The notes under the pieces: model-generated
What the model was told of the DNA's origin: nothing
What the model saw: the letters and a program-made list of their open reading frames with translations, nothing else
The model's database searches: none
Source: an uncultured Candidatus Saccharibacteria bacterium
Lineage (GTDB): Bacteria > Patescibacteriota > Minisyncoccia > Phycocordibacterales > UBA1006
Length of the DNA stretch: 64,000 bases
NCBI GenBank assembly: GCA_964350165.1
Contig: CAYGJA010000002.1
Span: forward strand, 119,822-183,821
Reading direction: 5' to 3'
Shown here: one piece after another, positions 1 through 64,000 of the stretch
How the letters are laid out: every line of letters begins with the position of its first letter
Position numbering within the stretch: position 1 is the stretch's first letter
Translations under genes and position numbers: made by a program

Positions 1-2
1 TA

Positions 3-491
3 AAATCCCCAAAACTAAAACCTTACCTTCATAAAATAGTCTTGCGTATTCCAATGATTAAGGATCTGATCAAGGAAATAAATACCGCCAGAACCGCTCG
101 CACCCTTTCTTCTCTTTTGAGTTCGGGTGTGACTCTTACTCGAGCCCTTACTATCACCGAAGAAGTACTCCAGCACGTTGATTACAAGCAAGTGCTTCAT
201 GATGCTGGCGATCGTGTAGAGAAGGGGGTCTCTTTGGCTGAAGTGTTTGGTGGATATCCCAAACTATACCCACCTATGATGTCGGAAATGATGGAGGTTG
301 GTGAAGAAACCGGCAACTTGTCGCAAATGCTACTTGATATTGCGGTTTTTTATGAAGAAGAAGTTGAGGCGAAAACAAAAAACCTATCGACTATTATCGA
401 GCCGTTCCTCATGGTGATTATTGGTGGCGCGGTAGGTTTCTTTGCTGTTTCAATGATTCAGCCAATGTATTCAGTGCTCGAGAATTTCTAG
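3..491 (+). CDS. pilC: Type IV pilus/T2SS platform protein PilC/GspF family, C-terminal fragment. The reading frame is open to the window start, so the 5' end lies outside the window.
   Basis: The frame is open from nt 3. The C-terminal hydrophobic segment IIEPFLMVIIGGAVGFFAVSMIQPMY is typical of the GspF/PilC C-terminal domain. Prepilin genes follow immediately. Confidence 0.5.
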   Translation, partial: KSPKLKPYLHKIVLRIPMIKDLIKEINTARTARTLSSLLSSGVTLTRALTITEEVLQHVDYKQVLHDAGDRVEKGVSLAEVFGGYPKLYPPMMSEMMEVGEETGNLSQMLLDIAVFYEEEVEAKTKNLSTIIEPFLMVIIGGAVGFFAVSMIQPMYSVLENF

Positions 492-497
492 AATACT

Positions 498-2279
498 ATG
501 CAAAAAAAAGGTTTTACATTAATAGAAATACTTGTTACCGCCAGCATTTTTGCATTGGTGGGGGTTGGTTTTTATCAGGTATATACCAGTATTATTACCA
601 CCACAAACACGCTTCGCCTTAAAAATATGGCTATTTTTGTAGCTAATTCACAAATCGAGCTTGTGCGTAATGCGGCTTACGGTGATGTTGGGATTGTGGG
701 TGGGCTTCCGACTGGAATTTTTGACCAAGTTATTTCCGTGGACATGAATGGTGTTACTTTTCAGGTGGAAAAAATCATTCGTAGTATTGATGAGCCTTTT
801 GATGGAACAATTGGTGGCCAGCCGGATGATTTATCTCCTGCGGATAATAAATTAGTCCAGGTAACGGTGTCTTGCCCGACTTGTGCTGACTTTAATCCCA
901 TTTCACTTACGGCGCGGGTGGCTCCACGGTACCTAGAGTCTGCCTCTACTAACGGAGCAATGAGGATTCGAGTTTTTGATTCGGGAGGCGTCCCAATTCA
1001 GGGTGCCCGAGTACAAATTGATAACGACGCCGAAGACCCCCCAATATCTTTCGTGGACACCACTAATGATGCTGGTCAATTGTTGATTGTTGATGCTCCT
1101 CCGGGATTGGAGACATATCAGATTAGCGTTTTGAAAGATGGGTTTTCTAGTGAGCGCACGTATGCCGCTGGAGAAGACGGGGTCCTTAATCCGGTAAAAT
1201 TAAACCTCACTGTTGCAACTGGAACCGTGGCGGAGGTTAGCTTTGCAATTGATATTCTTTCAGATTTGAGTCTTTCCAGTGTTACTACTGCATGTGTGGC
1301 AGTTCCCGATCTGGCTTTTACTTTGACCGGTTCAAAATTGCTTAGCAGCGATCCTGATTTATTAAAATACGATACCCCTCACCAAACCAATGGCGGGGGT
1401 ATTTTGACAATCGCAGATTTGGAATGGGATACCTACTCCCTCGTATCTTCGGACGAAACTTACACTATTGTTGGTATGAGTCCAATGAGTCCTTTTTCGG
1501 TTGATCCGGGTCAGAGCGAAGACATTCTTTTGGTGGCCGACGTTAGTGATCCCTACATGTTGACAGTCGCTGTGCTTGGTGACGACACAGGATTGCCTTT
1601 GGCTGGTGCCGAGGTTTCTATTTCTGGTCCTGGTGGTTATAGCGAGCTTCAGATCACAAACGTAGGTACTCAACAACAAGGTGACTGGTCTGGAGGGGGA
1701 GGGCAAGAGAGCTTTGTCCAAGACAATCGCTTCTATGATCAATCGGGAATTGATTACCTTGCAAATCCAGGTCAAATCCAACTACAAGACTCGGGTGGTG
1801 TTTTTGTATCTTCTGGTCAGCTAATTTCGTCTACTTTTGACATGGGTGACGATGGTATTGTTCGTTCTTTTTCTTGGAATCCGTTGATTCAGGTTACGGG
1901 AGAAGATAGTTTGCGGTTTCAGCTGGCATCTAATAACGACAACAGTACTTGGAATTTTATCGGTCCCGATGGAACTTCCAATACCTACTATACCGCCACA
2001 AATCGTACGGTTTATTCTGGTCATGAAGGAGATAGATATATGCGATACAAAGCTTTTCTTTCGACGATGGACGAAGAAAATACTCCCATTTTGGCAAATA
2101 CGTTTTTAACCTTTACCTCTTCTTGTGTTCCTCCTGGGCAGGTGACTTTTATGGGATTACCGCAGGTGGGCAGTTATGATGTGGTCGTGTCTGCCGCTGG
2201 CTATAATCCAGCCACAAGCACAGTATCGATTCAAAATGACTGGCAAGGTGTTACCCTGAGATTAGAGACTCCTTCTTGA
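498..2279 (+). CDS. Large prepilin-type protein (type IV pilin-like / pseudopilin) with an N-terminal cleavage/methylation motif
   Basis: The N-terminus MQKKGFTLIEILVTASIFALVGV is a class III signal: G|FTLIE followed by a hydrophobic helix. At 593 aa it resembles a large minor pilin or tip adhesin. Confidence 0.6.
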   Translation: MQKKGFTLIEILVTASIFALVGVGFYQVYTSIITTTNTLRLKNMAIFVANSQIELVRNAAYGDVGIVGGLPTGIFDQVISVDMNGVTFQVEKIIRSIDEPFDGTIGGQPDDLSPADNKLVQVTVSCPTCADFNPISLTARVAPRYLESASTNGAMRIRVFDSGGVPIQGARVQIDNDAEDPPISFVDTTNDAGQLLIVDAPPGLETYQISVLKDGFSSERTYAAGEDGVLNPVKLNLTVATGTVAEVSFAIDILSDLSLSSVTTACVAVPDLAFTLTGSKLLSSDPDLLKYDTPHQTNGGGILTIADLEWDTYSLVSSDETYTIVGMSPMSPFSVDPGQSEDILLVADVSDPYMLTVAVLGDDTGLPLAGAEVSISGPGGYSELQITNVGTQQQGDWSGGGGQESFVQDNRFYDQSGIDYLANPGQIQLQDSGGVFVSSGQLISSTFDMGDDGIVRSFSWNPLIQVTGEDSLRFQLASNNDNSTWNFIGPDGTSNTYYTATNRTVYSGHEGDRYMRYKAFLSTMDEENTPILANTFLTFTSSCVPPGQVTFMGLPQVGSYDVVVSAAGYNPATSTVSIQNDWQGVTLRLETPS

Positions 2280-2896
2280 TTATGTTTTCTAGATATACCA
2301 ACAAGCATGGTCTGACTTTGGTTGAGCTGGTTCTGGCAGTTGCTATTGGATCACTTATTACTCTTGCGATTTATAATTTTGCCGGAAACACCATTCGTTA
2401 TCAAGATGAATTTAAGGGGCGCCTAGCTATGCTGGATGATGTCCGTCAAGTTTTACGCCCGATGGCTTCGGAGTTGAGGCAAATGCAAGATTCTAGTGTG
2501 GGTGGATATGCAATAGAATTGGTAGCCTCAGACACGATTGTTTTTTTTAGTGATATTTTGGCAAACAATTATCGAGAAAGAGTTCGGTATTTTTTGGAAG
2601 AAGGATCCCTAAAAAAAGGAGTGGTTACTCCTACTGGAAACCCTTTAGCCTATGATTTGAACAACGAAGTGGTCACAACACTCATGAAAAATGTTACCAA
2701 TGTGACTTTTCGTTATTATGATGAATCATATTCAGGGGCAACGGGGCAAGGCGCTCTTGTTCATCCCTTTCCCGCCATCGACGTCCGCATGGTTGAGATT
2801 GATGTTTCTATTGATGACGATGCCAATGTTTTACCAAACCCTTTAGGGCAAGTTAGTGCATTTGCACAATTGCGAAACCTAAAAGATAATTTATAA
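2276..2896 (+). CDS. Prepilin-type N-terminal cleavage/methylation domain protein (minor pilin)
   Basis: The N-terminus contains HGLTLVELVLAVAIGSLITLAIY, a prepilin motif. There is a 4-nt overlap with the upstream gene, indicating an operon. Confidence 0.6.
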   Translation: MIMFSRYTNKHGLTLVELVLAVAIGSLITLAIYNFAGNTIRYQDEFKGRLAMLDDVRQVLRPMASELRQMQDSSVGGYAIELVASDTIVFFSDILANNYRERVRYFLEEGSLKKGVVTPTGNPLAYDLNNEVVTTLMKNVTNVTFRYYDESYSGATGQGALVHPFPAIDVRMVEIDVSIDDDANVLPNPLGQVSAFAQLRNLKDNL

Positions 2897-2898
2897 AC

Positions 2899-4323
2899 AT
2901 GCACCACTTACTTCGATCACAGAATCAAAAAGGAACTGCCCTGGTGACTCTGTTGGTTTTTGTGGGGATTGCTTTGTATATTTCCGTAGCATTTGTTTCT
3001 TGGGCCGGAACTAGTGTCCGTGCTGGGCGGCACTTGGAACAACGAGAACAGGCTTTTCATGTAGCGGAAGCCGGGCTCGAGTATTATCGTTGGTTCTTGG
3101 CTCACTCTGCTATTAATCCAGGAGAAGCGCCTCCGACCCCTGACGAACCTCTTAATGTTTTTGATGCAGAAGGAAATCTGATTGGCTCAGCCACCTTTTC
3201 TATTACCGCCCCAATTGCAGCTTCAACGGTTATTCAGGTTGATGTCACTGGCTCTGTGACCGGAACATCTTCTGGTGTGGATAGAACCTTGCGAAGCAAT
3301 TTGGCTATTCCTTCTTTTGCAAAATATTCCCTGGCTTCTAACAATGATGTTCGCTTGGGAGAAGGAACAGAAGTGTTTGGAGAGCTTCATTCTAATGGGG
3401 GAATACGTTTTGATGGTTTTTCTAACAACATTGTAACGAGTGCCAAAGAATCATATGATGACCCTGATCATACTGGGCCGTTTGAGTTTGGTGTGCATAC
3501 TCACATTAGTCCAGTTGATCCCACACCACCATCAGCTGTTCCTGAGCGACCTGATGTTTTTGGTGCCGGGAGACGATTTCCGGTACCACAAGTAGATTTT
3601 GCCGGTATTACTCAGGATTTATCTAATTTAAAAACAGCTGCTCAGAATGACGGCCTGTATTTTGCTCCTTCGGGCCGCCAGGGTTATCAAATAGAATTTA
3701 ATACTAATGGAACTTTTGATATTTGGGAGGTGAGAAGTGTTTACAGCTTGAGTTCTAATTGTGCTTGGTATTCTGGAGATAGTAGTTCTTGGAGTGTGAG
3801 ACGAACCAGAAATCGACAAACATATACTATGCCGAACAACGGCATTATCTTTGTGGAAGATAACGTTTGGGTACAGGGCCAAATTAATGGTGAGCGAGTA
3901 ACGATTGGCTCTGGTGTTTTCCCTGATACTCCGGCTACTAGGACCAGTATTATCGTTAATGAGGATTTGCTTTACAGCAACTATGATGGAACCGATGCTA
4001 TTGCCTTGATTGCTCAGCAAGACATACACGTTGGTTTTTATTCACAGGACACGCTTCGTATCGATGCGGCTTTGGTGGCTCAGAATGGACGAGTAGGGAG
4101 GCCTTATTATTCCGTCGCTTGTGGTTCATACGCTATTCGTGACGCAATCACTGTAACCGGAATGATTGCCAGCAATGAGCGCTACGGTTTTGCTTATACC
4201 AATGGCACTGGTTATGACCAGCGAGACTTAATTTATGATGCTAATTTGTTGTATTCGCCACCGCCTAATTTTCCACTTACTTCTGATGAATACGAAATTC
4301 TAACCTGGGAAGAATTAGAATAA
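2899..4323 (+). CDS. PilX-like type IV pilus minor pilin/assembly protein
   Basis: The N-terminal TM helix is followed by QAFHVAEAGLEYYRW, which resembles the PilX N-terminal motif. It is the next gene in the same operon. Confidence 0.5.
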   Translation: MHHLLRSQNQKGTALVTLLVFVGIALYISVAFVSWAGTSVRAGRHLEQREQAFHVAEAGLEYYRWFLAHSAINPGEAPPTPDEPLNVFDAEGNLIGSATFSITAPIAASTVIQVDVTGSVTGTSSGVDRTLRSNLAIPSFAKYSLASNNDVRLGEGTEVFGELHSNGGIRFDGFSNNIVTSAKESYDDPDHTGPFEFGVHTHISPVDPTPPSAVPERPDVFGAGRRFPVPQVDFAGITQDLSNLKTAAQNDGLYFAPSGRQGYQIEFNTNGTFDIWEVRSVYSLSSNCAWYSGDSSSWSVRRTRNRQTYTMPNNGIIFVEDNVWVQGQINGERVTIGSGVFPDTPATRTSIIVNEDLLYSNYDGTDAIALIAQQDIHVGFYSQDTLRIDAALVAQNGRVGRPYYSVACGSYAIRDAITVTGMIASNERYGFAYTNGTGYDQRDLIYDANLLYSPPPNFPLTSDEYEILTWEELE

Positions 4324-4345
4324 TCTTGAGTGGTATACTGAGTAA

Positions 4346-7138
4346 ATGTTAGATCCTGGTTCAAATGAGACGCCGCTTTCTTCTCCAAATTTAGAATTGG
4401 AGCAATTACGAGCCCAAGTAGAAAAGCAAGAACAGCAATTGGCAGAATTAGGAGTTCAGCCAGAACGCGCACGGGTGCAGGCCGCAGAGCAGGTGGTGCA
4501 ACAGGTTAGGGCAGAATCAGAGCAGGCCCCTTCCGCTCAAACCCTTCAAAAAGAAGTTAATTCGATTGATGTTGCTCGATATGGGCTTTCTCCAGAGCAA
4601 GACGATGTAATTATCCAACAGTTATTCTCTCTTGCCTCCGAGCGAGGCATCAAGGAAACCTTTGCGGCTATCCAAAAAATGAATAATCCTCACATTGATG
4701 ACGATTTTCATCGTTTTTTAGTGCAGTACCTTATCAATAATGCTCGTTTGCCTGGTATCCCAGCCGGGACCGAATTGTTTCGAGCTATTAATATGTCTCT
4801 TTTTGAGGTTACTCTGCCAGAAGTGCACCCGGGAGAAAAGGGTAAGCAATTGCGAGAATTAATGAATCTCATGGAGCAATTTTATGCGGGAATGCTTTCG
4901 GTTGCTACCGATAGTAGCAACTCAACTCATAATTATTTTACCCTTGAAATTGCCAACACGGCTACCTCCGACCACATTGTTTTTTATTGTGGAGTACCGA
5001 ACACAAAAATGCAGTTGTTTGAAAAACAGATTTTAGGACTGTATCCGGAGGCAAGAATCGAAAGGGTTCCGGATGACTATAATGTTTTTAATCGAGAGGG
5101 GGCAGCAGTAGGGGCTTATGCAAAATCCGTAAAAAGCGATCTGCTTACTATTAAGACCTATGACAAGATAGACCATGATCCATTAGACATTGTTCTTAAC
5201 GTTTTTTCAAAGTTAGACACTTTTGGTGAGGGGGCAGCACTGCAGATTATCGTCCAGCCAGCCGGCGATAAGCATTTTAAAAGAACGAAAAAAGCTCTTG
5301 AAAAAGTAAAAGATGGCCTTAGTGTACAAAAAGCAGAAAGAGAGGTGGACAGTGTGGTGGCGGGAATTTTTAAAATTGGAAAAGAAATAATTATGGGGGC
5401 CAAAAAAGACGAACTTGGCCAAGAGAAAAAGATTGACGAGGCTGCTATACAGTCTATGAATCAAAAAATTGAAAGCACAATTGTGGAAACAAACTTGCGC
5501 ATTGTGGCTTCGTCTCACAACGAAGTTCGAGCAAAAAAAATACTAGGAGACATGCAGTCTGCGTTCAATCAATTTGCCGACACGCAGGGCAATGCCATTC
5601 AGTTTGCTGAATTAACGGGGGCGCTAGAAAAAGATTTGTTTCATCGATTCAGTTATCGTCAATTTTCTCCAAAACAAGCCCTGAACCTTAATCTGCGAGA
5701 ACTGGCTACTATTTTCCATTTTCCTCAGGATGTTGATAATGCTCCCCAGCTGAAGCAGGCAGCCGCCAAAACTGCTCCGGCGGATATGCTCGTTCCAAGC
5801 GAGGGTCTTTACATGGGAAAGAATCAGCATCGAAACCAAGAGCGGAATATTTTTATGACACCCAAGGACAGAGTTCGGCATTTCTATGTTATTGGACAAA
5901 CTGGTACCGGTAAGACTTATTTTCTTCGACATTTGATAAAACAAGATATTGAAAATGGAGAGGGTTGTTGTTTTATTGATCCACACGGGTCTGATGTTGA
6001 CGAGATTTTGTCATATGTTCCCAAGGAAAGAATTGACGATGTTATTTATTTTGATCCTGCTTATGCGCCCAGGCCAATGGGGCTTAATATGCTCGAATAT
6101 GATACTCGTTTTCCAGAGCAAAAAACTTTCGTAGTAGACGAAATGCTAAGTATCTTTAACAAATTATTCGACATGAAGACAGCCGGAGGGCCCATGTTTG
6201 AGCAGTATTTTCGTAATGCCACCATGTTGGTGATTGACGATCCGTCTTCGGGGAACACCCTACTAGAGATTTCGAGGGTTTTGGCCGATGACAAATTTAG
6301 GGAAATGAAGCTTTCGCGATGCCGTAATCCAATCGTGATTCAGTTTTGGCGTGAGGTGGCCAGCAAGGCTGGAGGAGAAGCTTCTTTGCAAAATATTGTT
6401 CCGTACATCACAAGTAAGTTTGACGTATTTTTGTCAAATGAAATTATGCGCCCTATTGTTGGGCAACCAAAATCTGCTTTTAATTTTCGAGATATCATGG
6501 ATAATCGCAAGATTTTGTTAGTTAATCTTTCCAAAGGAAGACTAGGGGAGATAAATGCAAACCTAATTGGACTTATTTTGGTAGGAAAGATTTTGATGGC
6601 GGCTTTGTCTCGAGCAGATACGGCCGACCTTAAAACGCTGGCGCCGTTTTATCTTTACATCGATGAATTTCAGAATGTAACCACAAATTCTATTTCTCAA
6701 ATTCTTTCTGAGGCTCGAAAGTATGGCTTGGGTCTTAATATTGCCCATCAGTTTATTGCTCAGCTTCAGGATGATATTAAAAATGCCGTGTTTGGAAACG
6801 TTGGTTCGGTTGGGGTTTTTCGTATTAGCCCCGACGATGCCGAATACCTCGAACGCAGGTTGGCGCCAACTTTTTCTGCTCAAGACATCATGAAGTTGAC
6901 CATGGGAAATTATTATTTACAGATGCTTGGCAACGGCACACCCTTAAAACCTTTTAATGTGCAGGTTCCAGAGATTATCGGCGGCCGAATGGATATTGTT
7001 CCAAAATTAAAGCAATATTCATATCTAAAATATGGCCGAGATAGAGATCAGGTTGAAAATGAAATTATGGCAAAATATGAAGCCGCTCGAAAACCAGCAG
7101 AACAAGCCCCTGCGCCACCAAATCCTTTTGGTCTATAG
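4346..7138 (+). CDS. P-loop NTPase, HerA/VirB4/TraG(VirD4)-like (AAA_10/DUF87-type), with an N-terminal coiled-coil region
   Basis: It has a Walker A motif (VIGQTGTGKTYFL) followed by FIDPHGSD, which resembles the DPKGE-like motif of TraG/TrwB. It has a Walker B motif (FYLYIDEFQNV). There is no N-terminal TM segment. Confidence 0.45.
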   Translation: MLDPGSNETPLSSPNLELEQLRAQVEKQEQQLAELGVQPERARVQAAEQVVQQVRAESEQAPSAQTLQKEVNSIDVARYGLSPEQDDVIIQQLFSLASERGIKETFAAIQKMNNPHIDDDFHRFLVQYLINNARLPGIPAGTELFRAINMSLFEVTLPEVHPGEKGKQLRELMNLMEQFYAGMLSVATDSSNSTHNYFTLEIANTATSDHIVFYCGVPNTKMQLFEKQILGLYPEARIERVPDDYNVFNREGAAVGAYAKSVKSDLLTIKTYDKIDHDPLDIVLNVFSKLDTFGEGAALQIIVQPAGDKHFKRTKKALEKVKDGLSVQKAEREVDSVVAGIFKIGKEIIMGAKKDELGQEKKIDEAAIQSMNQKIESTIVETNLRIVASSHNEVRAKKILGDMQSAFNQFADTQGNAIQFAELTGALEKDLFHRFSYRQFSPKQALNLNLRELATIFHFPQDVDNAPQLKQAAAKTAPADMLVPSEGLYMGKNQHRNQERNIFMTPKDRVRHFYVIGQTGTGKTYFLRHLIKQDIENGEGCCFIDPHGSDVDEILSYVPKERIDDVIYFDPAYAPRPMGLNMLEYDTRFPEQKTFVVDEMLSIFNKLFDMKTAGGPMFEQYFRNATMLVIDDPSSGNTLLEISRVLADDKFREMKLSRCRNPIVIQFWREVASKAGGEASLQNIVPYITSKFDVFLSNEIMRPIVGQPKSAFNFRDIMDNRKILLVNLSKGRLGEINANLIGLILVGKILMAALSRADTADLKTLAPFYLYIDEFQNVTTNSISQILSEARKYGLGLNIAHQFIAQLQDDIKNAVFGNVGSVGVFRISPDDAEYLERRLAPTFSAQDIMKLTMGNYYLQMLGNGTPLKPFNVQVPEIIGGRMDIVPKLKQYSYLKYGRDRDQVENEIMAKYEAARKPAEQAPAPPNPFGL

Positions 7139-7142
7139 GAGT

Positions 7143-7170
7143 TTGTTGTGGTTAAAATCTTTGCTATACT
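7143..7170 (+). promoter_or_regulatory. Candidate sigma70-type promoter for ndk (-35 TTGTTG, 16-nt spacer, -10 TATACT)
   Basis: The hexamers were read directly. They lie about 40 nt upstream of the ndk ATG. Confidence 0.3.
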
Positions 7171-7209
7171 CCGGCCACTGTAGAACTATTAAGATTTAAC
7201 AATATATTT

Positions 7210-7812
7210 ATGAATCATCCAAAAAAAGAACGAACTTTTGTAATTCTTAAGCCTGATGCAATTCAGCGCTCATTGGTTGGGGAAATTATCGGTCGTTTTG
7301 AAAAAAGTGGACTGAAGATTGTCCACATGGAAATGAAGGTGCTTGACGAAGACCGTTTATGGAAACATTACGACAAAGACGAAGCCTGGTTTGAAAAAAA
7401 AGGACAAAACACTATCGATAATCTCAAGGAAATTGGTCGCGAAATTACAAAAGAGGCGATTGAGTATGGAAAAGATATTATCCGAGGTCTCATTACTTTC
7501 ATGACCGCTGGGCCAGTTGTTATTTTGGTTATAGAGGGTAATAGCGCGGTTGGGATCGTAAAGAAGATGGTTGGAGGTACCGAGCCACTTACTTCTGATG
7601 TGGGAACCATTCGAGGAGACCTTACCCTGGACTCTTACAACATTGCCAATATTGATGCTCGAGCGGTACGAAACCTCGTTCATTGTTCGGATGAACCAGC
7701 CGAAGCGGAAAGAGAAATAGCTTTGTGGGTTGGAGATGATTCAATCGTTAAGTATCGCCACATTAATGAAGCAATGCTTTATGATGTGAACCTGGACGGT
7801 ATTCTCGAATAG
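7210..7812 (+). CDS. ndk: Nucleoside diphosphate kinase, long form with an internal insertion and a C-terminal extension
   Basis: It has the NDK N-terminus (ERTFVILKPDAIQRSLVGEIIGRFEKSGLKIV), LITFMTAGPVVILVIEG and the catalytic His context NLVHCSDEP. Confidence 0.8.
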   Translation: MNHPKKERTFVILKPDAIQRSLVGEIIGRFEKSGLKIVHMEMKVLDEDRLWKHYDKDEAWFEKKGQNTIDNLKEIGREITKEAIEYGKDIIRGLITFMTAGPVVILVIEGNSAVGIVKKMVGGTEPLTSDVGTIRGDLTLDSYNIANIDARAVRNLVHCSDEPAEAEREIALWVGDDSIVKYRHINEAMLYDVNLDGILE

Positions 7813-7990
7813 GTTAATCTGCTATACTGTTACCAGGCTGGTAGGGAATTGAATCTATCAACACTTATGTATCTGAGAGCCTTGATAGGCGGTGTTTAAG
7901 GCACAGCTTTCTGGCACTCACCTGGTTTCCAGGATCAGATTCAATTACGAAGACCAGCCTATCAAAACACCGCCGTAAGGCGGTTTTTTG
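7813..7990 (+). promoter_or_regulatory. Structured intergenic leader RNA candidate (terminator/antiterminator architecture) between ndk and the downstream membrane-protein gene
   Basis: There are long-range complementary arms at 7838-7856 and 7937-7957 and an internal hairpin CCTGG-ttt-CCAGG at 7921-7933. The segment GGCGGTGTTT (7888-7897) is complementary to AAACACCGCC (7965-7974), the 5' strand of the terminator. Confidence 0.35.
7968..7989 (+). terminator. Rho-independent terminator (stem CCGCC / GGCGG, loop GTAA, T6)
   Basis: The terminator sequence caccgccgtaaggcggtttttt was read directly. Confidence 0.7.
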
Positions 7991-8008
7991 TTGGCAATCA
8001 GTTATACT

Positions 8009-8437
8009 ATGAGGGTGAATCATCAGACTATTCTAAAAAAAGGACTTTTTGTGCTGGCTATTGTCGGAATCGCTCAACTGGTTGCTCAAAAAATAGGACT
8101 GTACTGGATATATCCAAACTTTGATATTCCTATGCATTTTTTTGGAGGTGTGTGGTTAGGTTTTTTGGCAACTTGGGCCGTGCTTCGTTTTTCTTTGGTC
8201 AAGCAGATAGATTCCATGATGTATCTGTTTGTTGTCGGGGTAGTTGCTTTTTTGGTTGGGTTCGGTTGGGAGGCTTTTGAATATCTTGTTGATGGCTGGC
8301 TAAGGGTTGGCATGCAGATAAATCTAATAGACACAAAGCTTGATTTGGTCATGGACTTGCTGGGTGCTTACTGCGTAGCCCTTGGGATACTTATTCATAA
8401 TAGAAACAAAAAAGAGTATGTCTTTACAGAACGATAA
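8009..8437 (+). CDS. Small integral membrane protein (about 4 TM helices), function unknown
   Basis: The protein is hydrophobic (LFVLAIVGIAQLV, VWLGFLATWAVL, LFVVGVVAFLVGFGW, LLGAYCVALGIL). The ORF track starts it at TTG 7988. The ATG at 8009 is more likely the true start. Confidence 0.45.
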   Translation: MRVNHQTILKKGLFVLAIVGIAQLVAQKIGLYWIYPNFDIPMHFFGGVWLGFLATWAVLRFSLVKQIDSMMYLFVVGVVAFLVGFGWEAFEYLVDGWLRVGMQINLIDTKLDLVMDLLGAYCVALGILIHNRNKKEYVFTER

Positions 8438-9791
8438 CCCAATCAAGCTTACTTTTGCTGGCGGAGTTGGAACAGTTACTGGTGCTAATTTTATATTAGA
8501 ACATCAGGGTGCACGCTTGATGGTTGATTGCGGAATGGTTCAGGGTTTACCGGATGCAGATGCTCAAAATCGATCTGATTTTGAATATGATCCAGTCGAG
8601 ATTGATGTCGTCGTGATAACTCACGCCCACATGGACCACATTGGAAGATTGCCAAAATTAGTGAGAGATGGTTATCGTGGTCCTATTTACTCAACGGACC
8701 CCACCAAGGATTTGGCGGCCATCATGCTCGAAGACGGTGCTCGTATTGTTGAGGCAGAATCAAAAAAACTAAACCTTGAACCTTGGTATGACCAGTCTGA
8801 TGTTGACAGAACTATTTCTCTGTGGCAAACCATGCCGTATCATGGACAGTCTCTTTTGGCAGAGAAGTTTTCTGTGCGTTTTTTGGATGCTGGCCATGTT
8901 TTGGGTTCGGCCATGGTCGAGGTGACGGTCGGAGGAAAAAAAATCTTGTTTACTGGTGATTTGGGGAATTCTCCGATGCCACTCTTGCGCGATTCTGAAA
9001 TGGCGCCACTGGTCGACTATATCGTTATGGAGAGCGTGTATGGAGATCGTGAGCACGAAGCACGAGATCAGCGTTTACAAAAGCTAGAAAGAACCATTGA
9101 GGAGACAATGCAAGCTGGAGGGGCTTTGATTGTGCCTATTTTTTCACTAGAACGAACGCAAGAGATTTTGTTTGAAATAAACAATCTTGTCGAACAGAAA
9201 AAAATTCCTGTTGTGCCTGTGTTTTTAGATTCACCTCTAGCTATTCGAGTAACAGAGGTATATAAAAAATACAGAAATTATTTTAATAAGGAAGCGGTAG
9301 AGCAGGCAAAAACTGACGATTTGTTTATGTTTCCTGGTTTAAAATTAACCGAAACTAAAGATGAGTCAAAAACCATCAATGACGTTTCAAATCCAAAAAT
9401 AATTATGGCTGGTTCTGGAATGTCTCACGCGGGTAGGGTGATTCATCACGAACGAAGATATTTGCCTGACCCCAACAGCAAAATTCTTTTGGTTGGATAT
9501 CAGGGGGCCGGAACGTTTGGAAGGTTACTGCAATCTAAACCAAAAAAAGTAACCCTGTTTGGTGATTCCGTTCGGGTGCGAGCCGGTATTGAAAGTATCA
9601 AAGGGTATTCTGGCCACAAAGACTTACCTGCTTTGTTGGCTTTTGTGGAACCTGTGGCAGACCATGTTCGGCAAGTTTTTTGTACGATGGGAGAAACAAA
9701 ATCTTCACGTTTTTTGGCTCAGCGTTTGCGAGATTATTATAACGTAAAAGCCGTCGTTCCCACTCTTGGGCAGACTGTTATACTAAAATAA
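8419..9791 (+). CDS. Metallo-beta-lactamase fold, beta-CASP family ribonuclease (RNase J-like)
   Basis: It has the HxHxDH motif (VITHAHMDHIGRLP). The size and downstream motifs fit RNA-metabolising beta-CASP proteins. The start is probably MSLQNDN. Confidence 0.6.
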
Positions 9792-9792
9792 T

Positions 9793-10314
9793 ATGGTTAA
9801 AATGCAAAGCAAAAAAAACATTGCAATCGTAACCCCGTCTTTGTTCCATGAGAAGGTTTCTGCTGACGCAATAGAATCTCTAAAAAAGTCCGGAGAGCAC
9901 CTTGCCTCCAAAGAGTGCGTATTGTTATGTTCTCTGGCAGACAGTGAGGTTCGTTGGACTGCGGAAGCTGCGCAGGTGTCTGGTTGTTTTGGGGTGGCTT
10001 TTTCTCCTGCCGCCAACAAAAAAGAGTCTGAAGAGGTGTATCGAGAACGTAACCCCTGGATTGATTTGGTGATATATACAGGATCTGGCGACGTGAGTCA
10101 TTTGGCGACAATGCTCGAATCAGCAGATGCCTTGCTTTTGCCTGTTTTTCACCCGGTCTTGATTCCGGTTTTAGAAGAATCCTTGCGCCGCTTAACTGCG
10201 GTTACTATTATTACACAGGAGGACAAGGGGAACGTCATGGATCAACTCAGAAAAACCATCGATGCTGTTCTTTTGGAAACGGCAACTATTACTGTTACCG
10301 AGCACCTAGCGTAG
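9793..10314 (+). CDS. Hypothetical protein
   Basis: It is a 173-aa ORF with compact spacing and no recognisable motif. Confidence 0.35.
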   Translation: MVKMQSKKNIAIVTPSLFHEKVSADAIESLKKSGEHLASKECVLLCSLADSEVRWTAEAAQVSGCFGVAFSPAANKKESEEVYRERNPWIDLVIYTGSGDVSHLATMLESADALLLPVFHPVLIPVLEESLRRLTAVTIITQEDKGNVMDQLRKTIDAVLLETATITVTEHLA

Positions 10315-10317
10315 AGG

Positions 10318-11127
10318 CTATATATTTTTGCTTAGATGCAGGGCGCCATATAGACCACCAAAGTCTCCCAGAGTCGCCTGCTTGATGTCCGGCTTTCCAT
10401 TAAAAACCTGAGGCAATTTTTCAAAAGCCGTGATAACAGCCTCAATATCAATGCTAATTTTTTTTGTGATCATAGAGCCACCGAGTATGATTCCCGCAGA
10501 AGACCAGAATAAATTACTGTTATAGATTCCAATAGCCAATTGTTCTGCCAGCTCTTGCCAAGCTTGTTGGGGAATATCAATAATGTTAGTTTTGTATTTT
10601 TCGGCGTTAGCCGTTCCAGAAACAAGCATTTCTAGTGTTGTTTTTGTTTTCCAATCAACAATATGATGACCTGGCTCAAATCCAAAGGTACTTTCGTCAA
10701 TCATTCCGTTCGTAATCTTTACTCCACCTACACCCGTACTAACTGTGATGTATGTCATGATGTCGTACCCCGCCCCGGCTCCATGATGCGCCTCTCCTAG
10801 GCCAACAAGAGCCGTGTCATTCTCTAAAAATACCGGACAAGAAAAATGACTGCTCAGGGTTGCTGCGAGAGGGTAGTGTTCCCAGCTTTTGAGATTTGGT
10901 GCGTGGATAAGTTTGTTTTTTTCTTGGTTGAGAGTGCCGGCAATACCACCAACAACACCTCGGATATTTTTATTGCCAGCCAGCTTTTCAATAAGATTGA
11001 TGAAGTGAAGGGGGCCTTGGCTAGGGTGGTGGTTGGTTTTTTCAATAATGGGATCATCAAAACCTTGTCTATCCTTAGAGAGTGCGACTCGAGTATTAGT
11101 GCCACCAATATCAAACAAAACAAACAT
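10318..11127 (-). CDS. ROK-family sugar kinase (glucokinase-like)
   Basis: It has the N-terminal ATP-binding motif MFVLFDIGGTNTRVAL. It lies in a glycogen/sugar cluster. Confidence 0.6.
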   Translation of the reverse strand: MFVLFDIGGTNTRVALSKDRQGFDDPIIEKTNHHPSQGPLHFINLIEKLAGNKNIRGVVGGIAGTLNQEKNKLIHAPNLKSWEHYPLAATLSSHFSCPVFLENDTALVGLGEAHHGAGAGYDIMTYITVSTGVGGVKITNGMIDESTFGFEPGHHIVDWKTKTTLEMLVSGTANAEKYKTNIIDIPQQAWQELAEQLAIGIYNSNLFWSSAGIILGGSMITKKISIDIEAVITAFEKLPQVFNGKPDIKQATLGDFGGLYGALHLSKNI

Positions 11128-11129
11128 AA

Positions 11130-12098
11130 TTATTGATTACGCAATTTGCTTTTAAAAGATTCAATCATGGGAACTTGCTCTGCTTCTGCATTTGTATTCT
11201 TGGCCACATGCCAAGCCGTCCACATGGCCAGAGTGCAGGCCTTCAGTTTTTTTTCGAGCATGGTTTCTCCGGTTAATAAAAATGAGGAGTGGGTGATGTT
11301 TTTTTGAGCGAGCATTTCGGTGGTAATCTCCATTCTGGTTTTGATTTTAGGGTAATCATCTGTGTCTTTGATAAGTATGAGATGGTGATTTTTGTTTCCA
11401 GAAAACTGGTTACCCACATCAAAGCCGGTAAACTCGTTGTGATTGAGTTCTGGAAAAGTATTACAAAAGGCTGGTATTTTTCCTGTTTCGTTAAGTGTTA
11501 TCTTCCAGTAGTAAGATAATCCAAGGTTTTGGGTGCTGCTGTAAATGAGAGGAGTTTTGTTTCCGATGGTGTCGGCAATTAATTTACCTTGTTTTTCTTC
11601 CTCGTAGGTGTCTTTGTTGGCTAGCGAATTTGCCTCAGAAATTAATTGCTCGTCTCCAATGACCGTCAAAAGAGCTTTGATTTGAGTGCCGAGAGCGGCT
11701 CTCGGCTGGATGCCGGTGCTTGGCATAATAATGCAAGGCAAAGAAAGATCTCTTGCTTGCTTTGCCAGTTCTCCACCAGTCGTGATGACAAGCACTGGGT
11801 ATTTTTTTGCCAATGCTTGTTGTAAAGAAGAAAGTGCTTCTTCGGTGTTTCCGGAATAAGAACTAATAACATAAAGACTTTCTTCCAAGATAGAGGCTGG
11901 CAGTTGAGGCAATCCGTAGTCATGATGTACAAAAAGTGAAAGCATTGGGTTTGCGTATTGGAGAATATCAGCCGCAAGATGAGACCCGCCCATTCCGCAC
12001 ACGATAAGGTGATTTTGATCATTTTTTAAATAATCAAAATTTTGTATTGTCGGTGTATAGCTTAATTGGCTCCAAAAGGTTTCTATCGAGGTCTTCAT
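11130..12098 (-). CDS. Bifunctional phosphoglucose/phosphomannose isomerase (SIS domain)
   Basis: It has LIVCGMGGSHLAADIL (SIS GMGGS motif). The ORF extends to 12179. The internal Met at 12098 avoids overlap with the GH15 gene. Confidence 0.55.
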   Translation of the reverse strand: MKTSIETFWSQLSYTPTIQNFDYLKNDQNHLIVCGMGGSHLAADILQYANPMLSLFVHHDYGLPQLPASILEESLYVISSYSGNTEEALSSLQQALAKKYPVLVITTGGELAKQARDLSLPCIIMPSTGIQPRAALGTQIKALLTVIGDEQLISEANSLANKDTYEEEKQGKLIADTIGNKTPLIYSSTQNLGLSYYWKITLNETGKIPAFCNTFPELNHNEFTGFDVGNQFSGNKNHHLILIKDTDDYPKIKTRMEITTEMLAQKNITHSSFLLTGETMLEKKLKACTLAMWTAWHVAKNTNAEAEQVPMIESFKSKLRNQ

Positions 12099-12114
12099 GT
12101 CATTAGTATAGCGA

Positions 12115-14076
12115 TTATTCGCGGTCCAGTCTTTGACGGGCTTGTATATAGTCCAGAACGGTTCTGATGTATTCAACATGGCTCCAGGTGAGAGGTGTGG
12201 AAGACAGCATATCGCCCGTGGTGGGGTCTAATTGTTCAGAGAGCACACCTGAAGCCCCGGCGTAGTTTGCTGTCCAGCTAAGGTGTTTTTTTGCTTGAGC
12301 TAGATCTGTTTGGGAGGTCGCTTTTTTAATATGATACTGAGCAAACCACAGAGTTGTTATGATCCAAGGGTTTGACTTGCTGGAATGACGCATAAAATAA
12401 CGGTCACCAGCGTAGCGAATAATACCTCCAGTTTTTTCTGGATTAGTTAAAGCTCTCTCTGCCATTGTCATTGCTTTTTCTAGTCTCGAATCATTGGCTG
12501 GCAGTACGCCAAACATAAAAATTCCATAGGCACTGGAAGCGTCAATAGTGTCGTCATGTTGAATTTCTCCAGAAGCAGAGACTAATATTGATTTTCTGAA
12601 GAGGCTTGATTTTTCGTCATAGAGATATTCTATGATTCCATTTTTTACTTCATCCGCGGCCAAAGAAAAAGATTCTGCATCTTTTTCTTTGCCTAGAGTG
12701 CTTGCAAAAAAGACCGCCGCTCGAAGAGCTCCATAGACTGATGCAGCCGTAAAGGTATGGGTGCCGTACTTTTCTTCCCACAAATCATAAGAGGGTCTTG
12801 GCAGTTTAGTTGTGTCGTTTCTAAAGTTTGTCAAAAAACGAGCCGCTGGTTGAATGAGGGAATTATAAAGACTTTCCACAAATTCAAGGTCTTTGTTTGC
12901 TTCGTAATGCTCTTTTAGAGCCACGAGAACAATGGCTGTTTCGTCTTCTTGGATGGGGAGTGTCGCGCGACCATTTCTAACCCAGGGGTGCCAAGAGCTA
13001 CCGAGGGAATGGTCTGGCAGATATTTGTGCATAAAGTAACCCTCAGGGGAAATGACTTGATTGCAGAATTCAAAAAAACGTTGAGATGCTGCTTGGTCTC
13101 CGGTCTTGTCGAGTGCAAGAGCGGCAAAGGCAGCGTCTCTTGGCCACATGTAGCTGTACGTGTCTTTTCCGTTTTGGAGCATGCTTGTGTCTCCCGAAGC
13201 AATGATTGCTCCGCCTTTGTCGACGTGGGCACGAATATAGAAAAGTGATTTCTTGAAAAGTTTGACGTGCAGATCTGACAGGTCTTGAAAGTCAAAAGTG
13301 TAGCGATTGGCCCAGGCGCGCCAGTAGTCTTTGGTTGATTTGATGATATGCTCAGGGCTTTTTTTGAGTACGTAGCCATTTAGGGTTTTTGCTTCTTCTA
13401 TTGATTCGGCCGCACAGAGCCAGTAGTTAATGGTCTCTGGTTTATTTTTTTGTAAGTGTACTTTGACGCCAATCACCGAATCACAAGGACCGTGTTCGAT
13501 TGGGTTTTTTTGCAATTCGCCATCTTCGGCGTCACGAAAACTACCTTCTTTTCCATAGATATTAAAAATACCAGTAGTGTATTCAGTAAAAGGGGTTTGG
13601 TTGATTTCGGCGTTTGCCAAGAAAACACGTCGTCCTTTGTAATGAATCACTGCGTTGGTGTCTGGGTCATAGTAAGCGGTGTCGCCACGGTGGGATTCGT
13701 ACAGCTCAAATTCTTGACCAAAAAAGATACGCACCTCGCGCTCGGTTTCTTGTTGTTGAGAGATGGTTACTTGGCGGAGAAAAATATTTTTTTCATTATA
13801 AACGATGTCGGTAAAATGCAGAGAGAGATCTAGCTTGGTGTTTATTTTTGTCATTACGCCAGCCATGGTGTCGTCCAGGCAATCAATGCGAGTTTGCCAA
13901 TCTTCTTCGTGAAGCCAAGAAAAATTCCCATCAACCCAGACGCCAATACGATGCTGGTTGTGGCTAGAGATGTGATTTTCTAGTCCCACAAAAGGGAAGT
14001 AGAATTCTCTCACATAGCCAAAACGATCTAATCCGACAAAAATATTGCCGTTACCAAGAACGAGCGTTCGTGCCAT
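12115..14076 (-). CDS. Glycoside hydrolase family 15 (glucoamylase/glucodextranase-like)
   Basis: It has the YSYMWPRDAAFAALAL motif (GH15 WPRD region). The size is 653 aa. Confidence 0.6.
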   Translation of the reverse strand: MARTLVLGNGNIFVGLDRFGYVREFYFPFVGLENHISSHNQHRIGVWVDGNFSWLHEEDWQTRIDCLDDTMAGVMTKINTKLDLSLHFTDIVYNEKNIFLRQVTISQQQETEREVRIFFGQEFELYESHRGDTAYYDPDTNAVIHYKGRRVFLANAEINQTPFTEYTTGIFNIYGKEGSFRDAEDGELQKNPIEHGPCDSVIGVKVHLQKNKPETINYWLCAAESIEEAKTLNGYVLKKSPEHIIKSTKDYWRAWANRYTFDFQDLSDLHVKLFKKSLFYIRAHVDKGGAIIASGDTSMLQNGKDTYSYMWPRDAAFAALALDKTGDQAASQRFFEFCNQVISPEGYFMHKYLPDHSLGSSWHPWVRNGRATLPIQEDETAIVLVALKEHYEANKDLEFVESLYNSLIQPAARFLTNFRNDTTKLPRPSYDLWEEKYGTHTFTAASVYGALRAAVFFASTLGKEKDAESFSLAADEVKNGIIEYLYDEKSSLFRKSILVSASGEIQHDDTIDASSAYGIFMFGVLPANDSRLEKAMTMAERALTNPEKTGGIIRYAGDRYFMRHSSKSNPWIITTLWFAQYHIKKATSQTDLAQAKKHLSWTANYAGASGVLSEQLDPTTGDMLSSTPLTWSHVEYIRTVLDYIQARQRLDRE

Positions 14077-14082
14077 GAGGGT

Positions 14083-14463
14083 TTAGAGGTTATACACCTT
14101 GAGGTGTTTCTTTACTGCGGCGAGAGCCCCTTTTTTGTTTTTTGATTTAAGCAGGCTCTTTGCGCATTCTTCGTCACACAGCACTTGCTCTACCCAGAGA
14201 GAAAAATCATTCATATCTCCTTCGGCGTGATAAATATAATGTTCCTCGGCCATTGTCGTCAGTGCTTCCGTTAGATCTATCAAATCGTGTAGCACTGCGC
14301 CATTAATCATCCAGAACGCTTGCTCACCTTGGGCGCGCGTGAGGTCTTTTTTTGTTGTAGATTTCTTTTTGGGGCTAGTTTTTTTGGGAGATATTTTTTT
14401 TACTGCTGACTTTGTTTTTTTGGTCGCTATTTTTGTTTTTTGGGTTTTTTTCTCTTTGGCCAT
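14083..14463 (-). CDS. Small lysine-rich protein (KKT/KKS-rich N-terminus, histone H1-like low complexity), function unknown
   Basis: The sequence MAKEKKTQKTKIATKKTKSAVKKISPKKTSPKKK is followed by a structured C-terminal half. Confidence 0.4.
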   Translation of the reverse strand: MAKEKKTQKTKIATKKTKSAVKKISPKKTSPKKKSTTKKDLTRAQGEQAFWMINGAVLHDLIDLTEALTTMAEEHYIYHAEGDMNDFSLWVEQVLCDEECAKSLLKSKNKKGALAAVKKHLKVYNL

Positions 14464-14474
14464 AACTATAGGGA

Positions 14475-15677
14475 TTATTTGCTAATTGCGTCTACTCTTG
14501 ATTTTACATCGCGAACCGTGTTCATAAAAGCCACATATGCATCATAGGGGGATTCATATGGGGAAAAGTAAGCATGCACGTCACCATCTCGCCACCATTT
14601 AGTGCACATGTAATAAAAATGATCTGAAGTTTGAAGCTTTCTCCAATCTTCGATAAGTTTTTTATTCTTTGTTCCTTTGATGGATTTTTCTAGGGCATAG
14701 ATAGAAGCAATGGCTGCTTTTTGAATATCATTTCCGGTCCAAGCGGTTAGGTCTCGTTCGGTGTCTGCCCAGGTTATGACATTGGGAATATCCACTTCGT
14801 CTTTTGGTGTTAATTCAAGAGCGGTTTCTGTGGTGGTTCGAAAAGTAATATCAGGCCGTTTGAATAATTCACCAGGAAGAGCTTTTAGGAAATGGAAAAC
14901 ACCGGTGTCTTCCCATTGATGTTCACCAAAGGTTTCATAATCCATAAAGAGGTTAATGGTTTCGCCGTTGCCTTGATGGCTTTCAATCCAGGTTGCGTAT
15001 TTTTCGGTTGTGAGGGGCCATTCGCTCCAATTTTGTTCAGAAAAACGAAAAGCAACATCATCTGATAGCCGATAATTCTTGAGCAAGAGTGAAATATTGG
15101 TTGTATCTTGTGGACGATAAACAAAATTGGGTGACCTCCAACCGAGAATCGGATCCCATCCCTCTGTTAATATCCCAACATATCCTGCCTGTTCCGCCCA
15201 TTGTCCTAGTTCGTTATTATAAGAAAGCTCGGTATTTCGAAAAACTTTTGGTTGCACTCCAAATAATTCATTAAGAAGATTGCGATGGAGGGTGACCTGT
15301 TCTTCGAATTCTGGTCGAGAATAGAAAAAAGCCAAAGAGTGGTGATAGGTATCGGCCACCAGATCCACGCGACCAGTTTTTACGAGGTCTTGAAAAGAAG
15401 CAAGAACTTCGGGGGCGTATTCTCGAAATTGCTCCAAGGCAACTCCAGACAAAGATAAAGATACTTTGAATTGAGGGTGTGTTTCGAGTAGTTCTTTTAA
15501 GATGGCATTGGTGGGGAGGTATGATTTTTTGGCGACTTTCTCAACAATCCTTCGATTGTTGAGATCGGTGGCACTGGTGTCATTAAAATAATCATGGTCA
15601 CTCCCAACGTCAAAAATTTTGTATTTTTTAATACGATAGGGCTGATGAACGTGGAGATAAAGACAGATGGAAAGCAT
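14475..15677 (-). CDS. Glycoside hydrolase family 57 (alpha-amylase/branching-enzyme-like)
   Basis: It has the N-terminal LYLHVHQPYR motif, the GH57 hallmark HQP. Confidence 0.6.
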   Translation of the reverse strand: MLSICLYLHVHQPYRIKKYKIFDVGSDHDYFNDTSATDLNNRRIVEKVAKKSYLPTNAILKELLETHPQFKVSLSLSGVALEQFREYAPEVLASFQDLVKTGRVDLVADTYHHSLAFFYSRPEFEEQVTLHRNLLNELFGVQPKVFRNTELSYNNELGQWAEQAGYVGILTEGWDPILGWRSPNFVYRPQDTTNISLLLKNYRLSDDVAFRFSEQNWSEWPLTTEKYATWIESHQGNGETINLFMDYETFGEHQWEDTGVFHFLKALPGELFKRPDITFRTTTETALELTPKDEVDIPNVITWADTERDLTAWTGNDIQKAAIASIYALEKSIKGTKNKKLIEDWRKLQTSDHFYYMCTKWWRDGDVHAYFSPYESPYDAYVAFMNTVRDVKSRVDAISK

Positions 15678-15682
15678 GGCGA

Positions 15683-16933
15683 TTATTTTTTATTAGATTT
15701 TTTCTTTTTTCGAAAGGCCGTTAATACTTTTTCGTAAATATCTTTACAGGTCTTTGCGGCTTTGTCCCAGGTGACTAGACTGGCTTCTGCCTTGCCTAAT
15801 TCTTGTAGTTGACGGGAAAGAGTCGGGTCGTCAAGCACTGCTATTATTCTATCAGCAAGAGCTTCTATGTCCCAGAAATCTACTTTGAGTGCGTGAGAAA
15901 CAACCTCAGAAACACCGGATTGTTTGGATATAATAATGGGTGTTCCTTTTGAAAGTGATTCGAGGGCAACGATTCCGAAAGGTTCAGACACAGAGGGCAT
16001 AATGTATAAATCGGCCGCCTGATAAAGGGCGTGGAGTGCTTGCCCTCGCACAAAACCAGGAAAATATATGTGTTCGGCTATCCCAGCGGCGGCACTATCC
16101 TGCATTATTTGATCAAGCATGTCTCCAGAGCCAGCCATAACAAAGATGGTTTTTGGTCTCACAGAGAGAACTCGTTTGGCAGCTTGAATAAAATAGTCTG
16201 GACCTTTTTGTAGGGTGATTCTGCCTAAAAACAAAACTAAGTCATTTTCTTGTTTAAAATTATGGAGCTGGAGGGCTATGTCTTCGGATGCAAGTTCTTC
16301 TTTGAGGTCTACGCCATTATGCACAACGCTAATTCGATCTTCTGGAATTTGATAATGGTGAGACACTTTCTGCTTAGTAAAATTACTAACAGCGATGATG
16401 TGATCAGAAGACCGTAATCCATGTTGTTCTAGGGCGTGAATAAGAGGGTTGCCCGCTCCGCCGTTGCGATCGTATTCGGTAGCATGAACTTGAGAAATGA
16501 GAGGTTTTCCTGAAACATTTTTGGCAGCTAGGCCAGCCCCAAAACTAAGCCAGTCGTGTGCATGAATAAGATCAAAGTCTTCTTCGGTTGCAATAATGGC
16601 TGCTTGTTCAGCATATTGTTTGACGGCGTCATAGAGGCTGTGTTTGTGGGCCCCTTGAATACCAAGCAAGCGAGACTGATATGATGTTTCGGAATCATAG
16701 GGGAGAAGCCAGCTTTGTACAGGGCGCATAATAATACGCCCTGTACAGGTGTCACCATAGCGAAAGGAAAGCCCCGCAGAATCTTTGACGGGTATGCTTT
16801 GGGGTAGAACAAAGATAATTTCTACATGTTGTTCTCCGAGTGCTTCTGCTAGACCTTTGCAGGCAACACCTAAACCACCGCTGTTATACGGCGGAAATTC
16901 CCAGCCAAACATTAATACCCGACATGATTTCAT
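15683..16933 (-). CDS. Glycogen/starch synthase-like glycosyltransferase (GT4/GT5-type)
   Basis: It has the N-terminus FGWEFPPYNSGGLGVACKGLAEAL (E..P..K.GGL motif) and C-terminal GT-B motifs. Confidence 0.55.
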   Translation of the reverse strand: MKSCRVLMFGWEFPPYNSGGLGVACKGLAEALGEQHVEIIFVLPQSIPVKDSAGLSFRYGDTCTGRIIMRPVQSWLLPYDSETSYQSRLLGIQGAHKHSLYDAVKQYAEQAAIIATEEDFDLIHAHDWLSFGAGLAAKNVSGKPLISQVHATEYDRNGGAGNPLIHALEQHGLRSSDHIIAVSNFTKQKVSHHYQIPEDRISVVHNGVDLKEELASEDIALQLHNFKQENDLVLFLGRITLQKGPDYFIQAAKRVLSVRPKTIFVMAGSGDMLDQIMQDSAAAGIAEHIYFPGFVRGQALHALYQAADLYIMPSVSEPFGIVALESLSKGTPIIISKQSGVSEVVSHALKVDFWDIEALADRIIAVLDDPTLSRQLQELGKAEASLVTWDKAAKTCKDIYEKVLTAFRKKKKSNKK

Positions 16934-16966
16934 CGTACAATTTCATTATATACCAGTCGGGCAAGG

Positions 16967-18010
16967 GTGCTTTGTGGTACCATGCATGAACACATTATGA
17001 TGACAAATCAAGAAGAAAAAGAGTCTATATTTATGGCGCCTTGGTGGAAGCGGTTGCTGAATGGTCTGATTGATTATTCGATAATTTGGTGGCTATCTGT
17101 TCGCTTGGTAGATTATTGTTTTCGGTCTTTTGCTTTTACTAGAGATTTTTTTTGGGTTCAGGTTGTCGTATTGTCTGTAGGGTTGCTTTTTTTAGGTTAT
17201 TTTTTTATTTTCGAGTATTTTTTGGGTTGGACACCTGGGAAATACATCACCCAGACTCGTTTAGTGTATCGAGGAGAAAGAAGTGTTTGGTCAGTTTTGA
17301 AGCGAACAGCTTTGCGCTTGGTGCCATTGGATGTTGTTACTTTTTTAGGGCAACAGTATCCGACCGGTTGGCATGACTTTTTTTCTGATACTGCCGTAGC
17401 AAATCGCATTGCCGATGAGCAATCTTTTGTTCTTACTAAAAAAACAAACACCATTCCGATTTGGAGACGATTAGTGTATCGAACAGTAATTAGCTTCTCT
17501 TTGTTTGTGTTTGTTTTTTTGATGGTCATGCCTCTTATTGTTTTTTATCGCTGGGATCGCGTTCGAATTCTGTCTGTTTCTGATTATGAATGGGGCTTTT
17601 CTGAAATTCTTCCAGGGGTTGCTGTTGCCGTACCTGGAACAAAACGAAACACCAGGCGCGCCTTGGTGGCATTTCGCTTACGTGGTGTACAAATGCTCTT
17701 AGTCAAACAGCTGTCCAATGAGCAGACGCCAGAAACAAAGCTAGAGCAAGACATGTCTGCCGTTTCTCCGCACTCAATGATGCTCGTAAGATTGGCCGAA
17801 TATGAAGAAAAAACAAACGAGCTTGGTGACTTTGTTTGGTATCGATATTCTTTGGAGCAAGCGCCTTTTGTGGCTAATGGTTTCTTTTTCAGGCCGAAAG
17901 AAGCAGATGATTGGTATCAATTTGATTCTCAGGGATTAAAAATTGACGCCCGTGCTGTGTTACGTAAGATTTGGGATCAATTGACAGCTGAACAGTCAAT
18001 TGAGCTGTAG
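16967..18010 (+). CDS. Integral membrane protein, function unknown (possibly RDD-like)
   Basis: It has several hydrophobic helices. The start is uncertain (MTNQ/MAPWW alternatives). Confidence 0.4.
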   Translation: MLCGTMHEHIMMTNQEEKESIFMAPWWKRLLNGLIDYSIIWWLSVRLVDYCFRSFAFTRDFFWVQVVVLSVGLLFLGYFFIFEYFLGWTPGKYITQTRLVYRGERSVWSVLKRTALRLVPLDVVTFLGQQYPTGWHDFFSDTAVANRIADEQSFVLTKKTNTIPIWRRLVYRTVISFSLFVFVFLMVMPLIVFYRWDRVRILSVSDYEWGFSEILPGVAVAVPGTKRNTRRALVAFRLRGVQMLLVKQLSNEQTPETKLEQDMSAVSPHSMMLVRLAEYEEKTNELGDFVWYRYSLEQAPFVANGFFFRPKEADDWYQFDSQGLKIDARAVLRKIWDQLTAEQSIEL

Positions 18011-19098
18011 TCATATTTCCCATATTCATGAACTCGGTCTTTGGCTGGCACTGAGCAGGGGTGAACATGGACTTCTTTTGGGGTTGGTTTGTAGCGAACA
18101 TTCCAGGTGTCAATAGTCTCTTCGTCTCCGACGGTGATGGTTCGAAAAACATTCATAATGGCGCCCGGGGTTCCTTGTTTCATCTCAATAGCAAAACCAG
18201 GTCTGATGGCTAGGTTGGGATAAATAATAGTTGGTATGTCGTTAATTTCTAGATAAGTGGGGGTGACATAAGAAGTGACTACTCTGGCCTGATCGCCACC
18301 CTCGGCCAATACGGATGTTGTTGTTTTTCCGTCTTTGTGATCACCAGAAATACTGCGGCCATCGTTATCTCCCCAAATTTCTACCGTGATACTGGTGTCG
18401 GTGTGGCTAGTGTGAATAATCACACTGTGTTCAGTATTATTCTGAAATTTTAGGTCTGGATTAGGCCAAGAAATAGTTGCTTCAATGCCGGTTGGATAAC
18501 GATCAAATTGCCAGCTATGAGGCTGGTGATAGATGTCTTTTAGGCCCGCCCAATACACCGCGTTATAGAGAGTGGTTGCAAACTGACTTACTCCACCTCC
18601 GACAGTATTCACCATTTCTCCGCCCATAATAGTGCCAGCTGAAGCAAATCCTTTTTCCTCCGTGCGCTCTCCAATGGCTTGATTAAGACTAAAAATCTCT
18701 CCTGGAGCAATGATCGTTCCATCGAGTGTGTCTGCTAGTGTTTGAATATTGGTAACCCTGGTTGCACAACAAGGATGATGAGTGGTAAAGCGACTTACGA
18801 GATGCAGATATTCTGTTGTGCCTGATGCCGAAGAATAAATTAGTTGCATTGGGTTAGAAAAATCGAATTCTTGGTCGAGGATATCTTCGGTGGTGGTGGC
18901 CATGCTCACGGGAGGCGTGATTTCTGGGGCTGGACTGGCGGTGTCAAAAAGGTCTTGGGTTAGGGTGGGAACGGCGGTTGTTTCTAGTGGGGTGTCGTTG
19001 AGCGAATGGTTTTGATTATTTTCTAGAATAAAAAAAAGAATCGCCCCCAGAATTATGAAGATAACGAAAAGAGGGGCTATTTTGCGAGCATTTAGCAT
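17977..19098 (-). CDS. VanW-like domain protein with an N-terminal membrane anchor
   Basis: It has an N-terminal TM helix (IAPLFVIFIILGAILFFIL). Its central region PGEIFSLNQAIGERTEEKGF...GGGVSQFATTLYNAV resembles the VanW family. Confidence 0.45.
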   Translation of the reverse strand: MLNARKIAPLFVIFIILGAILFFILENNQNHSLNDTPLETTAVPTLTQDLFDTASPAPEITPPVSMATTTEDILDQEFDFSNPMQLIYSSASGTTEYLHLVSRFTTHHPCCATRVTNIQTLADTLDGTIIAPGEIFSLNQAIGERTEEKGFASAGTIMGGEMVNTVGGGVSQFATTLYNAVYWAGLKDIYHQPHSWQFDRYPTGIEATISWPNPDLKFQNNTEHSVIIHTSHTDTSITVEIWGDNDGRSISGDHKDGKTTTSVLAEGGDQARVVTSYVTPTYLEINDIPTIIYPNLAIRPGFAIEMKQGTPGAIMNVFRTITVGDEETIDTWNVRYKPTPKEVHVHPCSVPAKDRVHEYGKYDYSSIDCSAVN

Positions 19099-19164
19099 GG
19101 CTTTAGTATAACAGTCAAAAAGTCTGTTGCCATGGTGGATGGGAAATGGTGTTTTTATTGTCGC

Positions 19165-20358
19165 CTAAATTTTGATTTCCAAAAAGCGCTTTTTCCCAAC
19201 CTTGAGAATAATATTGCTGGCAATCTGATCTTCTGACAAAGAAAAGAATTCTCCACCTCTGTATTCTTTGATGGCGCCTGCATTGAGTAGGCGACGAAAG
19301 TCGGTTTTTGAAGAAACGATATCTGTTTGAATAAGTACGTCTGAGAGCATTTGCTCGCTTGTGGCACTAGTCAGTGGAATTTCTTCGGGAATGCCACCGT
19401 CACTAAAAGCTGCCCGCCAGTTTTGCTGCGCTTCTGTAGCTGCCTCTTTATTGTGATACATGGTTACGATTTCTCTGGCTAGTTCGTGCTTGATTTCCAT
19501 AGGGTTCCGGCCAGCTTGGATTTCTTTTTGATAGTTCTCGATATCTGCCATCGATATTCGAGTAAAGAAGGTGAAATAATCAATCAGCAAATCATCACTC
19601 ATGCTCATTACTTTTCCATACATGTCGAGCGAAGTATCGGTAAAGTTGATGGTATTACCCCAGCTAGAAGACATCTTGCGACCATCGAGGCCGTTAATCA
19701 GGGGCCCCATAATAATATTTTGTGGTTGTTGGTCGTAATGTGGTTGCATGTGTCGTCCAGCCAGGAGGTTGAAGCGCTGGTCAGTGCCGCCCAATTCGAC
19801 GTCGGCTTTTACGGCAATACTGTCATAGCCTTGCATGAGCGGGTACAGAACTTCTCGAAGTGATACGCGGGTGCCGGCGTCTAAACGACGCTTGATATTG
19901 TCTCGGGCAATAAAATCAGCCACCGAAAAAAGAGAGGCCTGTTCGCCAATATCCCGGTAATTAAGTGGCTTTAACCATTCTGAATTGTAACGAAGTTCAG
20001 CTTGATCCAGGTCAATAATTTTTCCAATTTGTTCAAAATAATTCGCTTTATTTTTTTCTATGTCTTTTTCGGAAAGCATCGGACGCTCGGCGTCTTTATC
20101 ACTAGTGTCGCCAATAACGCCGGTAAAATCGCCCACAATCAACACGGCCTTGTGTCCCAAATCCATAAAATCACGCAATTTAAGGAGGGGGACTGACCTT
20201 CCAAGGTGGAGGTTAGGGCTGGTGGGGTCAATCCCAAGTTTGATGCGGAGTTGCTGTCCGGACAGCATTTTTTCTCGTAATTCTTCGTACTGAATGACTT
20301 CGGTTACGCCTCGGCTCAGGACACTATCAATAGCTTGGGGGTCTGTATTTACCTTCAT
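19165..20358 (-). CDS. tyrS: Tyrosine--tRNA ligase
   Basis: It has class I motifs GIDPTSPNLHLG (HIGH-like) and KMSSS, and an S4-like C-terminus. Confidence 0.7.
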   Translation of the reverse strand: MKVNTDPQAIDSVLSRGVTEVIQYEELREKMLSGQQLRIKLGIDPTSPNLHLGRSVPLLKLRDFMDLGHKAVLIVGDFTGVIGDTSDKDAERPMLSEKDIEKNKANYFEQIGKIIDLDQAELRYNSEWLKPLNYRDIGEQASLFSVADFIARDNIKRRLDAGTRVSLREVLYPLMQGYDSIAVKADVELGGTDQRFNLLAGRHMQPHYDQQPQNIIMGPLINGLDGRKMSSSWGNTINFTDTSLDMYGKVMSMSDDLLIDYFTFFTRISMADIENYQKEIQAGRNPMEIKHELAREIVTMYHNKEAATEAQQNWRAAFSDGGIPEEIPLTSATSEQMLSDVLIQTDIVSSKTDFRRLLNAGAIKEYRGGEFFSLSEDQIASNIILKVGKKRFLEIKI

Positions 20359-20401
20359 GTTTAGTACTATACACGGATTATATACCCCTTGCTAGCAAAG
20401 A

Positions 20402-21913
20402 TTGGGCTATACTTGGACAATGAAAAATATTCTTAATTCTAGCATCGAGCTCTTTATTGGACGTCGCCGTGAAGAAATTTTTGCTCAACACCAAGAGGCT
20501 GCTGACGTGCAAGAAGAACAGTTGCAACATCTGATACACAAGGGCGCCAAAACCGCCTGGGGCGCAGAGCATGGCTATGGTCACACGATGGAATATTCGG
20601 CTTTTTGCCAGGCAACACCACTGTCTTCGTATGAAGAGTTGCACCCTTGGATTGAGCGAGCCTACGCAGGTGAAAAAGACGTTTTGTGGCCGGGATTGAT
20701 TACAAAATTCGCCAAATCATCAGGCACTACTAATGCTCGTAGCAAATACATTCCCATGACCGAAGAATCGCTCGAGCGTACACATTATCGGGGAGGCAAG
20801 GATATGTGGATTTTGTACTTAGGAAATTATCCTGATTCCGGGGCATTGCTTGGAAAAGCCGTTGGTATCGGGGGGAGCCTGGATGAAGCTCCTCGCCCTG
20901 AAATGCAGGTGGGGGATTTGTCGGCAGTAATGATGGCCAATATGCCTATTTGGGCAGAAATGAGACGAACTCCCGGGCGAGAGATTGCGTTGATGCCTAA
21001 CTGGGATGAAAAGTTGGTAGTGATGGCTGAAGCGTTGCGTGGCGTGAATGTGCGCTCACTGGCTGGTGTTCCTACCTGGACCCTTTTGTTAATTAAAAAA
21101 ATGATTGAACAAGATAATTTGGTGAGTATCTACGATGTTTGGCCAAAACTAGAAGTATTTTTCCATGGGGCAGTGGCCTTTGATCCATATCGAGCTGTTT
21201 TTCGGGAGATATTGGGTTCCGACATGCGTTATTTGGAACTCTACAACGCTTCAGAAGGATTCTTTGGTATTCAGGATGACCCTAACCGTCCTAATGAAAT
21301 GCTCCTGATGCTTGATTATGGGATCTTTTATGAATTTTTGTCCCTGGATGGGGGCGAAATTGTCACCATTGCTGATGTGCAGCTGGGGGTTCCTTATGAA
21401 CTGATTATTACTACCAACGGCGGCCTGTGGCGTTATCGGATTGGGGACGTGGTGGAATTCACTAGCTTGGCGCCGTATCGGGTCAAGATTGGTGGTCGAA
21501 CCAAGCATTTTATCAATGCCTTTGGCGAAGAACTCATGGTTGGCAATGCCGAAGTGGCCGTGGCCGAGGCAGCGCAAGCCACCGGCGCCTTGATTACCGA
21601 ATATACGGCTGGTCCACAGTATATGTCTGGGGACGCCACTTCGGGGCGACACGAATGGGTGTTCGAGTTTGAACGGCAGCCGGATGATATGGAAAAATTT
21701 GTAAGCATTTTGGATAGCAGGCTCCAGGAGATAAATAGTGACTATGCAGCCAAAAGAAAAGGAGACCTGGCCTTGTTGGCGCCTATCGTGCAAACAGTCC
21801 CGCGCGGTACGTTCCGCAAGTTCTTGGAGTCTCGGGGCGAGATTACGGGACGGAATAAGGTACCGCGCTTGGCGAATCATCGAGATTTCTTGGAGCAGTT
21901 GTTGACGGGTTAG
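20402..21913 (+). CDS. GH3 auxin-responsive-promoter family protein (acyl-adenylate-forming enzyme)
   Basis: It has SSGTTNARSKYIPMTEE (GH3 SSGT..G..K.IP motif). The size is about 500 aa. Confidence 0.5.
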   Translation: MGYTWTMKNILNSSIELFIGRRREEIFAQHQEAADVQEEQLQHLIHKGAKTAWGAEHGYGHTMEYSAFCQATPLSSYEELHPWIERAYAGEKDVLWPGLITKFAKSSGTTNARSKYIPMTEESLERTHYRGGKDMWILYLGNYPDSGALLGKAVGIGGSLDEAPRPEMQVGDLSAVMMANMPIWAEMRRTPGREIALMPNWDEKLVVMAEALRGVNVRSLAGVPTWTLLLIKKMIEQDNLVSIYDVWPKLEVFFHGAVAFDPYRAVFREILGSDMRYLELYNASEGFFGIQDDPNRPNEMLLMLDYGIFYEFLSLDGGEIVTIADVQLGVPYELIITTNGGLWRYRIGDVVEFTSLAPYRVKIGGRTKHFINAFGEELMVGNAEVAVAEAAQATGALITEYTAGPQYMSGDATSGRHEWVFEFERQPDDMEKFVSILDSRLQEINSDYAAKRKGDLALLAPIVQTVPRGTFRKFLESRGEITGRNKVPRLANHRDFLEQLLTG

Positions 21914-21981
21914 AAATACTCTGTTGCGGTTTATTGTGAACGACGCTTGGTTTCTGTTAACAAACAAGCTATTCTGGCATC

Positions 21982-23445
21982 ATGAAAGAAAACGCAAAAC
22001 CGCTCTATATCACCACGACCTTGCCGTATGTCAACGCCAAGCCACACATTGGCCACGCTTTGGAATTCATCCAGGCCGACGTGGTTGCTAGGCGAGCCCG
22101 AGCCGCTGGCAGGGAGGTGTTTTTCAATACTGGCGCCGACGAACACGGCCAAAAAATCTGGGAAAAAGCCATGGCTGAAGGGAGAGATGTGCAGGGTTAC
22201 GTTGATTTTTATGCCGAACGACTCAAGGACCTCGAGGGCGCTTTGGGGCTTAGTAATGACACTTTTGTTCGCACTACTTCTCCGGGACACATTGCCGCTG
22301 CGCAACATATTTGGCAATTATCAGCTGTCAGGGGTGATATTTATAAGAAAAAATACAAAGGCCTGTATTGCGTGAGCGATGAGATGTTTCTCAAAGAAAA
22401 AGACCTGGTGAATGGTCGCTGCGTCAATCATCCCGAGATCGAACCAATCGAAGTCGAAGAAGAGAATTATTTCTTTAAGTTTTCAAAGTATCAAGACCAG
22501 TTGTTGGCATATCTAGAACAACCAGGAGTTATTCTTCCGGAGTTTCGTCGCCAAGAGGCGATTAATTTTGTAAAAGAGGGGCTGGAGGATTTTAGTATTT
22601 CGCGGGTCAAAGAAAGGATGGAGTGGGGAATTCCGGTCCCCGGAGATACTGACCACGTTATGTACGTGTGGTTTGACGCTTTGACGAATTATATTTCCAC
22701 ATTAGGTTGGCCGGATGATTCGGAGGGTAATTTTGCCAAATTCTGGCAAGGGGGAGAGCGGCTACAAATGGCGGGCAAGGATCAGATCCGATTCCAGTCA
22801 CTGATGTGGCAGGCTATGCTCATGTCGGCTCAGGTCGAAACCACCGACCAGGTCTTTTATCATGGCTTTATCAACAGTGGCGGCAAAAAAATGAGTAAGT
22901 CGATTGGAAATGTTATTGACCCTATCGAAATCGTCGAAAAATATGGCACCGATGCTCTGCGATACTACCTATTGCGACATATTCATCCTACCGATGACAG
23001 CGATTTGACCTTGGAAAAATTCCATGAAAGCTACACGGCCCACCTGGTAAATGGTATCGGGAATTTGACTAGCCGTATCCTCAATATGGCAGACAAATAC
23101 GGCTTGACTTGGGATTCAGGAGAACAATTTATCGCAAATTGGAATGAAACCGAATCGCAGCCAGCAATGCAGTCTTTTATGAGTGAATATCATTTTAATT
23201 TGGCTATGGACGAAATCTGGAATCTCGTAGGGCAACTAGATAAACAAATAGATGAAGAAAAGCCTTTTATTGTAGCCAAAACAGATAACGAACAAGCCAA
23301 GAATCTGGTGAAGGGATATGTAGACAAACTGGTGCTTATCACCAAAGAACTGTCTCCTTTTTTGCCGGAGACTGTTGTGAAGATGAAAAAAGCCATCCAA
23401 AAACTACAAAAACCAGAAGAGCCACTTTTTGCTCGGATAGACTAA
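21982..23445 (+). CDS. metG: Methionine--tRNA ligase (short form without the C-terminal tRNA-binding domain)
   Basis: It has [16 protein letters not shown] (HIGH), [10 protein letters not shown] and [12 protein letters not shown]. Confidence 0.85.
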
Positions 23446-23567
23446 GAGGGTCTCTGTTTTTTGTCTTTTTTCATCCACTAGACCAGGCGCAGTTTTTTGG
23501 AAAAACGTTATAATGCAAGGGCACGCTTGACCGCAATCTTTTGTGATTGGAATTACTGGCGTGCACT

Positions 23568-25436
23568 ATGTATATGTTGTTGTGGTCAAGAAAAACGATA
23601 CGCATCGGAGCAGCTTTTATTCTGCTTGGTATGTTGGTGCGAAGTTTTATTTTTCCCGCTTCCACTAGTGCGGCCACGGCGGTATTTTTTCCCGAGACTT
23701 GTCTGGGGGGATGGCAGTATGTGGATCATGCAGCGGGCAAGCCAGATTTTAGTGAGCCTTTGTCCGACCAATATTCAGAAGCAACTGCAGCCGTGTTTTC
23801 TTCTGGAGGGTCAGCCCAAATTTTTTGTAGTAATTTTAAGGGAGAAATTCCTGAACATACTTTTCCCGAGGAGGCAGCTGTTCGTTTCAATTGGGATTTT
23901 CGTTATGACGAAGAGCCTTTGATTATCCTCGATCCTTTTGAGGCTGATCAGATGATTGTGGTGAAACCCACTGTTCAGGAAGAAGTTGAAACCGTGGTAA
24001 GCGAAGAATCAGAGGAAGAAATTTCTCCTGAGGCTAAAGGGGTTGCGACGGATGAAGAACCAAAAGAAGAAATAATTGAAGAATCTGCCACGCCAGAACC
24101 TGCCTTAAAGCCGAAGGCAGATGCAACCGAGGTTGAGGTTCTCCCTGAGTCAGGCCCGGTCATCGAGGATGGCTCTGATTCAGAAGAAGTAGTTTGGCAC
24201 CGGGTTGGCAACAAGATTGCCTCGTTTGTGCGGGATTTGATTACCGTACCAGTTGCTCGAGCCCAAGAAGAAACAGATCCAGTGCAAAATCCTGCCACTG
24301 ATGAGGCAGTAGTGATGGACCAAGAAGTCACCATCAGCAATGAACCAGCTTCAGACCCGGTAGTATCCCAAGAATCAGTTGTCGCCAATGATGAACCTAC
24401 CGCAGCCGAATCACCATCACCGGCTGAGACGGTGGATGTCGTCGAGGGGCCAGTCGAGATCGCGCCAGCATCAGAAGAACTAGCTCCAGAAGAAGCTCCT
24501 GCTGGTTCATCATCTAAAGAAGAAAAAGAAGAGGTAATTGTTGTTGACCAAGAATCAGAATTATCTATAGGGGAAGAAACTGACCAGATCGAACCGCTCG
24601 CAACCACCACTGAATCCCAAATTACCGCAGAAGAAAAAGAAAAAGAAAAAGAAAAAGAAAAAGAAGAAGAAGTCGCACCGGCCGAGGTAAAAGGAACTTT
24701 TGATGAGGAATCCCCAGAAGCAGTAATTGAAAGCATTAATTCTCTAGAAGACCTGGGCCAGATGATTATTGCTGCCGAAGAGCGTGCAGCCAGTCAGCCG
24801 GATTACTTCCTGGAGCTTACGTACAGTATCGCTGGTGCCGAGCCAATTGTATTTGGCCAAGCTAGTCTGGCAGATGCAGAGGGAAAATTAGTTCTCTTGC
24901 CCGAAGAGGTTGTAAACAATTGGGGCGAAATCAAGAATCTTCAGATTGGAATTCGGCCCATGTCCGTCTTTCTAGATATTCCAGCGGTATATCTAGAAAG
25001 TATGTCGCTCGAGGTTAGTTACACCGAACCAGTCGAACCAGCCGAAAACCAAAATGCACTTGGGCTGTCGGTCCGGAGCGTAGACAGGGACGTGACAACC
25101 GACCCGAGCGCAACCCACCGGTGCACACTAGATCCTTTTGCCACTAATGTTTCGGAGGTGGATTTTGCAACGGTTGTGCTTCGGCTGGAAAGAGAGGTCG
25201 GATTTGAGTATTCAGTTGAGGTGGGATCATTGCCAGACGGTATTGACGTTGCTTTTGTCAAGAATTCCGAATATTTTTATGCGCCAAAGAAAAAAGAAAC
25301 AGAGATTGAATTGAATATTCACAAGGATCGAGGCGCCAGTCAGGGAAGTTTTAGTATCCCAATTATTTTCACCAAACTAATTGACGAAGGAAAAGAGTCT
25401 GTCGCAATTTGTCAGATGAATGTAATGAACGAATAG
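23568..25436 (+). CDS. Secreted/anchored highly acidic (E-rich) low-complexity protein
   Basis: It has an N-terminal hydrophobic segment, then long E/P/A/S-rich stretches including an (EK)n run. The structured C-terminal region is about 200 aa. Confidence 0.45.
   Translation: MYMLLWSRKTIRIGAAFILLGMLVRSFIFPASTSAATAVFFPETCLGGWQYVDHAAGKPDFSEPLSDQYSEATAAVFSSGGSAQIFCSNFKGEIPEHTFPEEAAVRFNWDFRYDEEPLIILDPFEADQMIVVKPTVQEEVETVVSEESEEEISPEAKGVATDEEPKEEIIEESATPEPALKPKADATEVEVLPESGPVIEDGSDSEEVVWHRVGNKIASFVRDLITVPVARAQEETDPVQNPATDEAVVMDQEVTISNEPASDPVVSQESVVANDEPTAAESPSPAETVDVVEGPVEIAPASEELAPEEAPAGSSSKEEKEEVIVVDQESELSIGEETDQIEPLATTTESQITAEEKEKEKEKEKEEEVAPAEVKGTFDEESPEAVIESINSLEDLGQMIIAAEERAASQPDYFLELTYSIAGAEPIVFGQASLADAEGKLVLLPEEVVNNWGEIKNLQIGIRPMSVFLDIPAVYLESMSLEVSYTEPVEPAENQNALGLSVRSVDRDVTTDPSATHRCTLDPFATNVSEVDFATVVLRLEREVGFEYSVEVGSLPDGIDVAFVKNSEYFYAPKKKETEIELNIHKDRGASQGSFSIPIIFTKLIDEGKESVAICQMNVMNE
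24631..24670 (+). repeat. Simple sequence repeat (GAAAAA)n encoding an (EK)n tract
   Basis: The repeat gaaaaagaaaaagaaaaagaaaaagaaaaaga was read directly, inside the CDS. Confidence 0.8.
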
Positions 25437-25438
25437 CT

Positions 25439-28400
25439 ATGGCAAGAAATACTCTGTCATTCAGGAAAAGTTTGGTGAACTTTTTTTTGCTTGTGACAAT
25501 GTTTGCTCCTTTGGTTTTTTCGGGCTGGCCGCAATCGGGGCTGTTTAATCCCAGTGTTCAGGAAGTACGAGCTGCTGTGGGAGACATCGGTCATTGGGAA
25601 GACTCGATTGGGGGGCAAATTCCAGGGCTGACTTTTGCCGGCTTTGACTTCGACAATGAAATAAGAAATGACGGTATCTATACCAAGCCCAATGATTCGA
25701 CCATTGAGCTCGATGAGGCTGGCGATTATCTGATTATTGCCACAATTCGGGGGACTGATAATTCGAATGGCCGCTATAATCCGCAGGGCCGAGTAGCGCT
25801 GACGTCGGGTTCTGGTACGTTGTATACGTCATACAATACTGGTTATTCTCGTGACAACAGTGAAAACGAGTCCTGGGTCCGAGCCGTAGGGGTGGTAATT
25901 GGCGCTTCAGCCAATGCGCAGATACAGATTCAACGACGCCGCGATACTGACGCACCGACTTCGGGTAGCGTACCAGGTCAATCAGACGTCCAGGTGGTGC
26001 GAATTAATCCCACTAATTACGGTGTCTATGCTATTGGCGGAACGACTGATACATATGCGGGAAGTGCACCATACGGAGCCAACACACCTGATACCGTTGA
26101 TATTACGGCCGTGACGGCCGAGTCTAGCACTTCGGCCATCGAAGGCAACACCACCACCGAGACCGTGACGGTAAAAGGTGATAATAAGCGCTATCTGGTT
26201 GCTTGGTCGGTGTCGGGGGATACGGGGGGAGTTCGTACCCAGCGTATCGGGCATTTGGAATATGATGGCGTCGATGATTTGGCAACCCGGTCATATTGCT
26301 ACCAGAGGCAGGCTTCGGATGAGTACTGTGGCTTGGGGGCAATTGATATTATTGAGACTTCTACCGCAGACAGGGCTATTCAGGTTGAAGTATATATCGG
26401 AGATGGAGCTGCATCTGACCAGGGTGGGGCAGAAAATACGGGGTCTTGGGTTGCCGACGGTAATGGACAGCTGGTGATTCTGGAGCTTCCGGATTCATTA
26501 GAAGTGTTTCGCGCTCATGATTCGATTGGTTTGCAGGATATTACTAGCGCAGTGACATTGAATGCTGCTCGGGATGTTGATTTTAACGATGCCAATAGCT
26601 TTACCAAGGCTAGCAATACAGCGATTGACGTCACCTACCCAGCCGATATTTTTGCTTTTGGGAATGTCTGGACGGCTCGAAACAATGTTGGCTCTGGATT
26701 ACGCCTAACTGCTTATGGTCGAATTACTATTAATGGTGTGGAACAATCAGTGGGTGAACACGGGAATTATACTCGTGGAGACCAATCCACTTCCGGAACC
26801 TTTGGAGGAGTATTTTCTCCCGCTGGAATATTCACTATCGGAACAGCTGGTCATGATATTGGGATCAATATGGATCCTTTGGCTGGCACAGAAGGTGGAG
26901 GGGCCGACCGTACTCAGGCCGGCACGGTGGGATTTTTTGCTCTCAATCTAGACACTTTGTTGCCTCCGGCTTTTGAGCAATCTGCTTATCGATTTTTTGC
27001 CAATACTAACTCTGCCGATGTTGGGTCAGCTCTGGCTGTTCAGGATTCGGCTGCTACGCTGGCAACTACTGGTGATGCTTTTCGGTTGCGAACTTTGATC
27101 CATGTATCAGATGCTCCACTGCGACCGAGTTTGCAGGATTTCAAGCTCCAATTTGCGGAAAAAAGTGGAACCTGTGATACCAGCTTTACCGGAGAAAGCT
27201 ATGCTGACGTCACTGGCGCGACGGTAATTGCTTTTAATAATAACGCCACTCCAGCTGATGGTGACAACTTGACTGCCAATGCCAGTGACCCAACTCATGG
27301 CGGGCATACGATTGTTAACCAAGACTACGAAGAAGCGAATAACTTTACCAATAGTGTGGCTGCCATCCCGGCTGGTCAAGACGGTAAATGGGATTTTTCG
27401 TTGATTGATAATGGGGCTACAGCCAATACTTCATATTGTTTTCGCATTGTGGAAGCAGATAACACTCAACTAAGTACTTACACCGTAATACCAGAAGTAA
27501 TTACGGCTTCAGCTGGGGGCTCTCCTGATATTGCTCAGATTCACTATCGCTGGCGTGGTGATACTGAGGGCGAAACAGGAACTACTTGGGCTTTTGCCGA
27601 AGATGCAACCTCAACCAGTCTAGTCAAGCAAACGCCCACAAGACTTCGTTTTGCAATCAGTAACGAAGGGACAGCTGATACGGGTAATATTGAATACCAG
27701 CTAGAGGTGTCGGGTGCGAATCCGAGTTCGTGCTCGGTGGCTAGTTATCAGGCCGTCACTGCTGGGGGAGAGACTCATTGGGACATGGCGACTAGCACTA
27801 ATTTTACGAATTCTGATCCTACCACAAATAATTCAGGGATTACTGACGAAAACACTACGTTCGTAGCGGGTGATATTATGGATACTTCAGATACAACGGG
27901 AGTTATTGATCTGACCTCGACTCAGCACACTCAGGTAGAGTTTTCGATAGAGGCAAACACCAGTGCCACAAACGGTGGAACGTATTGTTTTCGTTTGACT
28001 AACGCCGGATCAACTACTAATTTTTCTTATGATCAATATGCTGCGGCGACTCTGGAAACATTGCCTGACGTAACAGTGTCTACTGAGGGTACGCAGGTGG
28101 CAACGGTCGATGCCGGTTCCTCTGGTAATAATATGGGTGCCAAGTTTGTAATTACTGATACTGCTGGGAATTCTCCAAATGTTACAACGCTGGTCTTTGC
28201 TGAAAACGGAACCATTGATAGTGTTAATGATATTTCTTCCATTTTTGTGCGAGCCGAAAGTGATACCAGTGATCCATACGATTGTGCTAGTGAATCTTAT
28301 GATGGGACCGAATATTCCTATGGGCCGGCCGATATTGATGGTTTTAACAGTGCTGGAGGAACGGCTTCTTTTACTGATTCTTTTTCTATTAGTCCAACTT

Positions 28401-31400
28401 CGGCTATGTGTGTGTATGTTCGTCTGGGGATTGGAGTGGGTGCTTCGCCAGGCGAAACCATTGAACTTCAAATTACCGATCCATCGACCGATGTTGTTGT
28501 TTCTTCTGGAACCGTAGGCCCCAGTACTCCTGTTTTGTTGCCGGGAACCACGGTGGTTTCAGGGCTTCCTGATCTAGATCAAATTCGTTATCGATGGTTG
28601 TACGACAATGAAGACGAAAATGAAGCAGACGTTATTGCGGCCGAAAATGCAACCAATACGGCGGTTATCAAAAACGATATTCAAAGGTTGCGTTTTATGG
28701 TGTCCAATGAGGGTTCGGGCACCTCTGGTAGCACCACTTATCGGCTCGAAGTATCCGAAGCCAACCCCTCGTCTTGTTCGGCTGGTACCTACGAACGAGT
28801 GTCTACTGATGCTGATTGGGATTTGGGAAATTCTTTAGAATTTAGTGATGGCGCGGCCACGGCGGACTCCGGCAGTTATCTTACCAATGAAAACACCACC
28901 TTTGTGGCGGGTGAACAAAAAGATACCAGTGATACTACTAGCGGTATCACGCTTACATCCACCGAATTCACTGAAATAGAATATGCCATCAAGCCAACTA
29001 CAGCTGCTACTGATGGTGGAAATTATTGTTTTCGCCTCACTAATGCTGGTACGGCTCTAGATACCTATACCCAGTATGCTATTGCTGCGGTCAAATCTAC
29101 AGCTACTAATATATATCGTTCGGTGGGTACAAATCAATCAAATTTAAACGTTGCTGGTGCAACAATTACAATTGCCACGAGTACGGTTACTTTTTCAACT
29201 GACCCAACTAGTGGCTCCGGAAATATTGGGGTGGGAGATGTTATTCAGTATCAAGATGGAGGTGCGGGTCAGTATTATTTGGCTTTTATTACAGGCAGAA
29301 CTTCTGCAACCGAATATACTGTGACAAATTATTCCGGTGGACTTCCGCATAAGGTTGCTGCCGGTGAGACGGCTCTGGTATATCGTGTCTACGACCACGC
29401 TGCGGGATGGGAGGCAAACACTCTCAGCCAAGAAAATGCAAACATTGATGCAACTGTTGATGATTACGTTATTTTGCCTTCAACTAATCTGACTGATTAC
29501 AACTATGTAATGAAGGTTCCACTCTATAAAGATGGGGTAGATAATGAATACCTCAGTCTTGCTGGTTGGACGACTAGTGCCAGCAATTATATTCACCTCT
29601 TTACTCCGATTGCCTCTAGTGAGGTCGGCACAAGTCAGCGGCACACGGGAATAGCGGGGACGGGGTATGTATATGCGAGAACAGGGGCGCCGGGCGCTGG
29701 CACCAGCAGTCACATTAACGTAACTGTGCCTTTTGTTCGTATCGAAGGAATAGAATTGGACGGTTCTTTTTTCCGAGGAGGAGAAAATGTGAACGGTATC
29801 TTGTTTAATGCAGCTGGGTCTTCTGATTTGAGACTCACCAATTCTATTCTTCACGATATATCGGGAGACGATTGCTGTGACGAGGACGCCAGCCTCGTGA
29901 ACGCAGTTGCGGTGCAAAGCTCGGCTGATACCGTAAGAATTGCCAATAATATTATTTACGACATCTCGAGCTCTTCTGCTCATGCCAGTAGTGATGTTGC
30001 AGGAATCAAATTGAGTAATAGTGCCGGGAATGTTTACGTCTACAGCAACACTATTTTTGACATCACTCAGACGAGTGTTTCTGGTGGTGATGCGCGTGGA
30101 ATATATGAGACATCTATTTCTTCTTATCTTCTCAAGAATAATTATGTGGGTGGAACAGTTGCCTCTAATGGTTCTTCTGTGGAATCAGACTATGTTGGTG
30201 ATTTTGCTTCAGGTTCAACCAATAATGTCTCTTCGGATGCGACAGCGGGAGACGACGTTGATCAGGTAAACGAAATAACGGGACAGAATAGTTATGCAAA
30301 TTACTTTAGAGATGTGGACCCAGGGGAGGAGGACTTGCGATTAAAATCTAATTCGAATACTTTATGGGGATCGTACGGCGCAGACTTGGATGTTGACGGG
30401 AATATTGCCATTACCACCGACATCGAAGGAGAGGCTCGCGATGGTACTAATCCGGATATTGGCGCAGACGAGGCCGTGAACGTGGCTGATTTGCAACAAT
30501 TGCACTATCGTTGGGGCACGGATGATGGTCGGGAAAGCTGGTATAGCTCGAGCTGGCAACATCGAGTTAGTGTCAATATTCCTGGTACAAATCTCGTTGC
30601 TCCAATGGCCGATTTCCCCATCTACGTCGATCTCTCCGATCTCCCCACCGCTTTCTTCGAAACCGTCCAAACAGACGGAGACGATATTCGAATCACCGAC
30701 GGAGACGGAGTAACCGAACTTCCTTTTGAACTTGTCTCTATAAATACCGGCACCCAAACAGGAGAACTTCACTTCAAAGCAGATTTGTTCACTGGAACAG
30801 TTAACAATTTCTACATCTACTACGGCAACGCATCTGCTACTGGCTACGCCACCACCGACACGTATGGTGCGGAGAATGTGTGGACCAATGGATATTCGGG
30901 AGTATGGCACTTAGGTGAAACAGTAACAGACGAACAAACTTCCGGAGTTCACTACGACTCCACTTCCAATAGTCTGGACGGCTCCCAAAACAACAACGCC
31001 ACCCTAGCTGCCGGAAAACTAGGACAAGCCCAAAATTTCGATGGTACCAGTGACGCTATCACCATCGCAGACAACGATGCCCTCACTCCTGTTGGTGACG
31101 CCACTTATTCATACTGGGCATACCTAGAAACCCTCAATACCAGCAACGACGGTGTTTTCTTATACAAAATGCACTCGGTTGCTCCTTGGTACAGCTACAT
31201 TATTGAATTCGATGGTAATGGTACAGATCACCAAATAGCCAACTATCTAGACACTAACGAATCCAATAATCAAGCCGGCTCCACGGCTACCACCTCGGCT
31301 GGTGCCTGGTTCTCTGTGAATGCCGTCCGCGAGAGTGACACCTGGAAGTATTACCTCAACTCAGCCGCCACTGGTTGGACCAGTGCTCTGACCACCGACA

Positions 31401-33577
31401 TGTTCAACAGTGATGGCAACCTGGTGGTTGGTGCTGGATATGGAGGCACCCAGAACGAAATCGATGGCTACATGGACGAATTGAGGATTAGTAGCGTGGC
31501 TCGAACGGCCGATTGGATTGCGGCGGAGTACAATAATCAGAATACAGCGAATGGGTTTTATGTGGTTGGATTTCACGAGACCGATTGGGCTGATTGGGGG
31601 TATCGAACAAGTATCATCATTGATGCTGATCGGGTAACCTCTACACTTATTAATTTCCCGGTGTATGTCGATTTGTCAGATTTACCAAGTGGTTTTTGGA
31701 CGAATGTTCAGGCCGATGGTGATGATATTCGTATTACCAATGCCGACGGTGAGGAAATGCCAATCGAATTAGTCTCTATTACGGACAGTGGCACCACAGG
31801 TACAGGGGAACTGCATTTCAAGGCAGATTCTCTCTCGTCTTTGGTCGACACTATTTTCTACATCTACTACGGCAACGCATCTGCTACTGGCTACGCCACC
31901 ACCAACACGTATGGTGCGGAGAATGTGTGGACTGATTATTACGCAGTGTTTCATTTGAATGAAAATGTAAACACAGCCTCTGGTGGGTATGCCAATAGTG
32001 CTGGTGGTGGTGATGGTACCGGAACAGGCATGGCAGAAGCAGCTGTTGCTGGAGCGCTGGGCGGCGGACAAGCCCAGGCTTTTGCTGCTGGCGCAGATTA
32101 TATTAGTTTTACGGAGACTTTAACTAGTGAGGATACCGTAACCATGAGTGCTTGGGCGTATCCAACAGAAACACAGCCTGCATATGTAGGGATTTTGGAA
32201 AGTAGAACTGATAATTTCGTTGGTCTGCTTGATAGTGGCGCCGGAACTGATATGTTGACTACTGCTTGGAATGGTGGCGCTGGAGAATATGATGCAAATA
32301 CTGGCTTAACCTGGTCACAAAATGAATGGCAGTTTTTTGCGGGCGTGGTAGACGATAATACGACCGTACGAACCTATCTCAATGACCAATTTTTCGATGT
32401 GGTCAGTGCGAGCAACACAAGATCTCCGGCTCTTTGGTATATAGGTGTTGACCCGATTTCAGCCGGCACTAGAGATTGGCGTGGTTATCTGGACGAAGTT
32501 CGTATTGCAAAAGAAGTGAGAAGCGCGGATTGGTTGCAGGCTGAATATCTAAACCAAGGAACACCCGAAGCTTTTTACACGGTTGGCGCCCACACGGTGG
32601 TGACACAAACAAATTCCTGGCTAGAAAATGAAGACACTTTGGCGGAAATAACGATCGGGGATATTGCTCACCTGCGATTATTGGTTTCGAATGAAGGGTC
32701 TGCACCATCGGGAGATGTGCAGTATCTATTGCAGGTTTCCGAACCAAATCCAGCTAGCTGTGCTACTGCCAGCTCGTGGGATAGCGTGACGGTAGATAGC
32801 CACTGGAATCTGGCCGATACTGCTTTTTATGAAGATATGGACAATTCGTATGATGTCGCCAGTGGTCTTACGAACGAAAATACAGCCTTTGTCAAAGGTT
32901 GGATAATGGAAAGCAGTGATACTTCGAGTAAGGTCGATCTAACTACTACGGAATTCACCGAACTCAAATACAGCTTGACCCCCACCGCTGACGCAACTAC
33001 CGGGGCAACCTATTGTTTTCGAGTGATTGATAATGGAGTAACTACGAATTTTACTCATAGTGTGTATGGTCAAGCTTCTGTTGCCGGGGGTGCCCAAACC
33101 ATAAGTTTTAGCATCTCGGATTCAACTATTGGTTTCGGGACACTTACCTCTGCCTTTACTCGTTTTGCAACGGGGGACACCCTAGGCACCACCACCACAT
33201 CAAGCGCACACACACTAACTGCTTCTACTAATGCCTCTAGTGGATACTCAATAATTGTTGAGGGTGCAACACTTACAGACGGCTCATACACTATTGATGC
33301 TATTGGCGGAGTGGCCACAACTTCGCAGTCAGGAATAGAGCAGTTTGGGGTTCGGTATACCGCTAGTGGAGGTAGCGGTAGTGTCGCTAGCCCTTATAAT
33401 GGTGCCACGACTTATGCTTATGATGGAGTATCGAATGCTGATGTTGTTGCTAGTTTGGGGGCCGGGGACGGAGTCGCAACTATTTACTCTGCTTACTATA
33501 TTGCAAACATTGCCGATCTTACAGAAGGTGGGACTTACTCGACACAAATTCAGTACACCATAACTGCAAACTACTAA
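25439..33577 (+). CDS. Giant (2712 aa) cell-surface protein with repeated about-350-aa modules, two DUF2341-like plus LamG-like lectin modules, a beta-helix region and a C-terminal domain shared with the next gene
   Basis: It has a signal/anchor N-terminus. There are four copies of a module beginning IHYRWRGD. There are two copies of ADFPIYVDLSDLP...DGDDIRITD...YIYYGNASATGY (DUF2341-like). Each is followed by ...DELRISSVARTADWIAAEYNNQ / DEVRIAKEVRSADWLQAEYLNQ (LamG-like jellyroll ending). A beta-helix region follows (NSILHDISGDD, ANNIIYDIS, SNTIFDIT). Confidence 0.6.
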   Translation: MARNTLSFRKSLVNFFLLVTMFAPLVFSGWPQSGLFNPSVQEVRAAVGDIGHWEDSIGGQIPGLTFAGFDFDNEIRNDGIYTKPNDSTIELDEAGDYLIIATIRGTDNSNGRYNPQGRVALTSGSGTLYTSYNTGYSRDNSENESWVRAVGVVIGASANAQIQIQRRRDTDAPTSGSVPGQSDVQVVRINPTNYGVYAIGGTTDTYAGSAPYGANTPDTVDITAVTAESSTSAIEGNTTTETVTVKGDNKRYLVAWSVSGDTGGVRTQRIGHLEYDGVDDLATRSYCYQRQASDEYCGLGAIDIIETSTADRAIQVEVYIGDGAASDQGGAENTGSWVADGNGQLVILELPDSLEVFRAHDSIGLQDITSAVTLNAARDVDFNDANSFTKASNTAIDVTYPADIFAFGNVWTARNNVGSGLRLTAYGRITINGVEQSVGEHGNYTRGDQSTSGTFGGVFSPAGIFTIGTAGHDIGINMDPLAGTEGGGADRTQAGTVGFFALNLDTLLPPAFEQSAYRFFANTNSADVGSALAVQDSAATLATTGDAFRLRTLIHVSDAPLRPSLQDFKLQFAEKSGTCDTSFTGESYADVTGATVIAFNNNATPADGDNLTANASDPTHGGHTIVNQDYEEANNFTNSVAAIPAGQDGKWDFSLIDNGATANTSYCFRIVEADNTQLSTYTVIPEVITASAGGSPDIAQIHYRWRGDTEGETGTTWAFAEDATSTSLVKQTPTRLRFAISNEGTADTGNIEYQLEVSGANPSSCSVASYQAVTAGGETHWDMATSTNFTNSDPTTNNSGITDENTTFVAGDIMDTSDTTGVIDLTSTQHTQVEFSIEANTSATNGGTYCFRLTNAGSTTNFSYDQYAAATLETLPDVTVSTEGTQVATVDAGSSGNNMGAKFVITDTAGNSPNVTTLVFAENGTIDSVNDISSIFVRAESDTSDPYDCASESYDGTEYSYGPADIDGFNSAGGTASFTDSFSISPTSAMCVYVRLGIGVGASPGETIELQITDPSTDVVVSSGTVGPSTPVLLPGTTVVSGLPDLDQIRYRWLYDNEDENEADVIAAENATNTAVIKNDIQRLRFMVSNEGSGTSGSTTYRLEVSEANPSSCSAGTYERVSTDADWDLGNSLEFSDGAATADSGSYLTNENTTFVAGEQKDTSDTTSGITLTSTEFTEIEYAIKPTTAATDGGNYCFRLTNAGTALDTYTQYAIAAVKSTATNIYRSVGTNQSNLNVAGATITIATSTVTFSTDPTSGSGNIGVGDVIQYQDGGAGQYYLAFITGRTSATEYTVTNYSGGLPHKVAAGETALVYRVYDHAAGWEANTLSQENANIDATVDDYVILPSTNLTDYNYVMKVPLYKDGVDNEYLSLAGWTTSASNYIHLFTPIASSEVGTSQRHTGIAGTGYVYARTGAPGAGTSSHINVTVPFVRIEGIELDGSFFRGGENVNGILFNAAGSSDLRLTNSILHDISGDDCCDEDASLVNAVAVQSSADTVRIANNIIYDISSSSAHASSDVAGIKLSNSAGNVYVYSNTIFDITQTSVSGGDARGIYETSISSYLLKNNYVGGTVASNGSSVESDYVGDFASGSTNNVSSDATAGDDVDQVNEITGQNSYANYFRDVDPGEEDLRLKSNSNTLWGSYGADLDVDGNIAITTDIEGEARDGTNPDIGADEAVNVADLQQLHYRWGTDDGRESWYSSSWQHRVSVNIPGTNLVAPMADFPIYVDLSDLPTAFFETVQTDGDDIRITDGDGVTELPFELVSINTGTQTGELHFKADLFTGTVNNFYIYYGNASATGYATTDTYGAENVWTNGYSGVWHLGETVTDEQTSGVHYDSTSNSLDGSQNNNATLAAGKLGQAQNFDGTSDAITIADNDALTPVGDATYSYWAYLETLNTSNDGVFLYKMHSVAPWYSYIIEFDGNGTDHQIANYLDTNESNNQAGSTATTSAGAWFSVNAVRESDTWKYYLNSAATGWTSALTTDMFNSDGNLVVGAGYGGTQNEIDGYMDELRISSVARTADWIAAEYNNQNTANGFYVVGFHETDWADWGYRTSIIIDADRVTSTLINFPVYVDLSDLPSGFWTNVQADGDDIRITNADGEEMPIELVSITDSGTTGTGELHFKADSLSSLVDTIFYIYYGNASATGYATTNTYGAENVWTDYYAVFHLNENVNTASGGYANSAGGGDGTGTGMAEAAVAGALGGGQAQAFAAGADYISFTETLTSEDTVTMSAWAYPTETQPAYVGILESRTDNFVGLLDSGAGTDMLTTAWNGGAGEYDANTGLTWSQNEWQFFAGVVDDNTTVRTYLNDQFFDVVSASNTRSPALWYIGVDPISAGTRDWRGYLDEVRIAKEVRSADWLQAEYLNQGTPEAFYTVGAHTVVTQTNSWLENEDTLAEITIGDIAHLRLLVSNEGSAPSGDVQYLLQVSEPNPASCATASSWDSVTVDSHWNLADTAFYEDMDNSYDVASGLTNENTAFVKGWIMESSDTSSKVDLTTTEFTELKYSLTPTADATTGATYCFRVIDNGVTTNFTHSVYGQASVAGGAQTISFSISDSTIGFGTLTSAFTRFATGDTLGTTTTSSAHTLTASTNASSGYSIIVEGATLTDGSYTIDAIGGVATTSQSGIEQFGVRYTASGGSGSVASPYNGATTYAYDGVSNADVVASLGAGDGVATIYSAYYIANIADLTEGGTYSTQIQYTITANY
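30811..30886 (+). repeat. Intragenic direct repeat copy 1 (about 75 nt, near-identical to 31858-31931)
   Basis: The sequence ctacatctactacggcaacgcatctgctactggctacgccaccacc(g/a)acacgtatggtgcggagaatgtgtggac appears twice, 1047 nt apart. Confidence 0.85.
31858..31931 (+). repeat. Intragenic direct repeat copy 2
   Basis: See copy 1. It is embedded in a diverged about-1 kb tandem duplication, 30541-31560 versus 31585-32590. Confidence 0.85.
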
Positions 33578-33580
33578 GCT

Positions 33581-33607
33581 TATTCACAGTAATTGAATAG
33601 TTTTTTT
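33581..33607 (+). terminator. Rho-independent terminator after the giant gene (TATTCA-cagtaat-TGAATA, T7)
   Basis: It was read directly and lies immediately after the TAA stop at 33575-33577. Confidence 0.65.
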
Positions 33608-33635
33608 GAGAAAGACTAACTATAGAGGTTATAAT
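33606..33635 (+). promoter_or_regulatory. Candidate sigma70 promoter (-35 TTGAGA, 17-18 nt spacer, -10 TATAAT) for the downstream surface-protein genes
   Basis: The hexamers were read directly, about 40 nt upstream of the ATG at 33677. Confidence 0.4.
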
Positions 33636-33676
33636 GGGGCCATGTGTTTACGCGCACATCTCTTATTCGGAATAGC

Positions 33677-34726
33677 AAAATTATAATGACCAAATATATT
33701 AAAAAAATCACAGCGATTGGTCTGGTTGTTGCTTCGATTGTGGCAATGACACCTCGGCCAGCTTTTGCGGCTGCTTTGACAGGCCTGTCTGACAACATGT
33801 CTAGCCAAAAGATAGGAACAGCCTCTAATCACACGATTGCATTTGTGACTCCTTCTGGGGTTGGTGCTGGAGAAACCATAACCGTAACTTTTCCATCTGG
33901 TTTCACCATTGGTTCAGTTGATAATACTGACATTGACGTTACAGGGAGCACTGCGGGGGAATTAACTTTGGGGGCTACTGCTTCGGCTGGTACTTGGGGA
34001 GCTGCTTTCTCTAGTCAGACGTTGACCATTACTTCTGGAACGGGCACCATCGCTCCTGGAGAAACGGTAACCATCGAAATCGGTACGCATGCCACAGCTG
34101 GCGCAACGGGAGATCAACAAATCACCAACCATGCTTCTGCTTCTACGTATTCGATTACGATAGCGGGCACCTTTGGTGACACTGGTTCTATCCTCATTCC
34201 TATTCTAAATGACGACCAAGTCAATATTACAGCCGAAGTTGGTCAGACCCTTACATTCTCTATTTCTGACACTACGATTGGTTTTGGGACGCTTACTTCT
34301 GGCAATGCGCGTTATGCCAGTGGTGATGCTTTGGGAACCACTACTACTGCTGCTCCCGCTCATAACTTGATTGTTGGAACAAATGCTTCTAGTGGTTACA
34401 ACGTTACTTACGAAGGCGCTACTCTTACTTCGGGATCAGACACCATTACCGCGGCTACGATTTCTGGCGATGCCAATGGTACCCCTGGTACTGAGCAGTT
34501 TGCTATTTCCTATGATACGGACGGAGACGCAACTATTGCATCTGGTTATGAACAAGCCAGTGACAACTACAATTTCGTAGTCAGTACCGCCACCACTTTT
34601 GCTTCCGAGACCTCAGCTTCAGCTAATGAGACCATTGGTGCTTACTACATTGCAAACATCGCCACCCTCACAGAGGCTGGTTCGTACAGCACAACCCTTA
34701 CTTACACCGCTACTGCTAACTACTAA
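33677..34726 (+). CDS. Secreted protein whose C-terminal half is homologous to the C-terminus of the upstream giant protein
   Basis: It has a signal peptide (MTKYIKKITAIGLVVASIVAMTPRPAFAA). Its C-terminal half (about 160 aa, FSISDTTIGFGTLTS...YYIANIATLTEAGSYSTTLTYTATANY) aligns with the giant's C-terminal 160 aa (FSISDSTIGFGTLTS...YYIANIADLTEGGTYSTQIQYTITANY). Confidence 0.55.
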   Translation, partial: KIIMTKYIKKITAIGLVVASIVAMTPRPAFAAALTGLSDNMSSQKIGTASNHTIAFVTPSGVGAGETITVTFPSGFTIGSVDNTDIDVTGSTAGELTLGATASAGTWGAAFSSQTLTITSGTGTIAPGETVTIEIGTHATAGATGDQQITNHASASTYSITIAGTFGDTGSILIPILNDDQVNITAEVGQTLTFSISDTTIGFGTLTSGNARYASGDALGTTTTAAPAHNLIVGTNASSGYNVTYEGATLTSGSDTITAATISGDANGTPGTEQFAISYDTDGDATIASGYEQASDNYNFVVSTATTFASETSASANETIGAYYIANIATLTEAGSYSTTLTYTATANY

Positions 34727-34772
34727 TGCAGGTATTATTGCGGTCAAAGGATGGCAATAGTACAATATCGTT

Positions 34773-35795
34773 ATGTTTAAACTAAGTCTCGCCAAATGGG
34801 TCCTCCTATCTGGAATGTTTGCCGTGTGTTTGCTTGGATGGAATCAGGCCCAAGCCTTAACGATTGGACCAGCCAAAGTAGAGATAGAGGTAGACGCCGG
34901 CAATGTCGTGCGAGACAAAATGACTCTTATTAATGATGAGGAGCGAGAGGTGACGTATTACTCACTGGCAGAGCTCTTTGAAGCTCAAGGCGAAGGGGGG
35001 ACTCCTAATTTTGTGGCTTCCGAAACCGGGCTATCGTCTTGGATAGAGACCGTAGATAAAATCACTCTGCAACCTAACGAAACCGTTGAGGTTCCTTATA
35101 CAATTCGAGTGCCGGTTGACGCTGATCCGGGGGGGCACTTTGCGGCTCTTTTTTGGACGACCCTTGCCCCTGATGCTGGCCAAGATGGCGGGCAAGTTAT
35201 GCTTGGTTCAAAAATCGGCATGCTTATCCTGCTTCGCGTTAACGGTGAAGTAGAAGAGGGTGGTGGTGTGTTGGAATTTTCTACTCTTGGAGACAAAAAG
35301 TTGTTTACGTCGCTACCTATCAAATTTTTCTATCGTTTTCAGAATGACGGCGGAGATAGATTGCGTCCTATTGGAGACATTACAGTTCGAAACATATTTG
35401 GTGGAAAGGCCTCTGTTTTGAATGCTAATCCAACCGAAGGTAATATTTTGCCGGGCAGTGTTCGTAAGTACGAGATCCTCTGGAGTGAAAAAACAAAAGA
35501 AGCTAATTATATTCATACGGAAAAACAAGACGAATCCAAAGGCTATTTTGCTGCTGTAAAATCTCAGTGGTCTAACTTTTTGTTCGGATACTACTCAGCT
35601 CATATTGCAATTGCTTATGGCGAAGAAGATTTGGTAGATAACGAAAAATATTCTTTTTTTATAATTCCTTGGCAGCTGCTAAGCTTAGTCTTCAGTATTC
35701 TAGTATTGGTTGGTTTTGGTGGAAGAACCCTGTTGGTGCGCTACAACCGCATGATTATTGCGCAGGCCAAAAAAGGAGCAAGTCGTAAAAAATAA
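34773..35795 (+). CDS. Cell-surface protein with a signal peptide and a C-terminal TM anchor plus basic tail (CscA/DUF916-like architecture)
   Basis: It has a signal peptide (LLSGMFAVCLLGWNQAQA) and a C-terminus (LSLVFSILVLVGFGGRTLLV) followed by the basic tail QAKKGASRKK. Confidence 0.4.
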   Translation: MFKLSLAKWVLLSGMFAVCLLGWNQAQALTIGPAKVEIEVDAGNVVRDKMTLINDEEREVTYYSLAELFEAQGEGGTPNFVASETGLSSWIETVDKITLQPNETVEVPYTIRVPVDADPGGHFAALFWTTLAPDAGQDGGQVMLGSKIGMLILLRVNGEVEEGGGVLEFSTLGDKKLFTSLPIKFFYRFQNDGGDRLRPIGDITVRNIFGGKASVLNANPTEGNILPGSVRKYEILWSEKTKEANYIHTEKQDESKGYFAAVKSQWSNFLFGYYSAHIAIAYGEEDLVDNEKYSFFIIPWQLLSLVFSILVLVGFGGRTLLVRYNRMIIAQAKKGASRKK

Positions 35796-35802
35796 AAATT
35801 AT

Positions 35803-36270
35803 ATGAGGTCTTTTTCGCTATGGTGGCTTCAAAAATTGCTATTACTGGCACTTATCTTTTTTGCGTTCACAGCTGTTGGTGTTGTGCGGGCGGGTACCAT
35901 TGTTGATTCGGGGGATGTTATTATCACAGCTCAGGTTGGAGTCATTAATCCCGGTGGTGGTGGTGCCACTGGTGATGATGGTGACACTGGTGGAGGAGGG
36001 GGAGGAATTACTGGAAGTGTTGGGTTTATTATTTTCCCTAAAATTATCGAAACACTCAAACCTTTTCCCGACATTGTTTTTGGCCCTGTTCCAAAATTTT
36101 GCTCGCGAAGAGCTGACTTAAATTGTGACGGAGCTGTCAATATTATTGACTTCTCAATCCTTATTTACTGGTTTGATCGTTTGCCAGTTCCAGAGCGGGT
36201 CGATCTAAATCGTGACGGAAAGGTAGATATTGCTGATTTCAGCGTAATGGCTTTTTATTGGACAAATTAA
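35803..36270 (+). CDS. Dockerin-type (duplicated Ca-binding loop) domain protein with a Gly-rich linker
   Basis: The C-terminus has two 22-residue segments, DLNCDGAVNIIDFSILIYWF and DLNRDGKVDIADFSVMAFYW, matching the dockerin repeat pattern D.N.DG.VN..D. It has an N-terminal signal/TM. Confidence 0.6.
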   Translation: MRSFSLWWLQKLLLLALIFFAFTAVGVVRAGTIVDSGDVIITAQVGVINPGGGGATGDDGDTGGGGGGITGSVGFIIFPKIIETLKPFPDIVFGPVPKFCSRRADLNCDGAVNIIDFSILIYWFDRLPVPERVDLNRDGKVDIADFSVMAFYWTN

Positions 36271-36274
36271 GAAT

Positions 36275-37255
36275 ATGAAAACCTTTGTAACGCTAAAAAA
36301 TAATAATAAGGTCTTAATACTAGTTTGTGCTGTGTTTTTTTTGATTTTCCCAACGACGGCTTATGGCTCTAGCGAAGAAATTAACCTAGAAATCAAATCT
36401 ACTGTTTCTGAGGTCGGCGTTGGACAAGATTTGGTGGTAAGTGTTTTTGTGCAAAATCCATCCGCTCGACCAATCAATGCGATAGACACAACGCTCCTCA
36501 TTCCAAAAAATTATTTTGAAATCAAGGAGCTTTGGCTCGGTGATTCTGTAGTACCGCTTTGGCTAGAAGACCCCGAAATAAAAGAAACAGAATCAGCTTG
36601 GCTTGTTCCTTTGTCTGGGGTTATACCTGGTGGAACCACGATAGATGACGCGGAGATTGTTCGTGTCGTATTAACGTCACAGTCTCTTTTGGGTGCCGCT
36701 TCCATCAGACTACTGTCTCCCAAGATTTTTTTACATAACCGAACTGCTGATGTTTTAGAATTGCAAACGATATATGCGGAGATAAATGTGGCGACTCTTG
36801 AGGATGCCGGCCTTATTCAAGAAATTACTGCGATTGATAAGATTCCTCCAGAGCCTTTTGTTCCGATTGTTGCAAGTGATCCCGCTTTGTATGAGGGTGA
36901 TTATTTTCTTATGTTTCAGACAATAGACAGGCAGTCCGGGGTCAGCCACTTTGAATTAATTGAAAGTGATATTTATTATGAAGAAGATGTTTTGATTCAG
37001 GATGAGAATCTTTGGTGGAAACGAGTGGAGAATCCTTATCAATTAGTTGATCAATCTTTGTCTAGTTATATCTATATTAAGGCTGTCGATCGACACGGCA
37101 ATGCTCGAGTGGTGGTTATTCCGCCCACTAATAATCTGAAAAAAAACACAGCATACCCTATAATGAAAGGAGTAATTACTCTGGTCGCCTTATTTGGTTT
37201 ATTGTTCGTTTGGAAAAAAAAGACACAGCATGTGGAAAAGAATGAAGATGAATAG
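36275..37255 (+). CDS. Cohesin-like domain surface protein with a C-terminal TM anchor
   Basis: It has a signal peptide. Its N-terminal domain (LEIKSTVSEVGVGQDLVVSVFVQNPSARPINAIDTTLLIPKNYFEIKELWLGDSV) is cohesin-like. Its C-terminus (VITLVALFGLLFVWKKK) is a TM anchor. Confidence 0.45.
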   Translation: MKTFVTLKNNNKVLILVCAVFFLIFPTTAYGSSEEINLEIKSTVSEVGVGQDLVVSVFVQNPSARPINAIDTTLLIPKNYFEIKELWLGDSVVPLWLEDPEIKETESAWLVPLSGVIPGGTTIDDAEIVRVVLTSQSLLGAASIRLLSPKIFLHNRTADVLELQTIYAEINVATLEDAGLIQEITAIDKIPPEPFVPIVASDPALYEGDYFLMFQTIDRQSGVSHFELIESDIYYEEDVLIQDENLWWKRVENPYQLVDQSLSSYIYIKAVDRHGNARVVVIPPTNNLKKNTAYPIMKGVITLVALFGLLFVWKKKTQHVEKNEDE

Positions 37256-39275
37256 AACAACCCTTGTCCTTTTTCTACTGGCATCAGTTTTTTTTCTGTT
37301 GCCTTATTTTGCCAAAGCGGCGACACTTGAAATAAGTCCACAATCTGGAGAGTTCCCGGTGGGGAGCACCTTTACCGCCAAGGTATACATAAATACCGAA
37401 GGAGAAGAAATAAACGCTCTCGATGTTTCGATTGATTTCCCAGCCGACAAGATACAGCTTGTTTCCCCAAACACCTCTTTGTCTGTGGTTGACGTATGGG
37501 CTAGTCAGCCAAAGTTTAACAATAATACTGGGAGCATTAGTTTTCAGGGAGGTATTCCAAACGGCCTCAGTACTTCGCGGGGGCTGATTAGTGAATTAAC
37601 TTTTCGCGTAAAATCTACTGGGCGAGCAGCTATTATTTTTGATAGTTCGAGTAATGTGTATCTTAATGACGGAGAAGCTACTCCTGCTTCTACTAATTTT
37701 CAAAATAGCCTGTTAACACTAACCTTGCCACCACCAGCGGGCCCAATTGTCTCGACAAGTCAACATCGACAAGGAGTTTGGAGTAAAGACAATAATATTT
37801 TTTTTGAATGGTCGGGGGAATATGAGGGTTATAGTTTGGTCCTGGATCGTAGTCCGGTTACCGTTCCTGACAATGTTGTTGATACCACAGATAATTCGAT
37901 TGCTTACAGAGATTTGGTCGATGGTGTTCATTTTTTTCATATTAAAGCCCTGCGGGGTGGTGTGTGGGGAGGGGTAACTCATTATGAGGTTAATATTGAT
38001 GCCACCAGTCCTGCCTTGTTTGATATTGAATTTTTACCCTCTGCTCGAACCTCAGCCCTTCGGCCGACGATTTCTTTTTTAACTTCGGATAGAAACTCAG
38101 GTATTAATTTTTACGAGATCAGCATCATTCCTTTGTCGGGTAGAGTTGCCGACGGCAGTCAATATGGTTTTATCGAAGCGACCAGCCCGTATATTCCAGA
38201 GAGACTTGAGCCAGGCTCTTATGATGTTATTGTTCGCGCTTATGACAAAGCCGGAAATGTCACTGAGGTAAAACAAAAATTGAGAATTGTGCAAGGTTTT
38301 ATCAGTTTGATTTCTCGTGAGGGGGTTGTGATTCGCGATGTTGCCACCGTGCCCTGGTTTGTTTTGTGGATACTCCTCCTTTTGCTTGTAGCGGCAATTG
38401 CTCGAGAGATTTATATTGCAAGAAAATTAGAGCGTGTGTATCAAGAACACAAAAAAGACAAGGAAGATCCAAAAAAAGTTAGTGAGGCACTCAAAGAACT
38501 AAAGGCATATCAGAAGAAATACGGACATCTCGTGATATTTTTTGCGATAACTGTTTCTGTGCTGACTTTCTTTGATTTCAATTCGGCTCATGCTCAAGAG
38601 ATGGACTCTTCTCAGATGGCGACACCAATAATCACCAGTTGGTCTGAAACGGTCACCAATGATGAAATTTTTTACGTTCGTGGCTATTCTTCGCGAGCAG
38701 CTGAAGCTACAGTGCTTTACTTGCAAGACAGAAATACCGGATCTGTTCAGACTTTTGAAATTGACATTAGCGAAGGCGGAGACTGGTTTTATCGACATGG
38801 TACTTTTTTGCGACCAGGCGACTATGGAATCTGGGTCCAAGCCAGATTTGGCGATGAGTTATCCGCCCCAAGCTCTGAACGGATTGTTAGGGTAAGTAAA
38901 GAAGCTTTATCCTTCGGTCTGTCTAGGCTTAGTTTGGGGGCAGTGTATTTGATTATTACGGTGCTCCTGATTTTGCTTCTTTTCTTTTTTGCCTGGTACG
39001 CGACTCGCATAAAAAGAAAAGCGAGGTTAGGTTATGAGCGATATTTGGAAGAAATAAAAGAAGCAGAAGAATCGGTGCGTCGAGGTTTTGCCATTCTTCG
39101 TCGCGACCTGCATCGTGAACTCAAGAGCCTTCGAGCTCAGATTGAAAATCACACCATTACCCCCGAGGAGTTGATGGAAAAAGAACAGTTACTGTTGGAT
39201 GACTTGCGGCACATAGAACAAAAGATTGGTAAGGAAGTTTGGGATATAGAGATTGAGGCTGAAAAAAACAAATAA
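37230..39275 (+). CDS. Cohesin-like domain protein with Ig/FN3-like middle domains, two TM segments and a C-terminal cytoplasmic coiled coil
   Basis: Its N-terminus LEISPQSGEFPVGSTFTAKVYINTEGEEINALDVSIDFPADKIQLVSPNTS...SISFQGGIPNG...LISELTFRVKSTGRAAIIF matches the cohesin pattern strongly. It has TM helices (VPWFVLWILLLLLVAAIA, LGAVYLIITVLLILLLFFFAWY). Its C-terminus is charged and helical. Confidence 0.55.
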   Translation: MWKRMKMNRTTLVLFLLASVFFLLPYFAKAATLEISPQSGEFPVGSTFTAKVYINTEGEEINALDVSIDFPADKIQLVSPNTSLSVVDVWASQPKFNNNTGSISFQGGIPNGLSTSRGLISELTFRVKSTGRAAIIFDSSSNVYLNDGEATPASTNFQNSLLTLTLPPPAGPIVSTSQHRQGVWSKDNNIFFEWSGEYEGYSLVLDRSPVTVPDNVVDTTDNSIAYRDLVDGVHFFHIKALRGGVWGGVTHYEVNIDATSPALFDIEFLPSARTSALRPTISFLTSDRNSGINFYEISIIPLSGRVADGSQYGFIEATSPYIPERLEPGSYDVIVRAYDKAGNVTEVKQKLRIVQGFISLISREGVVIRDVATVPWFVLWILLLLLVAAIAREIYIARKLERVYQEHKKDKEDPKKVSEALKELKAYQKKYGHLVIFFAITVSVLTFFDFNSAHAQEMDSSQMATPIITSWSETVTNDEIFYVRGYSSRAAEATVLYLQDRNTGSVQTFEIDISEGGDWFYRHGTFLRPGDYGIWVQARFGDELSAPSSERIVRVSKEALSFGLSRLSLGAVYLIITVLLILLLFFFAWYATRIKRKARLGYERYLEEIKEAEESVRRGFAILRRDLHRELKSLRAQIENHTITPEELMEKEQLLLDDLRHIEQKIGKEVWDIEIEAEKNK

Positions 39276-39349
39276 AGCTTTGTGTCAAGTGGAAAAAAAG
39301 ATTGATGTGCTAGGATACGGATGTTTATTCAGCCATAATGATTTTTGAT

Positions 39350-39976
39350 ATGAAAACTTTTCGTAGACTTATTGTTGTTCTGATTTTGGCTTTAGCTTTT
39401 TTGGCGTTTGCGTTTGGATATTTTTTGTCAGGCAAAACAAGGGCTGACTTGCCTGTTGTTGTGAACGAAGCAACTAGTACGATTGCTTTCGAGGAAGATT
39501 TGTCTGACGAATCGACTGAAGACGAGGGGGTAATGATTGTTTTAGAAAAAAATGACCCTCCTGTTGTTCAAGAGGCGGAAGAAGAACTAGAAGGAAGTGT
39601 GGTGAGCGAAAAAAAAGATATTCCACCTTTAGAAAATACACCTTACGTAGAAGAGAGCGAGGACAGGGAGGCCTCATTAATGACTCTTCGAGCTGGTGCG
39701 TATGAATTTGTTGCGGGGAATAGCCTTATGACTGTTATTGTCAAAAACAGTCAGTATGTGGGTTTTGATGATGGTTGCAACGTTGGTTTTGGCTCACTTG
39801 TTTGGCATTCCGAAACTTCATCTTGGAATATCGTCGCATATGGTCACACACAAAAGAAATGTGCAGACAAAGAAAATCTGGTGGCCCTAATCGACAAGAA
39901 CACAAAAATAGAATCTAAAAACCAAGGACTCTGGCTAGATCTTGGGGCAAAGAATTTCGTTGCTCTTACAGAGTAA
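39350..39976 (+). CDS. Secreted acidic hypothetical protein
   Basis: It has a signal/TM (LIVVLILALAFLAFAFGYFL) and an acidic region. Confidence 0.4.
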   Translation: MKTFRRLIVVLILALAFLAFAFGYFLSGKTRADLPVVVNEATSTIAFEEDLSDESTEDEGVMIVLEKNDPPVVQEAEEELEGSVVSEKKDIPPLENTPYVEESEDREASLMTLRAGAYEFVAGNSLMTVIVKNSQYVGFDDGCNVGFGSLVWHSETSSWNIVAYGHTQKKCADKENLVALIDKNTKIESKNQGLWLDLGAKNFVALTE

Positions 39977-39983
39977 TGATGTA

Positions 39984-40472
39984 TTAATTTTTCCAAAGAC
40001 CCAGGCTGGCTGCTTTGGCTTTTTCCTCTGAGCTTAAAAATTGTTCTTGATGAATGGTATTGGGTGCTATTGATAGCGTTTTTGCCCAGCCTTGCTCAAT
40101 CATGTAGTTGTTGACAAAAATATCGTCGCTATAAATATAGGAAAGCGTACGCCCGTATTTGTCATAAGTGTCTTTTCCTGGCTTTGCAACTACTGTTTTT
40201 CCCAGAACTAGATTGGTCAGCACTTCTTTTGCTTCTTGATAACCGACTTCTCCTTTTTCGGGGGTGTCGATACCGATGAGTCTAATAGATTCAGAATTGC
40301 TTTTTATCGTGTCTCCATCAATGACTTCGGTCACCAGAAGCATTCGCTGTGATTCTGATTGCCTGGTATTTTCCTGGGGAAAAGGGTTTGTTGTAACAAC
40401 AACGACTCCTAGTAGCGAAAAAATAAAGACGATAATGGATTTCAATATTTTTTTATTTGTCAGTCGTTGCAT
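39984..40472 (-). CDS. Thermonuclease (staphylococcal nuclease-like, SNase domain), secreted
   Basis: It has VIDGDTIKSNSESIRLIGIDTPEKGE...YGRTLSYIY and an N-terminal signal anchor. Confidence 0.6.
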   Translation of the reverse strand: MQRLTNKKILKSIIVFIFSLLGVVVVTTNPFPQENTRQSESQRMLLVTEVIDGDTIKSNSESIRLIGIDTPEKGEVGYQEAKEVLTNLVLGKTVVAKPGKDTYDKYGRTLSYIYSDDIFVNNYMIEQGWAKTLSIAPNTIHQEQFLSSEEKAKAASLGLWKN

Positions 40473-40486
40473 GTCGCTAGTATATA

Positions 40487-41182
40487 ATGACTATCATGAA
40501 AAAGTTTTTATGGCTTGGTGGAATTCTTGTCGTCTTTTTAGGTACGGCGCTTATTTTTCGGAGTGATGGTACTATTATAACCAGTATGGAAAACGAACCG
40601 AAAGATTTTGTTGGTCCAGATGGCGTTGTTTTTGAGGTTGCAACCCTTGCTGGCGGATGTTTTTGGTGTATTGAGGCTCCCTTTCAAAACACAGATGGCG
40701 TTTTGGACGTTGTGTCTGGATATGCTGGCGGCACAAAAGAGACGGCAACCTATGCCCAGGTTTCTGGTGGAAAAACAAATCATCGCGAAGCGGTGCAGGT
40801 TTTTTTTGATCCAAAAAAAATAAGCTACCAAGATATTTTAGATTTGTTTTGGAGACAAATTGATCCAACTGATGATGGGGGGCAGTTTGCCGACAGAGGC
40901 CCTCAATATAGGACTGCAATTTTTACACATTCCAAGCAGCAAGCAGAGCAAGCGAATATTTCGAAGCTAGCTTTGCAGGATTCTCAAAAATTCGAAACAG
41001 ATGTTGTTACTGAAGTATTGCCGTACACTACTTTTTTTCTTGCTGAAGACTATCATCAAGATTATTTTAAAAAAGCAAAAGACCACTATGAGCAATATAA
41101 AAAAGCCTCTGGTCGATCTGGTTTTCTAGAAGAGAACTGGGCCAAAGATGCCGCTTTGGAGTATTCAAAAAAAGATAATTAG
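40487..41182 (+). CDS. msrA: Peptide methionine sulfoxide reductase MsrA, with a signal/anchor
   Basis: It has the LAGGCFWCIEAPFQ active-site motif and ...REAVQVFFDP.... Confidence 0.8.
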   Translation: MTIMKKFLWLGGILVVFLGTALIFRSDGTIITSMENEPKDFVGPDGVVFEVATLAGGCFWCIEAPFQNTDGVLDVVSGYAGGTKETATYAQVSGGKTNHREAVQVFFDPKKISYQDILDLFWRQIDPTDDGGQFADRGPQYRTAIFTHSKQQAEQANISKLALQDSQKFETDVVTEVLPYTTFFLAEDYHQDYFKKAKDHYEQYKKASGRSGFLEENWAKDAALEYSKKDN

Positions 41183-41234
41183 ATTTATTTTGTTTGCACA
41201 AATAAGACTTTGTTGAGGGTGATATAATTCATTC

Positions 41235-43973
41235 ATGAACAGATTTCTGGTGGTAAAATTTTTTGTACTAATACTGCTTTTTGTACCCTTGCTTGGACAG
41301 GCGCAGATATCTAATGGTACCTATGAACTGGAGTCCTCGGTTGTGTCTGCTGGTGGAGGCACCTTAAGTGTTGGAAATTATCAAATCGATGTTGTCACAG
41401 GAGAAACCTTCATTGGGCGAGTCACAAATGCTGTCTACGATATTTTTGTTGGTTTTCTAAAGCCAACAACCGCTTGTTCAGACGGTGTAGATAATGATGG
41501 TGATGGTTTTGTTGATTTGCTTGATACTGGTTGTGCTGATGCTGATGATGATAATGAGTACGTTTCTTCTGGGGGTAGCGGGGGTAACACTACTCCAACC
41601 GAGCCCACCGGAACAAACAACCCTACCGATCCCGAAACGTTTGCATGTAATCTTGTTGCAAACCCTTCCGTTATCCAAGAGGGAGAGCAGAGTCAATTGA
41701 TATGGTCTGGTTCTGGGTTGGCAAGTTCGGGGCACACCATTACTGGATTGGGGGTTGTTCCATCCGCTGGAGTAGCCAGTGTTTCTCCTACCACTACCAC
41801 GGACTATATCGGAAATTTTATTGATACAAGGGGAGACACGCTTACCTGTAGTTATCGTATAGAGGTGCAAGACTCCAGTGCTGGTTTTGTTGACTTCTCT
41901 CCGTCTACCTATCAATTAATCGAAAACATAAGAGAGCACCTTGTTGTTTTGGAGCGGCAGGGAGGTTCTTCTGGGGCAGTTTCGGTGTTAGTCGACATAG
42001 CGGGTTCTCCCATTGCTCAAGCTGGAGCTGATTTTATTTTTATCCCAACCGTTGTCACCTGGCAGGCAGGAGAGCAAGGTACAAAAACCGTTCAGTTTTC
42101 GGTGATTGATGACAATTTGATTGAGGGGCCAGAGTTTGTCGAACTTCAATTAAAAAATATTGCCGGTGCTCTGTATGGAGCCAATCGATCAGCAACCATT
42201 CAGATAGTAGACGATGAGGTTGTTCTGGCTGATCCAGTTCTTACTCTGGTGACTACCGTTGATAATCGTGGTGTCGGAACTCGAGCTGCACATACTTTTG
42301 GTTTGACATTAAACGGCTCCACGGTTACAAGCGGTCAATCTGTATCTGTTCCCAAAAATACCGAGCTTGTGATCGAAGGGCAAAATGAAACTGACTATCG
42401 GGTGTCATCTGTTACTGGTTCTTCTTTTTGTCCGGAAAGATTAGGGGAAACCTTTGAGCTTCCTGAAGGGGTAAATGTTGTCTGTCGTATTAATTATGAA
42501 TATACAGGTAATCCAAATCCAGAAGAAACTGACCCTGATCCAGAAACCGATCCCGACAACGGCCCTGACCCTGATCCAAAAATAGAAGTAGACATTGATT
42601 TGGGTAGCGGTTCAGTTAGTCAGATTACTCTGGTTGAAGCTACTTTGCGTATCAGTGAAGCAACTGGTCAAGCGGTTATTGCCCTAGAGCGTTCAGGCTC
42701 ATTGGCTTTGCCGGTTGAGGCAAACTTGATGCTCATACCAGGTACCGCACTCTTGGGGGCTGACTATGGGCAGACTGACTCTGTGGTCAGGTGGGGGGAG
42801 AAAGAGGGGGGCGTAAAAACCTTGGTTATTCCTATTTCTGTTGATGATATTCCGGAAGTTGACGAGTATTTTACGGTGGCATTGTCATCATTGACTTCTG
42901 GTATTTTTGGGCGAAATACTCGAACGCGGGTGACCATCTCTGATGATACCCCCGAGGAGGTCGCCAGCGATCAGGCTACTGGCGCAGTTTTGACTCAACT
43001 GGAAACGTTTGTCGAGAGCCCAACAATAAAGAGCGCCATTGTTACTACTGCCGCAACAAGTCTTTCTGTCGGGGTGACTGCTTTTGTGACCAGCGTGGCT
43101 GTTAACCCGGGCATGTTTGCGGACCTATTGTCTTTGCCGTTTCGGCTGTATTCTTTGCTGTTGTCGTTTTTTGGTATCCGAAAAAAAAATCGACCATGGG
43201 GAGTTGTGTTTGATAGTTTTACCAAACAGCCTCTTGATCCAGCTCATGTGATTATTCGAAATGAAGCTGGTCAAGAAATAGCGACTTCGATTACTGACTT
43301 GGATGGTAGATATGGTTTTTTGGTAAATGCTGGTAAGTATCGAATAGAGGCGGGGAAGACTCATTATACTTTTCCTTCTGTTCAGCTGGCTGGAAAAACC
43401 AGCGACGAATTGTATGACCGCTTGTATTTTGGTGAAGAAATTACGGTTGCCACTGACGGCGAGGTTTTGCTTCACAATATTCCGATGGACCCAGAGCAAG
43501 AAGATTGGAACCAGAAAGCAAAGATTGCCATGGGGGTAACTCGTTTTTACAATAAACATAGCGTAGCCATTGCTCTGGTGACCGACGTACTTTTTTACGT
43601 CGGTGTGACAATGGCAACGGTTGCAACAATCATTGCTCCCGCTCGATATAACATCATCATACTCATCGCTTATGGTGTTCTAATGATTTTGCGTGTCATT
43701 GGATTGAAAATTAAAAGTCATGGTCGAGTAATCGAGGCCAAGACAGGTGATCCTATTCCTGGTGCCGTCTTAAAATTTTTCTCACAACGAACTGGAATTC
43801 AGGTTGCCAAGCGTACGACTGACAGCATGGGGCGCTACTACGCTCTTATAAATAAAGGGGTTTATCGGGTAGACATAGAGACAACCTTACCTGATGGTTC
43901 GGTGCAAAAAATTGGCAGTTTTCAGAATTTAAAAACAAAAAAAGGAATCATTCGAAAGTTCTTTAAATTATAA
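41235..43973 (+). CDS. Large (912 aa) surface protein with a TSP3-like Ca-binding Cys motif, Calx-beta-like domains, C-terminal TM segments and carboxypeptidase-regulatory-like domains
   Basis: It has a signal peptide. It has CSDGVDNDGDGFVDLLDTGCADADDDNE and a Calx-beta-like ...FVELQLKNIAGALYGANRSATIQIVDDE. It has TM helices near residues 780-830 and DLDGRYGF / DSMGRYYA motifs. Confidence 0.5.
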   Translation: MNRFLVVKFFVLILLFVPLLGQAQISNGTYELESSVVSAGGGTLSVGNYQIDVVTGETFIGRVTNAVYDIFVGFLKPTTACSDGVDNDGDGFVDLLDTGCADADDDNEYVSSGGSGGNTTPTEPTGTNNPTDPETFACNLVANPSVIQEGEQSQLIWSGSGLASSGHTITGLGVVPSAGVASVSPTTTTDYIGNFIDTRGDTLTCSYRIEVQDSSAGFVDFSPSTYQLIENIREHLVVLERQGGSSGAVSVLVDIAGSPIAQAGADFIFIPTVVTWQAGEQGTKTVQFSVIDDNLIEGPEFVELQLKNIAGALYGANRSATIQIVDDEVVLADPVLTLVTTVDNRGVGTRAAHTFGLTLNGSTVTSGQSVSVPKNTELVIEGQNETDYRVSSVTGSSFCPERLGETFELPEGVNVVCRINYEYTGNPNPEETDPDPETDPDNGPDPDPKIEVDIDLGSGSVSQITLVEATLRISEATGQAVIALERSGSLALPVEANLMLIPGTALLGADYGQTDSVVRWGEKEGGVKTLVIPISVDDIPEVDEYFTVALSSLTSGIFGRNTRTRVTISDDTPEEVASDQATGAVLTQLETFVESPTIKSAIVTTAATSLSVGVTAFVTSVAVNPGMFADLLSLPFRLYSLLLSFFGIRKKNRPWGVVFDSFTKQPLDPAHVIIRNEAGQEIATSITDLDGRYGFLVNAGKYRIEAGKTHYTFPSVQLAGKTSDELYDRLYFGEEITVATDGEVLLHNIPMDPEQEDWNQKAKIAMGVTRFYNKHSVAIALVTDVLFYVGVTMATVATIIAPARYNIIILIAYGVLMILRVIGLKIKSHGRVIEAKTGDPIPGAVLKFFSQRTGIQVAKRTTDSMGRYYALINKGVYRVDIETTLPDGSVQKIGSFQNLKTKKGIIRKFFKL

Positions 43974-44036
43974 GAAAAAAGTCTAAAATTAACACTGACT
44001 GGTGTTCTGTTTGCAAAGAATGGTATTATAATTTTT

Positions 44037-47000
44037 ATGAAGAAAATACTTTTTTTACCCAAGAAATTTGGATTTATTACTGGCGGATTCCTTTTGTTGG
44101 CCCTCTTTTTAGCTGTTCCTGGAGGTTTTTTGCAGGCTCAAGGTACTGCAATAGTTGACTCGCTTACGCTGGTTAATGCTCAGAATGCAGCAGATGTTTT
44201 GACTGTGGACCCCGGAGAAGTAATACTTCCCAGCGAGACGGGGGGTAGGAATTATACCTTTCGTGCCAATACGGCGGGAACTATTGGTAGTGTCCGTTTT
44301 GTATTGAGTGGTCCTCTTAATACTATATTCGTAGCAAACACAAAGCCTTATATGTTGGCGGGAATAGACTCCAGTGGTTATTACAATGGGCTTAGTTTTC
44401 CTGACGGAACCTATACCTTAACAGCAACGCCCTATACTGGCCCTGGTGCTACTGGTTCTTCGGGGGTATCTCTTTCGAGAACGTTTACGGTTGGTAATAG
44501 TGCTCCTGCTTCAACAGGAGGAACTCAAACCACTATTGATTTCTCAGTAAATGATTTGGTTGAGCTCATTCAGGTAACACCCCTATACGACCAACCGGGT
44601 GGTGCTTTTTTATACAACGGGCAGAGCGATCTAACTGCGCAGATTGTAAATACTTCTGTTGTTCGCAACGGTGTTCCTTGGTGGAACATCCAGATGTGGG
44701 ACGGAAAAATTGGCTGGGTGCCGCAAACGTACTTAACTTTAGCTGCTGTTAATACTGACACCACCCCACCAGCCACCCCAACCCTCAACACTTCCGTCTC
44801 GGGAACAACCGTTAACCTAAATTGGAATGCGGTTACCGACCCAAGTTCAGTGGCCTATGAAGTCCAAAAAGACGGAGTAAATCTAATCACCAACTTAACC
44901 ACTACTTCATACGTTGCCACCAATCTTTCTGCTGGAAACCACGTCTTTCGAATTCGAGCCAAAGATGGCTCCAATAACTATTCTGGTTGGAGTAGTAAGA
45001 CTGTGACGATTAGTGCGCCGGGGCCGGTCACAACTCCAACCCCAACTCCAACCGATCCAACACCAGTTCCTACCGATCCAACACCAACAGATTCTGTGCC
45101 ACCAGTTGTTACCGGACACCAAGCTCCTGGTCTGATTCAAGCAGAAGATTTTTCAGCAGCTTCGGACGCTACCCCTGGAAATAGTGGCTTGGCTTTTGGG
45201 GGAATAACTAATAGTGCTAATCCTAATGTTGACATTGAGGCAACAACCGATACTGCTGGAGGTCACAATGTGGGTTGGACAAATGTTGGGGAAACTCTCA
45301 GTTACGAAATTACGGTTGCCGAAACTGGAACATACACCGTTGAGTATCGTCTCTCAAGTATTTTTGCTCAAAAAAACAGGTTCCAGGTTCTGCTTGATGG
45401 GGCCATCGTTCATACCGTGGCCGTGCCAAGCACCGGGGGGTGGCAATCTTGGGCAACCGTGTCCAAGACGCTTAACCTCACCGCTGGGCAACATACACTT
45501 CGTTTGAATATTATTGAAAGTGGCTGGAATATTAACTGGATAAAATTCACGAAACAAACAGGTACCACTGCTCCTGACCCAACCCCACTTCCAACAGCTC
45601 CTTCTACTCAGTTTTCTGTAGGCGATTGTGTGATTACTACCGCAACCTCTCTTAATATTAGAAACACTCCTAATGGCACGGTTCTTGGCCAGTTGCTACC
45701 AGGGGTCATTGCCTCGGTGGTTCAGAATAGTCAGAATGGTACCACTGTTGGTGGATATACTTGGTGGAATATTGAAACCAGTTCACTCACTGGCTGGGCT
45801 GCTGAAGAATACCTGGTTGATAGCGCTTGCGTTCCTGTTCCAGTCTCTGACACCACCCCACCAGCTACCCCAACCCTTAACACTTCCGTCTCGGGAACAA
45901 CCGTTAACCTAAATTGGAATGCGGTTACCGACCCAAGTTCAGTGGCCTATGAAGTCCAAAAAGACGGAGTAAATCTAATCACCAACTTAACCACTACTTC
46001 ATACGTTGCCACCAATCTTTCTGCTGGAAACCACGTCTTTCGAATTCGAGCCAAAGATGGCTCCAATAACTATTCTGGTTGGAGTAGTAAGACTGTGACG
46101 ATTAGTGCGCCGGGGCCGATAGTAAACACAGGGCCGATTGTGAAAGGTGGTATGGTAACAACGCAAGGTTCTGGGTCTATGCAGCTTTATGGAGACGCTG
46201 GTGCTAATCCTATCGACACCATCGTTTCTGGAATTAGTGGAATTGTTACCCATGATTGTTTGGAAAATGGAGCAACCTATTGCCGAGTCGTTTTCGATAA
46301 TGGCCAAGATGGCTGGCTAGACGATTCTTATTTGGTGCACACCGGATCATCTCCGGTTCCAACAGGACCAACGACGGTTGCTTCACAATTTTCTAGTGGG
46401 CAATGTGTGCAGGTGACGGCAAGCTCGCTTAATGTCCGAAGTGCCCCTGGAACAAGCGCGTCCTTTTTGGGTAGCCAGACTCTGAACAGTAAAGGAACTG
46501 TTTTGGCAAATTCAAACACAAACCCTTCTTCGGCCAATGGATTTATCTGGAGACAGATTGATTTCTTGCAAGGAGTCGATGGTTATGTGGCTGAGCAGTA
46601 CCTAGACCCTGCAACTAATTGTTCTATGCCAGCACCTGCCCCGGTTCCTGTTGTTGATGTCACTGCGCCACCGGTTCCTTCGTTCTCAAGCTCATCTCCA
46701 AATACTAACGCTATAACACTCTCTTGGAGTTCTGTAGAAAGTGGCGCTGTGTATGAGATACGTCGGGGCACCACCATTGTGGCTTCTTCTTTGACCAATC
46801 TCTCACATACAGTATCTGGTTTGGCTTCAGGAACTTCTTATACTTTCCAGATTAGAGCAAAAGATGCTGCTGGAAATACTTCTGCGTGGTCCGCTTCCTT
46901 GACTGTAGATACCCTATCTGTTGTTACGAATCCAGCACCGCCTACTTCGAATGGGGGAACGGTTGGGGTTCCGGTGACACAATGTTCTGACGGTGTGGAC

Positions 47001-48596
47001 AACGATTCTGATGGGCTGGTTGATTATCCAAACGATCCTGGTTGTGCATCGCCAAACGATGACAACGAGGATAATGTTGCGGTCCCGCCTACGGGAAATG
47101 TCATCAACGTCAGTAGCGGTGGGAGTATCGCCAACGCTATCGCCAGTGTCACATCGACTCCGGTTACCATTTATCTTGCTCCTGGCACCTACAATGTTGG
47201 CTCAGGTATCACACTTCCAGATGGAGTGAGTCTAGTCGGTTCGGGTGTTGATAAGACGACTATCACCAGCAACATAACGTATCAATCTGACATCTACACC
47301 ATTCAGCAGGCTGGTGCAGGAGCTCAGGGAGTGTTGATTACCACCGGAAGCAACCAAGTAATCCGAGACCTAACACTTGATGGTAATAATAAAAATATTT
47401 CAATAGCGATTCGTACAGCGCCGGGCAGTCCTGCTCCAACCAATGTTTCTAATGTAGAGATGTACAATCTACACATTAAAGAATTCTATACTTCGGGTGT
47501 TGTCTTGACCCAGATAAGTAATAGTAGTTTGCACGACACTACTTTCTACGACAACTCTTGGACTTCAAACAACAATGATGGCTACACAACTGCTTCGATT
47601 GTTTGGCACAGTACAACAGATGTTGATGTTTACAACGTCGACATTCTCGAACGAGAACAGCGCAGTGGCCACATCGGAGGAGGTAGCGGTATGGACGCTA
47701 TTCCTTTGCCTCCTACATACGGCAACACTCTGACAAGAACTCGCTTCTTTAATTCACGTGTGTTTGTCGACCCATTCTCTCCTTGGGGTGGTGGTGTAAA
47801 CAGTAATATTGCGCACGAATGGTGGGGAACCGAATTGATAGATTCTGAGATATTCAACAATACCTACAACAACAACCTGAGCTTGGTCTTTGAACACGCG
47901 GGTCCTCAGGGCGTGCCGTCGGTGAAGGTCTACAACAACAATTTCTTCCTTAGTGACGTCAAGTCTTGGGGCGTAGAGGTAACGAGACATGACGTAGAGC
48001 TCTACAATAATTACTTCGACACTGGTCTGGTTGGTACTCCTGTGTTTGCCAACTGGGATGGAGGTTTCCGGCCCGAAAATACCAATATTCATGGCAACCT
48101 TATCAGAATAAGACAGGGCTATACCAACTGGATAAGTTCAGTCATAACCTTTGCTGGTGGATTCAAAAACATGAACTTTACCAACAATACAGTGCATGTT
48201 GATACGAGTGCTGAGGTTACAATGCTTGCTTTGTATGGCCAGGGTACAATTGTTGACTCTCACTTTGATAACAATCTGTTCTATCGAAGTATTCCAAAAA
48301 GCGGTGGTGGAGTTGATCCCTTCTTGCACCTGGAACCCTACGGTTGTTCTACGCCGGCTACGTTTGGAATTCAGAACGTGACTCTGCGTAATAACTTGTT
48401 TGACGGCATAAACAAAGACGCGTTCCGTACCACCTGTAATTCGACCAAGACCGGAGATTTGATGCAATCAGGCAACATCAACGCCTCGGCTCAATTGAAT
48501 CTATCTGGATCTCGCTATGGTTCCTACTACACCCCGCTATCTACGAGTCCAGCTGTTGGAGGTGGTCTTGATGGATCAAACATCGGAGCTTTCTAG
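44037..48596 (+). CDS. Giant (1519 aa) surface protein with SH3b x3-4, FN3 x2 (near-identical), a CBM6-like domain, a TSP3-like Cys motif and a C-terminal right-handed beta-helix
   Basis: It has a signal/TM (GGFLLLALFLAVPGG). It has SH3b-like WWNIQMWDGKIGWVPQTYL, TWWNIETSSLTGWAAEEYL and FIWRQIDFLQGVDGYVAEQYL. FN3 VNLNWNAVTDPSSVAYEVQKDG occurs twice. It has a CBM-like HTLRLNIIESGWNINWIKF and a beta-helix repeat region NNN/YNN. Confidence 0.55.
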   Translation: MKKILFLPKKFGFITGGFLLLALFLAVPGGFLQAQGTAIVDSLTLVNAQNAADVLTVDPGEVILPSETGGRNYTFRANTAGTIGSVRFVLSGPLNTIFVANTKPYMLAGIDSSGYYNGLSFPDGTYTLTATPYTGPGATGSSGVSLSRTFTVGNSAPASTGGTQTTIDFSVNDLVELIQVTPLYDQPGGAFLYNGQSDLTAQIVNTSVVRNGVPWWNIQMWDGKIGWVPQTYLTLAAVNTDTTPPATPTLNTSVSGTTVNLNWNAVTDPSSVAYEVQKDGVNLITNLTTTSYVATNLSAGNHVFRIRAKDGSNNYSGWSSKTVTISAPGPVTTPTPTPTDPTPVPTDPTPTDSVPPVVTGHQAPGLIQAEDFSAASDATPGNSGLAFGGITNSANPNVDIEATTDTAGGHNVGWTNVGETLSYEITVAETGTYTVEYRLSSIFAQKNRFQVLLDGAIVHTVAVPSTGGWQSWATVSKTLNLTAGQHTLRLNIIESGWNINWIKFTKQTGTTAPDPTPLPTAPSTQFSVGDCVITTATSLNIRNTPNGTVLGQLLPGVIASVVQNSQNGTTVGGYTWWNIETSSLTGWAAEEYLVDSACVPVPVSDTTPPATPTLNTSVSGTTVNLNWNAVTDPSSVAYEVQKDGVNLITNLTTTSYVATNLSAGNHVFRIRAKDGSNNYSGWSSKTVTISAPGPIVNTGPIVKGGMVTTQGSGSMQLYGDAGANPIDTIVSGISGIVTHDCLENGATYCRVVFDNGQDGWLDDSYLVHTGSSPVPTGPTTVASQFSSGQCVQVTASSLNVRSAPGTSASFLGSQTLNSKGTVLANSNTNPSSANGFIWRQIDFLQGVDGYVAEQYLDPATNCSMPAPAPVPVVDVTAPPVPSFSSSSPNTNAITLSWSSVESGAVYEIRRGTTIVASSLTNLSHTVSGLASGTSYTFQIRAKDAAGNTSAWSASLTVDTLSVVTNPAPPTSNGGTVGVPVTQCSDGVDNDSDGLVDYPNDPGCASPNDDNEDNVAVPPTGNVINVSSGGSIANAIASVTSTPVTIYLAPGTYNVGSGITLPDGVSLVGSGVDKTTITSNITYQSDIYTIQQAGAGAQGVLITTGSNQVIRDLTLDGNNKNISIAIRTAPGSPAPTNVSNVEMYNLHIKEFYTSGVVLTQISNSSLHDTTFYDNSWTSNNNDGYTTASIVWHSTTDVDVYNVDILEREQRSGHIGGGSGMDAIPLPPTYGNTLTRTRFFNSRVFVDPFSPWGGGVNSNIAHEWWGTELIDSEIFNNTYNNNLSLVFEHAGPQGVPSVKVYNNNFFLSDVKSWGVEVTRHDVELYNNYFDTGLVGTPVFANWDGGFRPENTNIHGNLIRIRQGYTNWISSVITFAGGFKNMNFTNNTVHVDTSAEVTMLALYGQGTIVDSHFDNNLFYRSIPKSGGGVDPFLHLEPYGCSTPATFGIQNVTLRNNLFDGINKDAFRTTCNSTKTGDLMQSGNINASAQLNLSGSRYGSYYTPLSTSPAVGGGLDGSNIGAF
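44755..45026 (+). repeat. 272-nt intragenic direct repeat copy 1 (FN3-encoding), near-identical to 45847-46118
   Basis: I saw only 2 mismatches over about 272 nt on direct comparison. Confidence 0.85.
45847..46118 (+). repeat. 272-nt intragenic direct repeat copy 2
   Basis: See copy 1. The copies are 1092 nt apart. Confidence 0.85.
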
Positions 48597-48643
48597 AGAA
48601 AGACCTCATCCGGTTTTTCCGCTTAGATAAAAAGAAAATATAA

Positions 48644-48681
48644 AAGCAGCACGGAAAATCTTTCCAGTGTTGCTTTTATTT
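48644..48681 (+). terminator. Rho-independent terminator after the 1519-aa gene (AAGCAGCAC-loop-GTGTTGCTT, T-rich)
   Basis: It was read directly. Confidence 0.6.
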
Positions 48682-48805
48682 AGCGACTGAAACAACAGAA
48701 GAATCAGCACCAACATCATCTGATTCAACTGGAACAGAGTAAAAACGCTAGAATGTTTGGTTCAAGATGGTAGGGTTAGGGTAAATCTCTAATTAAAATT
48801 AAATT

Positions 48806-49969
48806 ATGGAATTAAAATTAGGGGGGCAAAACTATGTCCCCAACGATGCTTTTGCTAGAAAAATACAGGCAGAGGCAAAAAAAATAATTCAGCAGGCTCG
48901 GCCCTGGCGCCTTGAGCTTGTATTATGGAGAAACTTGTTAATCGGGCTTATTTTCTTTTTGACACCTATCGTACTGATGTGTCTGAATTTTCTTAATTGG
49001 TGGCTGGTTCCTGTGTATATCCTTTCTCTGGGAGAAGGCTTTGTATGGATTGGGACCTCCCAGCATCACGGAAGTCACGGGGCTTTCGCCGCTGTGGGTA
49101 GTAAGAAAAGAAAAAAAAAGATAAACAGTTTTGTAGCGCACCTGATTCTTGTGGTCGGGCTGTGGATTGATAACTGGATGACAGAACACGTAGTTCTGCA
49201 CCATGGCAATACGAACATCTATGGAAAAGATGCTGACTTGGGGTCCGGAGAGTCAGCTGGGCTAGCGTTTAGCGTGTACACAAAACTAACCAAACCCTTT
49301 CGTCAACGTAATCGTTGGTGGGTAAAGTTGCTATACGCACTTACTTTTGTCAGTTGGATTTGGATTGCTGATGATAGAAGATTGAGGCGATATTACGGCT
49401 ATCACGGACGCGCCTTGGTGCGTAAAGATAAGACTTTGTCCTGGCACCTCTGGAGACTTTGGGGATATAAGATTTGTTACTTCTTGGTTATCATCGGGCT
49501 ACCCATCTTTTTGGGGTCCACCTGGTACTTAGTCTTGATAACCTGGCTGGGGTGTTGGGTTTATGCAGGATTAGATCTGATGCCCGTGTTCCAGGCTGCG
49601 CATTGTACTAGCCTGGTAAAGCACCACGACGGGCAAGTCGCCGAGAAGGAAAAAGTTAGTTTTTCTCGTCATGCTATAGAAACTACCGCCAACTTTCACT
49701 GGCCTGGGATTTGGGGAAAAGTCTTGAGTCATAAGTATGGAATGCTTACTCATCAGATAGAACACCACATTTGGCCTACGGTAAGCCCGGTGTTATATTC
49801 TGTTTTGGCCAAAATGGTCAAAAAAGAGGTTGATATCTGGAATCAGGATCACCCTGATGACCAAATTCTATATCAAGACCTCCTATACAAGGAGGCCAAG
49901 GAAGCACACTTCAAGCATGTAGAACAAATTCCGCTAATTAAAGCCGCAGAATTTCAGACGGTGGCTTGA
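48806..49969 (+). CDS. Membrane fatty-acid desaturase family protein
   Basis: It has the three His boxes HHGSHGAF, HVVLHHGNTNI and QIEHHIWP, and multiple TM helices. Confidence 0.55.
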   Translation: MELKLGGQNYVPNDAFARKIQAEAKKIIQQARPWRLELVLWRNLLIGLIFFLTPIVLMCLNFLNWWLVPVYILSLGEGFVWIGTSQHHGSHGAFAAVGSKKRKKKINSFVAHLILVVGLWIDNWMTEHVVLHHGNTNIYGKDADLGSGESAGLAFSVYTKLTKPFRQRNRWWVKLLYALTFVSWIWIADDRRLRRYYGYHGRALVRKDKTLSWHLWRLWGYKICYFLVIIGLPIFLGSTWYLVLITWLGCWVYAGLDLMPVFQAAHCTSLVKHHDGQVAEKEKVSFSRHAIETTANFHWPGIWGKVLSHKYGMLTHQIEHHIWPTVSPVLYSVLAKMVKKEVDIWNQDHPDDQILYQDLLYKEAKEAHFKHVEQIPLIKAAEFQTVA

Positions 49970-49989
49970 TTGATATGTTTAGTTCAAAA

Positions 49990-50029
49990 AAGCAATGCAG
50001 GAAATTATTCCGGCATTGCTTTTATTTTT
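49990..50029. terminator. Bidirectional rho-independent terminator between convergent genes (AAGCAATGC-loop-GCATTGCTT, T-tract)
   Basis: It has a perfect 9-bp stem with T-runs on both sides. Confidence 0.65.
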
Positions 50030-51317
50030 GGGCGGCAATATAGCCAGTGGTCCAACAGAGTTGGAGAGAATATCCGCCAGATGGTCGATTGACATGGAGA
50101 ATGTCGCCGGTGAGATACAGATTGCTATAGAGTTTTGACTGCATGGTTCTGGTGTCTACTTCTGACAGAGGAACCCCACCATCAGATATTACCGCGCGAT
50201 CCATCCCCATTAGTCCTTCTACTTCTAGAGAGAGTCCTTTGAGTCCTTGGACAAGGGCCTTGCGTTCTTCTTTGCTAATACTGTGCACGGGTGTGTCTGG
50301 ACGAGGTGCTCCGGGTAGGTTCAGGGTTGTATCCGCCAGACCTCTCGGACAGATATCAGCTACGACGTTTTTAAAAAATTTGTTTTTGTTGGTTTCAAAA
50401 ATATTTAGAATTTTTTTATCCAAAGAAGCATGGTCTGTGTCAGGATAGCAGTCGATGGTTGCGGTTACTGGTCCCATCTCGAGGAGCTCGTTAATATCAT
50501 AAGCGCTGTTGAGAATAAGCGGCCCCGATAAACCAAAATGAGTAAAGAGAATTTTTCCGGTTTTAGAAAAAGCCTTCTTGTTTTGAGAATAAAAAGTAAT
50601 CTTCATAAAAGAAAGACTGGTGCCAGAAAGTTCCTTGACCCAGCGGTCTTGGACTCGAAGAGGAACAATGTTTGGGTTTGGTTCTGAAATAGTGTGGCCT
50701 AATAATTTGAGCCAAGCAAAGCCGTCGCCAGTGGAACCAGTCTCGGGATGTGATACGCCCCCAGTTGCGATGAGGTAGCGTTTTGCTGTAAAGAGCCCTT
50801 GTTTGGAATTGACTACCGTTATTTTTTTCTCCTTATTATCAGCCCTTATTTCGTAGACGGGGTTATCGGTATAAATATCTACGTTGTATTTTTTAATTTC
50901 CTGCAATAGGGTTCGGTATACATCCAAGGCTTTTTGGCTGGCGGGGAACACACGCTGGCGAGCTTCGGTGACCAGAGGAAGGCCTCTGTTTTCAAAATAA
51001 TCAAAAGTGTCCTGAACACCAAAGCGAGCAAAAGCAGAATGAAGAAATTTGCCAGCTTCGCCATATTTTTTGAGTAGTTCTCGAGTGTCGAATGTGGCGT
51101 TGGTGATATTACAGCGTCCACCACCACTGATTTTTAATTTTTTACCAAGCTCGCTGTTCTTTTCCAAAAGGGCTACTTTTTGTCCCAAAGAACCAGCCAC
51201 AGCAGCTGCCATCATGCCAGAGGCACCTCCACCAACAATAACAAGGTCGTATGTTTTTGTGCGAGCATTCATCACTGGCGCTACTGTATCAGTTGGCTTA
51301 GAAATCTCAAGGGCCAC
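50022..51317 (-). CDS. HI0933-family FAD-dependent flavoprotein (BaiN/aminoacetone-oxidase-like)
   Basis: It has YDLVIVGGGASGMMAA...LLEKN...GKKLKISGGGRCNITN, the hallmark HI0933 N-terminus. Confidence 0.7.
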   Translation of the reverse strand: MALEISKPTDTVAPVMNARTKTYDLVIVGGGASGMMAAAVAGSLGQKVALLEKNSELGKKLKISGGGRCNITNATFDTRELLKKYGEAGKFLHSAFARFGVQDTFDYFENRGLPLVTEARQRVFPASQKALDVYRTLLQEIKKYNVDIYTDNPVYEIRADNKEKKITVVNSKQGLFTAKRYLIATGGVSHPETGSTGDGFAWLKLLGHTISEPNPNIVPLRVQDRWVKELSGTSLSFMKITFYSQNKKAFSKTGKILFTHFGLSGPLILNSAYDINELLEMGPVTATIDCYPDTDHASLDKKILNIFETNKNKFFKNVVADICPRGLADTTLNLPGAPRPDTPVHSISKEERKALVQGLKGLSLEVEGLMGMDRAVISDGGVPLSEVDTRTMQSKLYSNLYLTGDILHVNRPSGGYSLQLCWTTGYIAAQK

Positions 51318-51332
51318 TGGGGCTGGAGTGAT

Positions 51333-52982
51333 TTAATTATCTATTTCTTGGGCCGGAGGAACGCCTAGTTTTTCGAGTGCGAAACGTGTTTTTGTGAAGA
51401 CACCACCTGCCTCTTTTAGTTTTTTGTAGTGTCTGGAATGAGTCTCGAGGAGGTTTTTTATTTGGGGATTCACTCCGGTAACAAAGACTGATATGTTTTT
51501 GTTTTGAAGTATTTCAATAATGGAGTCCAATCCTGCTGCGCCTTCTAGATCCATAAAAGCAACACTACGAAGCCTGAGTATGATGTTGCTTATGTTTGCA
51601 TCAATTTGCTCAAGGCGAAGAAGGTGGGGTTCGGTATTGAGATGGGACAGCACTCCTCGAATTGAATACACAAGAATGTCGTAATCAGCATGGGTCGAGA
51701 ATTTTTTTTCGTTAGCAATGTGAATTTTTTTGCTACTAGTGCTGGAATTATGGGTTGCATCGTAGGATCCCTTGGATACTTTTTCTGCAAAAACCAAAAG
51801 ACCAATAACGCTTCCAATCAAAATACCAAGAGCAGGGTTTTTGTAGAGAGTAATGCCGGCTACAAGCAGTCCAATTCCAAGCGCGTACTTGTCATGGTTG
51901 TAATACAAGAGAAATTCTTTTGCCTGAACCATTCCGATGGCAACATAAAAAAGAATAGCCGCAATTACGGGCATAGGAATAAATTTAAAGAGATTGAAAA
52001 ACAAAAGTGTTATCAGGGCAACAAACAGGGCCTTGAGAGCCGCAGAGGCTCTGTTTTGGGCTCCGGTGTTGATGTTGAGCATGGTTGGGCCCAATACGCC
52101 AGTGGCGGGCATACCTCCAGCCAAACCAGAAACAATATTGGCCAAAGACAAACCGAACATTTCTTTTTTTTCATTGTGACGAGTTCCGGTTGCCTTGTCT
52201 GCTATTTTTGCAGAGAGCATGGTTTCTAATATTCCCACGACGGCAATAGTGATGGCTGGCACCAATAGTCCCCACTGAAATGAAACAAAGTTTGGTAAAT
52301 TAAAAAGTTGGGTTTCCAAATTTCCATAAGCACCTTGAAGTGTTGAGAGGGTAAAGCCAAGGTGTCCTTGAGTTATCAACCAACCTAAAAAAATACCAAA
52401 TGGAGTCACTAGAAGAATACTTGGTGTTTTTTTAAAAAATCTCTTTGCGGCAAACAAGAGTACAAGAAAAACAAAAAAGACTATCGTAGAGGCAAGATCA
52501 AGTTGCGGTATGTTTTGGAGGCTCTCGGCTATGTTTTGTAGCAGAGATTCGTGCTGGGGAAGCTCTGCTAATCCAAGGGCTGCGTTGATTTGAGTTCCAG
52601 CGATAATAGCTGCAATACCTAGTGTAAAACCAAAAATAGCCCCTCCAGGAATAAACTTGAGAAATCGTTGCACATTCAAGAGATAACCAGCAAGCATAAA
52701 GAACCCTGCAATAATGGTGACAATGGGAATGGCGCCAACGCCAAACTCAAGCGCTACAACGGTCAAGATTCCCGCAAAAGCTCCGGCTGGTGAAATAACG
52801 TTAAAATTACTCCCTCCGATTAGTGCGGCGGTCATACCAGCCCAGGCAGAGGTTATCAATCCCATGATGGGAGTACCTCCAGAAGCAATAGCAAAAGAAA
52901 TAGAGAGAGGAACAGAGACAACGGCGATAGAGAGACCGGATTTCCAGTTGAGAAGTAGGTTTTTGGTTATTTTTTCGAACAT
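51333..52982 (-). CDS. SulP-family anion permease with a C-terminal STAS domain
   Basis: It has MFEKITKNLLLNWKSGLSIAVVSVPLSISFAIASGGTP (SulP N-terminal signature). It has about 10-12 TM helices and a STAS-like C-terminus. The ORF is open to 53033, and the internal Met at 52982 is preferred. Confidence 0.65.
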   Translation of the reverse strand: MFEKITKNLLLNWKSGLSIAVVSVPLSISFAIASGGTPIMGLITSAWAGMTAALIGGSNFNVISPAGAFAGILTVVALEFGVGAIPIVTIIAGFFMLAGYLLNVQRFLKFIPGGAIFGFTLGIAAIIAGTQINAALGLAELPQHESLLQNIAESLQNIPQLDLASTIVFFVFLVLLFAAKRFFKKTPSILLVTPFGIFLGWLITQGHLGFTLSTLQGAYGNLETQLFNLPNFVSFQWGLLVPAITIAVVGILETMLSAKIADKATGTRHNEKKEMFGLSLANIVSGLAGGMPATGVLGPTMLNINTGAQNRASAALKALFVALITLLFFNLFKFIPMPVIAAILFYVAIGMVQAKEFLLYYNHDKYALGIGLLVAGITLYKNPALGILIGSVIGLLVFAEKVSKGSYDATHNSSTSSKKIHIANEKKFSTHADYDILVYSIRGVLSHLNTEPHLLRLEQIDANISNIILRLRSVAFMDLEGAAGLDSIIEILQNKNISVFVTGVNPQIKNLLETHSRHYKKLKEAGGVFTKTRFALEKLGVPPAQEIDN

Positions 52983-53082
52983 GACAACAAGAGATTGGCT
53001 CCTTATTTTTATTTTGCCAATAAGTAAAAACAATATCAGTCCCAGTCCTTAAACACAAGAAAGCAACAATCAAAGCGGTGTT

Positions 53083-53991
53083 TTATTTGTTGATATCAAT
53101 GAGATTGTTCGCAATTGCTTGAGTCAGCTCTTCTTCGGTAATTTTTGTCGCATTTGGATCCGTCAACAAGCGTTTCCAAGGAGCCGTTTTGTCAAAATCA
53201 TATGAGCCATAAATAAGAACAGGGGTGCCGTTCTCTATTTTGGCACTTCCGTCTGGAGTGAGCGTCCATTCATTTATCCATCGATAAAGCCAGCGAGCGT
53301 CTTGTGCATAAAAGCGCACACAAGAATGACTTGCCGGATATCCAGGTAATGTGTATTGGTGCAAAGATATCCCTTTTTTGTTGTCTATGTTGATATTCCA
53401 TTTTAATATCCAAGAATCATCAACCGTGCTTACCACTTTCTCTCCTTTCCAGTTTGCAAAATAAAGCCCATTTGCAGTAGGGGTTGCTTGTTTTCCAGAG
53501 CTTACCGGACCACTGCGTACAAGCACGCCATTCTCATAAAAACCAAAAGCCTGTGTGCGCTGTGACACGATGACTAGCTTTGGAATATCTTGCGCTGTGC
53601 TTATATCTGCAGGCATAAATTCCCATAAAGTTGGATTCTTAAAAGAAGTGGGGGCGATAAGTGTCGTGTTGACGCCGAGATGTCTGTCGTCGATACGATT
53701 GATTGCTAGAATGGTAGCAACATTTTTTGATCCGAACTTTTTTGCAAGCTCTGCTCCTGGCCGCTCGCTTACGATGGTAATTTCCTGAAAAAAAATCTCT
53801 GGAATTTTTTCTGCAAGCGCCTTTTCTTTTTCAGGCAATTTTGAGGCGGGGAGAGTGGGTGCTTTGGATGGCGACACATGAGAGCTGGTGTCACCCAAAA
53901 CCAAAGGATCTGGTTTTGGAGGAGAAAACTGAAAATAAGAGAATATTCCTATCCCGGCAAGAAATAAAACCAGGATAAGTATTCGCTTCAT
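53083..53991 (-). CDS. L,D-transpeptidase (YkuD domain) with an N-terminal membrane anchor
   Basis: Its catalytic region is ISLHQYTLPGYPASHSCVRFY (SH[GS]C[VI]R motif). Its N-terminal TM is ILILVLFLAGIGIFSYF. Confidence 0.55.
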   Translation of the reverse strand: MKRILILVLFLAGIGIFSYFQFSPPKPDPLVLGDTSSHVSPSKAPTLPASKLPEKEKALAEKIPEIFFQEITIVSERPGAELAKKFGSKNVATILAINRIDDRHLGVNTTLIAPTSFKNPTLWEFMPADISTAQDIPKLVIVSQRTQAFGFYENGVLVRSGPVSSGKQATPTANGLYFANWKGEKVVSTVDDSWILKWNINIDNKKGISLHQYTLPGYPASHSCVRFYAQDARWLYRWINEWTLTPDGSAKIENGTPVLIYGSYDFDKTAPWKRLLTDPNATKITEEELTQAIANNLIDINK

Positions 53992-54085
53992 CTGTTAATT
54001 ATACCACAAATTACAGATAATTTCAATAATATCTTCACAAAAATACGAAGAGGAAATATTTGGCGACGACGGGCTTGGAGAAGGG

Positions 54086-54598
54086 TTGTATAATGATTTT
54101 GTGAAAAAAATAGTAGTAATGGGCTGTGCGGCTTCAGGAAAAACCACTTTGGCGAAAAAAATAAGCAAAATTATTGATGTTCCGGTTTATCACTTGGACA
54201 GTATTTTTTGGGTGAAAAAAGGAGGAATCAAGCAGGATTTGTTTCTGGAAAAAATCACAAAATTGATGCAGAGGGAAGGATGGGTTATAGAGGGTGATTT
54301 TTCTCGATCAATCACTTTTGAGCCACGTTTACATGCGGCTGATATCATAATTTATTATGATCTTTCTAAGATTATTATTTACTGGCGCCTCTTGAAGCGG
54401 CTTGTAAAAAATTTCTCCAAAGTGCGCGCAGAGATGCCAGGCAACAATACAGAGCTCTCTATATTTATTCCAACCGCAAAACATATTTGGAATTTTCGCT
54501 CAACAAAAGCCCTGGAAAAGATTGAGGAATATAAAAATGCTAAAAAGGTTTTTATTTTAAAAACCCTAAAAGACGAAAAAAAGCTCTTCGCTGGATAA
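54086..54598 (+). CDS. Small P-loop ATPase (topology-modulation protein/adenylate-kinase-like)
   Basis: It has the Walker A motif VVMGCAASGKTTLAKK. The size is 170 aa. Confidence 0.5.
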   Translation: MYNDFVKKIVVMGCAASGKTTLAKKISKIIDVPVYHLDSIFWVKKGGIKQDLFLEKITKLMQREGWVIEGDFSRSITFEPRLHAADIIIYYDLSKIIIYWRLLKRLVKNFSKVRAEMPGNNTELSIFIPTAKHIWNFRSTKALEKIEEYKNAKKVFILKTLKDEKKLFAG

Positions 54599-54713
54599 TG
54601 TCTTTGATGGGTGGGGGTGTGTAGAAAATTAAAGCGAATATGGTTATGGTTTTTTTTGATAGTACAAAATCAAAAATTACGAGTAACAGCATAGTCGGAA
54701 GGCAACAACAATG

Positions 54714-56366
54714 CTAAGACTTATCTGAAAATAAATAGTCTCTTTCATCAACATAACTACCTTTTGGGTACAGAAGATTTCGATACTTCTCGAGTAGTGC
54801 TTTTACCTCATATTGCAGACTCCCCTGAATCTCTTTTTCATAGATACTCCTTAAATCTGAAGTGGCTTGATTTTTAAGATCGATATTTTGTTCATCCCGA
54901 ACATAAAGTACTCCCGAGTTGTAGTGTTTAGTTCTTTCATTAACATGATTACGATGCTCCGTAATCTTTATCATTACCGAACCTAGGCCTTCAGATTTCT
55001 CACTATCTTGTATGTCAACAAATTTATTCTCTAACCAATCGCTATACCCGTGTTTTTGTAAGAGATCCTTAAACTCTTGTGTGAATTGTTGGCCAATTTT
55101 CTGGTGTTTTAACTCTTCTCGTTGGTATGTTGCGTGAACGAGAAGAGAAAGTATCATTTGAGCATTTTTAATATCCTCAATGCTTCCACATAACAACATG
55201 TCGGTTCGCCCAGCAAAGTGTGGCGTTAAGCTCTTTCCATCAGCACCAGGAACGAAGTGTTTTCCAACAACAACCTGACCAGCATCGTAAATGGTTACAC
55301 CATTTATCCCTTGGTTGTGATCAAGAAAAGCAGGAGTGTACTGTAAGGTTTTTGTGCGACTCAACATAAAGGCAAGTGTTGCAATACCGCAACCTTCATT
55401 GTCAAGACGTTGCGGAATGCACGCTTGATAATAAGACTCAGGATCAGTATTTATTCCAGAGCTTTTTTTCTTTTTTTCTAACACCGCAAGACAAAGTTCG
55501 ATCATTTCAGCATTAGCTACAGGATTAGCGACAAAACATGTATCTTGTCCATGTGCAACGAAGCCACCGGTTTTTTTAAGAAAATGACTCAAGGAAGAAT
55601 TTTGACCGGTATGAGCTTTAAGCCCTATGGGCAATAAGGTTTTATCAAACAAAGCTCGCTCAAGCTTTTCTTTTGAAGCTTCCTTAATGACTTCTTTAAT
55701 CTCTCGATCTAGTTCGTTAGTTTCCTTAAAGAAATTCCTTATTGCTTGCTCGGCATACTGCTTGATTCTTTCTTTGCTCTCGAAGACGCTTGATTTGTTT
55801 TTTTCTAGAAAGAGCTTTAGAAATTGAATTTGGTCAAAAGTTATACGATATCCCTTTGAGATATCTTCAAATAGGGTCTTTTGCAGCCCTTGTTCAATAC
55901 CTTGATTATCTAGCATTTTTTCTGTTGTAATTAACTCATCTTTGTGCGGAATTGCTTGTTGATCTTGAAGCAATCCAAAAACATTGCCCAGACTAGAAAC
56001 TCCTCTTATCTCTGAAAGATAATTAAGCCAAAATTTATGCAAAAAACTATACGTCTCGTCAGAATGAGCTAATTTTTGAAATAATGTTTCAGAGACAGTG
56101 GTTGCGTTTTTTATTCTAGTAAAACAATCACCCAGATCAGAAACTACTTTTGTCTTTGAAAGATAATCAAGCCAAAATTTATGAAGGTTTTCATACACCT
56201 GGTCACTTTTCAGTATTGACCGATATTTGTCTTCACCAAACAAGTGCCCCAACGAGCTAGAGTTTTTTATTGTTGAAAGGGTATCACAAAACTCACGCAC
56301 CAAAGCCTCATTTTCTGGTGTTTCATACTGATTATTCCTTTGTGGCTCAGCAAAAGACTCACTCAT
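54714..56366 (-). CDS. Hypothetical 550-aa protein with an N-terminal tandem approximately-45-aa repeat, possibly effector-like
   Basis: The repeats YENLHKFWLDYLSKTKVVSDLGDCF and YSFLHKFWLNYLSEIRGVSSLGNVF match at both protein and DNA level. The C-terminal half contains spaced Cys/His residues (DTCFVANP, EGCGIATLAF, MLLCGSIEDI). Confidence 0.4.
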   Translation of the reverse strand: MSESFAEPQRNNQYETPENEALVREFCDTLSTIKNSSSLGHLFGEDKYRSILKSDQVYENLHKFWLDYLSKTKVVSDLGDCFTRIKNATTVSETLFQKLAHSDETYSFLHKFWLNYLSEIRGVSSLGNVFGLLQDQQAIPHKDELITTEKMLDNQGIEQGLQKTLFEDISKGYRITFDQIQFLKLFLEKNKSSVFESKERIKQYAEQAIRNFFKETNELDREIKEVIKEASKEKLERALFDKTLLPIGLKAHTGQNSSLSHFLKKTGGFVAHGQDTCFVANPVANAEMIELCLAVLEKKKKSSGINTDPESYYQACIPQRLDNEGCGIATLAFMLSRTKTLQYTPAFLDHNQGINGVTIYDAGQVVVGKHFVPGADGKSLTPHFAGRTDMLLCGSIEDIKNAQMILSLLVHATYQREELKHQKIGQQFTQEFKDLLQKHGYSDWLENKFVDIQDSEKSEGLGSVMIKITEHRNHVNERTKHYNSGVLYVRDEQNIDLKNQATSDLRSIYEKEIQGSLQYEVKALLEKYRNLLYPKGSYVDERDYLFSDKS

Positions 56367-56377
56367 GGTTAAATGTA

Positions 56378-56581
56378 TTAAGCAGGTATTCTCTCTGGTT
56401 CTTTTTCCGGCACTGGTTCTACTTTTTCCGGCACCGCCTCTGGTTCTTCTAGGGGCTGCTCTAGAGGCAAAGGATCTTCTTGAGGTTCCTGAAAAGGTAT
56501 TTGTTTTGGAATTCCTGGCTGTTCGGCAATGGGATTAAACCACTCATAAATTTTTTTGGATGTTGTTGCTTGTTCAGACAT
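56378..56581 (-). CDS. Small Pro/Glu-rich ORF immediately upstream of 54714-56366 in another frame, possibly a detached N-terminus
   Basis: It encodes a PEKVEPVPEKEPERIPA low-complexity sequence. There is an 11-nt gap to the next ATG and no RBS. Confidence 0.25.
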   Translation of the reverse strand: MSEQATTSKKIYEWFNPIAEQPGIPKQIPFQEPQEDPLPLEQPLEEPEAVPEKVEPVPEKEPERIPA

Positions 56582-56800
56582 AATGTTGGGATTATTAGCT
56601 TATATATCTATACATAATACCATTATAGATACGCCAAAAAAATAATAATGACACAAAACCACAAAAATCACCTGAGAGGGTGGTTTTTGTGTTGAGGCTG
56701 AAGAATAAGGTGCTAGGTATCTTTTTATAGACATTTCTACTAACAACTAAAAACAAAAAAAGATGATTGAAGGATCTTGAGTTTGAACAATTCAAATACC

Positions 56801-58213
56801 CTACAATGAATAATGAGAATTTTTAATATCGCGTTTCCAAAGCGACATGGGTCTGGTGAGTAAGAAGTACATAATTTCTTGCGGTGTATAGTGATCTTGT
56901 ACCGAATATAGCGCATCTAAACCACTGGTAACAATTGTCCGAAAGTGTTCTTTTTCGCGACTGCTTTCCAGGAGCTCTTCTTTTTTTTGTATGTAAAACT
57001 GCATTGCTTGTTTGATGAAAGAGGGTCTATCGCCCGCCGCAAGACGTGCGAATATTTCATCGCGCATGTTGTCTATTTGCTCGGTCTCACCTCTGTTTCT
57101 TGGGCGCACCTCGCCATTGTGCATCGCCGGCTTTGACCCCCCCCGCCAATCTTTATACGATAATTCAAGCTCATGAAATACGGCATGCATCTGTTCGTGG
57201 TCTATTGTGTTTTGAATTTGACGCTGGAAATAAGGCTTGGATTTTTCCTGTGTTGTTGCATTTATCAGTATTGTTGGTATGAAATCATCTTTATGTTTTG
57301 TGTAAAAAAAGACACCATGTGTGGAACCTTTTTTATTTTCTAGTGCGCAATAGTCTTTTTCTGTTTTTACCATTACCATCAATGAAAAAGGAGTTTTTTT
57401 AAACTCTATTGACTCAGGGTCGAGTGAATTTCTTAATTCAATAGCTTTGTCGTTAGGAATTTCTTGATTTGTCCTTTTTATTACATCTAGGATAAAATCA
57501 ATCTTTGGGATTTCTTTTTGCATAGCAGAATAGCTTCTATAAAAAGAGTCCATTTTTGTGTGGGCATATTTCTGTAATGTAATCGTCGTTTGATTAAAAA
57601 ATTCTACCTCACCATTCTTTTGTTGAGTTATAACATTAAAGGCATTATCTACTAAATCATGCAAAAAAACTGATGTTATTGTCTCGGGGTTACGCTGATA
57701 TTGATTTTTAATTGCAGAAATAGCGTTTTCTGCTGCTCTTTCTAGAGAGTTGCGATATTGCTCTACTGCACTTTTAACTTTACAGAGAACTTCTTCGCGC
57801 AAGGCTGGGGTGATGTTGCGAATACTTGCTGGTAGTCGGATGATTTCCCAGAAATGCTCCTGAATAAAAGCCCTCTGTTGTTGAAGATCTAATTTCTGGA
57901 TGTTTTGCAGTATTCTTTCTTTTTCACGTAGCCGGTGTTCGAGCTCAGCTTTTTCTTCTCGTTTTTTTTGTAGAGCCACAAAGACTTCTTTTGCTTTTTC
58001 GTACCGTTCTGCTTGTCGCTCCGTGAGTCTCTGATAATAATCCAAAGACTCTTCTTCTATAATAGCTCTTCTATTTTGACGATTAAATTGATGAAAAGGT
58101 TCAATCATGTTTTTAGTTTGATGTGAATCTGTAAAACAAATTGTACCATTTAAAATGAACATCGTGAGCGTTATATGGATCTCCGCCGACTGGTGGAGAT
58201 CGAACCTAAACAA
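56801..58213 (-). CDS. Hypothetical 470-aa protein with an HExxH motif and an N-terminal coiled coil, possibly a zinc-metallopeptidase-like effector
   Basis: It has TIDHEQMHAVFHE (HEQMH). It has the coiled-coil sequence EKAKEVFVALQKKREEKAELEHRLREKERILQNIQKLDLQQQ. Confidence 0.35.
   Translation of the reverse strand: MFRFDLHQSAEIHITLTMFILNGTICFTDSHQTKNMIEPFHQFNRQNRRAIIEEESLDYYQRLTERQAERYEKAKEVFVALQKKREEKAELEHRLREKERILQNIQKLDLQQQRAFIQEHFWEIIRLPASIRNITPALREEVLCKVKSAVEQYRNSLERAAENAISAIKNQYQRNPETITSVFLHDLVDNAFNVITQQKNGEVEFFNQTTITLQKYAHTKMDSFYRSYSAMQKEIPKIDFILDVIKRTNQEIPNDKAIELRNSLDPESIEFKKTPFSLMVMVKTEKDYCALENKKGSTHGVFFYTKHKDDFIPTILINATTQEKSKPYFQRQIQNTIDHEQMHAVFHELELSYKDWRGGSKPAMHNGEVRPRNRGETEQIDNMRDEIFARLAAGDRPSFIKQAMQFYIQKKEELLESSREKEHFRTIVTSGLDALYSVQDHYTPQEIMYFLLTRPMSLWKRDIKNSHYSL
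58176..58210. repeat. Cassette-boundary repeat R1 (ggatctccgccgactggtggagatcgaacctaaac), overlapping the PLD gene stop codon
   Basis: It is a member of the GGTTCGAACCTAAAT repeat family. It has a hairpin GATCTCC-N10-GGAGATC. Confidence 0.7.
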
Positions 58214-59240
58214 GATAAATCAGCATTTCTACGGCAGCACCTGTAAGTTTGTCCCACCAGGAGAGAGGGTGATCGGCGGGCTGGTATGCGCGAGCTCGGG
58301 CTAGCCAGTCGGAAACAATTTTCTTTAGACGGACTACGGTTTCTCGATTATTGAGCTCGATGCCGACCTCAGCGTTAAGGCGAAAAGAAAAAACATCTAA
58401 ATTTTGTGAGCCAACCAAGGCGGTTTTGGAATCGATAGTAATTGTCTTGGCATGATTCATGTCCTTGGAAAGATAGATTTCGGCACCAAATTTGTGGGCT
58501 TTGTTGAGAAAATAGATGTTAATGGCATCAATGCTTTCTTGATCAGTTCGGCTGGGAACCAAAAGGATAACGCGAATCCCCCGCAGGCAAGCCTGGTGGA
58601 TTTCTGCCAAGATGTATCGCTTGGGAGCAAAATACGGCGTTGTGATGATAATTTCATGTTCTGCCTCTACAAAATAGCGATGGTAGTCTTGCTGGAGATG
58701 ATGAATCTGAAGGGCGGGGAAGTGTTCGCTTATTTTTGCTCGAGCACGCCCCAGTAAGGTGGTGTTTTTTAGCGCGAGCACTTCCGGGTTTTTTCCTCCT
58801 GCCCAATGATAATCGCACACAAACATATTGGTCAGTCTCTGGATAAGATGCTTGTTTGTAGTTGAGATAGCCAAATCGGCCCAATTTTTTGCTGATTCGT
58901 GAATGTTGACACCACCTGTAAAGACAATTTCCTGGTCAACAATGATGATTTTTCGATGTAGCCGATGTCGATAGCGACTTGCCAAGTGAAGCTCGGCTCC
59001 TGCTTTTTCAAGCTTCTGTTGTTGAAGCTTTGGAAATGCACGACTGCCAAAACCGTCTAACACCAAAACCACTCGCACTCCTGATTCGGCTTTGGATCGA
59101 AGCAGGCTAACAAAGTCGTATTCAGGTGTATCCGGCAAGAAAATATACATCTCAATAAGAATGTATTCCTTTGCGCTCGCCAAGGTGTGGTACATATGTT
59201 TCCAAGCCTTGTGTGACTTGGTATAAAAACGATAGCTCAT
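58206..59240 (-). CDS. Phospholipase D-family protein (two HKD motifs, cardiolipin-synthase/PLD-like)
   Basis: It has HRKIIIVDQEIVFTGGVN and NHAKTITIDSKTALVGSQN. Confidence 0.65.
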   Translation of the reverse strand: MSYRFYTKSHKAWKHMYHTLASAKEYILIEMYIFLPDTPEYDFVSLLRSKAESGVRVVLVLDGFGSRAFPKLQQQKLEKAGAELHLASRYRHRLHRKIIIVDQEIVFTGGVNIHESAKNWADLAISTTNKHLIQRLTNMFVCDYHWAGGKNPEVLALKNTTLLGRARAKISEHFPALQIHHLQQDYHRYFVEAEHEIIITTPYFAPKRYILAEIHQACLRGIRVILLVPSRTDQESIDAINIYFLNKAHKFGAEIYLSKDMNHAKTITIDSKTALVGSQNLDVFSFRLNAEVGIELNNRETVVRLKKIVSDWLARARAYQPADHPLSWWDKLTGAAVEMLIYLV

Positions 59241-59331
59241 ATTTCTAGGCTAAGTATACCAATAGATTAGAAAGACATAGTCAACGTGCATTCGCGAAGC
59301 AATCAAAAAGCTGAATATACCAGCTATCAAT

Positions 59332-59357
59332 CAACTGGCTGGGGTTCGAACCTAAAT
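59332..59357. repeat. Cassette-boundary repeat R2 (caactggctggggttcgaacctaaat), overlapping the stop of 59352-60038
   Basis: It has the perfect 10-bp palindrome GGTTCGAACC. Confidence 0.75.
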
Positions 59358-60038
59358 ATCAATATGCGGCGCAGTGTTGCCCTTAAAGTCCCGTGGATAT
59401 TCTTCTACTTGGACATTAAAAGATGTTGTGTGGCCAGCAAAATAGACTGTCACTTTTGCATCCCCTCGACCAACGATAATAGGAGATGCTGTAAAGCTGG
59501 GTGGTGAATCTTGGCTGGTGCGAGTGTCTGTGATTTGGAAAGACAAGACTCGTGTGTTTGAGGACTCTAGGGCCAGAGGGGTGTCTGGGTTAATTTGTGA
59601 CACATATCGCGCAAAGCCGTCAAAAGAAGGCGCACCGTTAGCTTGTTCAATACGGAGTTCGGGGCCAAATCTACCCCAGTTTTGCTCCACAAAGAATTGA
59701 TTGCTTGAAGGCTTATTTTTGTTGTCGACAAGACTAATAAGCATGTTTTGTCCACATTTAGCTTTTATGTATCGTCTGGAAACCGTGCAGACAGAAATCT
59801 TAGAAAACGCCGGGTTGGGCTCTTGGTTTAGGTTCAAATTAAGCGGATTAAATATCTCGACTACTGGTCGGGGGGCGGGCAAGATTCGTATGTGATTAGC
59901 GTATACATAGCCTATCCATGGAATCACGGAAAAGCTGATTAGGACGAATGTGAAAAATATCTTGGTAAATTTTTGCTCTTTGTCAGGAGTGGGCAAGTCG
60001 GCGACCTTCTGTTCAGGTGGCAACAAGTCGTTTGTCAT
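59352..60038 (-). CDS. Signal-anchored secreted hypothetical protein
   Basis: Its N-terminal TM is IFFTFVLISFSVIPWIGYVYA. It has no recognisable domain. Confidence 0.4.
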   Translation of the reverse strand: MTNDLLPPEQKVADLPTPDKEQKFTKIFFTFVLISFSVIPWIGYVYANHIRILPAPRPVVEIFNPLNLNLNQEPNPAFSKISVCTVSRRYIKAKCGQNMLISLVDNKNKPSSNQFFVEQNWGRFGPELRIEQANGAPSFDGFARYVSQINPDTPLALESSNTRVLSFQITDTRTSQDSPPSFTASPIIVGRGDAKVTVYFAGHTTSFNVQVEEYPRDFKGNTAPHIDI

Positions 60039-60105
60039 AAAATTATTTTACCATAAGTCTAATCGAGCCAATCAAGAGGTTCTTGTAAAATAGAAGCCAA
60101 ATCGG

Positions 60106-60138
60106 ATCTCTGCCAACTGGCTGGGGTTCGAACTTAGA
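60106..60138. repeat. Cassette-boundary repeat R3 (atctctgccaactggctggggttcgaacttaga)
   Basis: It shares 25 of 26 nt with R2 and R4. Confidence 0.75.
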
Positions 60139-60179
60139 ATAAGAGACAGATCGCTAGATTAGTTTTTCAGCTCATCAAT

Positions 60180-60548
60180 TTGTGCAACAATGAGTCTATG
60201 AAAATTAACACTTTTTCAAAAATAGTCTTGGTCGTGAACATCGTGGCTCTCATTGGCACAGCCTTCCTGTCTTTTAGCCCGTTGCTACTTGTTTTGGTTG
60301 CCCTTAGTTTATATATAATTTTTTCGAAAGAATTATCAGCAAAGTTCCTTTCATTTTTCTCGTATAGCATGAGTTTGGGCTATATCGCCGTATTAGTGAT
60401 GTCAGTCGTGAGGGAGCCGAATATTCTTAGCGCTTACATTGGAGATTATTCTTTGTCCGTGACAGCATTTTTTTACATCAAACAGATCTTGATTATATTC
60501 TTGATTATCGGTTTTTTGTTTGTTGCCCGAATGTTTAGAAAGAAATAA
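60180..60548 (+). CDS. Small integral membrane protein (3-4 TM helices), unknown function
   Basis: It is hydrophobic (IVLVVNIVALIGTAFLSFSPLLLVLVALSLYIIF...). Confidence 0.4.
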   Translation: MCNNESMKINTFSKIVLVVNIVALIGTAFLSFSPLLLVLVALSLYIIFSKELSAKFLSFFSYSMSLGYIAVLVMSVVREPNILSAYIGDYSLSVTAFFYIKQILIIFLIIGFLFVARMFRKK

Positions 60549-60578
60549 ACATCATGCACTTCATGAACGTTAAATCGT

Positions 60579-60611
60579 AGCTCTGCCAACTGGCTGGGGT
60601 TCGAACTTAGA
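60579..60611. repeat. Cassette-boundary repeat R4 (agctctgccaactggctggggttcgaacttaga)
   Basis: It is near-identical to R3. Confidence 0.75.
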
Positions 60612-60658
60612 AGCCTGGAGTCCTTGCAGGTGATGTGTCTTGTTGCTATAAGTAAGTC

Positions 60659-61555
60659 ATGAAAATAAGCTCAAAAATCAAACTAATAATCGGATTACTT
60701 GGGATTGTTGCGGTCGTGCTCTTTGTGTCTAGAGAAGGTTCAAGCATGTCTATGTGGGATCAGTCTAATGTTGCCGGGCCATCCGAAACCATACAAGAAA
60801 GCAGTGCAAAGGACAGGAGAGGGGACTCCAATGAGCCGCTAACGAATACTGTTGTCCTCGTCGATAAGCCACTGGACCAAGATGGTTTTACTGTTTTCCC
60901 AATAACCAAGGCAATGTATGACGAGATCCCTGCGTTTGAGTATCAGCATCAGTTTGCGCAACCATATATGGATGAGTGCCTTGACGCGATCGGGGGCACG
61001 TCCGCATACCTGCGCTGTGTTGAGGGATTTGAGATCGTAAAATATCAAGAGTACGCACGACGAGAGGGAGACTGTTTGATAATTGCCCTAAGAGAGGCGG
61101 GGTCGTTAGAGATTTGTGATCGCAATACGCCTTCTAATCCTGAAAGTTATTACTATGCTACATATATGCCTAAATTAGGGCACGTTTACTTAACGCAGGG
61201 CAACGAATATAGCAGTTACACCTACGTATCTGAAAAAGGAAATGAGATCGCAGTATCTTCAGAGCTGCTCCACCCGATACCTGAAACTAGTTATTATATT
61301 GAAAATCGCATAGATAACGGAGAGTCACGGTACGGATGGAATGGGGTTCGGATTAGGCAACTGCACGAGGGGGTACTGTCTACTGTTTTTGAGTTTAATC
61401 CATTTGATTATGGTGAGACATATGCATTTGAGCGCATTAAATTTGTTGAGCCCGGCAAGTTTTTGTTTAAAAAGTCGCCCGCACCAGAGTATTTAGACCC
61501 AGGGCCGATTGATTGGTTATATGGCGAGGTGAGCTATAAAGTAAAGGCTGAATAG
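60659..61555 (+). CDS. Secreted hypothetical protein (signal anchor; Cys-containing)
   Basis: Its N-terminus is IKLIIGLLGIVAVVLFVS. It has no recognisable domain. Confidence 0.4.
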   Translation: MKISSKIKLIIGLLGIVAVVLFVSREGSSMSMWDQSNVAGPSETIQESSAKDRRGDSNEPLTNTVVLVDKPLDQDGFTVFPITKAMYDEIPAFEYQHQFAQPYMDECLDAIGGTSAYLRCVEGFEIVKYQEYARREGDCLIIALREAGSLEICDRNTPSNPESYYYATYMPKLGHVYLTQGNEYSSYTYVSEKGNEIAVSSELLHPIPETSYYIENRIDNGESRYGWNGVRIRQLHEGVLSTVFEFNPFDYGETYAFERIKFVEPGKFLFKKSPAPEYLDPGPIDWLYGEVSYKVKAE

Positions 61556-61597
61556 CCATTCAAGATAGGAGAATCATCTGATATTTTGCCCTATATA

Positions 61598-61677
61598 ACG
61601 TTCACGACGTTCAGACGTTCACAAAAACCCTAGCGCTAAGGATGCTCCGCGGATTGAGGAGGGTTCGAACCTAAATA
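61598..61677. repeat. Cassette-boundary repeat R5, full-length 80-nt form, overlapping the stop of 61671-62306
   Basis: The sequence is aACGTTCAcgACGTTCAgACGTTCAcaaaaaCCCTAGCGCTAAGGatgCTCCGCGGattgaGGAGGGTTCGAACCtaaat. It contains three 9-bp direct repeats plus the palindromes TAGCGCTA, CCGCGG and GGTTCGAACC. Confidence 0.8.
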
Positions 61678-62306
61678 CTCAGCACTTGTACATAAAAAGT
61701 CTTTTGGAGGATATGGAGTAGCTCCCTAGATCTAGCAATTTGACGGTCGGCATACTCACCAATAGCGCCTTCAATTGGTGCTGTAATTGTAAAATCTCGA
61801 AAGAAGGCCTCCTTGTCAGATTCTGAAACCTCTGACCAAAAAGTTTTTGGTAAGCCAAATTTGCCGTCACGGTGACGCATTATTCTTTGTGTAAGTCTCT
61901 GTAAATAAATATCTTTGCTGTCGGGAAAAAGGAATAAAAACTCGTAATCTCCTGAGTGGGGGTCTAGGATTTTATGTACGGTCGGTGGGTGCTTGATCGG
62001 GCACTCAACAACTACTCTTGAGCCGGCACTATTTATCGCTTGCTGGGCCTGGCGTAGATAATGTTCCATCCATACCTCTTTGCCTTCCCCGCGGTTAACT
62101 CTTTTAAAGGTGTCTCCCGGTTCAAGATTGTATTTCTCAACGATCTCATTTTGGATCATTTGGTCAAGGTCGACCAGGACATATGAGAACTCTTTCCTCA
62201 ATTTCTCGGCAAAAGTGCTTTTGCCCACAGCAGTAGTGCCGTATAGATAGATAACTTTTGGTGAACGGCCGGTGTTGAGTTGCGCGAGATATTCTTGAGT
62301 TTTCAT
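61671..62306 (-). CDS. P-loop kinase-like protein (AAA/zeta-toxin/gluconokinase-like fold)
   Basis: It has the Walker A motif VIYLYGTTAVGKSTFAEKL. The size is 211 aa. Confidence 0.45.
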   Translation of the reverse strand: MKTQEYLAQLNTGRSPKVIYLYGTTAVGKSTFAEKLRKEFSYVLVDLDQMIQNEIVEKYNLEPGDTFKRVNRGEGKEVWMEHYLRQAQQAINSAGSRVVVECPIKHPPTVHKILDPHSGDYEFLFLFPDSKDIYLQRLTQRIMRHRDGKFGLPKTFWSEVSESDKEAFFRDFTITAPIEGAIGEYADRQIARSRELLHILQKTFYVQVLSI

Positions 62307-62325
62307 ATCCTCATCATACCACCCT

Positions 62326-62404
62326 AACGTTCACGACGTTCAGACGTTCACACAGACCCTAGCGGTAAGGATGCTCCCCGTACTAGACAAGTTCCGAACT
62401 TTGG
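62326..62404. repeat. Cassette-boundary repeat R6, full-length form with a degenerate 3' end
   Basis: The sequence aacgttcacgacgttcagacgttcacacagaccctagcggtaaggatgctccccgtactagacaagttccgaactttgg is about 80% identical to R5. Confidence 0.75.
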
Positions 62405-62454
62405 ATTGGATAGAAATTGAGAAGGGATTTCAGTTATTTAGAATGCATAACGAA

Positions 62455-63492
62455 TTATTCAAGACAGTTCTCCAGTAGTTTCAGTTTGGAATTAGTTAAA
62501 TCAATTTCTATCTCAATTCCATTAGGCAGTACTATTTGGGGGTCAGTATGACCAAACTCGGCATTTGTGACTATTGGCAGGTCGGATTGACCGAACTCAA
62601 TTGAAACGACTTCCTTGACTGCTTCGTCTAGCTCCTCTTTTTCTTCGTCCGAATAGTTTCGGGCACGTGCAAAAATGATGCCGTTTATTTTTCCGAAAAC
62701 ACCCTGAACGCCGTAATTTCTTAACATCCATTTTACTGACGAGATAGAAGGTTTTTCTTCTGAAGTCTCAAAAAACAGTATTTTATCATTCCAAAAGTCA
62801 TCATTAGGATAGAAGGTTGTGCTTTTTATAAACTCTAGCACCTCAATACATCCTCCAAAGAGCTTTCCTGATACGACACCTGATCCCTGAATGGTCCTCA
62901 TTCCTTCGTCTTCCTTCAGCTCTTTCGTTTTGCCTAGGTTCTCTTCCTTATGCCAGTCGAGGTAACCGTCACAATACTGACCAAAGTGAGGATATTCGTA
63001 AGTGTCTGAGGGGCTAAACAAAATATCGTATACATGTTGCTTGAAAGCATCTGGCAAGCTTTCCATCTGTGAAAAACCTGCCATTACTGATGGACCATTG
63101 AAGGTCACTAGGCCTAATTGATTTATGTAGGTGAGCAGTGTTGTCGTATCTGAATAGCCCATAAGTATCTTGGGGTTATTTGCAATTACTTCTTTATCCA
63201 AAAATGGCAAAATACGTACAGAGTCATCTCCTCCAATTGAAACCAGGATAGCATTCACTTCTTTGTCAGCAAAAGCATCGTTGATGTCTTTTGCCCTAAG
63301 CTTTGCGTTGGCTAAGCTTGGGTCGCCAACAGCACGAGTGGATGGATATTCTTTAATATTCAGCCCCCACTCCTTGAGAACCTTAAGCCCATTTTCATAT
63401 ACAGCAGGAAAAGTGTTCGGACCTGCCCACGAGGGCGAGAGTACTGCGACGGTGTCGCCAGGATTTAGTTTTTTTGGCTTTTTGTAATTCAT
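62455..63492 (-). CDS. S66-family LD-carboxypeptidase (MccF/LdcA-like)
   Basis: It has PGDTVAVLSPSWAGP and the nucleophile context MGYSDTTTLLTY. Confidence 0.55.
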   Translation of the reverse strand: MNYKKPKKLNPGDTVAVLSPSWAGPNTFPAVYENGLKVLKEWGLNIKEYPSTRAVGDPSLANAKLRAKDINDAFADKEVNAILVSIGGDDSVRILPFLDKEVIANNPKILMGYSDTTTLLTYINQLGLVTFNGPSVMAGFSQMESLPDAFKQHVYDILFSPSDTYEYPHFGQYCDGYLDWHKEENLGKTKELKEDEGMRTIQGSGVVSGKLFGGCIEVLEFIKSTTFYPNDDFWNDKILFFETSEEKPSISSVKWMLRNYGVQGVFGKINGIIFARARNYSDEEKEELDEAVKEVVSIEFGQSDLPIVTNAEFGHTDPQIVLPNGIEIEIDLTNSKLKLLENCLE

Positions 63493-63532
63493 TTCCTGAT
63501 TATATCAAAGTTCTGAGTCCTGTTGGGGTATA

Positions 63533-63563
63533 CAAAAAGACCCTTATGAATAGGGGTCTTTTT
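63533..63563. terminator. Bidirectional hairpin terminator (AAAGACCC-ttatgaata-GGGGTCTTTTT)
   Basis: It was read directly and lies between R7 and the LD-carboxypeptidase gene start. Confidence 0.55.
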
Positions 63564-63600
63564 GATGGCTCCGCGGACTGAGCAGGGTTCGAACCTAAAT
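63564..63600. repeat. Cassette-boundary repeat R7 (gatggctccgcggactgagcagggttcgaacctaaat), overlapping the GNAT gene stop
   Basis: It has the hairpin GCTC-N9-GAGC followed by GGTTCGAACCTAAAT. Confidence 0.75.
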
Positions 63601-64000
63601 CAACTCTTTTTCCATGATGGTTAATGTGTAGGTTGGACGTTTTTTTGTCCCAACCTCTATATACCCTTGTTTTTCATAATAGGCAGGAAGTCCTTTCTCA
63701 TTCATGGCTGTTAGCTGTATTTTTGCAAAACCTTCCTGCTTAGCGGATTCCTCTGCTGCTCTGAGTAGTTTTTTGCCGATACCTTGTGAGCGATAAGTAG
63801 GGAGGCTGGCCATTTGGCTGAGATACGCCGTTCCATCCTGGTCTTCGTATTGGACAGAGCCAGCTATTTTTTGATCCACTTTGGCCACAAAGAGTCGAAC
63901 ATCCTTGGATCGAACTCTTTCTGCATAATCTTCAGGAAAGTGAGGCTTTGAGATTGGCCCTTGGTTTTCGTGGTTTACCGTGTAGGCAAGTGTTAGAAAT
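63595..64000 (-). CDS. GNAT-family N-acetyltransferase (the N-terminus extends beyond the window end)
   Basis: It has RSQGIGKKLLRAAEESAKQEGFAKIQL (acetyl-CoA binding motif). The frame remains open upstream of the annotated Met to position 64000 (…RSKDVRLFVAKVDQKIAG…). Confidence 0.6.
   Translation of the reverse strand, partial: FLTLAYTVNHENQGPISKPHFPEDYAERVRSKDVRLFVAKVDQKIAGSVQYEDQDGTAYLSQMASLPTYRSQGIGKKLLRAAEESAKQEGFAKIQLTAMNEKGLPAYYEKQGYIEVGTKKRPTYTLTIMEKELI

What the first reader, a model, noticed from the sequence alone, without database searches (positions are those of the whole stretch)
58170..63610. Repeat-delimited array of unrelated small accessory genes (integron-like cassette array) with a previously unannotated repeat family
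Seven copies of a conserved element lie at 58176, 59332, 60106, 60579, 61598, 62326 and 63564. The core is CTC-YGCC-nACTGG-nnGG-GTTCGAAC-CTAAA, with a short hairpin followed by the perfect palindrome GGTTCGAACC. Each copy sits at the 3' end of an ORF in a block of small, functionally unrelated genes in mixed orientation. The genes are a PLD-like protein, a secreted protein, a membrane protein, a secreted protein, a P-loop kinase, an S66 LD-carboxypeptidase and a GNAT.

Integron gene-cassette arrays are known to place 3' recombination sites (attC) at ORF ends; whether this content and layout match them is what the attC search below is for. No integrase or attI is visible inside the window, so any such element would lie beyond position 64000. 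The elements could instead be an uncharacterised CPR repeat that acts as a terminator or recombination hotspot.
Basis: partly seen in the sequence, partly recalled or inferred. Interest (0 to 1): 0.8.

Follow-up and report, generated by a model that had tools for sequence, protein, structure and literature searches.

The report
Serine-recombinase attachment-site gene cassette array
The seven repeats are real and do separate small accessory genes, but they are attachment-site junctions of large serine recombinases that stack small DNA elements next to a tRNA gene in Saccharibacteria-like bacteria: integron-like in layout, but built by a different and broadly known mechanism.

Summary
Seven same-strand copies of a ~35-nt element lie between 58,170 and 63,600. 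An eighth lies just past the window end, and there are none in the other 58 kb.

The integron reading does not hold. There is no attC-like fold, no R''/R' core pairs, no conserved hairpin, and no integrase in the window.

Related metagenome loci show what the repeat is. It consists of a 5-bp core, GCTCC, plus a ~25-bp right arm. Genes for CPR-type large serine recombinases (LSRs) run into this sequence at the ends of integrated elements. In three loci the same core is the antisense 3' end of a tRNA (tRNA-Asn in L026). There the T-loop motif TTCGAAC ends 19 bp from the centre. In every well-preserved array copy it ends at 24 bp. This is the 5-bp attB/attP offset described for serine integrases.

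The array repeats therefore look like P–P' junctions left by successive integrations at one tRNA. Left and right arms reassort exactly at the core, which fits this reading.

The window's cassettes carry no recombinase. I could not decide whether they are mobilised in trans or are deletion remnants.

Closest precedents are the Dehalococcoides ssrA islands, SCCmec composites and tycheposon islands. Interest is moderate: a new variant of a known kind.

The parts
58170..58210 (+). Junction c1. Core is TCTCC (58180-58184). The right arm GCCGACTGG-TGGAGATCGAACCTAA is degenerate (1-nt deletion, so the GAAC motif ends at half-site position 23). This is the left-most and presumably oldest site.
   Evidence: (E=1.4e-6)
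58206..59240 (-). Cassette gene: PLD-like protein, 344 aa. Its TAG stop lies inside c1.
   Evidence: PLDc_2, 7e-40
59320..59356 (+). Junction c2. The core has decayed (ATCAA). The outer right arm CAACTGGCTGGGGTTCGAACCTAA is intact.
   Evidence: D6; E=4.5e-6
59352..60038 (-). Cassette gene: 228 aa, no Pfam hit. Its TAG stop lies inside c2.
60096..60139 (+). Junction c3. Core is TCTCT. The right arm TGCCAACTGGCTGGGGTTCGAACTTAG reads LCQLAGVRT* in the recombinase frame.
60180..60548 (+). Cassette gene: about 120-aa hydrophobic (membrane-like) protein, no Pfam hit.
60569..60612 (+). Junction c4. Core is GCTCT. Its right arm is identical to that of c3.
   Evidence: (D6, 95%)
60659..61555 (+). Cassette gene: 298 aa with a hydrophobic N-terminus, no Pfam hit.
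61596..61676 (+). Junction c5, long form. From left to right: three ACGTTCAC-type repeats (61597-61624); a weak hairpin followed on the minus strand by a T-run; left arm CCCTAGCGCTAAGGAT; core GCTCC (61644-61648); and a type-1 right arm reading LRGLRRVRT*.
   Evidence: (D7, D11)
61671..62306 (-). Cassette gene: P-loop kinase-like protein, 211 aa. Its TAG stop lies inside c5.
   Evidence: AAA_33/AAA_18, weak
62325..62479 (+). Junction c6, long form. It has the same ACGTTCAC repeats and left arm as c5. The core GCTCC (62373-62377) is joined to a type-2 right arm, CCGTACTAGACAAGTTCCGAAC. In the recombinase frame this arm reads LPVLDKFRTLDWIEI...*, a tail of 34 codons that resembles the C-terminal tails of serine recombinases in their un-integrated (attP) form.
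   Evidence: D7; E=4e-5
62455..63492 (-). Cassette gene: S66 LD-carboxypeptidase, 345 aa.
63534..63600 (+). Junction c7. From left to right: a bidirectional terminator-like hairpin (AAAAAGACCC...GGGTCTTTTT), left arm GATG, core GCTCC (63568-63572), and a type-1 right arm reading LRGLSRVRT*.
   Evidence: (E=5e-11)
63595..64000 (-). Cassette gene: GNAT acetyltransferase. It is 165 aa in full, but its start lies beyond the window end. Its TAG stop lies inside c7. Junction c8 (long form) follows its start, outside the window.

Best explanation
**What each repeat is.** Each repeat is an attachment-site junction of a CPR-type large serine recombinase (LSR). It has three parts:
- a 5-bp core, GCTCC, where strand exchange takes place. 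The core is the antisense of the last bases of the target tRNA, ...GGA-G-C;
- a ~25-bp right arm that is an attP-type half-site (P'). Its distal motif GGTTCGAAC mimics the tRNA T-loop but sits 5 bp further from the centre;
- a left arm that is the P arm of the preceding element. It is often preceded by a terminator hairpin and three ACGTTCAC-type repeats.

**How the array forms.** Small circular elements integrate one after another at the 3' end of one tRNA by attP x attB recombination. Each newcomer lands between the previous element and the tRNA. Every internal boundary therefore becomes a P(old)-core-P'(new) hybrid, and the oldest units lie furthest from the tRNA.

**Prediction for this window.** The tRNA (probably tRNA-Asn, on the minus strand), and perhaps a recombinase-bearing element, should lie to the right of position 64000.

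**Shown:**
- the repeats are homologous to sites into which LSR genes read at element ends;
- the 5-bp offset between the tRNA target and the array sites;
- arms reassort at the core;
- arrays are anchored at a tRNA in related genomes.

**Inferred:**
- the exact crossover dinucleotide;
- that the window's array was built this way;
- that its recombinase-less single-gene cassettes were moved in trans by an LSR encoded elsewhere (about 40%), rather than being deletion remnants of once-autonomous elements (about 60%).
For: **1. A filled site and a matching unoccupied site.**
- L010 is a ~9.8-kb element carrying a primase and a 540-aa LSR (Resolvase + Recombinase + Zn_ribbon_recom).
- The LSR ORF ends inside a copy of the repeat (...LLRGLSRVRT* = TTGCTCCGCGGACTGAGCAGGGTTCGAACCTAA).
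- L015, from the same metagenome, has an uninterrupted site with the same left flank. The 85 nt are 100% identical up to GGCTCC and then diverge.

**2. An array ending at a tRNA.** The 69.7-kb and 48.9-kb contigs L022/L027 show, in order:
- at least 10 cassettes with these sites;
- a junction with a type-2 right arm;
- a 10.4-kb element carrying a restriction-modification system and an LSR;
- GCTCC followed by the antisense 3' end of a tRNA that contains a group I intron (RF00028, 81 bits);
- TruB.

The related genome L026 has tRNA-Asn next to TruB at the same place, followed by an LSR 3'-end remnant and then cassettes.

**3. LSR genes read across the site.** Two LSR subfamilies, with thousands of Patescibacteria members, have C-termini of three kinds:
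- they stop right after ...LLRG or ...LLRR;
- they continue as antisense-tRNA translations (RDSNP, AGFEPATN);
- they continue as LRxxD/ExVRT... tails.

**4. The 5-bp offset.** The GAAC motif ends at half-site position 19 in the three tRNA targets where it is readable, and at 24 in the ten array and element sites tabulated. The one exception is c1, at 23. Serine-integrase attB sites carry the zinc-ribbon-domain motif 5 bp closer to the centre than attP sites: positions 11-19 versus 16-24 in LI integrase (PMC3783163).

**5. Arms reassort at the core.**
- Left-arm class A joins right-arm type 1 in c5 and type 2 in c6.
- Class B joins both types in L022.
- An LSR 3' end joins type 1 in L015 and type 2 in L026.
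- L030, from the window's own sample series, has the c6 right arm (39 nt, 97% identical) behind a different left arm and in front of a different gene.

**6. Coding-like conservation of the right arms.** They keep L-(R/P)-x-(L/V)-x-x-(V/F/I)-R-T through synonymous changes (CGA/AGA, CTG/TTG, GGA/GGG).

**7. Clustering and turnover.**
- Copies are clustered: 7 in 6 kb and 0 in 58 kb.
- The pattern is rare: 1 hit in GTDB genomes and 13 metagenome loci.
- No window cassette gene recurs in the related loci.
- One 3-gene module is shared by L026 and L022 at 77-83% nucleotide identity. In both genomes the similarity stops about 50-70 nt (or an intervening LSR remnant) short of the sites that bound it.
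Against: - No serine recombinase and no tRNA are present in the 64-kb window, so the link rests on related loci.
- The right end of the array could not be read.
- The right flanks of L010 and L015 differ immediately after the site, so this is not a clean filled/empty pair on both sides.
- Left arms show no convincing inverted copy of the GGTTCGAAC motif, and their spacing to the core varies.
- LSRs are normally strict for attP x attB, so how recombinase-less cassettes with non-coding P arms were integrated remains unexplained.
- No excised circle, empty site or cassette presence/absence polymorphism was seen in the window's own population. The Logan contigs are 100% identical to the window and only break at the repeats.
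- Absolute half-site numbering depends on an assumed T|C centre. Only the 5-bp difference is independent of that assumption.
Confidence: 0.75

Rival explanations
1. This is a classical integron cassette array, or a CALIN (a cluster of attC sites lacking an integrase). The repeats would be attC sites recombined as folded single strands by a tyrosine integrase, IntI, encoded beyond the window.
For: The layout resembles an integron: unit sizes of 0.47-1.2 kb, unrelated single genes, sites at ORF ends, and stop codons lying inside the sites.
Against: - No RYYYAAC/GTTRRRY pairs occur in the region.
- Single-stranded DNA folds of the long copies give z about 0.
- There is no conserved structure or covariation.
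- The conserved part is only about 35 nt.
- Genes lie in mixed orientation, with their own terminator-like hairpins.
- Every recombinase tied to these sites is a serine recombinase.
- No tyrosine recombinase is found in the window.
- The library holds no report of integrons in Saccharibacteria.
Confidence: 0.02
2. The repeats are REP/REPIN-like elements spread by a RAYT (an IS200-like Y1 transposase).
For: - A Y1_Tnp gene (PF01797, 1e-16) sits inside the related arrays L011, L014 and L022.
- Many copies begin GGTAG followed by a small hairpin, which recalls the GTAG tetranucleotide of REPs.
Against: - The RAYT is bracketed by its own, different inverted repeats (GTGCCTGTCCCCATTGTT and tandem GTCCCCATT), and it moves as a 726-bp unit.
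- No RAYT is present in the window.
- Copies are all direct and clustered, not dispersed or paired as REPINs.
- The hairpin is not conserved.
Confidence: 0.03
3. The repeats are a transcribed element, such as a 3'-UTR motif, a processing signal or a terminator module, and have no role in recombination.
For: - Long copies carry terminator-like hairpins with T-runs next to the core.
- Four minus-strand genes stop inside the element.
Against: - There is no Rfam hit at the gathering threshold, and no hit on the repeats up to E = 10.
- The core has no conserved fold.
- The element keeps one orientation while flanking genes point both ways.
- The terminator count in the region is not above shuffled expectation: 8 found versus 5.6 ± 2.5.
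- This reading does not explain recombinase ORFs reading into the site, or the tRNA homology.
Confidence: 0.05
4. The repeats are ordinary tRNA-fragment direct repeats left by tyrosine-integrase genomic islands. In such islands, the displaced 3' ends of the tRNA gene mark the island borders.
For: - The right arm resembles the antisense tRNA acceptor and T arm.
- L019 carries a Phage_integrase gene next to the LSR.
Against: - The repeats are not copies of the tRNA end. Every preserved copy has 5 extra bp between the acceptor and the T-loop motif.
- The repeats diverge from the tRNA right after CCT.
- The shared identity between partner sites is only the 5-bp core, as expected for serine rather than tyrosine recombination.
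- The recombinase ORFs that cross the site are serine recombinases.
Confidence: 0.05

Closest known systems
Dehalococcoides ssrA-specific genomic islands (DsiB, a CcrB-like large serine recombinase; PMC3146451)
   Same: - A large serine recombinase integrates at the 3' end of a tRNA-like gene.
- Many tandem islands lie downstream of the target gene, each bounded by a short repeat of the target's end plus a conserved adjacent motif.
- Some units lack the integration module and were proposed to be cis-mobilisable.
- The array grows by accretion.
   Different: - Units here are 0.5-1.2 kb single genes, not islands with six-gene integration modules.
- The repeats are attP-type mimics with a 5-bp offset, not a 20-bp exact duplicate of the target's end.
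- The recombinase ORF itself spans attP.
- The host is Saccharibacteria/Patescibacteria and the target is tRNA-Asn (sometimes carrying a group I intron) rather than ssrA.
SCCmec and SCC composite islands at rlmH (orfX) in staphylococci (CcrAB/CcrC large serine recombinases)
   Same: - Serial integration by serine recombinases at one chromosomal site.
- Arrays of elements separated by repeated integration-site sequences.
- Recombinase-less pseudo-SCC units sit between sites.

This comparison rests on my own knowledge plus the discussion in PMC3146451.
   Different: - The target there is the end of a protein-coding gene, and units are tens of kb.
- No tRNA mimicry is involved.
- No single-gene cassettes with a shared non-coding boundary module are known there.
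Tycheposon islands of Prochlorococcus (bioRxiv 10.1101/2020.12.28.424599)
   Same: - Islands are anchored at tRNA genes in a streamlined genome.
- New arrivals push older elements further into the island.
- Degraded elements and extra partial-tRNA repeats are scattered through the island, and the cargo is small adaptive genes.
   Different: - 910 of 937 tycheposons use tyrosine recombinases, and the repeats are true partial tRNAs.
- Here the enzyme is a large serine recombinase and the repeats are attP-type half-sites.
Mobile and chromosomal integrons (IntI, attI, attC)
   Same: In function and layout: a directional stack of mostly single-gene cassettes of unrelated function, each ending in a recombination site, with high turnover between genomes.
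   Different: - The enzyme class differs (serine, not tyrosine), and so does the substrate (double-stranded att half-sites, not folded single-stranded attC).
- There is no platform promoter or attI.
- Cassettes have their own terminators and lie in mixed orientation.
- The anchor is a tRNA gene.
Serine-integrase att-site architecture (Listeria A118/LI integrase model; PMC3783163)
   Same: The same distal motif occurs in the chromosomal target and in element sites, displaced by exactly 5 bp: positions 11-19 versus 16-24.
   Different: In that work the offset was shown structurally and by mutagenesis for one phage integrase. Here it is only read from natural sequences, and only for one half-site.

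Membership tests
Integron / attC cassette array | attC sites of 57-141 nt with R''(RYYYAAC)-L''...L'-R'(GTTRRRY) imperfect inverted repeats | tested here: not met
   0 RYYYAAC...GTTRRRY pairs at 45-141 nt spacing on either strand of 57.8-64 kb. The conserved element is about 35 nt.
Integron / attC cassette array | A stable single-strand hairpin formed by the recombination site | tested here: not met
   Single-stranded DNA folds of the 96-nt long copies give z = 0.0 to -0.3 on both strands. The alignment fold is -0.73 kcal/mol with no compensatory pairs. No dedicated attC covariance model was available to run.
Integron / attC cassette array | An IntI-type tyrosine recombinase with attI at one end of the array | tested here: inconclusive
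   No tyrosine recombinase was found among the scanned window ORFs of 120 aa or more. DNA to the right of 64000 could not be read. In related arrays the enzymes at the ends are serine recombinases.
Large serine recombinase att sites | The site lies at the boundary of an integrated element that encodes an LSR (Resolvase + Recombinase + Zn-ribbon domains) | tested here: met
   Met in related loci L010, L018, L019 and L027. Not met inside the window itself, where no LSR is found.
Large serine recombinase att sites | Partner sites share only a very short core, and flanks switch at that point | tested here: met
   The L015 and L010 left flanks are identical up to GGCTCC and then diverge. Left and right arms reassort at GCTCC in the window, L030, L022, L026 and L004.
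Large serine recombinase att sites | The distal (zinc-ribbon-domain) motif lies 5 bp closer to the centre in attB than in attP | tested here: met
   The motif ends at position 19 in the 3 tRNA targets where it is readable, and at 24 in the 10 array and element sites tabulated, except c1 at 23. The rule is taken from PMC3783163. Only the right half-site is informative.
Large serine recombinase att sites | Recombination of the sites by the cognate enzyme | not testable with these tools
   This needs an in vivo or in vitro assay.
tDNA-anchored tandem island (ssrA-GI / tycheposon-like accretion) | An intact target tRNA or tmRNA gene at one end of the array | tested here: inconclusive
   Met in L026 (tRNA-Asn, ARAGORN) and L027 (tRNA 3' exon plus group I intron). 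The window has no tRNA, and its right end is cut.
tDNA-anchored tandem island (ssrA-GI / tycheposon-like accretion) | Tandem units of unrelated content, each bounded by the att repeat, with some units carrying the integration module | tested here: met
   The window has 7 units. L022/L027 has at least 10 units plus one LSR element. L005 has 6 sites.
REP/REPIN-RAYT | Repeats dispersed genome-wide, usually as inverted pairs, and flanking the RAYT gene itself | tested here: not met
   Copies are clustered and all direct. The RAYT in the related arrays is flanked by a different repeat. There is no RAYT in the window.
tRNA gene or tRNA fragment | A cloverleaf, or exact identity to a tRNA 3' end | tested here: not met
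   ARAGORN finds no tRNA and Rfam gives no hit at the gathering threshold or on the repeats. The copies carry 5 extra bp relative to the tRNA ends.

The most novel reading that the evidence does not exclude
The recombinase-less single-gene units may be a dedicated class of miniature mobile cassettes. Each would consist of a P' half-site, one gene, and a shared non-coding boundary module (ACGTTCAC repeats, a terminator and a P half-site). They would be captured and stacked at tRNA-Asn in trans by large serine recombinases carried on co-resident integrative elements.

That would make this a serine-recombinase functional analogue of the integron, operating in the tiny genomes of Saccharibacteria and other CPR bacteria.

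In favour: the same boundary modules sit behind unrelated cargo in different genomes, and units are the size of integron cassettes.

Not excluded but unproven: no circles, empty sites or cassette polymorphisms were observed, and some junctions elsewhere clearly are decayed recombinase gene ends.
Probability: 0.3. Interest if true: 0.8.

Novelty: new variant of a known kind. Interest (0 to 1): 0.55.

Why it matters
**Gene gain in CPR bacteria.** CPR/Saccharibacteria genomes are tiny, and how they gain and lose accessory genes is poorly understood. This locus points to a concrete route: serine-recombinase integration at a tRNA gene (tRNA-Asn where it could be identified). The result is a chronological stack of very small, unrelated accessory genes, here a PLD-like enzyme, cell-wall enzymes, a kinase, an acetyltransferase and secreted or membrane-like proteins.

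**Genome engineering.**
- The arrays are a natural catalogue of attP-type half-sites beside their tRNA attB.
- Recombinase genes that read across their own attP make site prediction for this large, unexplored LSR family almost trivial.
- That is useful for serine-integrase genome-engineering toolkits.

**Practical notes.**
- It explains why short-read assemblies of these organisms shatter at this locus.
- It warns that integron-like layouts need not involve integron machinery.

Tried and rejected
**RNA and structure**
- A tRNA or tmRNA gene: ARAGORN finds none in the window.
- A known RNA family: Rfam gives nothing at the gathering threshold, and at E up to 10 there are only weak, unrelated hits that do not fall on the repeats.
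- An attC-like fold, conserved hairpin or covariation: none found.

**Other mobile-element readings**
- Phage or viral origin: 0 hits in IMG/VR.
- RAYT as the array's enzyme: rejected. It has its own flanking repeats and is absent from the window.
- Homology of the L015 421-aa protein: it turned out to share only the C-terminal ~70 aa of LSR subfamily 2, so it is an LSR-end remnant or relative and not a new enzyme.

**Searching for variants of the window's own array**
- Exact look-ups of the kinase and the PLD found nothing.
- The S66 and 298-aa look-ups gave only Logan contigs 100% identical to the window, broken at the repeats.
- Window cassette genes have no homologues in the other arrays I fetched.

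**Reading beyond position 64000**
- The 212,470-bp NCBI contig that holds the window's proteins is listed but is never returned.

**Other dead ends**
- P0127 (L029) led to an unrelated pilus locus.
- Looking for an inverted GGTTCGAAC motif in the left arms gave nothing convincing.

Full report

Yes. Region 58,170-63,600 contains seven copies of one element, all on the + strand.
- A degenerate consensus matches five of them with up to 3 mismatches, against 0.01 matches expected in shuffles.
- A profile HMM built from the core finds exactly seven hits in the window, with E from 5e-11 to 4e-5. There is nothing comparable in the first 58 kb.
- An eighth copy lies about 110 nt beyond the window end, seen in Logan contig L001.

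Some details of the first description need correcting.
- The perfect palindrome GGTTCGAACC occurs in only three copies.
- The hairpin is not conserved.
- c1, c2 and c6 are divergent copies.
- c3 is not at a 3' end.
- c5, c6 and c8 are about 80-nt 'long' versions. To the left of the core they carry three tandem ACGTTCAC-type repeats and a weak hairpin that is followed by a T-run on the minus strand.

Four minus-strand genes (PLD-like, the 228-aa ORF, the kinase, GNAT) have their TAG stop inside the element. Pfam confirms PLD-like, P-loop kinase, S66 peptidase and GNAT. The other three ORFs have no hit.

**2. Not an integron, not an RNA, not a REP.**
- No tRNA or tmRNA is found, and no Rfam family matches the repeats.
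- The long copies fold as single-stranded DNA no better than shuffled sequence, z about 0 on both strands.
- An alignment of 18 distinct copies has a consensus fold of -0.73 kcal/mol and no compensatory pair.
- No RYYYAAC...GTTRRRY pair exists in the region.
- None of the window ORFs of 120 aa or more that I scanned is a tyrosine or serine recombinase or a Y1 transposase.
- An IS200-like Y1 transposase does sit inside related arrays. It is bracketed by its own, different inverted repeats and behaves as a separate 726-bp insert.

**3. Relatives.**

The element is rare.
- It gives one hit among GTDB species genomes, a Candidatus Saccharibacteria MAG (L004).
- It gives 13 metagenome loci and none in viral contigs.

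Several of the hits are arrays.
- L011, L014 and L008, with their long parent contigs L022/L027, hold at least 10 sites.
- L005 holds six sites.
- L004 and L015 hold two each.

No window cassette gene has a homologue in the arrays I fetched.

**4. The link to large serine recombinases.**

*A filled site and a matching unoccupied site.* L010 is a ~9.8-kb integrated element with a primase and a 540-aa LSR. The LSR ORF ends inside a copy of the repeat (K-LLRGLSRVRT-stop = TTGCTCCGCGGACTGAGCAGGGTTCGAACCTAA). L015, from the same metagenome, has the uninterrupted site with the same left flank. The 85 nt are 100% identical up to GGCTCC, after which the two diverge. Exchange therefore occurred at or next to GCTCC.

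*Recombinase genes read across the site.* Homologues of this LSR and of a second subfamily number in the thousands in Patescibacteria. Their C-termini fall into three kinds:
- they end right after ...LLRG or ...LLRR;
- they continue as unmistakable antisense-tRNA translations (GDRDSNP..., AGFEPATN...);
- they continue as LRxxD/ExVRT... tails.

In this family attP therefore lies inside the 3' end of the recombinase gene, and integration swaps the protein's tail.

*The target is a tRNA 3' end.* L018, L019 and L027 show the LSR reading straight into GCTCC followed by the antisense acceptor and T arm of a tRNA. In L027 that tRNA carries a group I intron (RF00028, 81 bits). [quoted passage not shown] In the related genome L026, an intron-less tRNA-Asn occupies the equivalent place next to TruB.

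**5. Anatomy of an array with both ends visible.**

With the LSR on the + strand, L022/L027 read as follows:
- at least 10 small cassettes separated by the repeat;
- a three-gene module (263 aa, JmjC, 298 aa);
- a junction whose right arm reads LRVVDKIRTLNW...;
- a 10.4-kb element carrying two methyltransferases, an AlwI-type endonuclease, a small 'Recombinase'-domain protein, an HTH protein and the LSR P0128;
- GCTCC followed by the antisense tRNA;
- two genes, then TruB-IF3-L20-RNR.

L026 has the same three-gene module directly beside tRNA-Asn. A ~400-nt remnant of an LSR 3' end lies between them, further junctions lie beyond, and the neighbours are different. Between the two genomes (77-83% nucleotide identity), similarity is confined to the module body. 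On the side away from the tRNA it stops about 50-65 nt short of the bounding site in both genomes. On the tRNA side it stops about 70 nt short in L022, and in L026 the LSR remnant lies between the module and the tRNA.

**6. attB-type versus attP-type half-sites.**

I counted from an assumed centre between T and C of GCTCC. The ...TTCGAAC motif ends at position 19 in the three tRNA targets where it is readable. It ends at position 24 in window c3-c7, in both L010 junctions, in the L027 left junction and in an L005 site. c1 gives 23 because of a 1-nt deletion.

Rutherford et al. showed that the zinc-ribbon-domain motif of a serine integrase lies at half-site positions 16-24 in attP and is shifted 5 bp toward the centre (11-19) in attB (PMC3783163). 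The 5-bp difference here does not depend on where I placed the centre. The tRNA is therefore the attB-type partner, and every array repeat carries an attP-type (P') right arm.

This is what serial integration at one tRNA predicts. Each newcomer inserts between the previous element's P arm and the tRNA, so internal boundaries are P(old)-core-P'(new). Only the last junction, as in L027, is P-core-B'.

**7. Arms reassort at the core.**

- Left-arm class A (CCCTAGCGSTAAGGAT with the ACGTTCAC repeats) is joined to a type-1 right arm (LRGLRRVRT*) in c5 and to a type-2 right arm (LPVLDKFRT...) in c6.
- Class B (ACCAAGCAGGTYGGTA, usually after a terminator hairpin) is joined to both types in L022.
- An LSR 3' end is joined to type 1 in L015 and to type 2 in L026.
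- Class D is joined to both types in L004.
- L030 and L031 are Logan contigs from the window's own sample series. They carry the c6 right arm (39 nt, 97% identical) behind a class-B left arm and in front of a different gene. They also carry a c5-like module in front of yet another gene.

The right arms also keep the reading L-(R/P)-x-(L/V)-x-x-(V/F/I)-R-T through synonymous changes (CGA/AGA, CTG/TTG, GGA/GGG). Type-1 arms are followed at once by TAA, TAG or TGA in most copies.

**8. Interpretation.**

The window's repeats are LSR attachment-site junctions. The block is a tRNA-anchored accretion array seen from its old end. c1, the most degenerate copy, is furthest from the predicted tRNA. That tRNA should lie on the minus strand to the right of position 64000.

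The window's cassettes encode no recombinase. Two readings remain.
- **(a) Miniature non-autonomous cassettes moved in trans.** In favour: the non-coding boundary modules are shared between unrelated cargo and between genomes, and unit sizes are 0.47-1.2 kb.
- **(b) Deletion remnants of autonomous elements.** In favour: some junctions are plainly decayed LSR gene ends in L026 and L015, c6 keeps a 34-codon recombinase-tail remnant, and attP x attB directionality is strict.

I could not discriminate between them. The Logan contigs of the same population are identical to the window and merely break at the repeats, and the source contig beyond 64 kb was not retrievable.

**9. Comparison with what is known.**

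- The closest described system is the Dehalococcoides ssrA islands. There a CcrB-like LSR integrates at the 3' end of tmRNA, producing tandem islands bounded by a 20-bp repeat plus a conserved adjacent motif. Some islands lack the integration module (PMC3146451).
- SCCmec composites and tycheposon islands share the accretion logic.
- Integrons share only the layout.

I found no paper in the searchable library describing integrons or serine-recombinase cassette arrays in Saccharibacteria or Patescibacteria.

The distinctive points here are:
- cassettes the size of integron cassettes, mostly single genes;
- a shared non-coding boundary module;
- an attP embedded in the recombinase ORF;
- a natural read-out of the 5-bp attB/attP offset.

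**10. Verdict.**
- It is a new variant of a known kind, and interest is moderate (0.55).
- The most novel reading still open is a trans-acting, integron-like serine-recombinase cassette system in CPR bacteria, with a probability of about 0.3.

Noticed in passing
window 61597-61624, 62326-62353; L001 (c8); L022/L027, L026 and L030 copies: Three tandem ~9-nt repeats (AACGTTCAC-GACGTTCAG-ACGTTCAC) lie 20-75 nt left of the GCTCC core in the long junctions of at least three different genomes, with or without a terminator hairpin in between. They sit mostly or wholly outside a ~25-bp recombinase half-site. They may bind an accessory protein or directionality factor.
   Followed up: partly
L011 6460-7185, L014 2264-2989, L022 16628-17290: An IS200-like Y1 transposase (RAYT-like, PF01797) is inserted within the related cassette array. 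It is bracketed by inverted GTGCCTGTCCCCATTGTT repeats and sits next to tandem GTCCCCATTATTT repeats. L011 holds two copies.
   Followed up: partly
L027 11535-11823 (minus strand), with an ORF at 11729-12058: A group I intron (RF00028, 81 bits) interrupts the tRNA that serves as the recombinase target. An overlapping ORF appears, by eye, to carry an HNH-like motif. ARAGORN misses this tRNA. L018 shows the same arrangement.
   Followed up: partly
window 54000-58200: A low-GC block (0.37, against 0.44 for the window) lies immediately left of the array. It has a 170-aa P-loop ORF and two large ORFs (550 and 470 aa) without Pfam hits, and a 63-nt direct repeat at 55977/56121. No att-type site was detected there. 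It may be an older or unrelated insertion.
   Followed up: no
window 42-7138: A type IV pilus / T2SS-like gene set (T2SSF, prepilin N-methylation motifs) is followed by a 930-aa TraG/VirD4-like coupling ATPase.
   Followed up: no
window 25409-35795 and 44037-48596: There are giant surface-protein genes of 2722 aa (Laminin_G_3) and 1519 aa (CBM6/SH3/fn3). They contain internal or paralogous repeats spaced about 1.04-1.15 kb apart, including a 272-nt duplicate at 99% identity (44755 and 45847).
   Followed up: no
Logan contigs L001-L003, L020, L021, L030, L031: Short-read assemblies of several runs in the ERR35349xx-ERR35350xx range break exactly at the repeats, giving contigs of one cassette each. 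This explains why the locus is fragmented in public assemblies.
   Followed up: yes
window 63595-63600 and the equivalent positions of c1, c2 and c5: The conserved CCTAA at the outer end of the right arm supplies a stop codon on both strands. TAA closes the recombinase reading frame on the + strand, and TAG closes the minus-strand cassette genes.
   Followed up: partly

What the first reader, a model, noticed from the sequence alone, without database searches (positions are those of the whole stretch)
58200..63600. Repeat core supplies the stop codon of four minus-strand genes
In R1, R2, R5 and R7 the CTA of GGTTCGAAC-CTA-AAT is the reverse complement of the TAG stop of the PLD gene, the 59352 gene, the kinase gene and the GNAT gene respectively. 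On the coding strand these genes read …TAG-GTTCGAACC-hairpin. Stop codons embedded in a conserved recombination site are characteristic of attC-type elements and of sites that capture ORFs precisely. This argues the repeat is not an incidental terminator.
Basis: seen in the sequence. Interest (0 to 1): 0.5.

Follow-up and report, generated by a model that had tools for sequence, protein, structure and literature searches.

The report
tRNA-like junction repeats between gene cassettes
A 33-36 base repeat that imitates the end of a tRNA-Asn gene separates single genes in a variable gene array of a tiny (Patescibacteria/CPR) bacterium, and its first three bases, TAG, often serve as the stop codon of the gene in front of it.

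Summary
The TAG stops of four minus-strand genes (PLD, a 228-aa orphan, a P-loop kinase, a GNAT) are the CTA of (G)GTTCGAACCTAAA(T/C).

The repeat is neither a terminator nor an integron attC site. Read on the coding strand it is TAGGTTCGAAC-N5-YCAGT-N3-CGGAGC, a mimic of the T-arm-to-3'-end of tRNA-Asn(GTT). It occurs only in this 5.5-kb array, with one gene between successive copies.

Related arrays in five other metagenomic genomes carry the same unit. Two of them begin with a real tRNA-Asn gene. Most junctions add a terminator hairpin and a -10 box 6-7 nt before the next ATG; several also carry three TGAACGT boxes.

Between genomes, similarity starts exactly at the TAG and ends just before the next ATG, while the ORFs in between are unrelated or reshuffled. 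Homologues are not truncated: PLD ends at the family's usual residue, and GNAT is one residue longer. The unit TAG is the stop in 9 of 19 co-oriented genes; the others mostly stop 4-24 nt upstream.

Best reading: att-like junctions of a tRNA-Asn-anchored cassette array, worked by a recombinase that was not found. The stop overlap comes from tight packing against a conserved TAG. Homologous recombination between junction modules is the main rival.

The parts
58178..58210 (-). R1, the terminal (most distal) junction unit: TAGGTTCGATCTCCAC-CAGTCGGCGGAGATCC. It is 1 nt shorter than the other units. Its TAG (58206-58208) is the PLD stop.
58206..59240 (-). PLD / cardiolipin-synthase-like gene (344 aa). 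Its C-terminus is the natural one for the family.
59309..59357 (-). R2, a truncated unit at 59330-59357 that lacks the CGGAGC block, followed by a terminator-like hairpin at 59309-59325. Its TAG (59352-59354) is the stop of the 228-aa ORF.
59352..60038 (-). 228-aa orphan ORF (one cassette).
60105..60139 (-). R3, a unit with TAA in place of TAG (TTCTAAGTTCGAACCCCAGCCAGTTGGCAGAGATCC). No co-oriented gene ends in it.
60198..60548 (+). 116-aa predicted membrane protein. This cassette lies in the opposite orientation to the units.
60545..60612 (-). R4, unit at 60577-60612 plus its downstream module. About 90% identical over 68 nt to a junction in locus L052. The similarity starts exactly at the TAA/TAG.
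60659..61555 (+). 298-aa hypothetical protein. This cassette lies in the opposite orientation to the units.
61596..61676 (-). R5, long-form junction. Unit at 61643-61676, whose TAG (61671-61673) is the kinase stop. Small hairpin plus T-run at 61623-61641. Three TGAACGT boxes at 61598-61621.
61671..62306 (-). P-loop kinase (AAA_33 / CPT / zeta-toxin-like), 211 aa.
62307..62404 (-). R6, long-form junction with a degenerate unit (62369-62404, AAAG in place of TAGG). Three TGAACGT boxes at 62326-62350. Extended -10 box TGGTATGAT at 62313-62321, 6 nt before the kinase ATG.
62455..63492 (-). LD-carboxypeptidase (peptidase S66), 345 aa. It has its own TAA stop, about 54 nt before R6.
63533..63600 (-). 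R7, unit at 63565-63600, whose TAG (63595-63597) is the GNAT stop, followed by a bidirectional terminator hairpin at 63533-63564.
63595..64000 (-). GNAT acetyltransferase, 165 aa in full; it runs off the window. In contig L001 it is preceded by an eighth junction (R8, long form).

Best explanation
Window 58.2-64 kb is the distal part of an array of single-gene cassettes. In related genomes such arrays begin at a tRNA-Asn(GTT) gene.

The junction module (shown). Each junction carries, on the array strand:
- a 33-36-nt unit, TAGGTTCGAAC-N5-YCAGT-N3-CGGAGC, which copies the T-stem/T-loop and the last bases of tRNA-Asn with about 5 extra bases in between;
- in most junctions a terminator hairpin;
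- in several junctions three TGAACGT boxes at 9-10-nt spacing;
- a -10 box 6-7 nt before the next ATG, which suggests leaderless mRNAs.

How it works (inferred). The units are att-type recombination sites, like the attP-type joints between tandemly accreted integrative elements that have lost their integrase. A tyrosine-type recombinase encoded elsewhere would use them to insert, excise and reshuffle cassettes. Under that reading the three boxes could be arm-type binding sites.

Why the stop codon overlaps (partly shown). The TAG belongs to the conserved left edge of the site, at the position of the T-stem 5' strand. In this very compact genome the ORFs have been packed right up to it, by 2-4-nt indels in at least two cases. 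The site therefore supplies the last codon and the stop.
For: - The units are confined to the array, all in one orientation, with one gene between successive copies.
- The same unit occurs in five other assemblies: L038-40, L045, L046/48, L047 and L052/53.
- A real tRNA-Asn(GTT), in the same orientation, heads the array in L038 and in L045.
- The unit profile also hits those tRNA-Asn 3' ends. A two-block search (T-loop plus 3' end) finds mimics only for tRNA-Asn and for none of 13 other tRNAs.
- The sequence after the real tRNA (box repeats, and in L045 also the hairpin and -10) recurs after units.
- Cassette order differs between genomes. The window has GNAT, LD-CPase, kinase; L038 has tRNA-Asn, kinase, GNAT. 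PLD has different neighbours in L052.
- Window/L052 similarity starts exactly at the TAG and stops just before the ATG, with unrelated ORFs in the same slot.
- Blocks TAGGTTCGAAC, YCAGT and CGGAGC are kept across genomes whose flanks have diverged. Most units have TTCGAAC where the two tRNA-Asn genes have TTCGAAT.
- Cargo is integron-like small enzymes: GNAT, kinases, NUDIX, S51 and S66 peptidases, Fic, SET.
- LD-CPase and GNAT relatives sit directly downstream of tRNA genes in many other CPR genomes.
Against: - No integrase or other recombinase was found in the window ORFs tested or in any of the arrays.
- The head of this genome's own array lies beyond base 64000 and could not be fetched.
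- The unit is not an exact copy of the tRNA 3' end. It has about 5 extra bases (RSYCA) between the T-stem and the acceptor-like part, so these copies cannot be displaced, once-functional tRNA ends.
- The promoter part of a junction is conserved between genomes in front of unrelated ORFs. This fits recombination in the flanking modules at least as well as a crossover inside the unit.
- No circular intermediates or empty sites were observed.
Confidence: 0.5

Rival explanations
1. No dedicated recombinase is involved. The roughly 70-130-nt junction modules, running from the TAG to just before the next ATG, are portable homology. Cassettes are swapped by ordinary homologous recombination after DNA uptake. 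The tRNA-like unit would be a relic of one old integration at tRNA-Asn that was later copied along with the module.
For: - Similarity between the window and L052 spans the whole junction and ends sharply at both ORF borders, with unrelated ORFs in the same slot.
- Units within one genome resemble each other more than units of other genomes, as gene conversion would produce.
- No integrase was found.
- Pilin-type N-terminal methylation motifs are present in the window, which is compatible with DNA uptake.
Against: - The three short blocks of the unit are conserved across genomes in which the rest of the module differs.
- Most units differ from the tRNA at one T-loop position (C rather than T), so they are not simply being corrected against the tRNA gene.
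- In the window the units keep one orientation even where the genes are inverted (R3, R4).
Confidence: 0.25
2. The unit works at the RNA level, as a 3'-UTR element of each cassette mRNA. It could be a tRNA-like tag for processing, stability or translation termination, with the TAG as a built-in backstop stop codon.
For: - The unit lies between the stop codon and a terminator in most co-oriented cassettes.
- TAG, or TAA, is kept in nearly all copies.
- Some copies provide a stop in other frames (L046 at 1150, L052 at 544).
Against: - There is no conserved fold. RNAalifold finds only a 5-pair stem with almost no covariation. Single units fold no better than shuffles. Rfam gives no match.
- R3 and R4 keep their orientation although the neighbouring genes are on the other strand.
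- The unit is absent from the other 58 kb of the window.
Confidence: 0.12
3. A classical integron or CALIN: the repeats are attC sites recombined by IntI.
For: The layout is an array of mostly co-oriented single-ORF cassettes, with a site at each 3' end and stop codons inside the site.
Against: - There is no attC-like imperfect palindrome or single-strand fold.
- The core is GTTCGAA, not GTTRRRY.
- The units are 33-36 nt long, not 57-141.
- Each cassette has its own -10 box.
- No intI is present next to the array heads in L038 and L045.
Confidence: 0.03
4. A REP/MITE-like (Correia-like) intergenic element spread by a transposase. The candidate is the RAYT-like Y1 transposase seen 6 kb from the L038 array.
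For: - Some junctions in L045 and L038 have a second, inverted core (GTTCGAACCT) on the far side of the terminator, which gives an inverted-repeat look.
- A Y1_Tnp / weakly RAYT-like gene is present in L038.
Against: - That gene is flanked by its own, unrelated hairpin repeats (ACTTGGAGCTCGGGACTCCAAGT). These are absent from the window and from all other loci.
- The units are not dispersed and do not form hairpins.
- The arrays are anchored at tRNA-Asn.
Confidence: 0.05

Closest known systems
Tandem accretion of integrative elements and CIMEs (cis-mobilizable elements) at tRNA genes
   Same: - Direct repeats resembling the 3' part of a tRNA gene mark the unit borders.
- An intact tRNA sits at one end, in the same orientation.
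- The internal elements lack integrase.
- Cargo accumulates step by step.

Sources: Islander database abstract, PMC4383910; CIME and accretion model, PMC5704250 section 2.3.
   Different: - Units here are single ORFs of 0.35-1 kb, not multi-kb elements.
- No integrase or integrase remnant is seen in any array examined.
- The repeat is a mimic about 5 nt longer than the tRNA end, not a displaced copy.
- The whole stop-to-start junction is a conserved module.
Integron cassette arrays and attC sites, including integrase-less CALINs (from general knowledge of integrons)
   Same: - One ORF per cassette, with a recombination-type site at each 3' end.
- Stop codons often lie inside the site.
- Cargo consists of small resistance-type or detoxification-type enzymes.
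- Cassette order is reshuffled between genomes.
   Different: - No attC fold and no attC core motifs.
- No intI or attI; a tRNA-Asn gene sits where attI would be.
- Every cassette has its own promoter-like -10 box and often its own terminator.
Tycheposon-seeded genomic islands of Prochlorococcus (bioRxiv 10.1101/2020.12.28.424599)
   Same: - A streamlined genome with tRNA-anchored variable islands.
- Partial tRNAs are scattered through the island as traces of successive integrations.
   Different: Tycheposons carry their own tyrosine recombinase and replication genes, and they are kilobases long. Here there are only bare ORFs and junction modules.
pdif modules of Acinetobacter plasmids, which use host XerC/XerD (from general knowledge; not tested here)
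   Same: Small modules of one or a few genes are bounded by short conserved sites and moved by a recombinase encoded elsewhere.
   Different: pdif sites are 28-bp imperfect palindromes in alternating orientation and lie on plasmids. The units here are not palindromic beyond GGTTCGAACC, are directly repeated in the window, and are chromosomal.

Membership tests
Integron (attC cassette array) | attC site: a 57-141-bp imperfect inverted repeat (R''-L''...L'-R') that folds as single-stranded DNA | tested here: not met
   The units are 33-36 nt. For 8 of 10 units the DNA folding z-score lies between -0.6 and +0.9. RNAalifold finds one weak 5-pair stem.
Integron (attC cassette array) | Core sites RYYYAAC and GTTRRRY | tested here: not met
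   The core reads GTTCGAA(C); position 4 is C, not a purine. There is no paired inverse core.
Integron (attC cassette array) | intI integrase with attI and Pc at the array head | tested here: not met
   In L038 and L045 the arrays start at a tRNA-Asn gene. L038 has no integrase within the 9 kb upstream; for L045 only about 350 nt upstream of the tRNA is held, and no integrase lies in the array itself. The window's own array head lies outside the window.
Integron (attC cassette array) | Single-ORF cassettes separated by sites, mostly co-oriented | tested here: met
   The seven junctions in the window have exactly one gene between successive copies. Five of the seven genes are co-oriented.
tRNA-targeting integrative element (att sites, tandem accretion, CIME) | The repeat matches the 3' part of a tRNA gene | tested here: inconclusive
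   The T-stem/T-loop part (AGGTTCGAA) and the 3' end (CGGAGC, often GTCGGCGGAGC) match tRNA-Asn. About 5 extra nt lie between them, and the T-loop has C where the tRNA has T.
tRNA-targeting integrative element (att sites, tandem accretion, CIME) | An intact tRNA gene at one end, in the same orientation as the repeats | tested here: met
   tRNA-Asn(GTT) heads the arrays in L038 and L045. This could not be tested for the window's own array, which runs off the window.
tRNA-targeting integrative element (att sites, tandem accretion, CIME) | A tyrosine (or serine) integrase in the element or array | tested here: not met
   Pfam and PHROGs scans of the array ORFs and of many window ORFs found none. 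The rest of the genome was not available.
tRNA-targeting integrative element (att sites, tandem accretion, CIME) | Demonstrated excision or integration (circular form, empty site) | not testable with these tools
   Only assembled contigs were available. Logan contigs break at the repeats, which is what any repeat would cause.
Intrinsic terminator | A GC-rich hairpin followed by a T-run | tested here: not met
   The unit has no significant hairpin. Separate hairpin/T-run elements follow it at R7, R5 and R2.
REP / RAYT system | Palindromic repeats dispersed over the genome and flanking a RAYT gene | tested here: not met
   The units are confined to the array. The RAYT-like gene in L038 is flanked by different hairpin repeats.

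The most novel reading that the evidence does not exclude
A previously undescribed, integron-like gene-capture system of Patescibacteria. It would consist of arrays of bare, probably leaderless ORFs anchored at tRNA-Asn. The ORFs are exchanged between constant junction modules. Each module supplies the stop codon (in a tRNA-Asn 3'-end mimic), the terminator and the promoter. The arrays would be operated by a recombinase that is not encoded in the array, or by a mechanism not yet known. The 5-nt insert ending in CCA/TCA hints at something other than a plain att core.
Probability: 0.3. Interest if true: 0.8.

Novelty: new variant of a known kind. Interest (0 to 1): 0.55.

Why it matters
CPR/Patescibacteria have tiny genomes and few recognised mobile elements. 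How they gain and swap accessory genes is poorly understood.

This array is recurrent and anchored at tRNA-Asn. It consists of single-ORF cassettes with standardised junctions. Its cargo resembles resistance and detoxification genes: GNAT, kinases, an S66 LD-carboxypeptidase, NUDIX, Fic. If confirmed, it would be a compact gene-shuffling platform in this group.

It also gives a concrete sequence signature, TAGGTTCGAAC-N5-YCAGT-N3-CGGAGC, with which to find more arrays and the enzyme that works on them.

For annotation, it explains why several unrelated genes share the same last codon and stop.

Tried and rejected
- tRNA and Rfam scans of the window found nothing. The units are fragments or mimics, not genes.
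- I first read the units as tRNA-Ser 3' ends (TCAGTCC-G). I dropped this once real tRNA-Asn genes were found at two array heads and the two-block comparison fitted only tRNA-Asn.
- Fetching the source contig beyond base 64000 failed. The kinase is not on record. The PLD, LD-CPase and 298-aa proteins returned only short Logan contigs that break at the repeats.
- The genome-contig scan did not contain the source genome.
- The protein-based scan of metagenome contigs with the kinase found nothing. The viral contigs pattern scan found nothing.
- The search for an integrase was negative throughout.
- PADLOC gave only generic PLD (DrmC-like) hits.
- The REP/RAYT idea was rejected, because the L038 RAYT-like gene has its own unrelated hairpins.
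- IS91-type (GTTC target) and IS200/IS605 mechanisms were considered from general knowledge. I set them aside because no such transposase and no hairpin ends are present.
- The C-terminus test could not be done for the 228-aa ORF, which has no homologues.
- Literature searches for CPR integrons or cassette arrays returned nothing relevant.


Full report
**1. The observation**

The region was read directly and its ORFs were listed. Four minus-strand ORFs end with TAG:
- PLD, 58206-59240
- a 228-aa ORF, 59352-60038
- a P-loop kinase, 61671-62306
- a GNAT, 63595 to beyond the window end

On the + strand each of these stops is the CTA of GGTTCGAACCTAAAT. In R1 the variant is GATCGAACCTAAAC.

- The exact 15-mer occurs 3 times against 0.16 expected.
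- The exact 9-mer GGTTCGAAC occurs at five places only, all between 59343 and 63594.
- The codon before the stop (ATT, or GTT in R1) is also part of the conserved sequence.
- Outside the array, TAG ends 12 of 35 long ORFs. Four TAG stops in one identical context is not chance.

**2. What the repeat is**

On the coding (minus) strand the unit reads TAGGTTCGAAC-N5-YCAGT-N3-CGGAGC and is 33-36 nt long.

There are seven copies in the window: R1-R5 and R7, plus a degenerate R6 (family D3). An eighth copy lies just beyond the window, upstream of GNAT, in contig L001. All copies share one orientation, and exactly one gene lies between successive copies.

The cassette genes are:
- PLD / cardiolipin-synthase-like
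- a 228-aa orphan
- a small membrane protein and a 298-aa hypothetical protein, both inverted relative to the units
- an AAA_33/CPT-like kinase
- an S66 LD-carboxypeptidase
- a GNAT

The unit is not a terminator and not a structured site:
- Single units fold as DNA no better than shuffled sequence.
- RNAalifold over 17 copies finds only one 5-pair stem with almost no covariation.
- Rfam and ARAGORN find nothing.

Separate terminator hairpins follow R7, R5 and R2.

The long-form junctions (R5, R6, R8) add three further parts:
- a small hairpin with a T-run
- three TGAACGT boxes at 9-10-nt spacing
- an extended -10 box (TGGTATGAT or TATAAT) only 6-7 nt before the next ATG

TGAACGT is almost absent from the rest of the window.

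**3. Related arrays elsewhere**

Protein hits place the organism in Patescibacteria/CPR. The source genome itself is not in the GTDB representative set.

The unit was found in five other assemblies:
- **L038-L040** (Logan contigs; GNAT 77% and kinase 65% identical).
- **L045, L046/L048 and L047** (JGI metagenomes), found with the pattern ATTTAGGTTCGAAC-N12-16-GGAGC.
- **L052/L053** (ENA contigs; PLD 75% identical).

In L038 and in L045 the array starts with a real tRNA-Asn(GTT) gene in the same orientation as the units.

Comparing the tRNA 3' end with the unit:
- tRNA-Asn: GTAGG-TTCGAAT-CCTAC-CGGCGGAGC (L045) or ACAGG-TTCGAAT-CCTGT-CGGCGGAGC (L038)
- unit: TTAGG-TTCGAAC-N5-YCA-GTCSGCGGAGC

So the unit copies the T-stem 5' strand, the T-loop and the last 6-11 bases of tRNA-Asn, with about 5 extra bases (RSYCA) in between. 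The unit profile picks up these tRNA-Asn ends, and no other tRNA among the loci fetched up to that search. A two-block search (T-loop plus 3' end) finds mimics only for tRNA-Asn, not for 13 other tRNAs.

The TAG sits at the position of the T-stem 5' strand.

The sequence after the real tRNA-Asn recurs after units. In both genomes this includes the box repeats. In L045 the hairpin/T-run and the -10 box recur as well.

**4. Are the genes truncated?

They are not.
- **PLD:** 50 of 55 homologues end at the same alignment column as the window protein. In L052 the gene ends ATT TAG and is followed by CC-AGGTTCGAAC, so its stop lies 4 nt before the unit's TAG position.
- **Kinase:** the L038 homologue ends at the same Ile and is followed by the same ATT-TAG-GTTCGAAC.
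- **GNAT:** three homologues end ...MEK(E/N)L, while the window protein ends ...MEKELI. At the DNA level L038 reads TTG TGA TC TAG GTTCTAAC and the window reads TTG ATT TAG GTTCGAAC. A 2-nt difference removes the gene's own stop and lets the unit's TAG take over.
- **228-aa ORF:** it has no homologues.

Across six arrays I compared each unit with the end of the nearest co-oriented ORF. Of 19 such genes:
- the unit TAG is the stop in 9 (window 4, L052 3, L038 1, L047 1);
- 7 have their own stop 4-24 nt upstream;
- 3 end inside or just after the unit in another frame.

TAG (rarely TAA or CAG) is kept whether or not it is used as a stop. The overlap is therefore a frequent by-product of packing ORFs against a conserved TAG. 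It is not a requirement of the element, and it is not a sign of truncation by insertion.

**5. Evidence for cassette exchange**

Gene order differs between related genomes:
- window: GNAT, LD-CPase, kinase
- L038: tRNA-Asn, kinase, GNAT
- PLD has different neighbours in L052.

Three pairwise alignments between the window and L052 show where similarity starts and stops:
- R4 against L052a: similarity starts exactly at the TAA/TAG and runs for 68 nt at about 90% identity. There is none upstream.
- The kinase end plus R5, against the end of an unrelated 173-aa ORF plus its unit: similarity starts at TAGG.
- The promoter half of R6, against the junction in front of that 173-aa ORF: the 41-nt promoter core up to the -10 box is 95% identical (39/41), and similarity fades over the last few bases before the ATG. 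The two ORFs are unrelated by BLASTP.

So the conserved element is the whole stop-to-start junction, and the variable elements are bare ORFs.

Relatives of the LD-CPase (about 60% identity) and of the GNAT lie directly downstream of various tRNA genes (Ser, His, Val, Arg, Phe) in many CPR lineages. LD-CPase relatives also appear in archaeal MAG bins.

Independent assemblies from NCBI, Logan, ENA and JGI all show these arrays, so they are not assembly artefacts.

**6. Mechanism**

Shown:
- the anatomy of the junction
- its likeness to tRNA-Asn
- the tRNA-Asn heads of two arrays
- confinement of the units to the array
- reshuffling of cassettes between genomes
- absence of truncation

Inferred: the units are att-type sites.

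The layout resembles the joints between tandemly integrated elements at tRNA genes. It has a core that resembles the tRNA's T-arm and 3' end. In several junctions, three direct repeats at helical spacing lie to one side; these could be arm-type sites by analogy with lambda-type att sites (my own knowledge, not tested here). In that model, integration splits the tRNA gene, the island restores it, and a displaced fragment marks the island's end (PMC4383910). Elements that have lost their integrase but kept their att sites are called CIMEs and are built up by accretion (PMC5704250).

Three points weigh against a simple version of this model:
- No recombinase gene was found anywhere I could look.
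- The units carry about 5 extra bases, so they were never functional tRNA ends.
- The promoter halves of junctions are conserved in front of unrelated ORFs.

The main rival is homologous recombination between junction modules after DNA uptake. Two features argue for a sequence-specific factor rather than mere homology. The three blocks of the unit are conserved across genomes whose modules otherwise differ. Most units also differ from the tRNA at one T-loop position (C instead of T).

I put the site-specific (att-like) reading at about 0.5 and homologous recombination alone at about 0.25. An RNA-level 3'-UTR role gets about 0.12, and classical attC or REP/MITE readings get 0.03 and 0.05.

**7. 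Comparison with known systems**

The array works like a tRNA-anchored accretion island and like an integron array. It fails the defining features of integrons: attC fold, core motifs, intI, promoterless cassettes. It also lacks the integrase and the exact tRNA-fragment repeats of ordinary tRNA islands and of tycheposons.

I found no description of such arrays in CPR bacteria. I file it as a new variant of a known kind.

**8. Verdict**

The stop-codon overlap is real. It is explained by a conserved, tRNA-Asn-like junction element that begins with TAG. It does not indicate truncation, and the element is not an attC site. The array itself is the more interesting object.

Interest 0.55. The most novel reading still open is a distinct, integrase-less cassette platform of Patescibacteria, with probability about 0.3.

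Noticed in passing
window 62307-62321, 63493-63504; L001 60-80; L038 9205-9227, 10083-10102; L045 and L052 junctions: In most cassettes the -10 box (TATAAT, TATGAT or TATACT, often with an upstream TGG) ends only 6-7 nt before the ATG. These genes are probably expressed as leaderless mRNAs. That would explain why the variable part of each cassette is exactly the ORF.
   Followed up: partly
L005, L006, L008, L009, L016, L018, L032 (LD-carboxypeptidase loci); L041 703-1314 (GNAT): Relatives of the LD-carboxypeptidase (about 60% identical) lie directly downstream of different tRNA genes (Ser, His, Val, Arg), in the same orientation, in many CPR lineages. They also occur in contigs binned as Bathyarchaeia and Thermoplasmata. 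A GNAT relative lies directly after tRNA-Phe. None of these loci shows the two-block tRNA mimic downstream.
   Followed up: partly
L045 3139-3170, 5855-5885, 7515-7545 (+ strand of the locus): Three junctions carry a second, inverted copy of the core (CCCTCGACTGGAGTTCGAACCTTGGTATACT on the array strand). It sits right at the promoter of the next gene. The reverse complement of a unit therefore looks like a promoter (TCGACT, 16 nt, TATACT). In the window, R3 and R4 stand next to the + strand genes and read CCAACT-16-TAGAAT (R3) or TAGAAG (R4) on the + strand.
   Followed up: partly
all units, e.g. window 63572-63581 (R7): Compared with tRNA-Asn, the units carry about 5 extra bases between the T-stem-like part and the acceptor-like part. 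Examples are AGCCA, GCTCA, CCTCA and ACTCA, usually ending in CCA or TCA. I have no explanation for this.
   Followed up: no
L045 6494-6531: The NUDIX ORF reads through a degenerate unit and stops in the first box of the downstream module. Its last 12 or so residues are therefore encoded by junction sequence.
   Followed up: no
L047 6774-6779: Two convergent ORFs both end in the hexamer ATTTAG/CTAAAT at the unit's edge: a SET-domain gene on the + strand and a 421-aa ORF on the - strand.
   Followed up: no
L038 2576-3324: A Y1 transposase (a weak match to REP-associated tyrosine transposase) is flanked by three copies of a perfect hairpin repeat, ACTTGGAGCTCGGGACTCCAAGT. This repeat is unrelated to the junction unit and is absent from the window and from all other loci.
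   Followed up: yes
L039 4300-5038: An IS3-type transposase (HTH_Tnp_1 ORF followed by a second ORF) sits just beyond the last cassette of the L038/L039 array.
   Followed up: no
L008 9704-9852 and 9719 / 13616: A duplicated tRNA-Val 3' end lies 125 nt after the tRNA-Val gene. A different direct repeat (GGATTCGAACAAAGKGGTGGCGGGGAAA) brackets about 3.9 kb that includes the LD-carboxypeptidase. This may be an analogous arrangement in another CPR lineage.
   Followed up: no
L041 315-345: A tRNA-like T-arm and acceptor fragment (CCAGGTTCGATTCCTGGTTAGGGCAC) lies about 60 nt after tRNA-Arg and just before a small ORF.
   Followed up: no
window 54714-56366 (-), repeats at 56000-56290: The 550-aa hypothetical protein next to the array contains internal repeats about 150 nt apart (protein motif ...FLHKFWL(D/N)YLS...). 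It has no Pfam, PHROGs or PADLOC match.
   Followed up: no
window 56801-58108 (-): The first gene outside the array encodes a 435-aa protein with no family match and a motif resembling HExxH (HEQMH). Its promoter region, directly after R1, contains degenerate, inverted TGAACGT-like boxes and a TGGTACAAT -10 box.
   Followed up: no
window 25409-33577 and 44037-48596 (+); 498-2896 (+): The window holds two giant ORFs (2722 and 1519 aa), which were not analysed. It also holds proteins with pilin-type N-terminal methylation motifs.
   Followed up: no

Follow-up and report, generated by a model that had tools for sequence, protein, structure and literature searches.

The 64-kb stretch of DNA analysed here (the window) contains a family of short repeats whose seven cores, all on the minus strand, lie between 58.2 and 63.6 kb, and each repeat junction sets single-gene cassettes apart. 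The cores and the genes around them are listed below.

58181–58210, minus strand: core R0, degenerate, 26-nt span (E 1.5e-3); contains the stop of the PLD-like gene 58206–59240, with decayed triplet repeats next to it
59334–59357, minus strand: core R1, left part intact, GCGGAGC box missing (E 9.6e-5); contains the TAG stop of gene 59352–60038, followed by a terminator-like hairpin at 59309–59325
60109–60138, minus strand: core R2, near-identical to R3 (E 6.3e-5); adjoins the inverted cassette gene 60180–60548 (plus strand)
60578–60611, minus strand: core R3, GTTCGAACCCCAGCCAGTTGGCAGAGC, 27-nt span (E 4.3e-6); adjoins an inverted cassette with gene 60659–61555 (plus strand)
61643–61676, minus strand: core R5, type A, TTTAG GTTCGAAC CCTCCTCAATCC GCGGAGC, 27-nt span (nhmmer E 1.9e-10); the TAG stop of the kinase gene falls within it
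61671–62306, minus strand: kinase-like cassette gene encoding a P-loop protein of 211 aa
62373–62399, minus strand: core R6, type C, GTTCGGAACTTGTCTAGTACGGGGAGC, 27-nt span; comes after the LD-carboxypeptidase cassette and is preceded by the conserved CCAATCCAAA flank
62455–63492: LD-carboxypeptidase gene
63566–63600, minus strand: core R7, type A (E 2.5e-11); contains the TAG stop of the GNAT gene

The repeat family is real, non-random and local. The motif GGTTCGAAC is found eight times in the window against 0.44 expected matches, always within 59.3–63.6 kb, and a profile built from 27 distinct cores detects six window cores with nhmmer (58181–63600, all on the minus strand) and zero cores in the remaining 58 kb. 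The approximately 100-nt flanks share 85–94% identity between modules within one array. The initial annotation described two full-length repeats around the kinase gene, and the segments 61596–61670 and 62325–62399 are indeed direct repeats (83% identity over 75 nt) on either side of the ORF 61671–62306, but this pair is not unique. Contig L005, which matches window positions 62372–64000 without a difference and extends 170 nt further (the sequence past 64000 is known for this length, from L005 only), carries an eighth core and a third full-length module just beyond the window end, upstream of the GNAT gene. That module beyond the window end, and the full modules found throughout the arrays of other metagenomes, contradict the history suggested earlier, in which full-length sites survive only in the latest insertion. 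Contigs L024 and L025 are identical to the window, their ends being repeat-induced breaks, and a search for alternative junctions in these two contigs found no excised circle and no variant junction.

A metagenome scan identified 10 loci with same-orientation core arrays, which contain up to 7 cores in 7.4 kb with single genes between them. Neither the core pattern nor the triplet-plus-palindrome pattern had a match in a scan of 185,579 species genomes, thus the family is absent from representative genomes in these exact patterns; nothing was found in the viral contigs scanned, and no description of this system was found in the literature searched. Across the arrays the cassettes hold a single ORF, measure 0.5–1.9 kb by site-to-site spacing, and encode GNAT, kinase, Fic/RhuM, methyltransferase and other proteins. 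The kinase ORF itself has a weak P-loop match to AAA_33 (E 1.9e-5, under Pfam's cut-off), and its sole homologue, P0002, is 65% identical and lies directly after tRNA-Asn in contigs L001 and L002. The large ORFs beside cores (54714–56366 and 56801–58213 in the window, 6776–8041 in L014 and 1040–2083 in L006) match no family in Pfam, PHROGs, NCBIfam or PDB, and only a homology search assigned the L014 ORF, whose C-terminus matches large serine recombinases (LSRs).

Core and flank of the repeat

The repeat may be regarded as a composite element with two functionally distinct parts, a core and a flank. The part that serves as a recombination site is very probably the 3' third, that is, the segment initially described as a hairpin together with GGTTCGAACC, and its core is present in every family member. 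This segment is the reverse complement of the T-loop and acceptor end of tRNA-Asn; read on the minus strand, the core TTTAG-GTTCGAAC-N12-GCGGAGC mimics the tRNA-Asn T-loop and the acceptor 3' strand. The span from GTTCGAA to GGAGC measures 22 nt in four of four real tRNA-Asn 3' ends. In 27 distinct cores, which fall into three sequence types, it measures 27 nt; the one exception has 23 nt. This constancy could partly reflect common descent rather than constraint. Since the cores always carry 5 extra nt, they are not plain tRNA copies. The initial annotation had also placed the same palindromes in both full-length copies: CCCTAGCGCTAAGG (61628–61641) and its variant CCCTAGCGGTAAGG (62357–62370) are there, but the last ~26 nt of R6 contain neither CTCC..GGAG nor GGTTCGAACC. 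R6 is a core of another type and not a decayed copy, and its type C sequence, GTTCGGAACTTGTCTAGTACGGGGAGC, also occurs in L007 and L015; the copy at position 341 of L007 (1082 of L016) forms the distal end of an LSR element.

The motifs for the zinc ribbon of LSRs occupy half-site positions 16–24 in attP and 11–19 in attB (PMC3783163), and GGTTCGAAY fits both positions exactly when GA of GCGGAGC is taken as the centre. The outer motif thus lies 5 bp nearer the centre in the tRNA than in the cores, the arrangement that distinguishes attB from attP in LSR sites. With its T-loop motif 5 bp further from GCGGAGC, the core would represent an attP-type LSR half-site and the tRNA an attB-type one, and core R5, which mimics the tRNA-Asn T-loop and acceptor with 5 extra nt, is proposed to be an attP-type left half-site plus crossover region. 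The right halves of the cores are highly variable and, unlike many LSR sites, hold no inverted copy of the T-loop motif, inspection having found nothing like an inverted GTTCGAACC at positions 11–19 or 16–24. The missing imperfect inverted repeat around the crossover dinucleotide lowers the claim that these are LSR sites without overturning it, as asymmetric LSR sites exist. A dif-like site of XerC/D and a D-arm-like or permuted tRNA were also considered, and comparison of the cores by eye supported neither.

The flank contains the following features.

61598–61621, minus strand: triplet TGAACGTCTGAACGTCGTGAACGT, reading ACGTTCA three times on the plus strand
61622–61641, minus strand: imperfect palindrome CCTTAGCGCTAGGG, then TTTTTG
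62313–62321, minus strand: extended -10 with the minus-strand sequence TGGTATGAT, 6 nt ahead of the kinase ATG
62327–62350, minus strand: TGAACGT triplet of module R6, just ahead of the putative kinase promoter
62357–62370, minus strand: palindrome variant CCTTACCGCTAGGG of module R6
63534–63563, minus strand: GC hairpin and T-run AAAAAGACCCCTATTCATAAGGGTCTTTTT, immediately after core R7

The three ACGTTCA direct repeats noted earlier in each copy are present at 61598, 61607 and 61615, and at 62327, 62336 and 62344. Within the window the 7-mer alone is not enriched (9 copies vs 7.5 expected), but the conserved 24-nt triplet block is non-random; of the inverted copies reported beside R1 and R4, one exact copy only (60564–60570) lies beside a family member. 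The triplet is located just upstream of an extended -10 and a start codon, and it is followed by TGGTATGAT-N6-ATG at several cassette genes from metagenomes as well as at the kinase and GNAT genes. It can be inverted relative to the core and also precedes opposite-strand genes, always beside a -10. As it tracks -10 boxes and is invertible with respect to the core, the triplet is probably a promoter or operator element, its regulatory role being deduced from this placement. The R6 triplet is proposed to be an operator or a -35 region, while the copy at 61598–61621 is an orphan, the gene that comes next being encoded on the other strand. The layout TGnTAnnnT-N6-ATG is shared by many genes of this lineage genome-wide, and by its form the kinase extended -10 would be a leaderless-type promoter.

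The CCCTAGCGCTAAGG palindrome and its T-run occupy the position that a terminator hairpin has in other modules (W_63595, L007 and L008 were compared), and a hairpin with a T-run is found at the same position across all modules. This position argument suggests that the palindrome at 61622–61641 is a probable weak intrinsic terminator. The hairpin after R7 precedes the TTTGATATAAT-N6-ATG of the LD-carboxypeptidase gene. A generic sigma-70 promoter and terminator scan showed no enrichment over shuffles and missed these module features. The flank, with its palindrome or hairpin and T-run, TGAACGT triplet and TGGTATGAT-N6-ATG, would thus provide a terminator and then the promoter/operator of the next cassette gene.

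It has been proposed instead that the triplet and the palindromes belong to the full-length site, either as accessory recombination sites (arm-type, or bound by Xis or another directionality factor) or as iterons of a replication origin. The triplet does consist of three direct repeats with 8–9 nt spacing, about 20–45 bp from the core (60–90 bp in longer modules), it is conserved in the window, L001, L007, L008 and L014, and the LSR elements of relatives encode a small HTH_17 protein of the excisionase family. However, LSRs use short sites without arm sites. These sites are 40–50 bp long (PMC3783163). In addition, the triplet is missing from most cores, is found inverted relative to the core and before opposite-strand genes, always with a -10 beside it, and the palindrome takes the terminator position of other modules, all of which makes an accessory role unlikely. 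The iterons and palindromes are therefore probably not the recombination substrate. As for replication, the 7-nt units at 8–9 nt spacing differ from the ~17–22 bp repeats of plasmid and phage origins, and no Rep family or gene was detected in the ORFs scanned. The secondary-structure check proposed with the initial annotation, carried out on 12 element strands (both strands), gave z-scores of -1.5 to +0.8 vs shuffles, which is no structure signal. With no Rep gene and no hairpin fold, neither a replication origin nor an integron attC fits.

tRNA-Asn, recombinase genes and the origin of the arrays

Within the 64-kb window, ARAGORN found no tRNA, Rfam gave no match either, and tblastn detected no LSR gene or relic. 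The window array runs off the window end, and its link with tRNA and LSR is drawn from relatives. Immediately 3' of tRNA-Asn(GTT), L001 and L002 carry the kinase homologue in the orientation of the tRNA, accompanied by the same cores, palindrome and triplets, and in L006 a core with this orientation follows tRNA-Asn; overall, the tRNA-like repeat is on the 3' side of the tRNA and in its orientation in L001, L006 and L016. LSR genes are situated at this tRNA end. In L016, on the same contig as array L007, an element of approximately 10 kb is bounded by a type C core on one side and by the 3' end of tRNA-Asn on the other; it encodes an LSR, whose gene overlaps the tRNA, together with an HTH_17 protein and a restriction-modification system. 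L020 is organised in this way too, relics of LSRs adjoin the tRNA in L006, and the C-termini of the LSR family read into the tRNA ends. The L014 ORF beside a core, also an LSR relic, ends within the core, and its C-terminus matches LSRs of ~500 aa (PF00239, PF07508, PF13408). The attL and attR of the L016 element have only CGCGGAGC in common. A Y1 (IS200-like) transposase in L001 and L008 was rejected as the cassette recombinase, as it carries GGGGACAGGCAC inverted repeats of its own and is merely inserted into modules.

Cassette order also differs between arrays. The GNAT and kinase cassettes are in reversed order in the window and L001, and the same cassette comes after the tRNA in L006 and after a core in L014. 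On the right side of one core, L011 and L015 share 99.7% identity, and on its left side their sequences are unrelated; this recent breakpoint lies just before GGGGAGC, inside a core whose flanks share only ~7 nt. Taken together with the conserved architecture of the repeats, their homology to tRNA and the 22/27-nt spacing, these observations lead us to favour, as the probable explanation, that the repeats are cassette junctions in a variable island built beside tRNA-Asn by an LSR. The earlier suggestion of a site-specific recombination substrate thus very probably stands, with the sites separating mobile gene cassettes. We infer that an LSR acts on these cores, that the crossover occupies a defined position within the core, predicted within GCG[GA]GC, and that the window array also abuts tRNA-Asn. 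After such a crossover, the tRNA-distal cassette would provide the last tRNA bases, and the gene on the other side would end inside the half-site.

Canonical LSRs recombine only attP with attB, hence serial insertion at an attL-like site would need relaxed pairing or a directionality factor. Relaxed site pairing has been reported for Ccr recombinases. As flanks are 85–94% identical, homologous recombination alone could shuffle the cassettes, and this is the basis of an explanation in which the repeat is a non-mobile terminator and promoter module (like BIME, Correia or BOX) that spread in one locus, is shuffled by homologous recombination or gene conversion, and resembles a tRNA by accident. 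The identity extends over 80–120 nt within an array, which is sufficient for such recombination, the modules bear terminator and promoter features, and no recombination event was seen directly. An accidental likeness, however, is difficult to reconcile with the exact 27-nt span across three diverged core types, with cores limited to one locus and one orientation, and with LSR genes that overlap the tRNA end at array heads, and the L011/L015 switch is inside a core with little flanking identity; we regard this explanation as distinctly unlikely.

Slightly less probable still is an island formed at the tRNA gene by a tyrosine integrase, with the cores as displaced partial tRNA-Asn 3' ends left by successive integrations, decaying and functionless. 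In its favour, the cores are similar to the 3' end of tRNA-Asn and are found on the 3' side of the tRNA in matching orientation, tycheposon islands are known to accumulate scattered partial tRNAs through serial integration (10.1101/2020.12.28.424599), and tDNA integration is usually the work of tyrosine integrases (PMC4383910). Nevertheless, all 27 distinct cores have exactly 5 extra nt, they are better conserved than the surrounding genes across distant metagenomes, and ORFs terminate within them. Furthermore, no tyrosine recombinase domain was found in the 36 ORFs scanned or in the precomputed Pfam annotations of called genes (L001–L004, L016–L023), and the recombinase present at the tRNA is a serine recombinase.

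The lack of a fold signal in the 12 element strands led us to drop the two structure-based ideas. That the core acts as RNA, as a tRNA-like 3' UTR element (T-arm mimic) for processing or stabilising cassette mRNAs, would agree with its place after the stop codon and before the terminator in same-strand cassettes and with the 3–4 bp T-stem kept in type A cores, but type B and C cores are without the complementary T-stem 3' strand, transcription of inverted cassettes does not yield the core in sense, the z-scores from folding lie close to zero and the window has no Rfam matches, which makes it very improbable. An integron with attC sites recombined by an IntI tyrosine integrase is hardly credible despite the single-ORF cassettes of 0.5–1.9 kb between same-orientation sites overlapping stop codons, because, as single-stranded DNA, neither strand of any element folds better than its shuffles, inspection found no R''/R' pair (RYYYAAC/GTTRRRY), no IntI was found in the scanned ORFs (window 54–64 kb, L006–L014) or precomputed annotations, and the cassettes have their own promoters and terminators.

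A further step beyond the LSR-built island, which we offer tentatively and consider doubtful, is that the arrays might be the serine-recombinase counterpart of the integron in ultra-small (Patescibacteria-like) bacteria, in which genes are singly captured, excised and reshuffled at tRNA-Asn by an LSR acting in trans. P-type half-sites would mimic the tRNA end, the LSR would come from a resident or visiting element, and each gene would carry its own terminator and leaderless promoter. If the island interpretation is correct, a compact cassette island at tRNA-Asn, driven by a serine recombinase, would be a route of accessory gene gain and loss in very small genomes with few known mobile elements. 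The cores and tRNA ends would also offer a natural series of attP- and attB-type half-sites with the 5-bp displacement that is believed to determine the directionality of serine integrases, which are widely used genome-engineering tools. For annotation, it is of importance that such cores could be mistaken for tRNA fragments or attC-like sites.

Comparison with known systems

The recombinases at the array heads, of ~500 aa with Resolvase, Recombinase and zinc-ribbon domains, are similar to the LSRs of phages (LI/A118, Bxb1, phiC31), and as in attP vs attB, one class of site has the shared motif 5 bp further from the centre than the other (PMC3783163). Unlike in the phage systems, the recombinase gene overlaps its proposed target, a tRNA gene 3' end, and many candidate P-type half-sites stand in tandem within the chromosome. 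The right half-sites are variable without obvious symmetry.

In staphylococci, the Ccr large serine recombinases insert SCC/SCCmec at the 3' end of rlmH/orfX and keep the target gene intact, and composite SCC islands form tandem arrays that include recombinase-less units between repeated attachment sequences. The arrays described here share these properties, namely serine-recombinase elements at the 3' end of a conserved gene that is not destroyed, and tandem units lacking a recombinase with repeated attachment sequences between them; they likewise call for a recombinase that accepts more pairings than attP x attB. They differ in that each unit is a single gene of 0.5–1.9 kb equipped with a promoter and a terminator of its own, a tRNA serves as the target, the site mimics a tRNA and has a constant 27-nt span, and the host belongs to an uncultured Patescibacteria-like lineage.

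Tycheposons are multi-gene, integrase-carrying elements, far larger than the cassettes found here. New tycheposons enter at the tRNA and push older ones inward, which scatters partial tRNA repeats (10.1101/2020.12.28.424599); the arrays here would share entry at the tRNA with inward displacement of older units, and they too have partial tRNA-like repeats scattered through the island, but these repeats carry 5 extra nt and are conserved rather than decaying. With integrons, the arrays share compact single-ORF cassettes, same-orientation sites that touch stop codons, and similar accessory cargo (GNAT, toxin-like, methyltransferase), but the ORFs examined include no tyrosine integrase, the sites have no hairpin fold, each cassette has a promoter and the primary site is a tRNA gene. 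To conclude, the island resembles SCC and tycheposon islands and combines this with integron-like compaction.

Composite repeats around the kinase gene

Two direct repeats with 83% identity across 75 nt bracket a minus-strand ORF with a weak P-loop/AAA_33 match, and each has three ACGTTCA units, spaced by 9 and then 8 nt, besides an imperfect palindrome (CCCTAGCGCTAAGG or CCCTAGCGGTAAGG). Shorter family members also contain the core, which is the 3' part of R5, and GGTTCGAAC matches eight times in the window (0.44 expected), always within 59.3-63.6 kb. A profile built on 27 distinct cores recovers six window cores between 58181 and 63600, on the minus strand throughout, and none in the remaining 58 kb; a seventh, R6, is of a separate sequence type.

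Repeats, kinase ORF and core types
58181-58210, minus strand: degenerate core R0
61596-61670: first direct repeat
61671-62306, minus strand: kinase ORF
62325-62399: second direct repeat
62373-62399: core R6
Core type A: CCCTSCTCARTCC
Core type B: CTAAACKCAGTCG
Core type C: TCTTGTCTACTAC, window R6 included

The initial annotation held that full-length copies bracket the kinase alone, which is contradicted by a third full-length copy past the window edge: Logan contig L005 is identical to window 62372-64000 and extends 170 nt beyond, where a further triplet, palindrome and core start stand directly upstream of the GNAT gene. On its own, the 7-mer ACGTTCA shows no enrichment in the window (9 found, 7.5 expected), and the conserved unit is the 24-nt triplet block. 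In folding tests of both strands, no element outdid shuffled sequence.

R0 lies at the right edge of a low-GC stretch at 54000-58200 (36-38% versus ~44%), which may be an old, decayed island end; it is the only core there, with none further in. A second P-loop ORF lies at 54086-54598, and the large ORFs at 54714-56366 and 56801-58213 have no family matches. In or adjoining a 550-aa orphan ORF, a 63-nt repeat at 144-nt spacing (55977-56183, 83% identity) and a 21-nt tandem repeat (56401-56442) are probably protein-internal repeats.

Cores as attP-spaced mimics of a tRNA-Asn end

The single homologue of the kinase, P0002 (65% identity), occurs on contigs L001-L003, in which it is encoded immediately 3' of a tRNA-Asn(GTT) gene, with cores, palindrome and triplets like those of the window coming next. 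The minus strand of the window core reads TTTAG-GTTCGAAC-CCTSCTCARTCC-GCGGAGC, which corresponds to the tRNA-Asn T-loop and the 3' strand of its acceptor; the tRNA ends themselves are CAG-GTTCGAAT-CCTGTCG-GCGGAGC in L001 and TAG-GTTCGAAT-CCTACCG-GCGGAGC in metagenome locus L006. Between the T-loop motif and GCGGAGC the window core is five bases longer than these tRNAs. Genes on the core strand have their stop codons inside the core, with TAG within TTTAGG ending genes 58206, 59352, 61671 and 63595, and TAA within GAACTAAAC serving in type B cores.

The span GTTCGAA..GGAGC is 22 nt long at the 3' ends of all four real tRNA-Asn genes (L001, L006, L016, L020). Across types A, B and C, 27 distinct cores share a span of exactly 27 nt despite differing intervening sequence; the lone exception spans 23 nt. 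Plain partial-tRNA repeats do not fit this 5-nt rule. In large serine recombinase (LSR) sites, the 9-bp zinc-ribbon motif occupies half-site positions 16-24 in attP versus 11-19 in attB, a 5-bp shift (PMC3783163). With GA of GCGGAGC as the central dinucleotide, GGTTCGAAT of the tRNA would occupy positions 11-19, and GGTTCGAAC of the cores positions 16-24.

Two scans each of species-representative genomes and of viral contigs returned no family members, and a metagenome scan gave 10 loci, aquatic or saline. Their cores are arrayed, always in uniform orientation, at densities such as seven in 7.4 kb (L008) or at least four in 4.3 kb (L012), and separate single genes, the majority on the core strand and some inverted. 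The cargo includes GNAT, P-loop kinase, Fic/RhuM, methyltransferase, nucleotidyltransferase and JmjC genes and many unknowns. L006 has a tRNA-Asn and, after it, a core that points the same way.

Probable terminator and promoter at each junction

After the tRNA-end mimic, each junction continues with a probable terminator and promoter. A GC hairpin with a T-run follows the core in all modules, preceded in L007 and L008 by a small extra hairpin (TACCGAnCTGCTTGGTA), and the window palindrome with TTTTTG sits exactly at the GC-hairpin position, which makes a weak terminator its most likely role.

The triplet TGAACGTCTGAACGTYGTGAACGT is kept in the window, L001, L005, L007, L008 and L014, and about 10 of 16 triplets lie just upstream of an extended -10, itself 6 nt before ATG (TGGTATGAT GAGGAT ATG at the kinase, TGGTATAAT GTAAAT ATG at the GNAT gene). 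In L014 it is inverted relative to its own core, with a second copy ahead of an opposite-strand gene, and cores mostly lack it. The iteron triplet had been proposed as part of a recombination site; its closeness to the -10, its inversion and its absence at most cores argue that it is probably part of the promoter instead. The -10-N6-ATG layout, common at further genes in the window and loci, suggests that leaderless transcripts are common in the lineage. TGnTAnnnT-N6-gene start occurs at window positions 4346, 34902 (minus strand), 41235, 62306 and 63492, and in many loci.

IS200-like Y1 transposase genes sit within modules, with inverted GGGGACAGGCAC repeats and tandem AATGGGGACA repeats on their flanks, and the same GGGACAGGCAC..GTGCCTGTCCC hairpin occupies an otherwise empty L001 cassette; these features lie at L008 1-129 and 6440-7220, L010 2264-3002, and L001 10370-10440 and 3047-3718. 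Together they look like a separate REP/RAYT-like system.

Recombinase elements and probable cassette exchange

The ORF adjoining the L014 core runs through it, ending in DWLRGLNRVRT and a stop. Family libraries gave no matches for this ORF, and a homology search matched its C-terminal ~100 residues to the ends of ~500-aa Resolvase + Recombinase + zinc-ribbon proteins, two titled "recombinase family protein" from Candidatus Paceibacterota or Pacebacteria (phylum Minisyncoccota in current NCBI taxonomy). L014 shows a deletion derivative of a larger element; single cassettes may be left-overs of this kind or may move by themselves. L016 and array L007 are one JGI contig. There a ~10-kb element reaches from a core of type C (L016 1082 = L007 341) to the tRNA-Asn 3' end, and its genes, some of them unknown, include a recombinase fragment, an HTH_17 protein, two methylases (one of them D12), RE_AlwI and an LSR, whose gene is convergent to and overlaps the tRNA. 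Past the tRNA lie DUF167, TruB, IF3, L20 and ribonucleotide reductase, which also neighbour it in L001. L020 (GCA_036517195.1) has the same layout and L006 carries LSR relics against the tRNA, so relatives have LSR elements at the tRNA-proximal position; the window and L001 have neither LSR nor relic. Many C-termini in this LSR family are reverse translations of a tRNA end (for example WLRGLDSNQ and WLRDQGSNL).

The LSR elements carry restriction-modification genes at L016 6147-9997 (D12 methylase, RE_AlwI, N6_N4 methylase) and a methylase with a SWI2/SNF2 helicase at L020 5747-9995, each downstream of the ~60-aa HTH_17 protein. In both contigs (L016 11486-12310 and L020 11500-11895, both on the minus strand) a group I intron interrupts the tRNA-Asn(GTT) gene at the array head, following CTGT in the anticodon loop (Rfam RF00028, 81.4 bits in L016, with a 109-aa ORF inside; 43.3 bits, under the gathering score, in L020), and both split tRNAs were missed by ARAGORN. 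The L001 and L006 genes are intron-free.

Several comparisons bear on exchange. GNAT/kinase order is reversed between the window and L001 (GNAT genes ~83% identical in DNA, kinases 65% in protein), and L006 and L014 share a cassette (69% identity, 240 nt) that comes after the tRNA in the former but after a core in the latter. L011 and L015 are 99.7% identical right of the core and unrelated on the left; their junctions, ..GTTCCGAACTCGAGAC|GGGGAGCAATTTT and ..GTTCTGAACTCGTCCAACAA|GGGGAGCAATTTT, place the switch just before the acceptor-like box, the site of the predicted crossover. In the L016 element, attL has only CGCGGAGC in common with attR. L024 and L025 correspond to window 62323-63597, an LD-carboxypeptidase cassette seen as a separate ~1.27-kb contig in two other runs; one end falls exactly at TAGGTTCGAAC and the opposite end after the triplet, both being assembly breaks that repeats induced and that trace the limits of the cassette.

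Relatives carry an island of single-gene cassettes 3' of tRNA-Asn. An LSR would recombine inside GCG[GA]GC, the last tRNA bases and trailer coming from the incoming DNA, while the preceding gene would keep the left P-type half-site attached to its end. Successive entries at the tRNA would displace older units outward. The right half-sites, variable and asymmetric, are a difficulty for this scheme, as is attP x attL-like pairing, which canonical LSRs are not known to carry out. A further one lies in the flanks, which are long and conserved and so would permit homologous recombination as well.

We found no published description of this arrangement within an incomplete literature coverage. Among the nearest known systems are integrons, an identity for which the fold test and the integrase test on the ORFs scanned both failed, tycheposon-type tRNA islands, phage LSR att sites, and the SCC/SCCmec composite islands with their Ccr serine recombinases.
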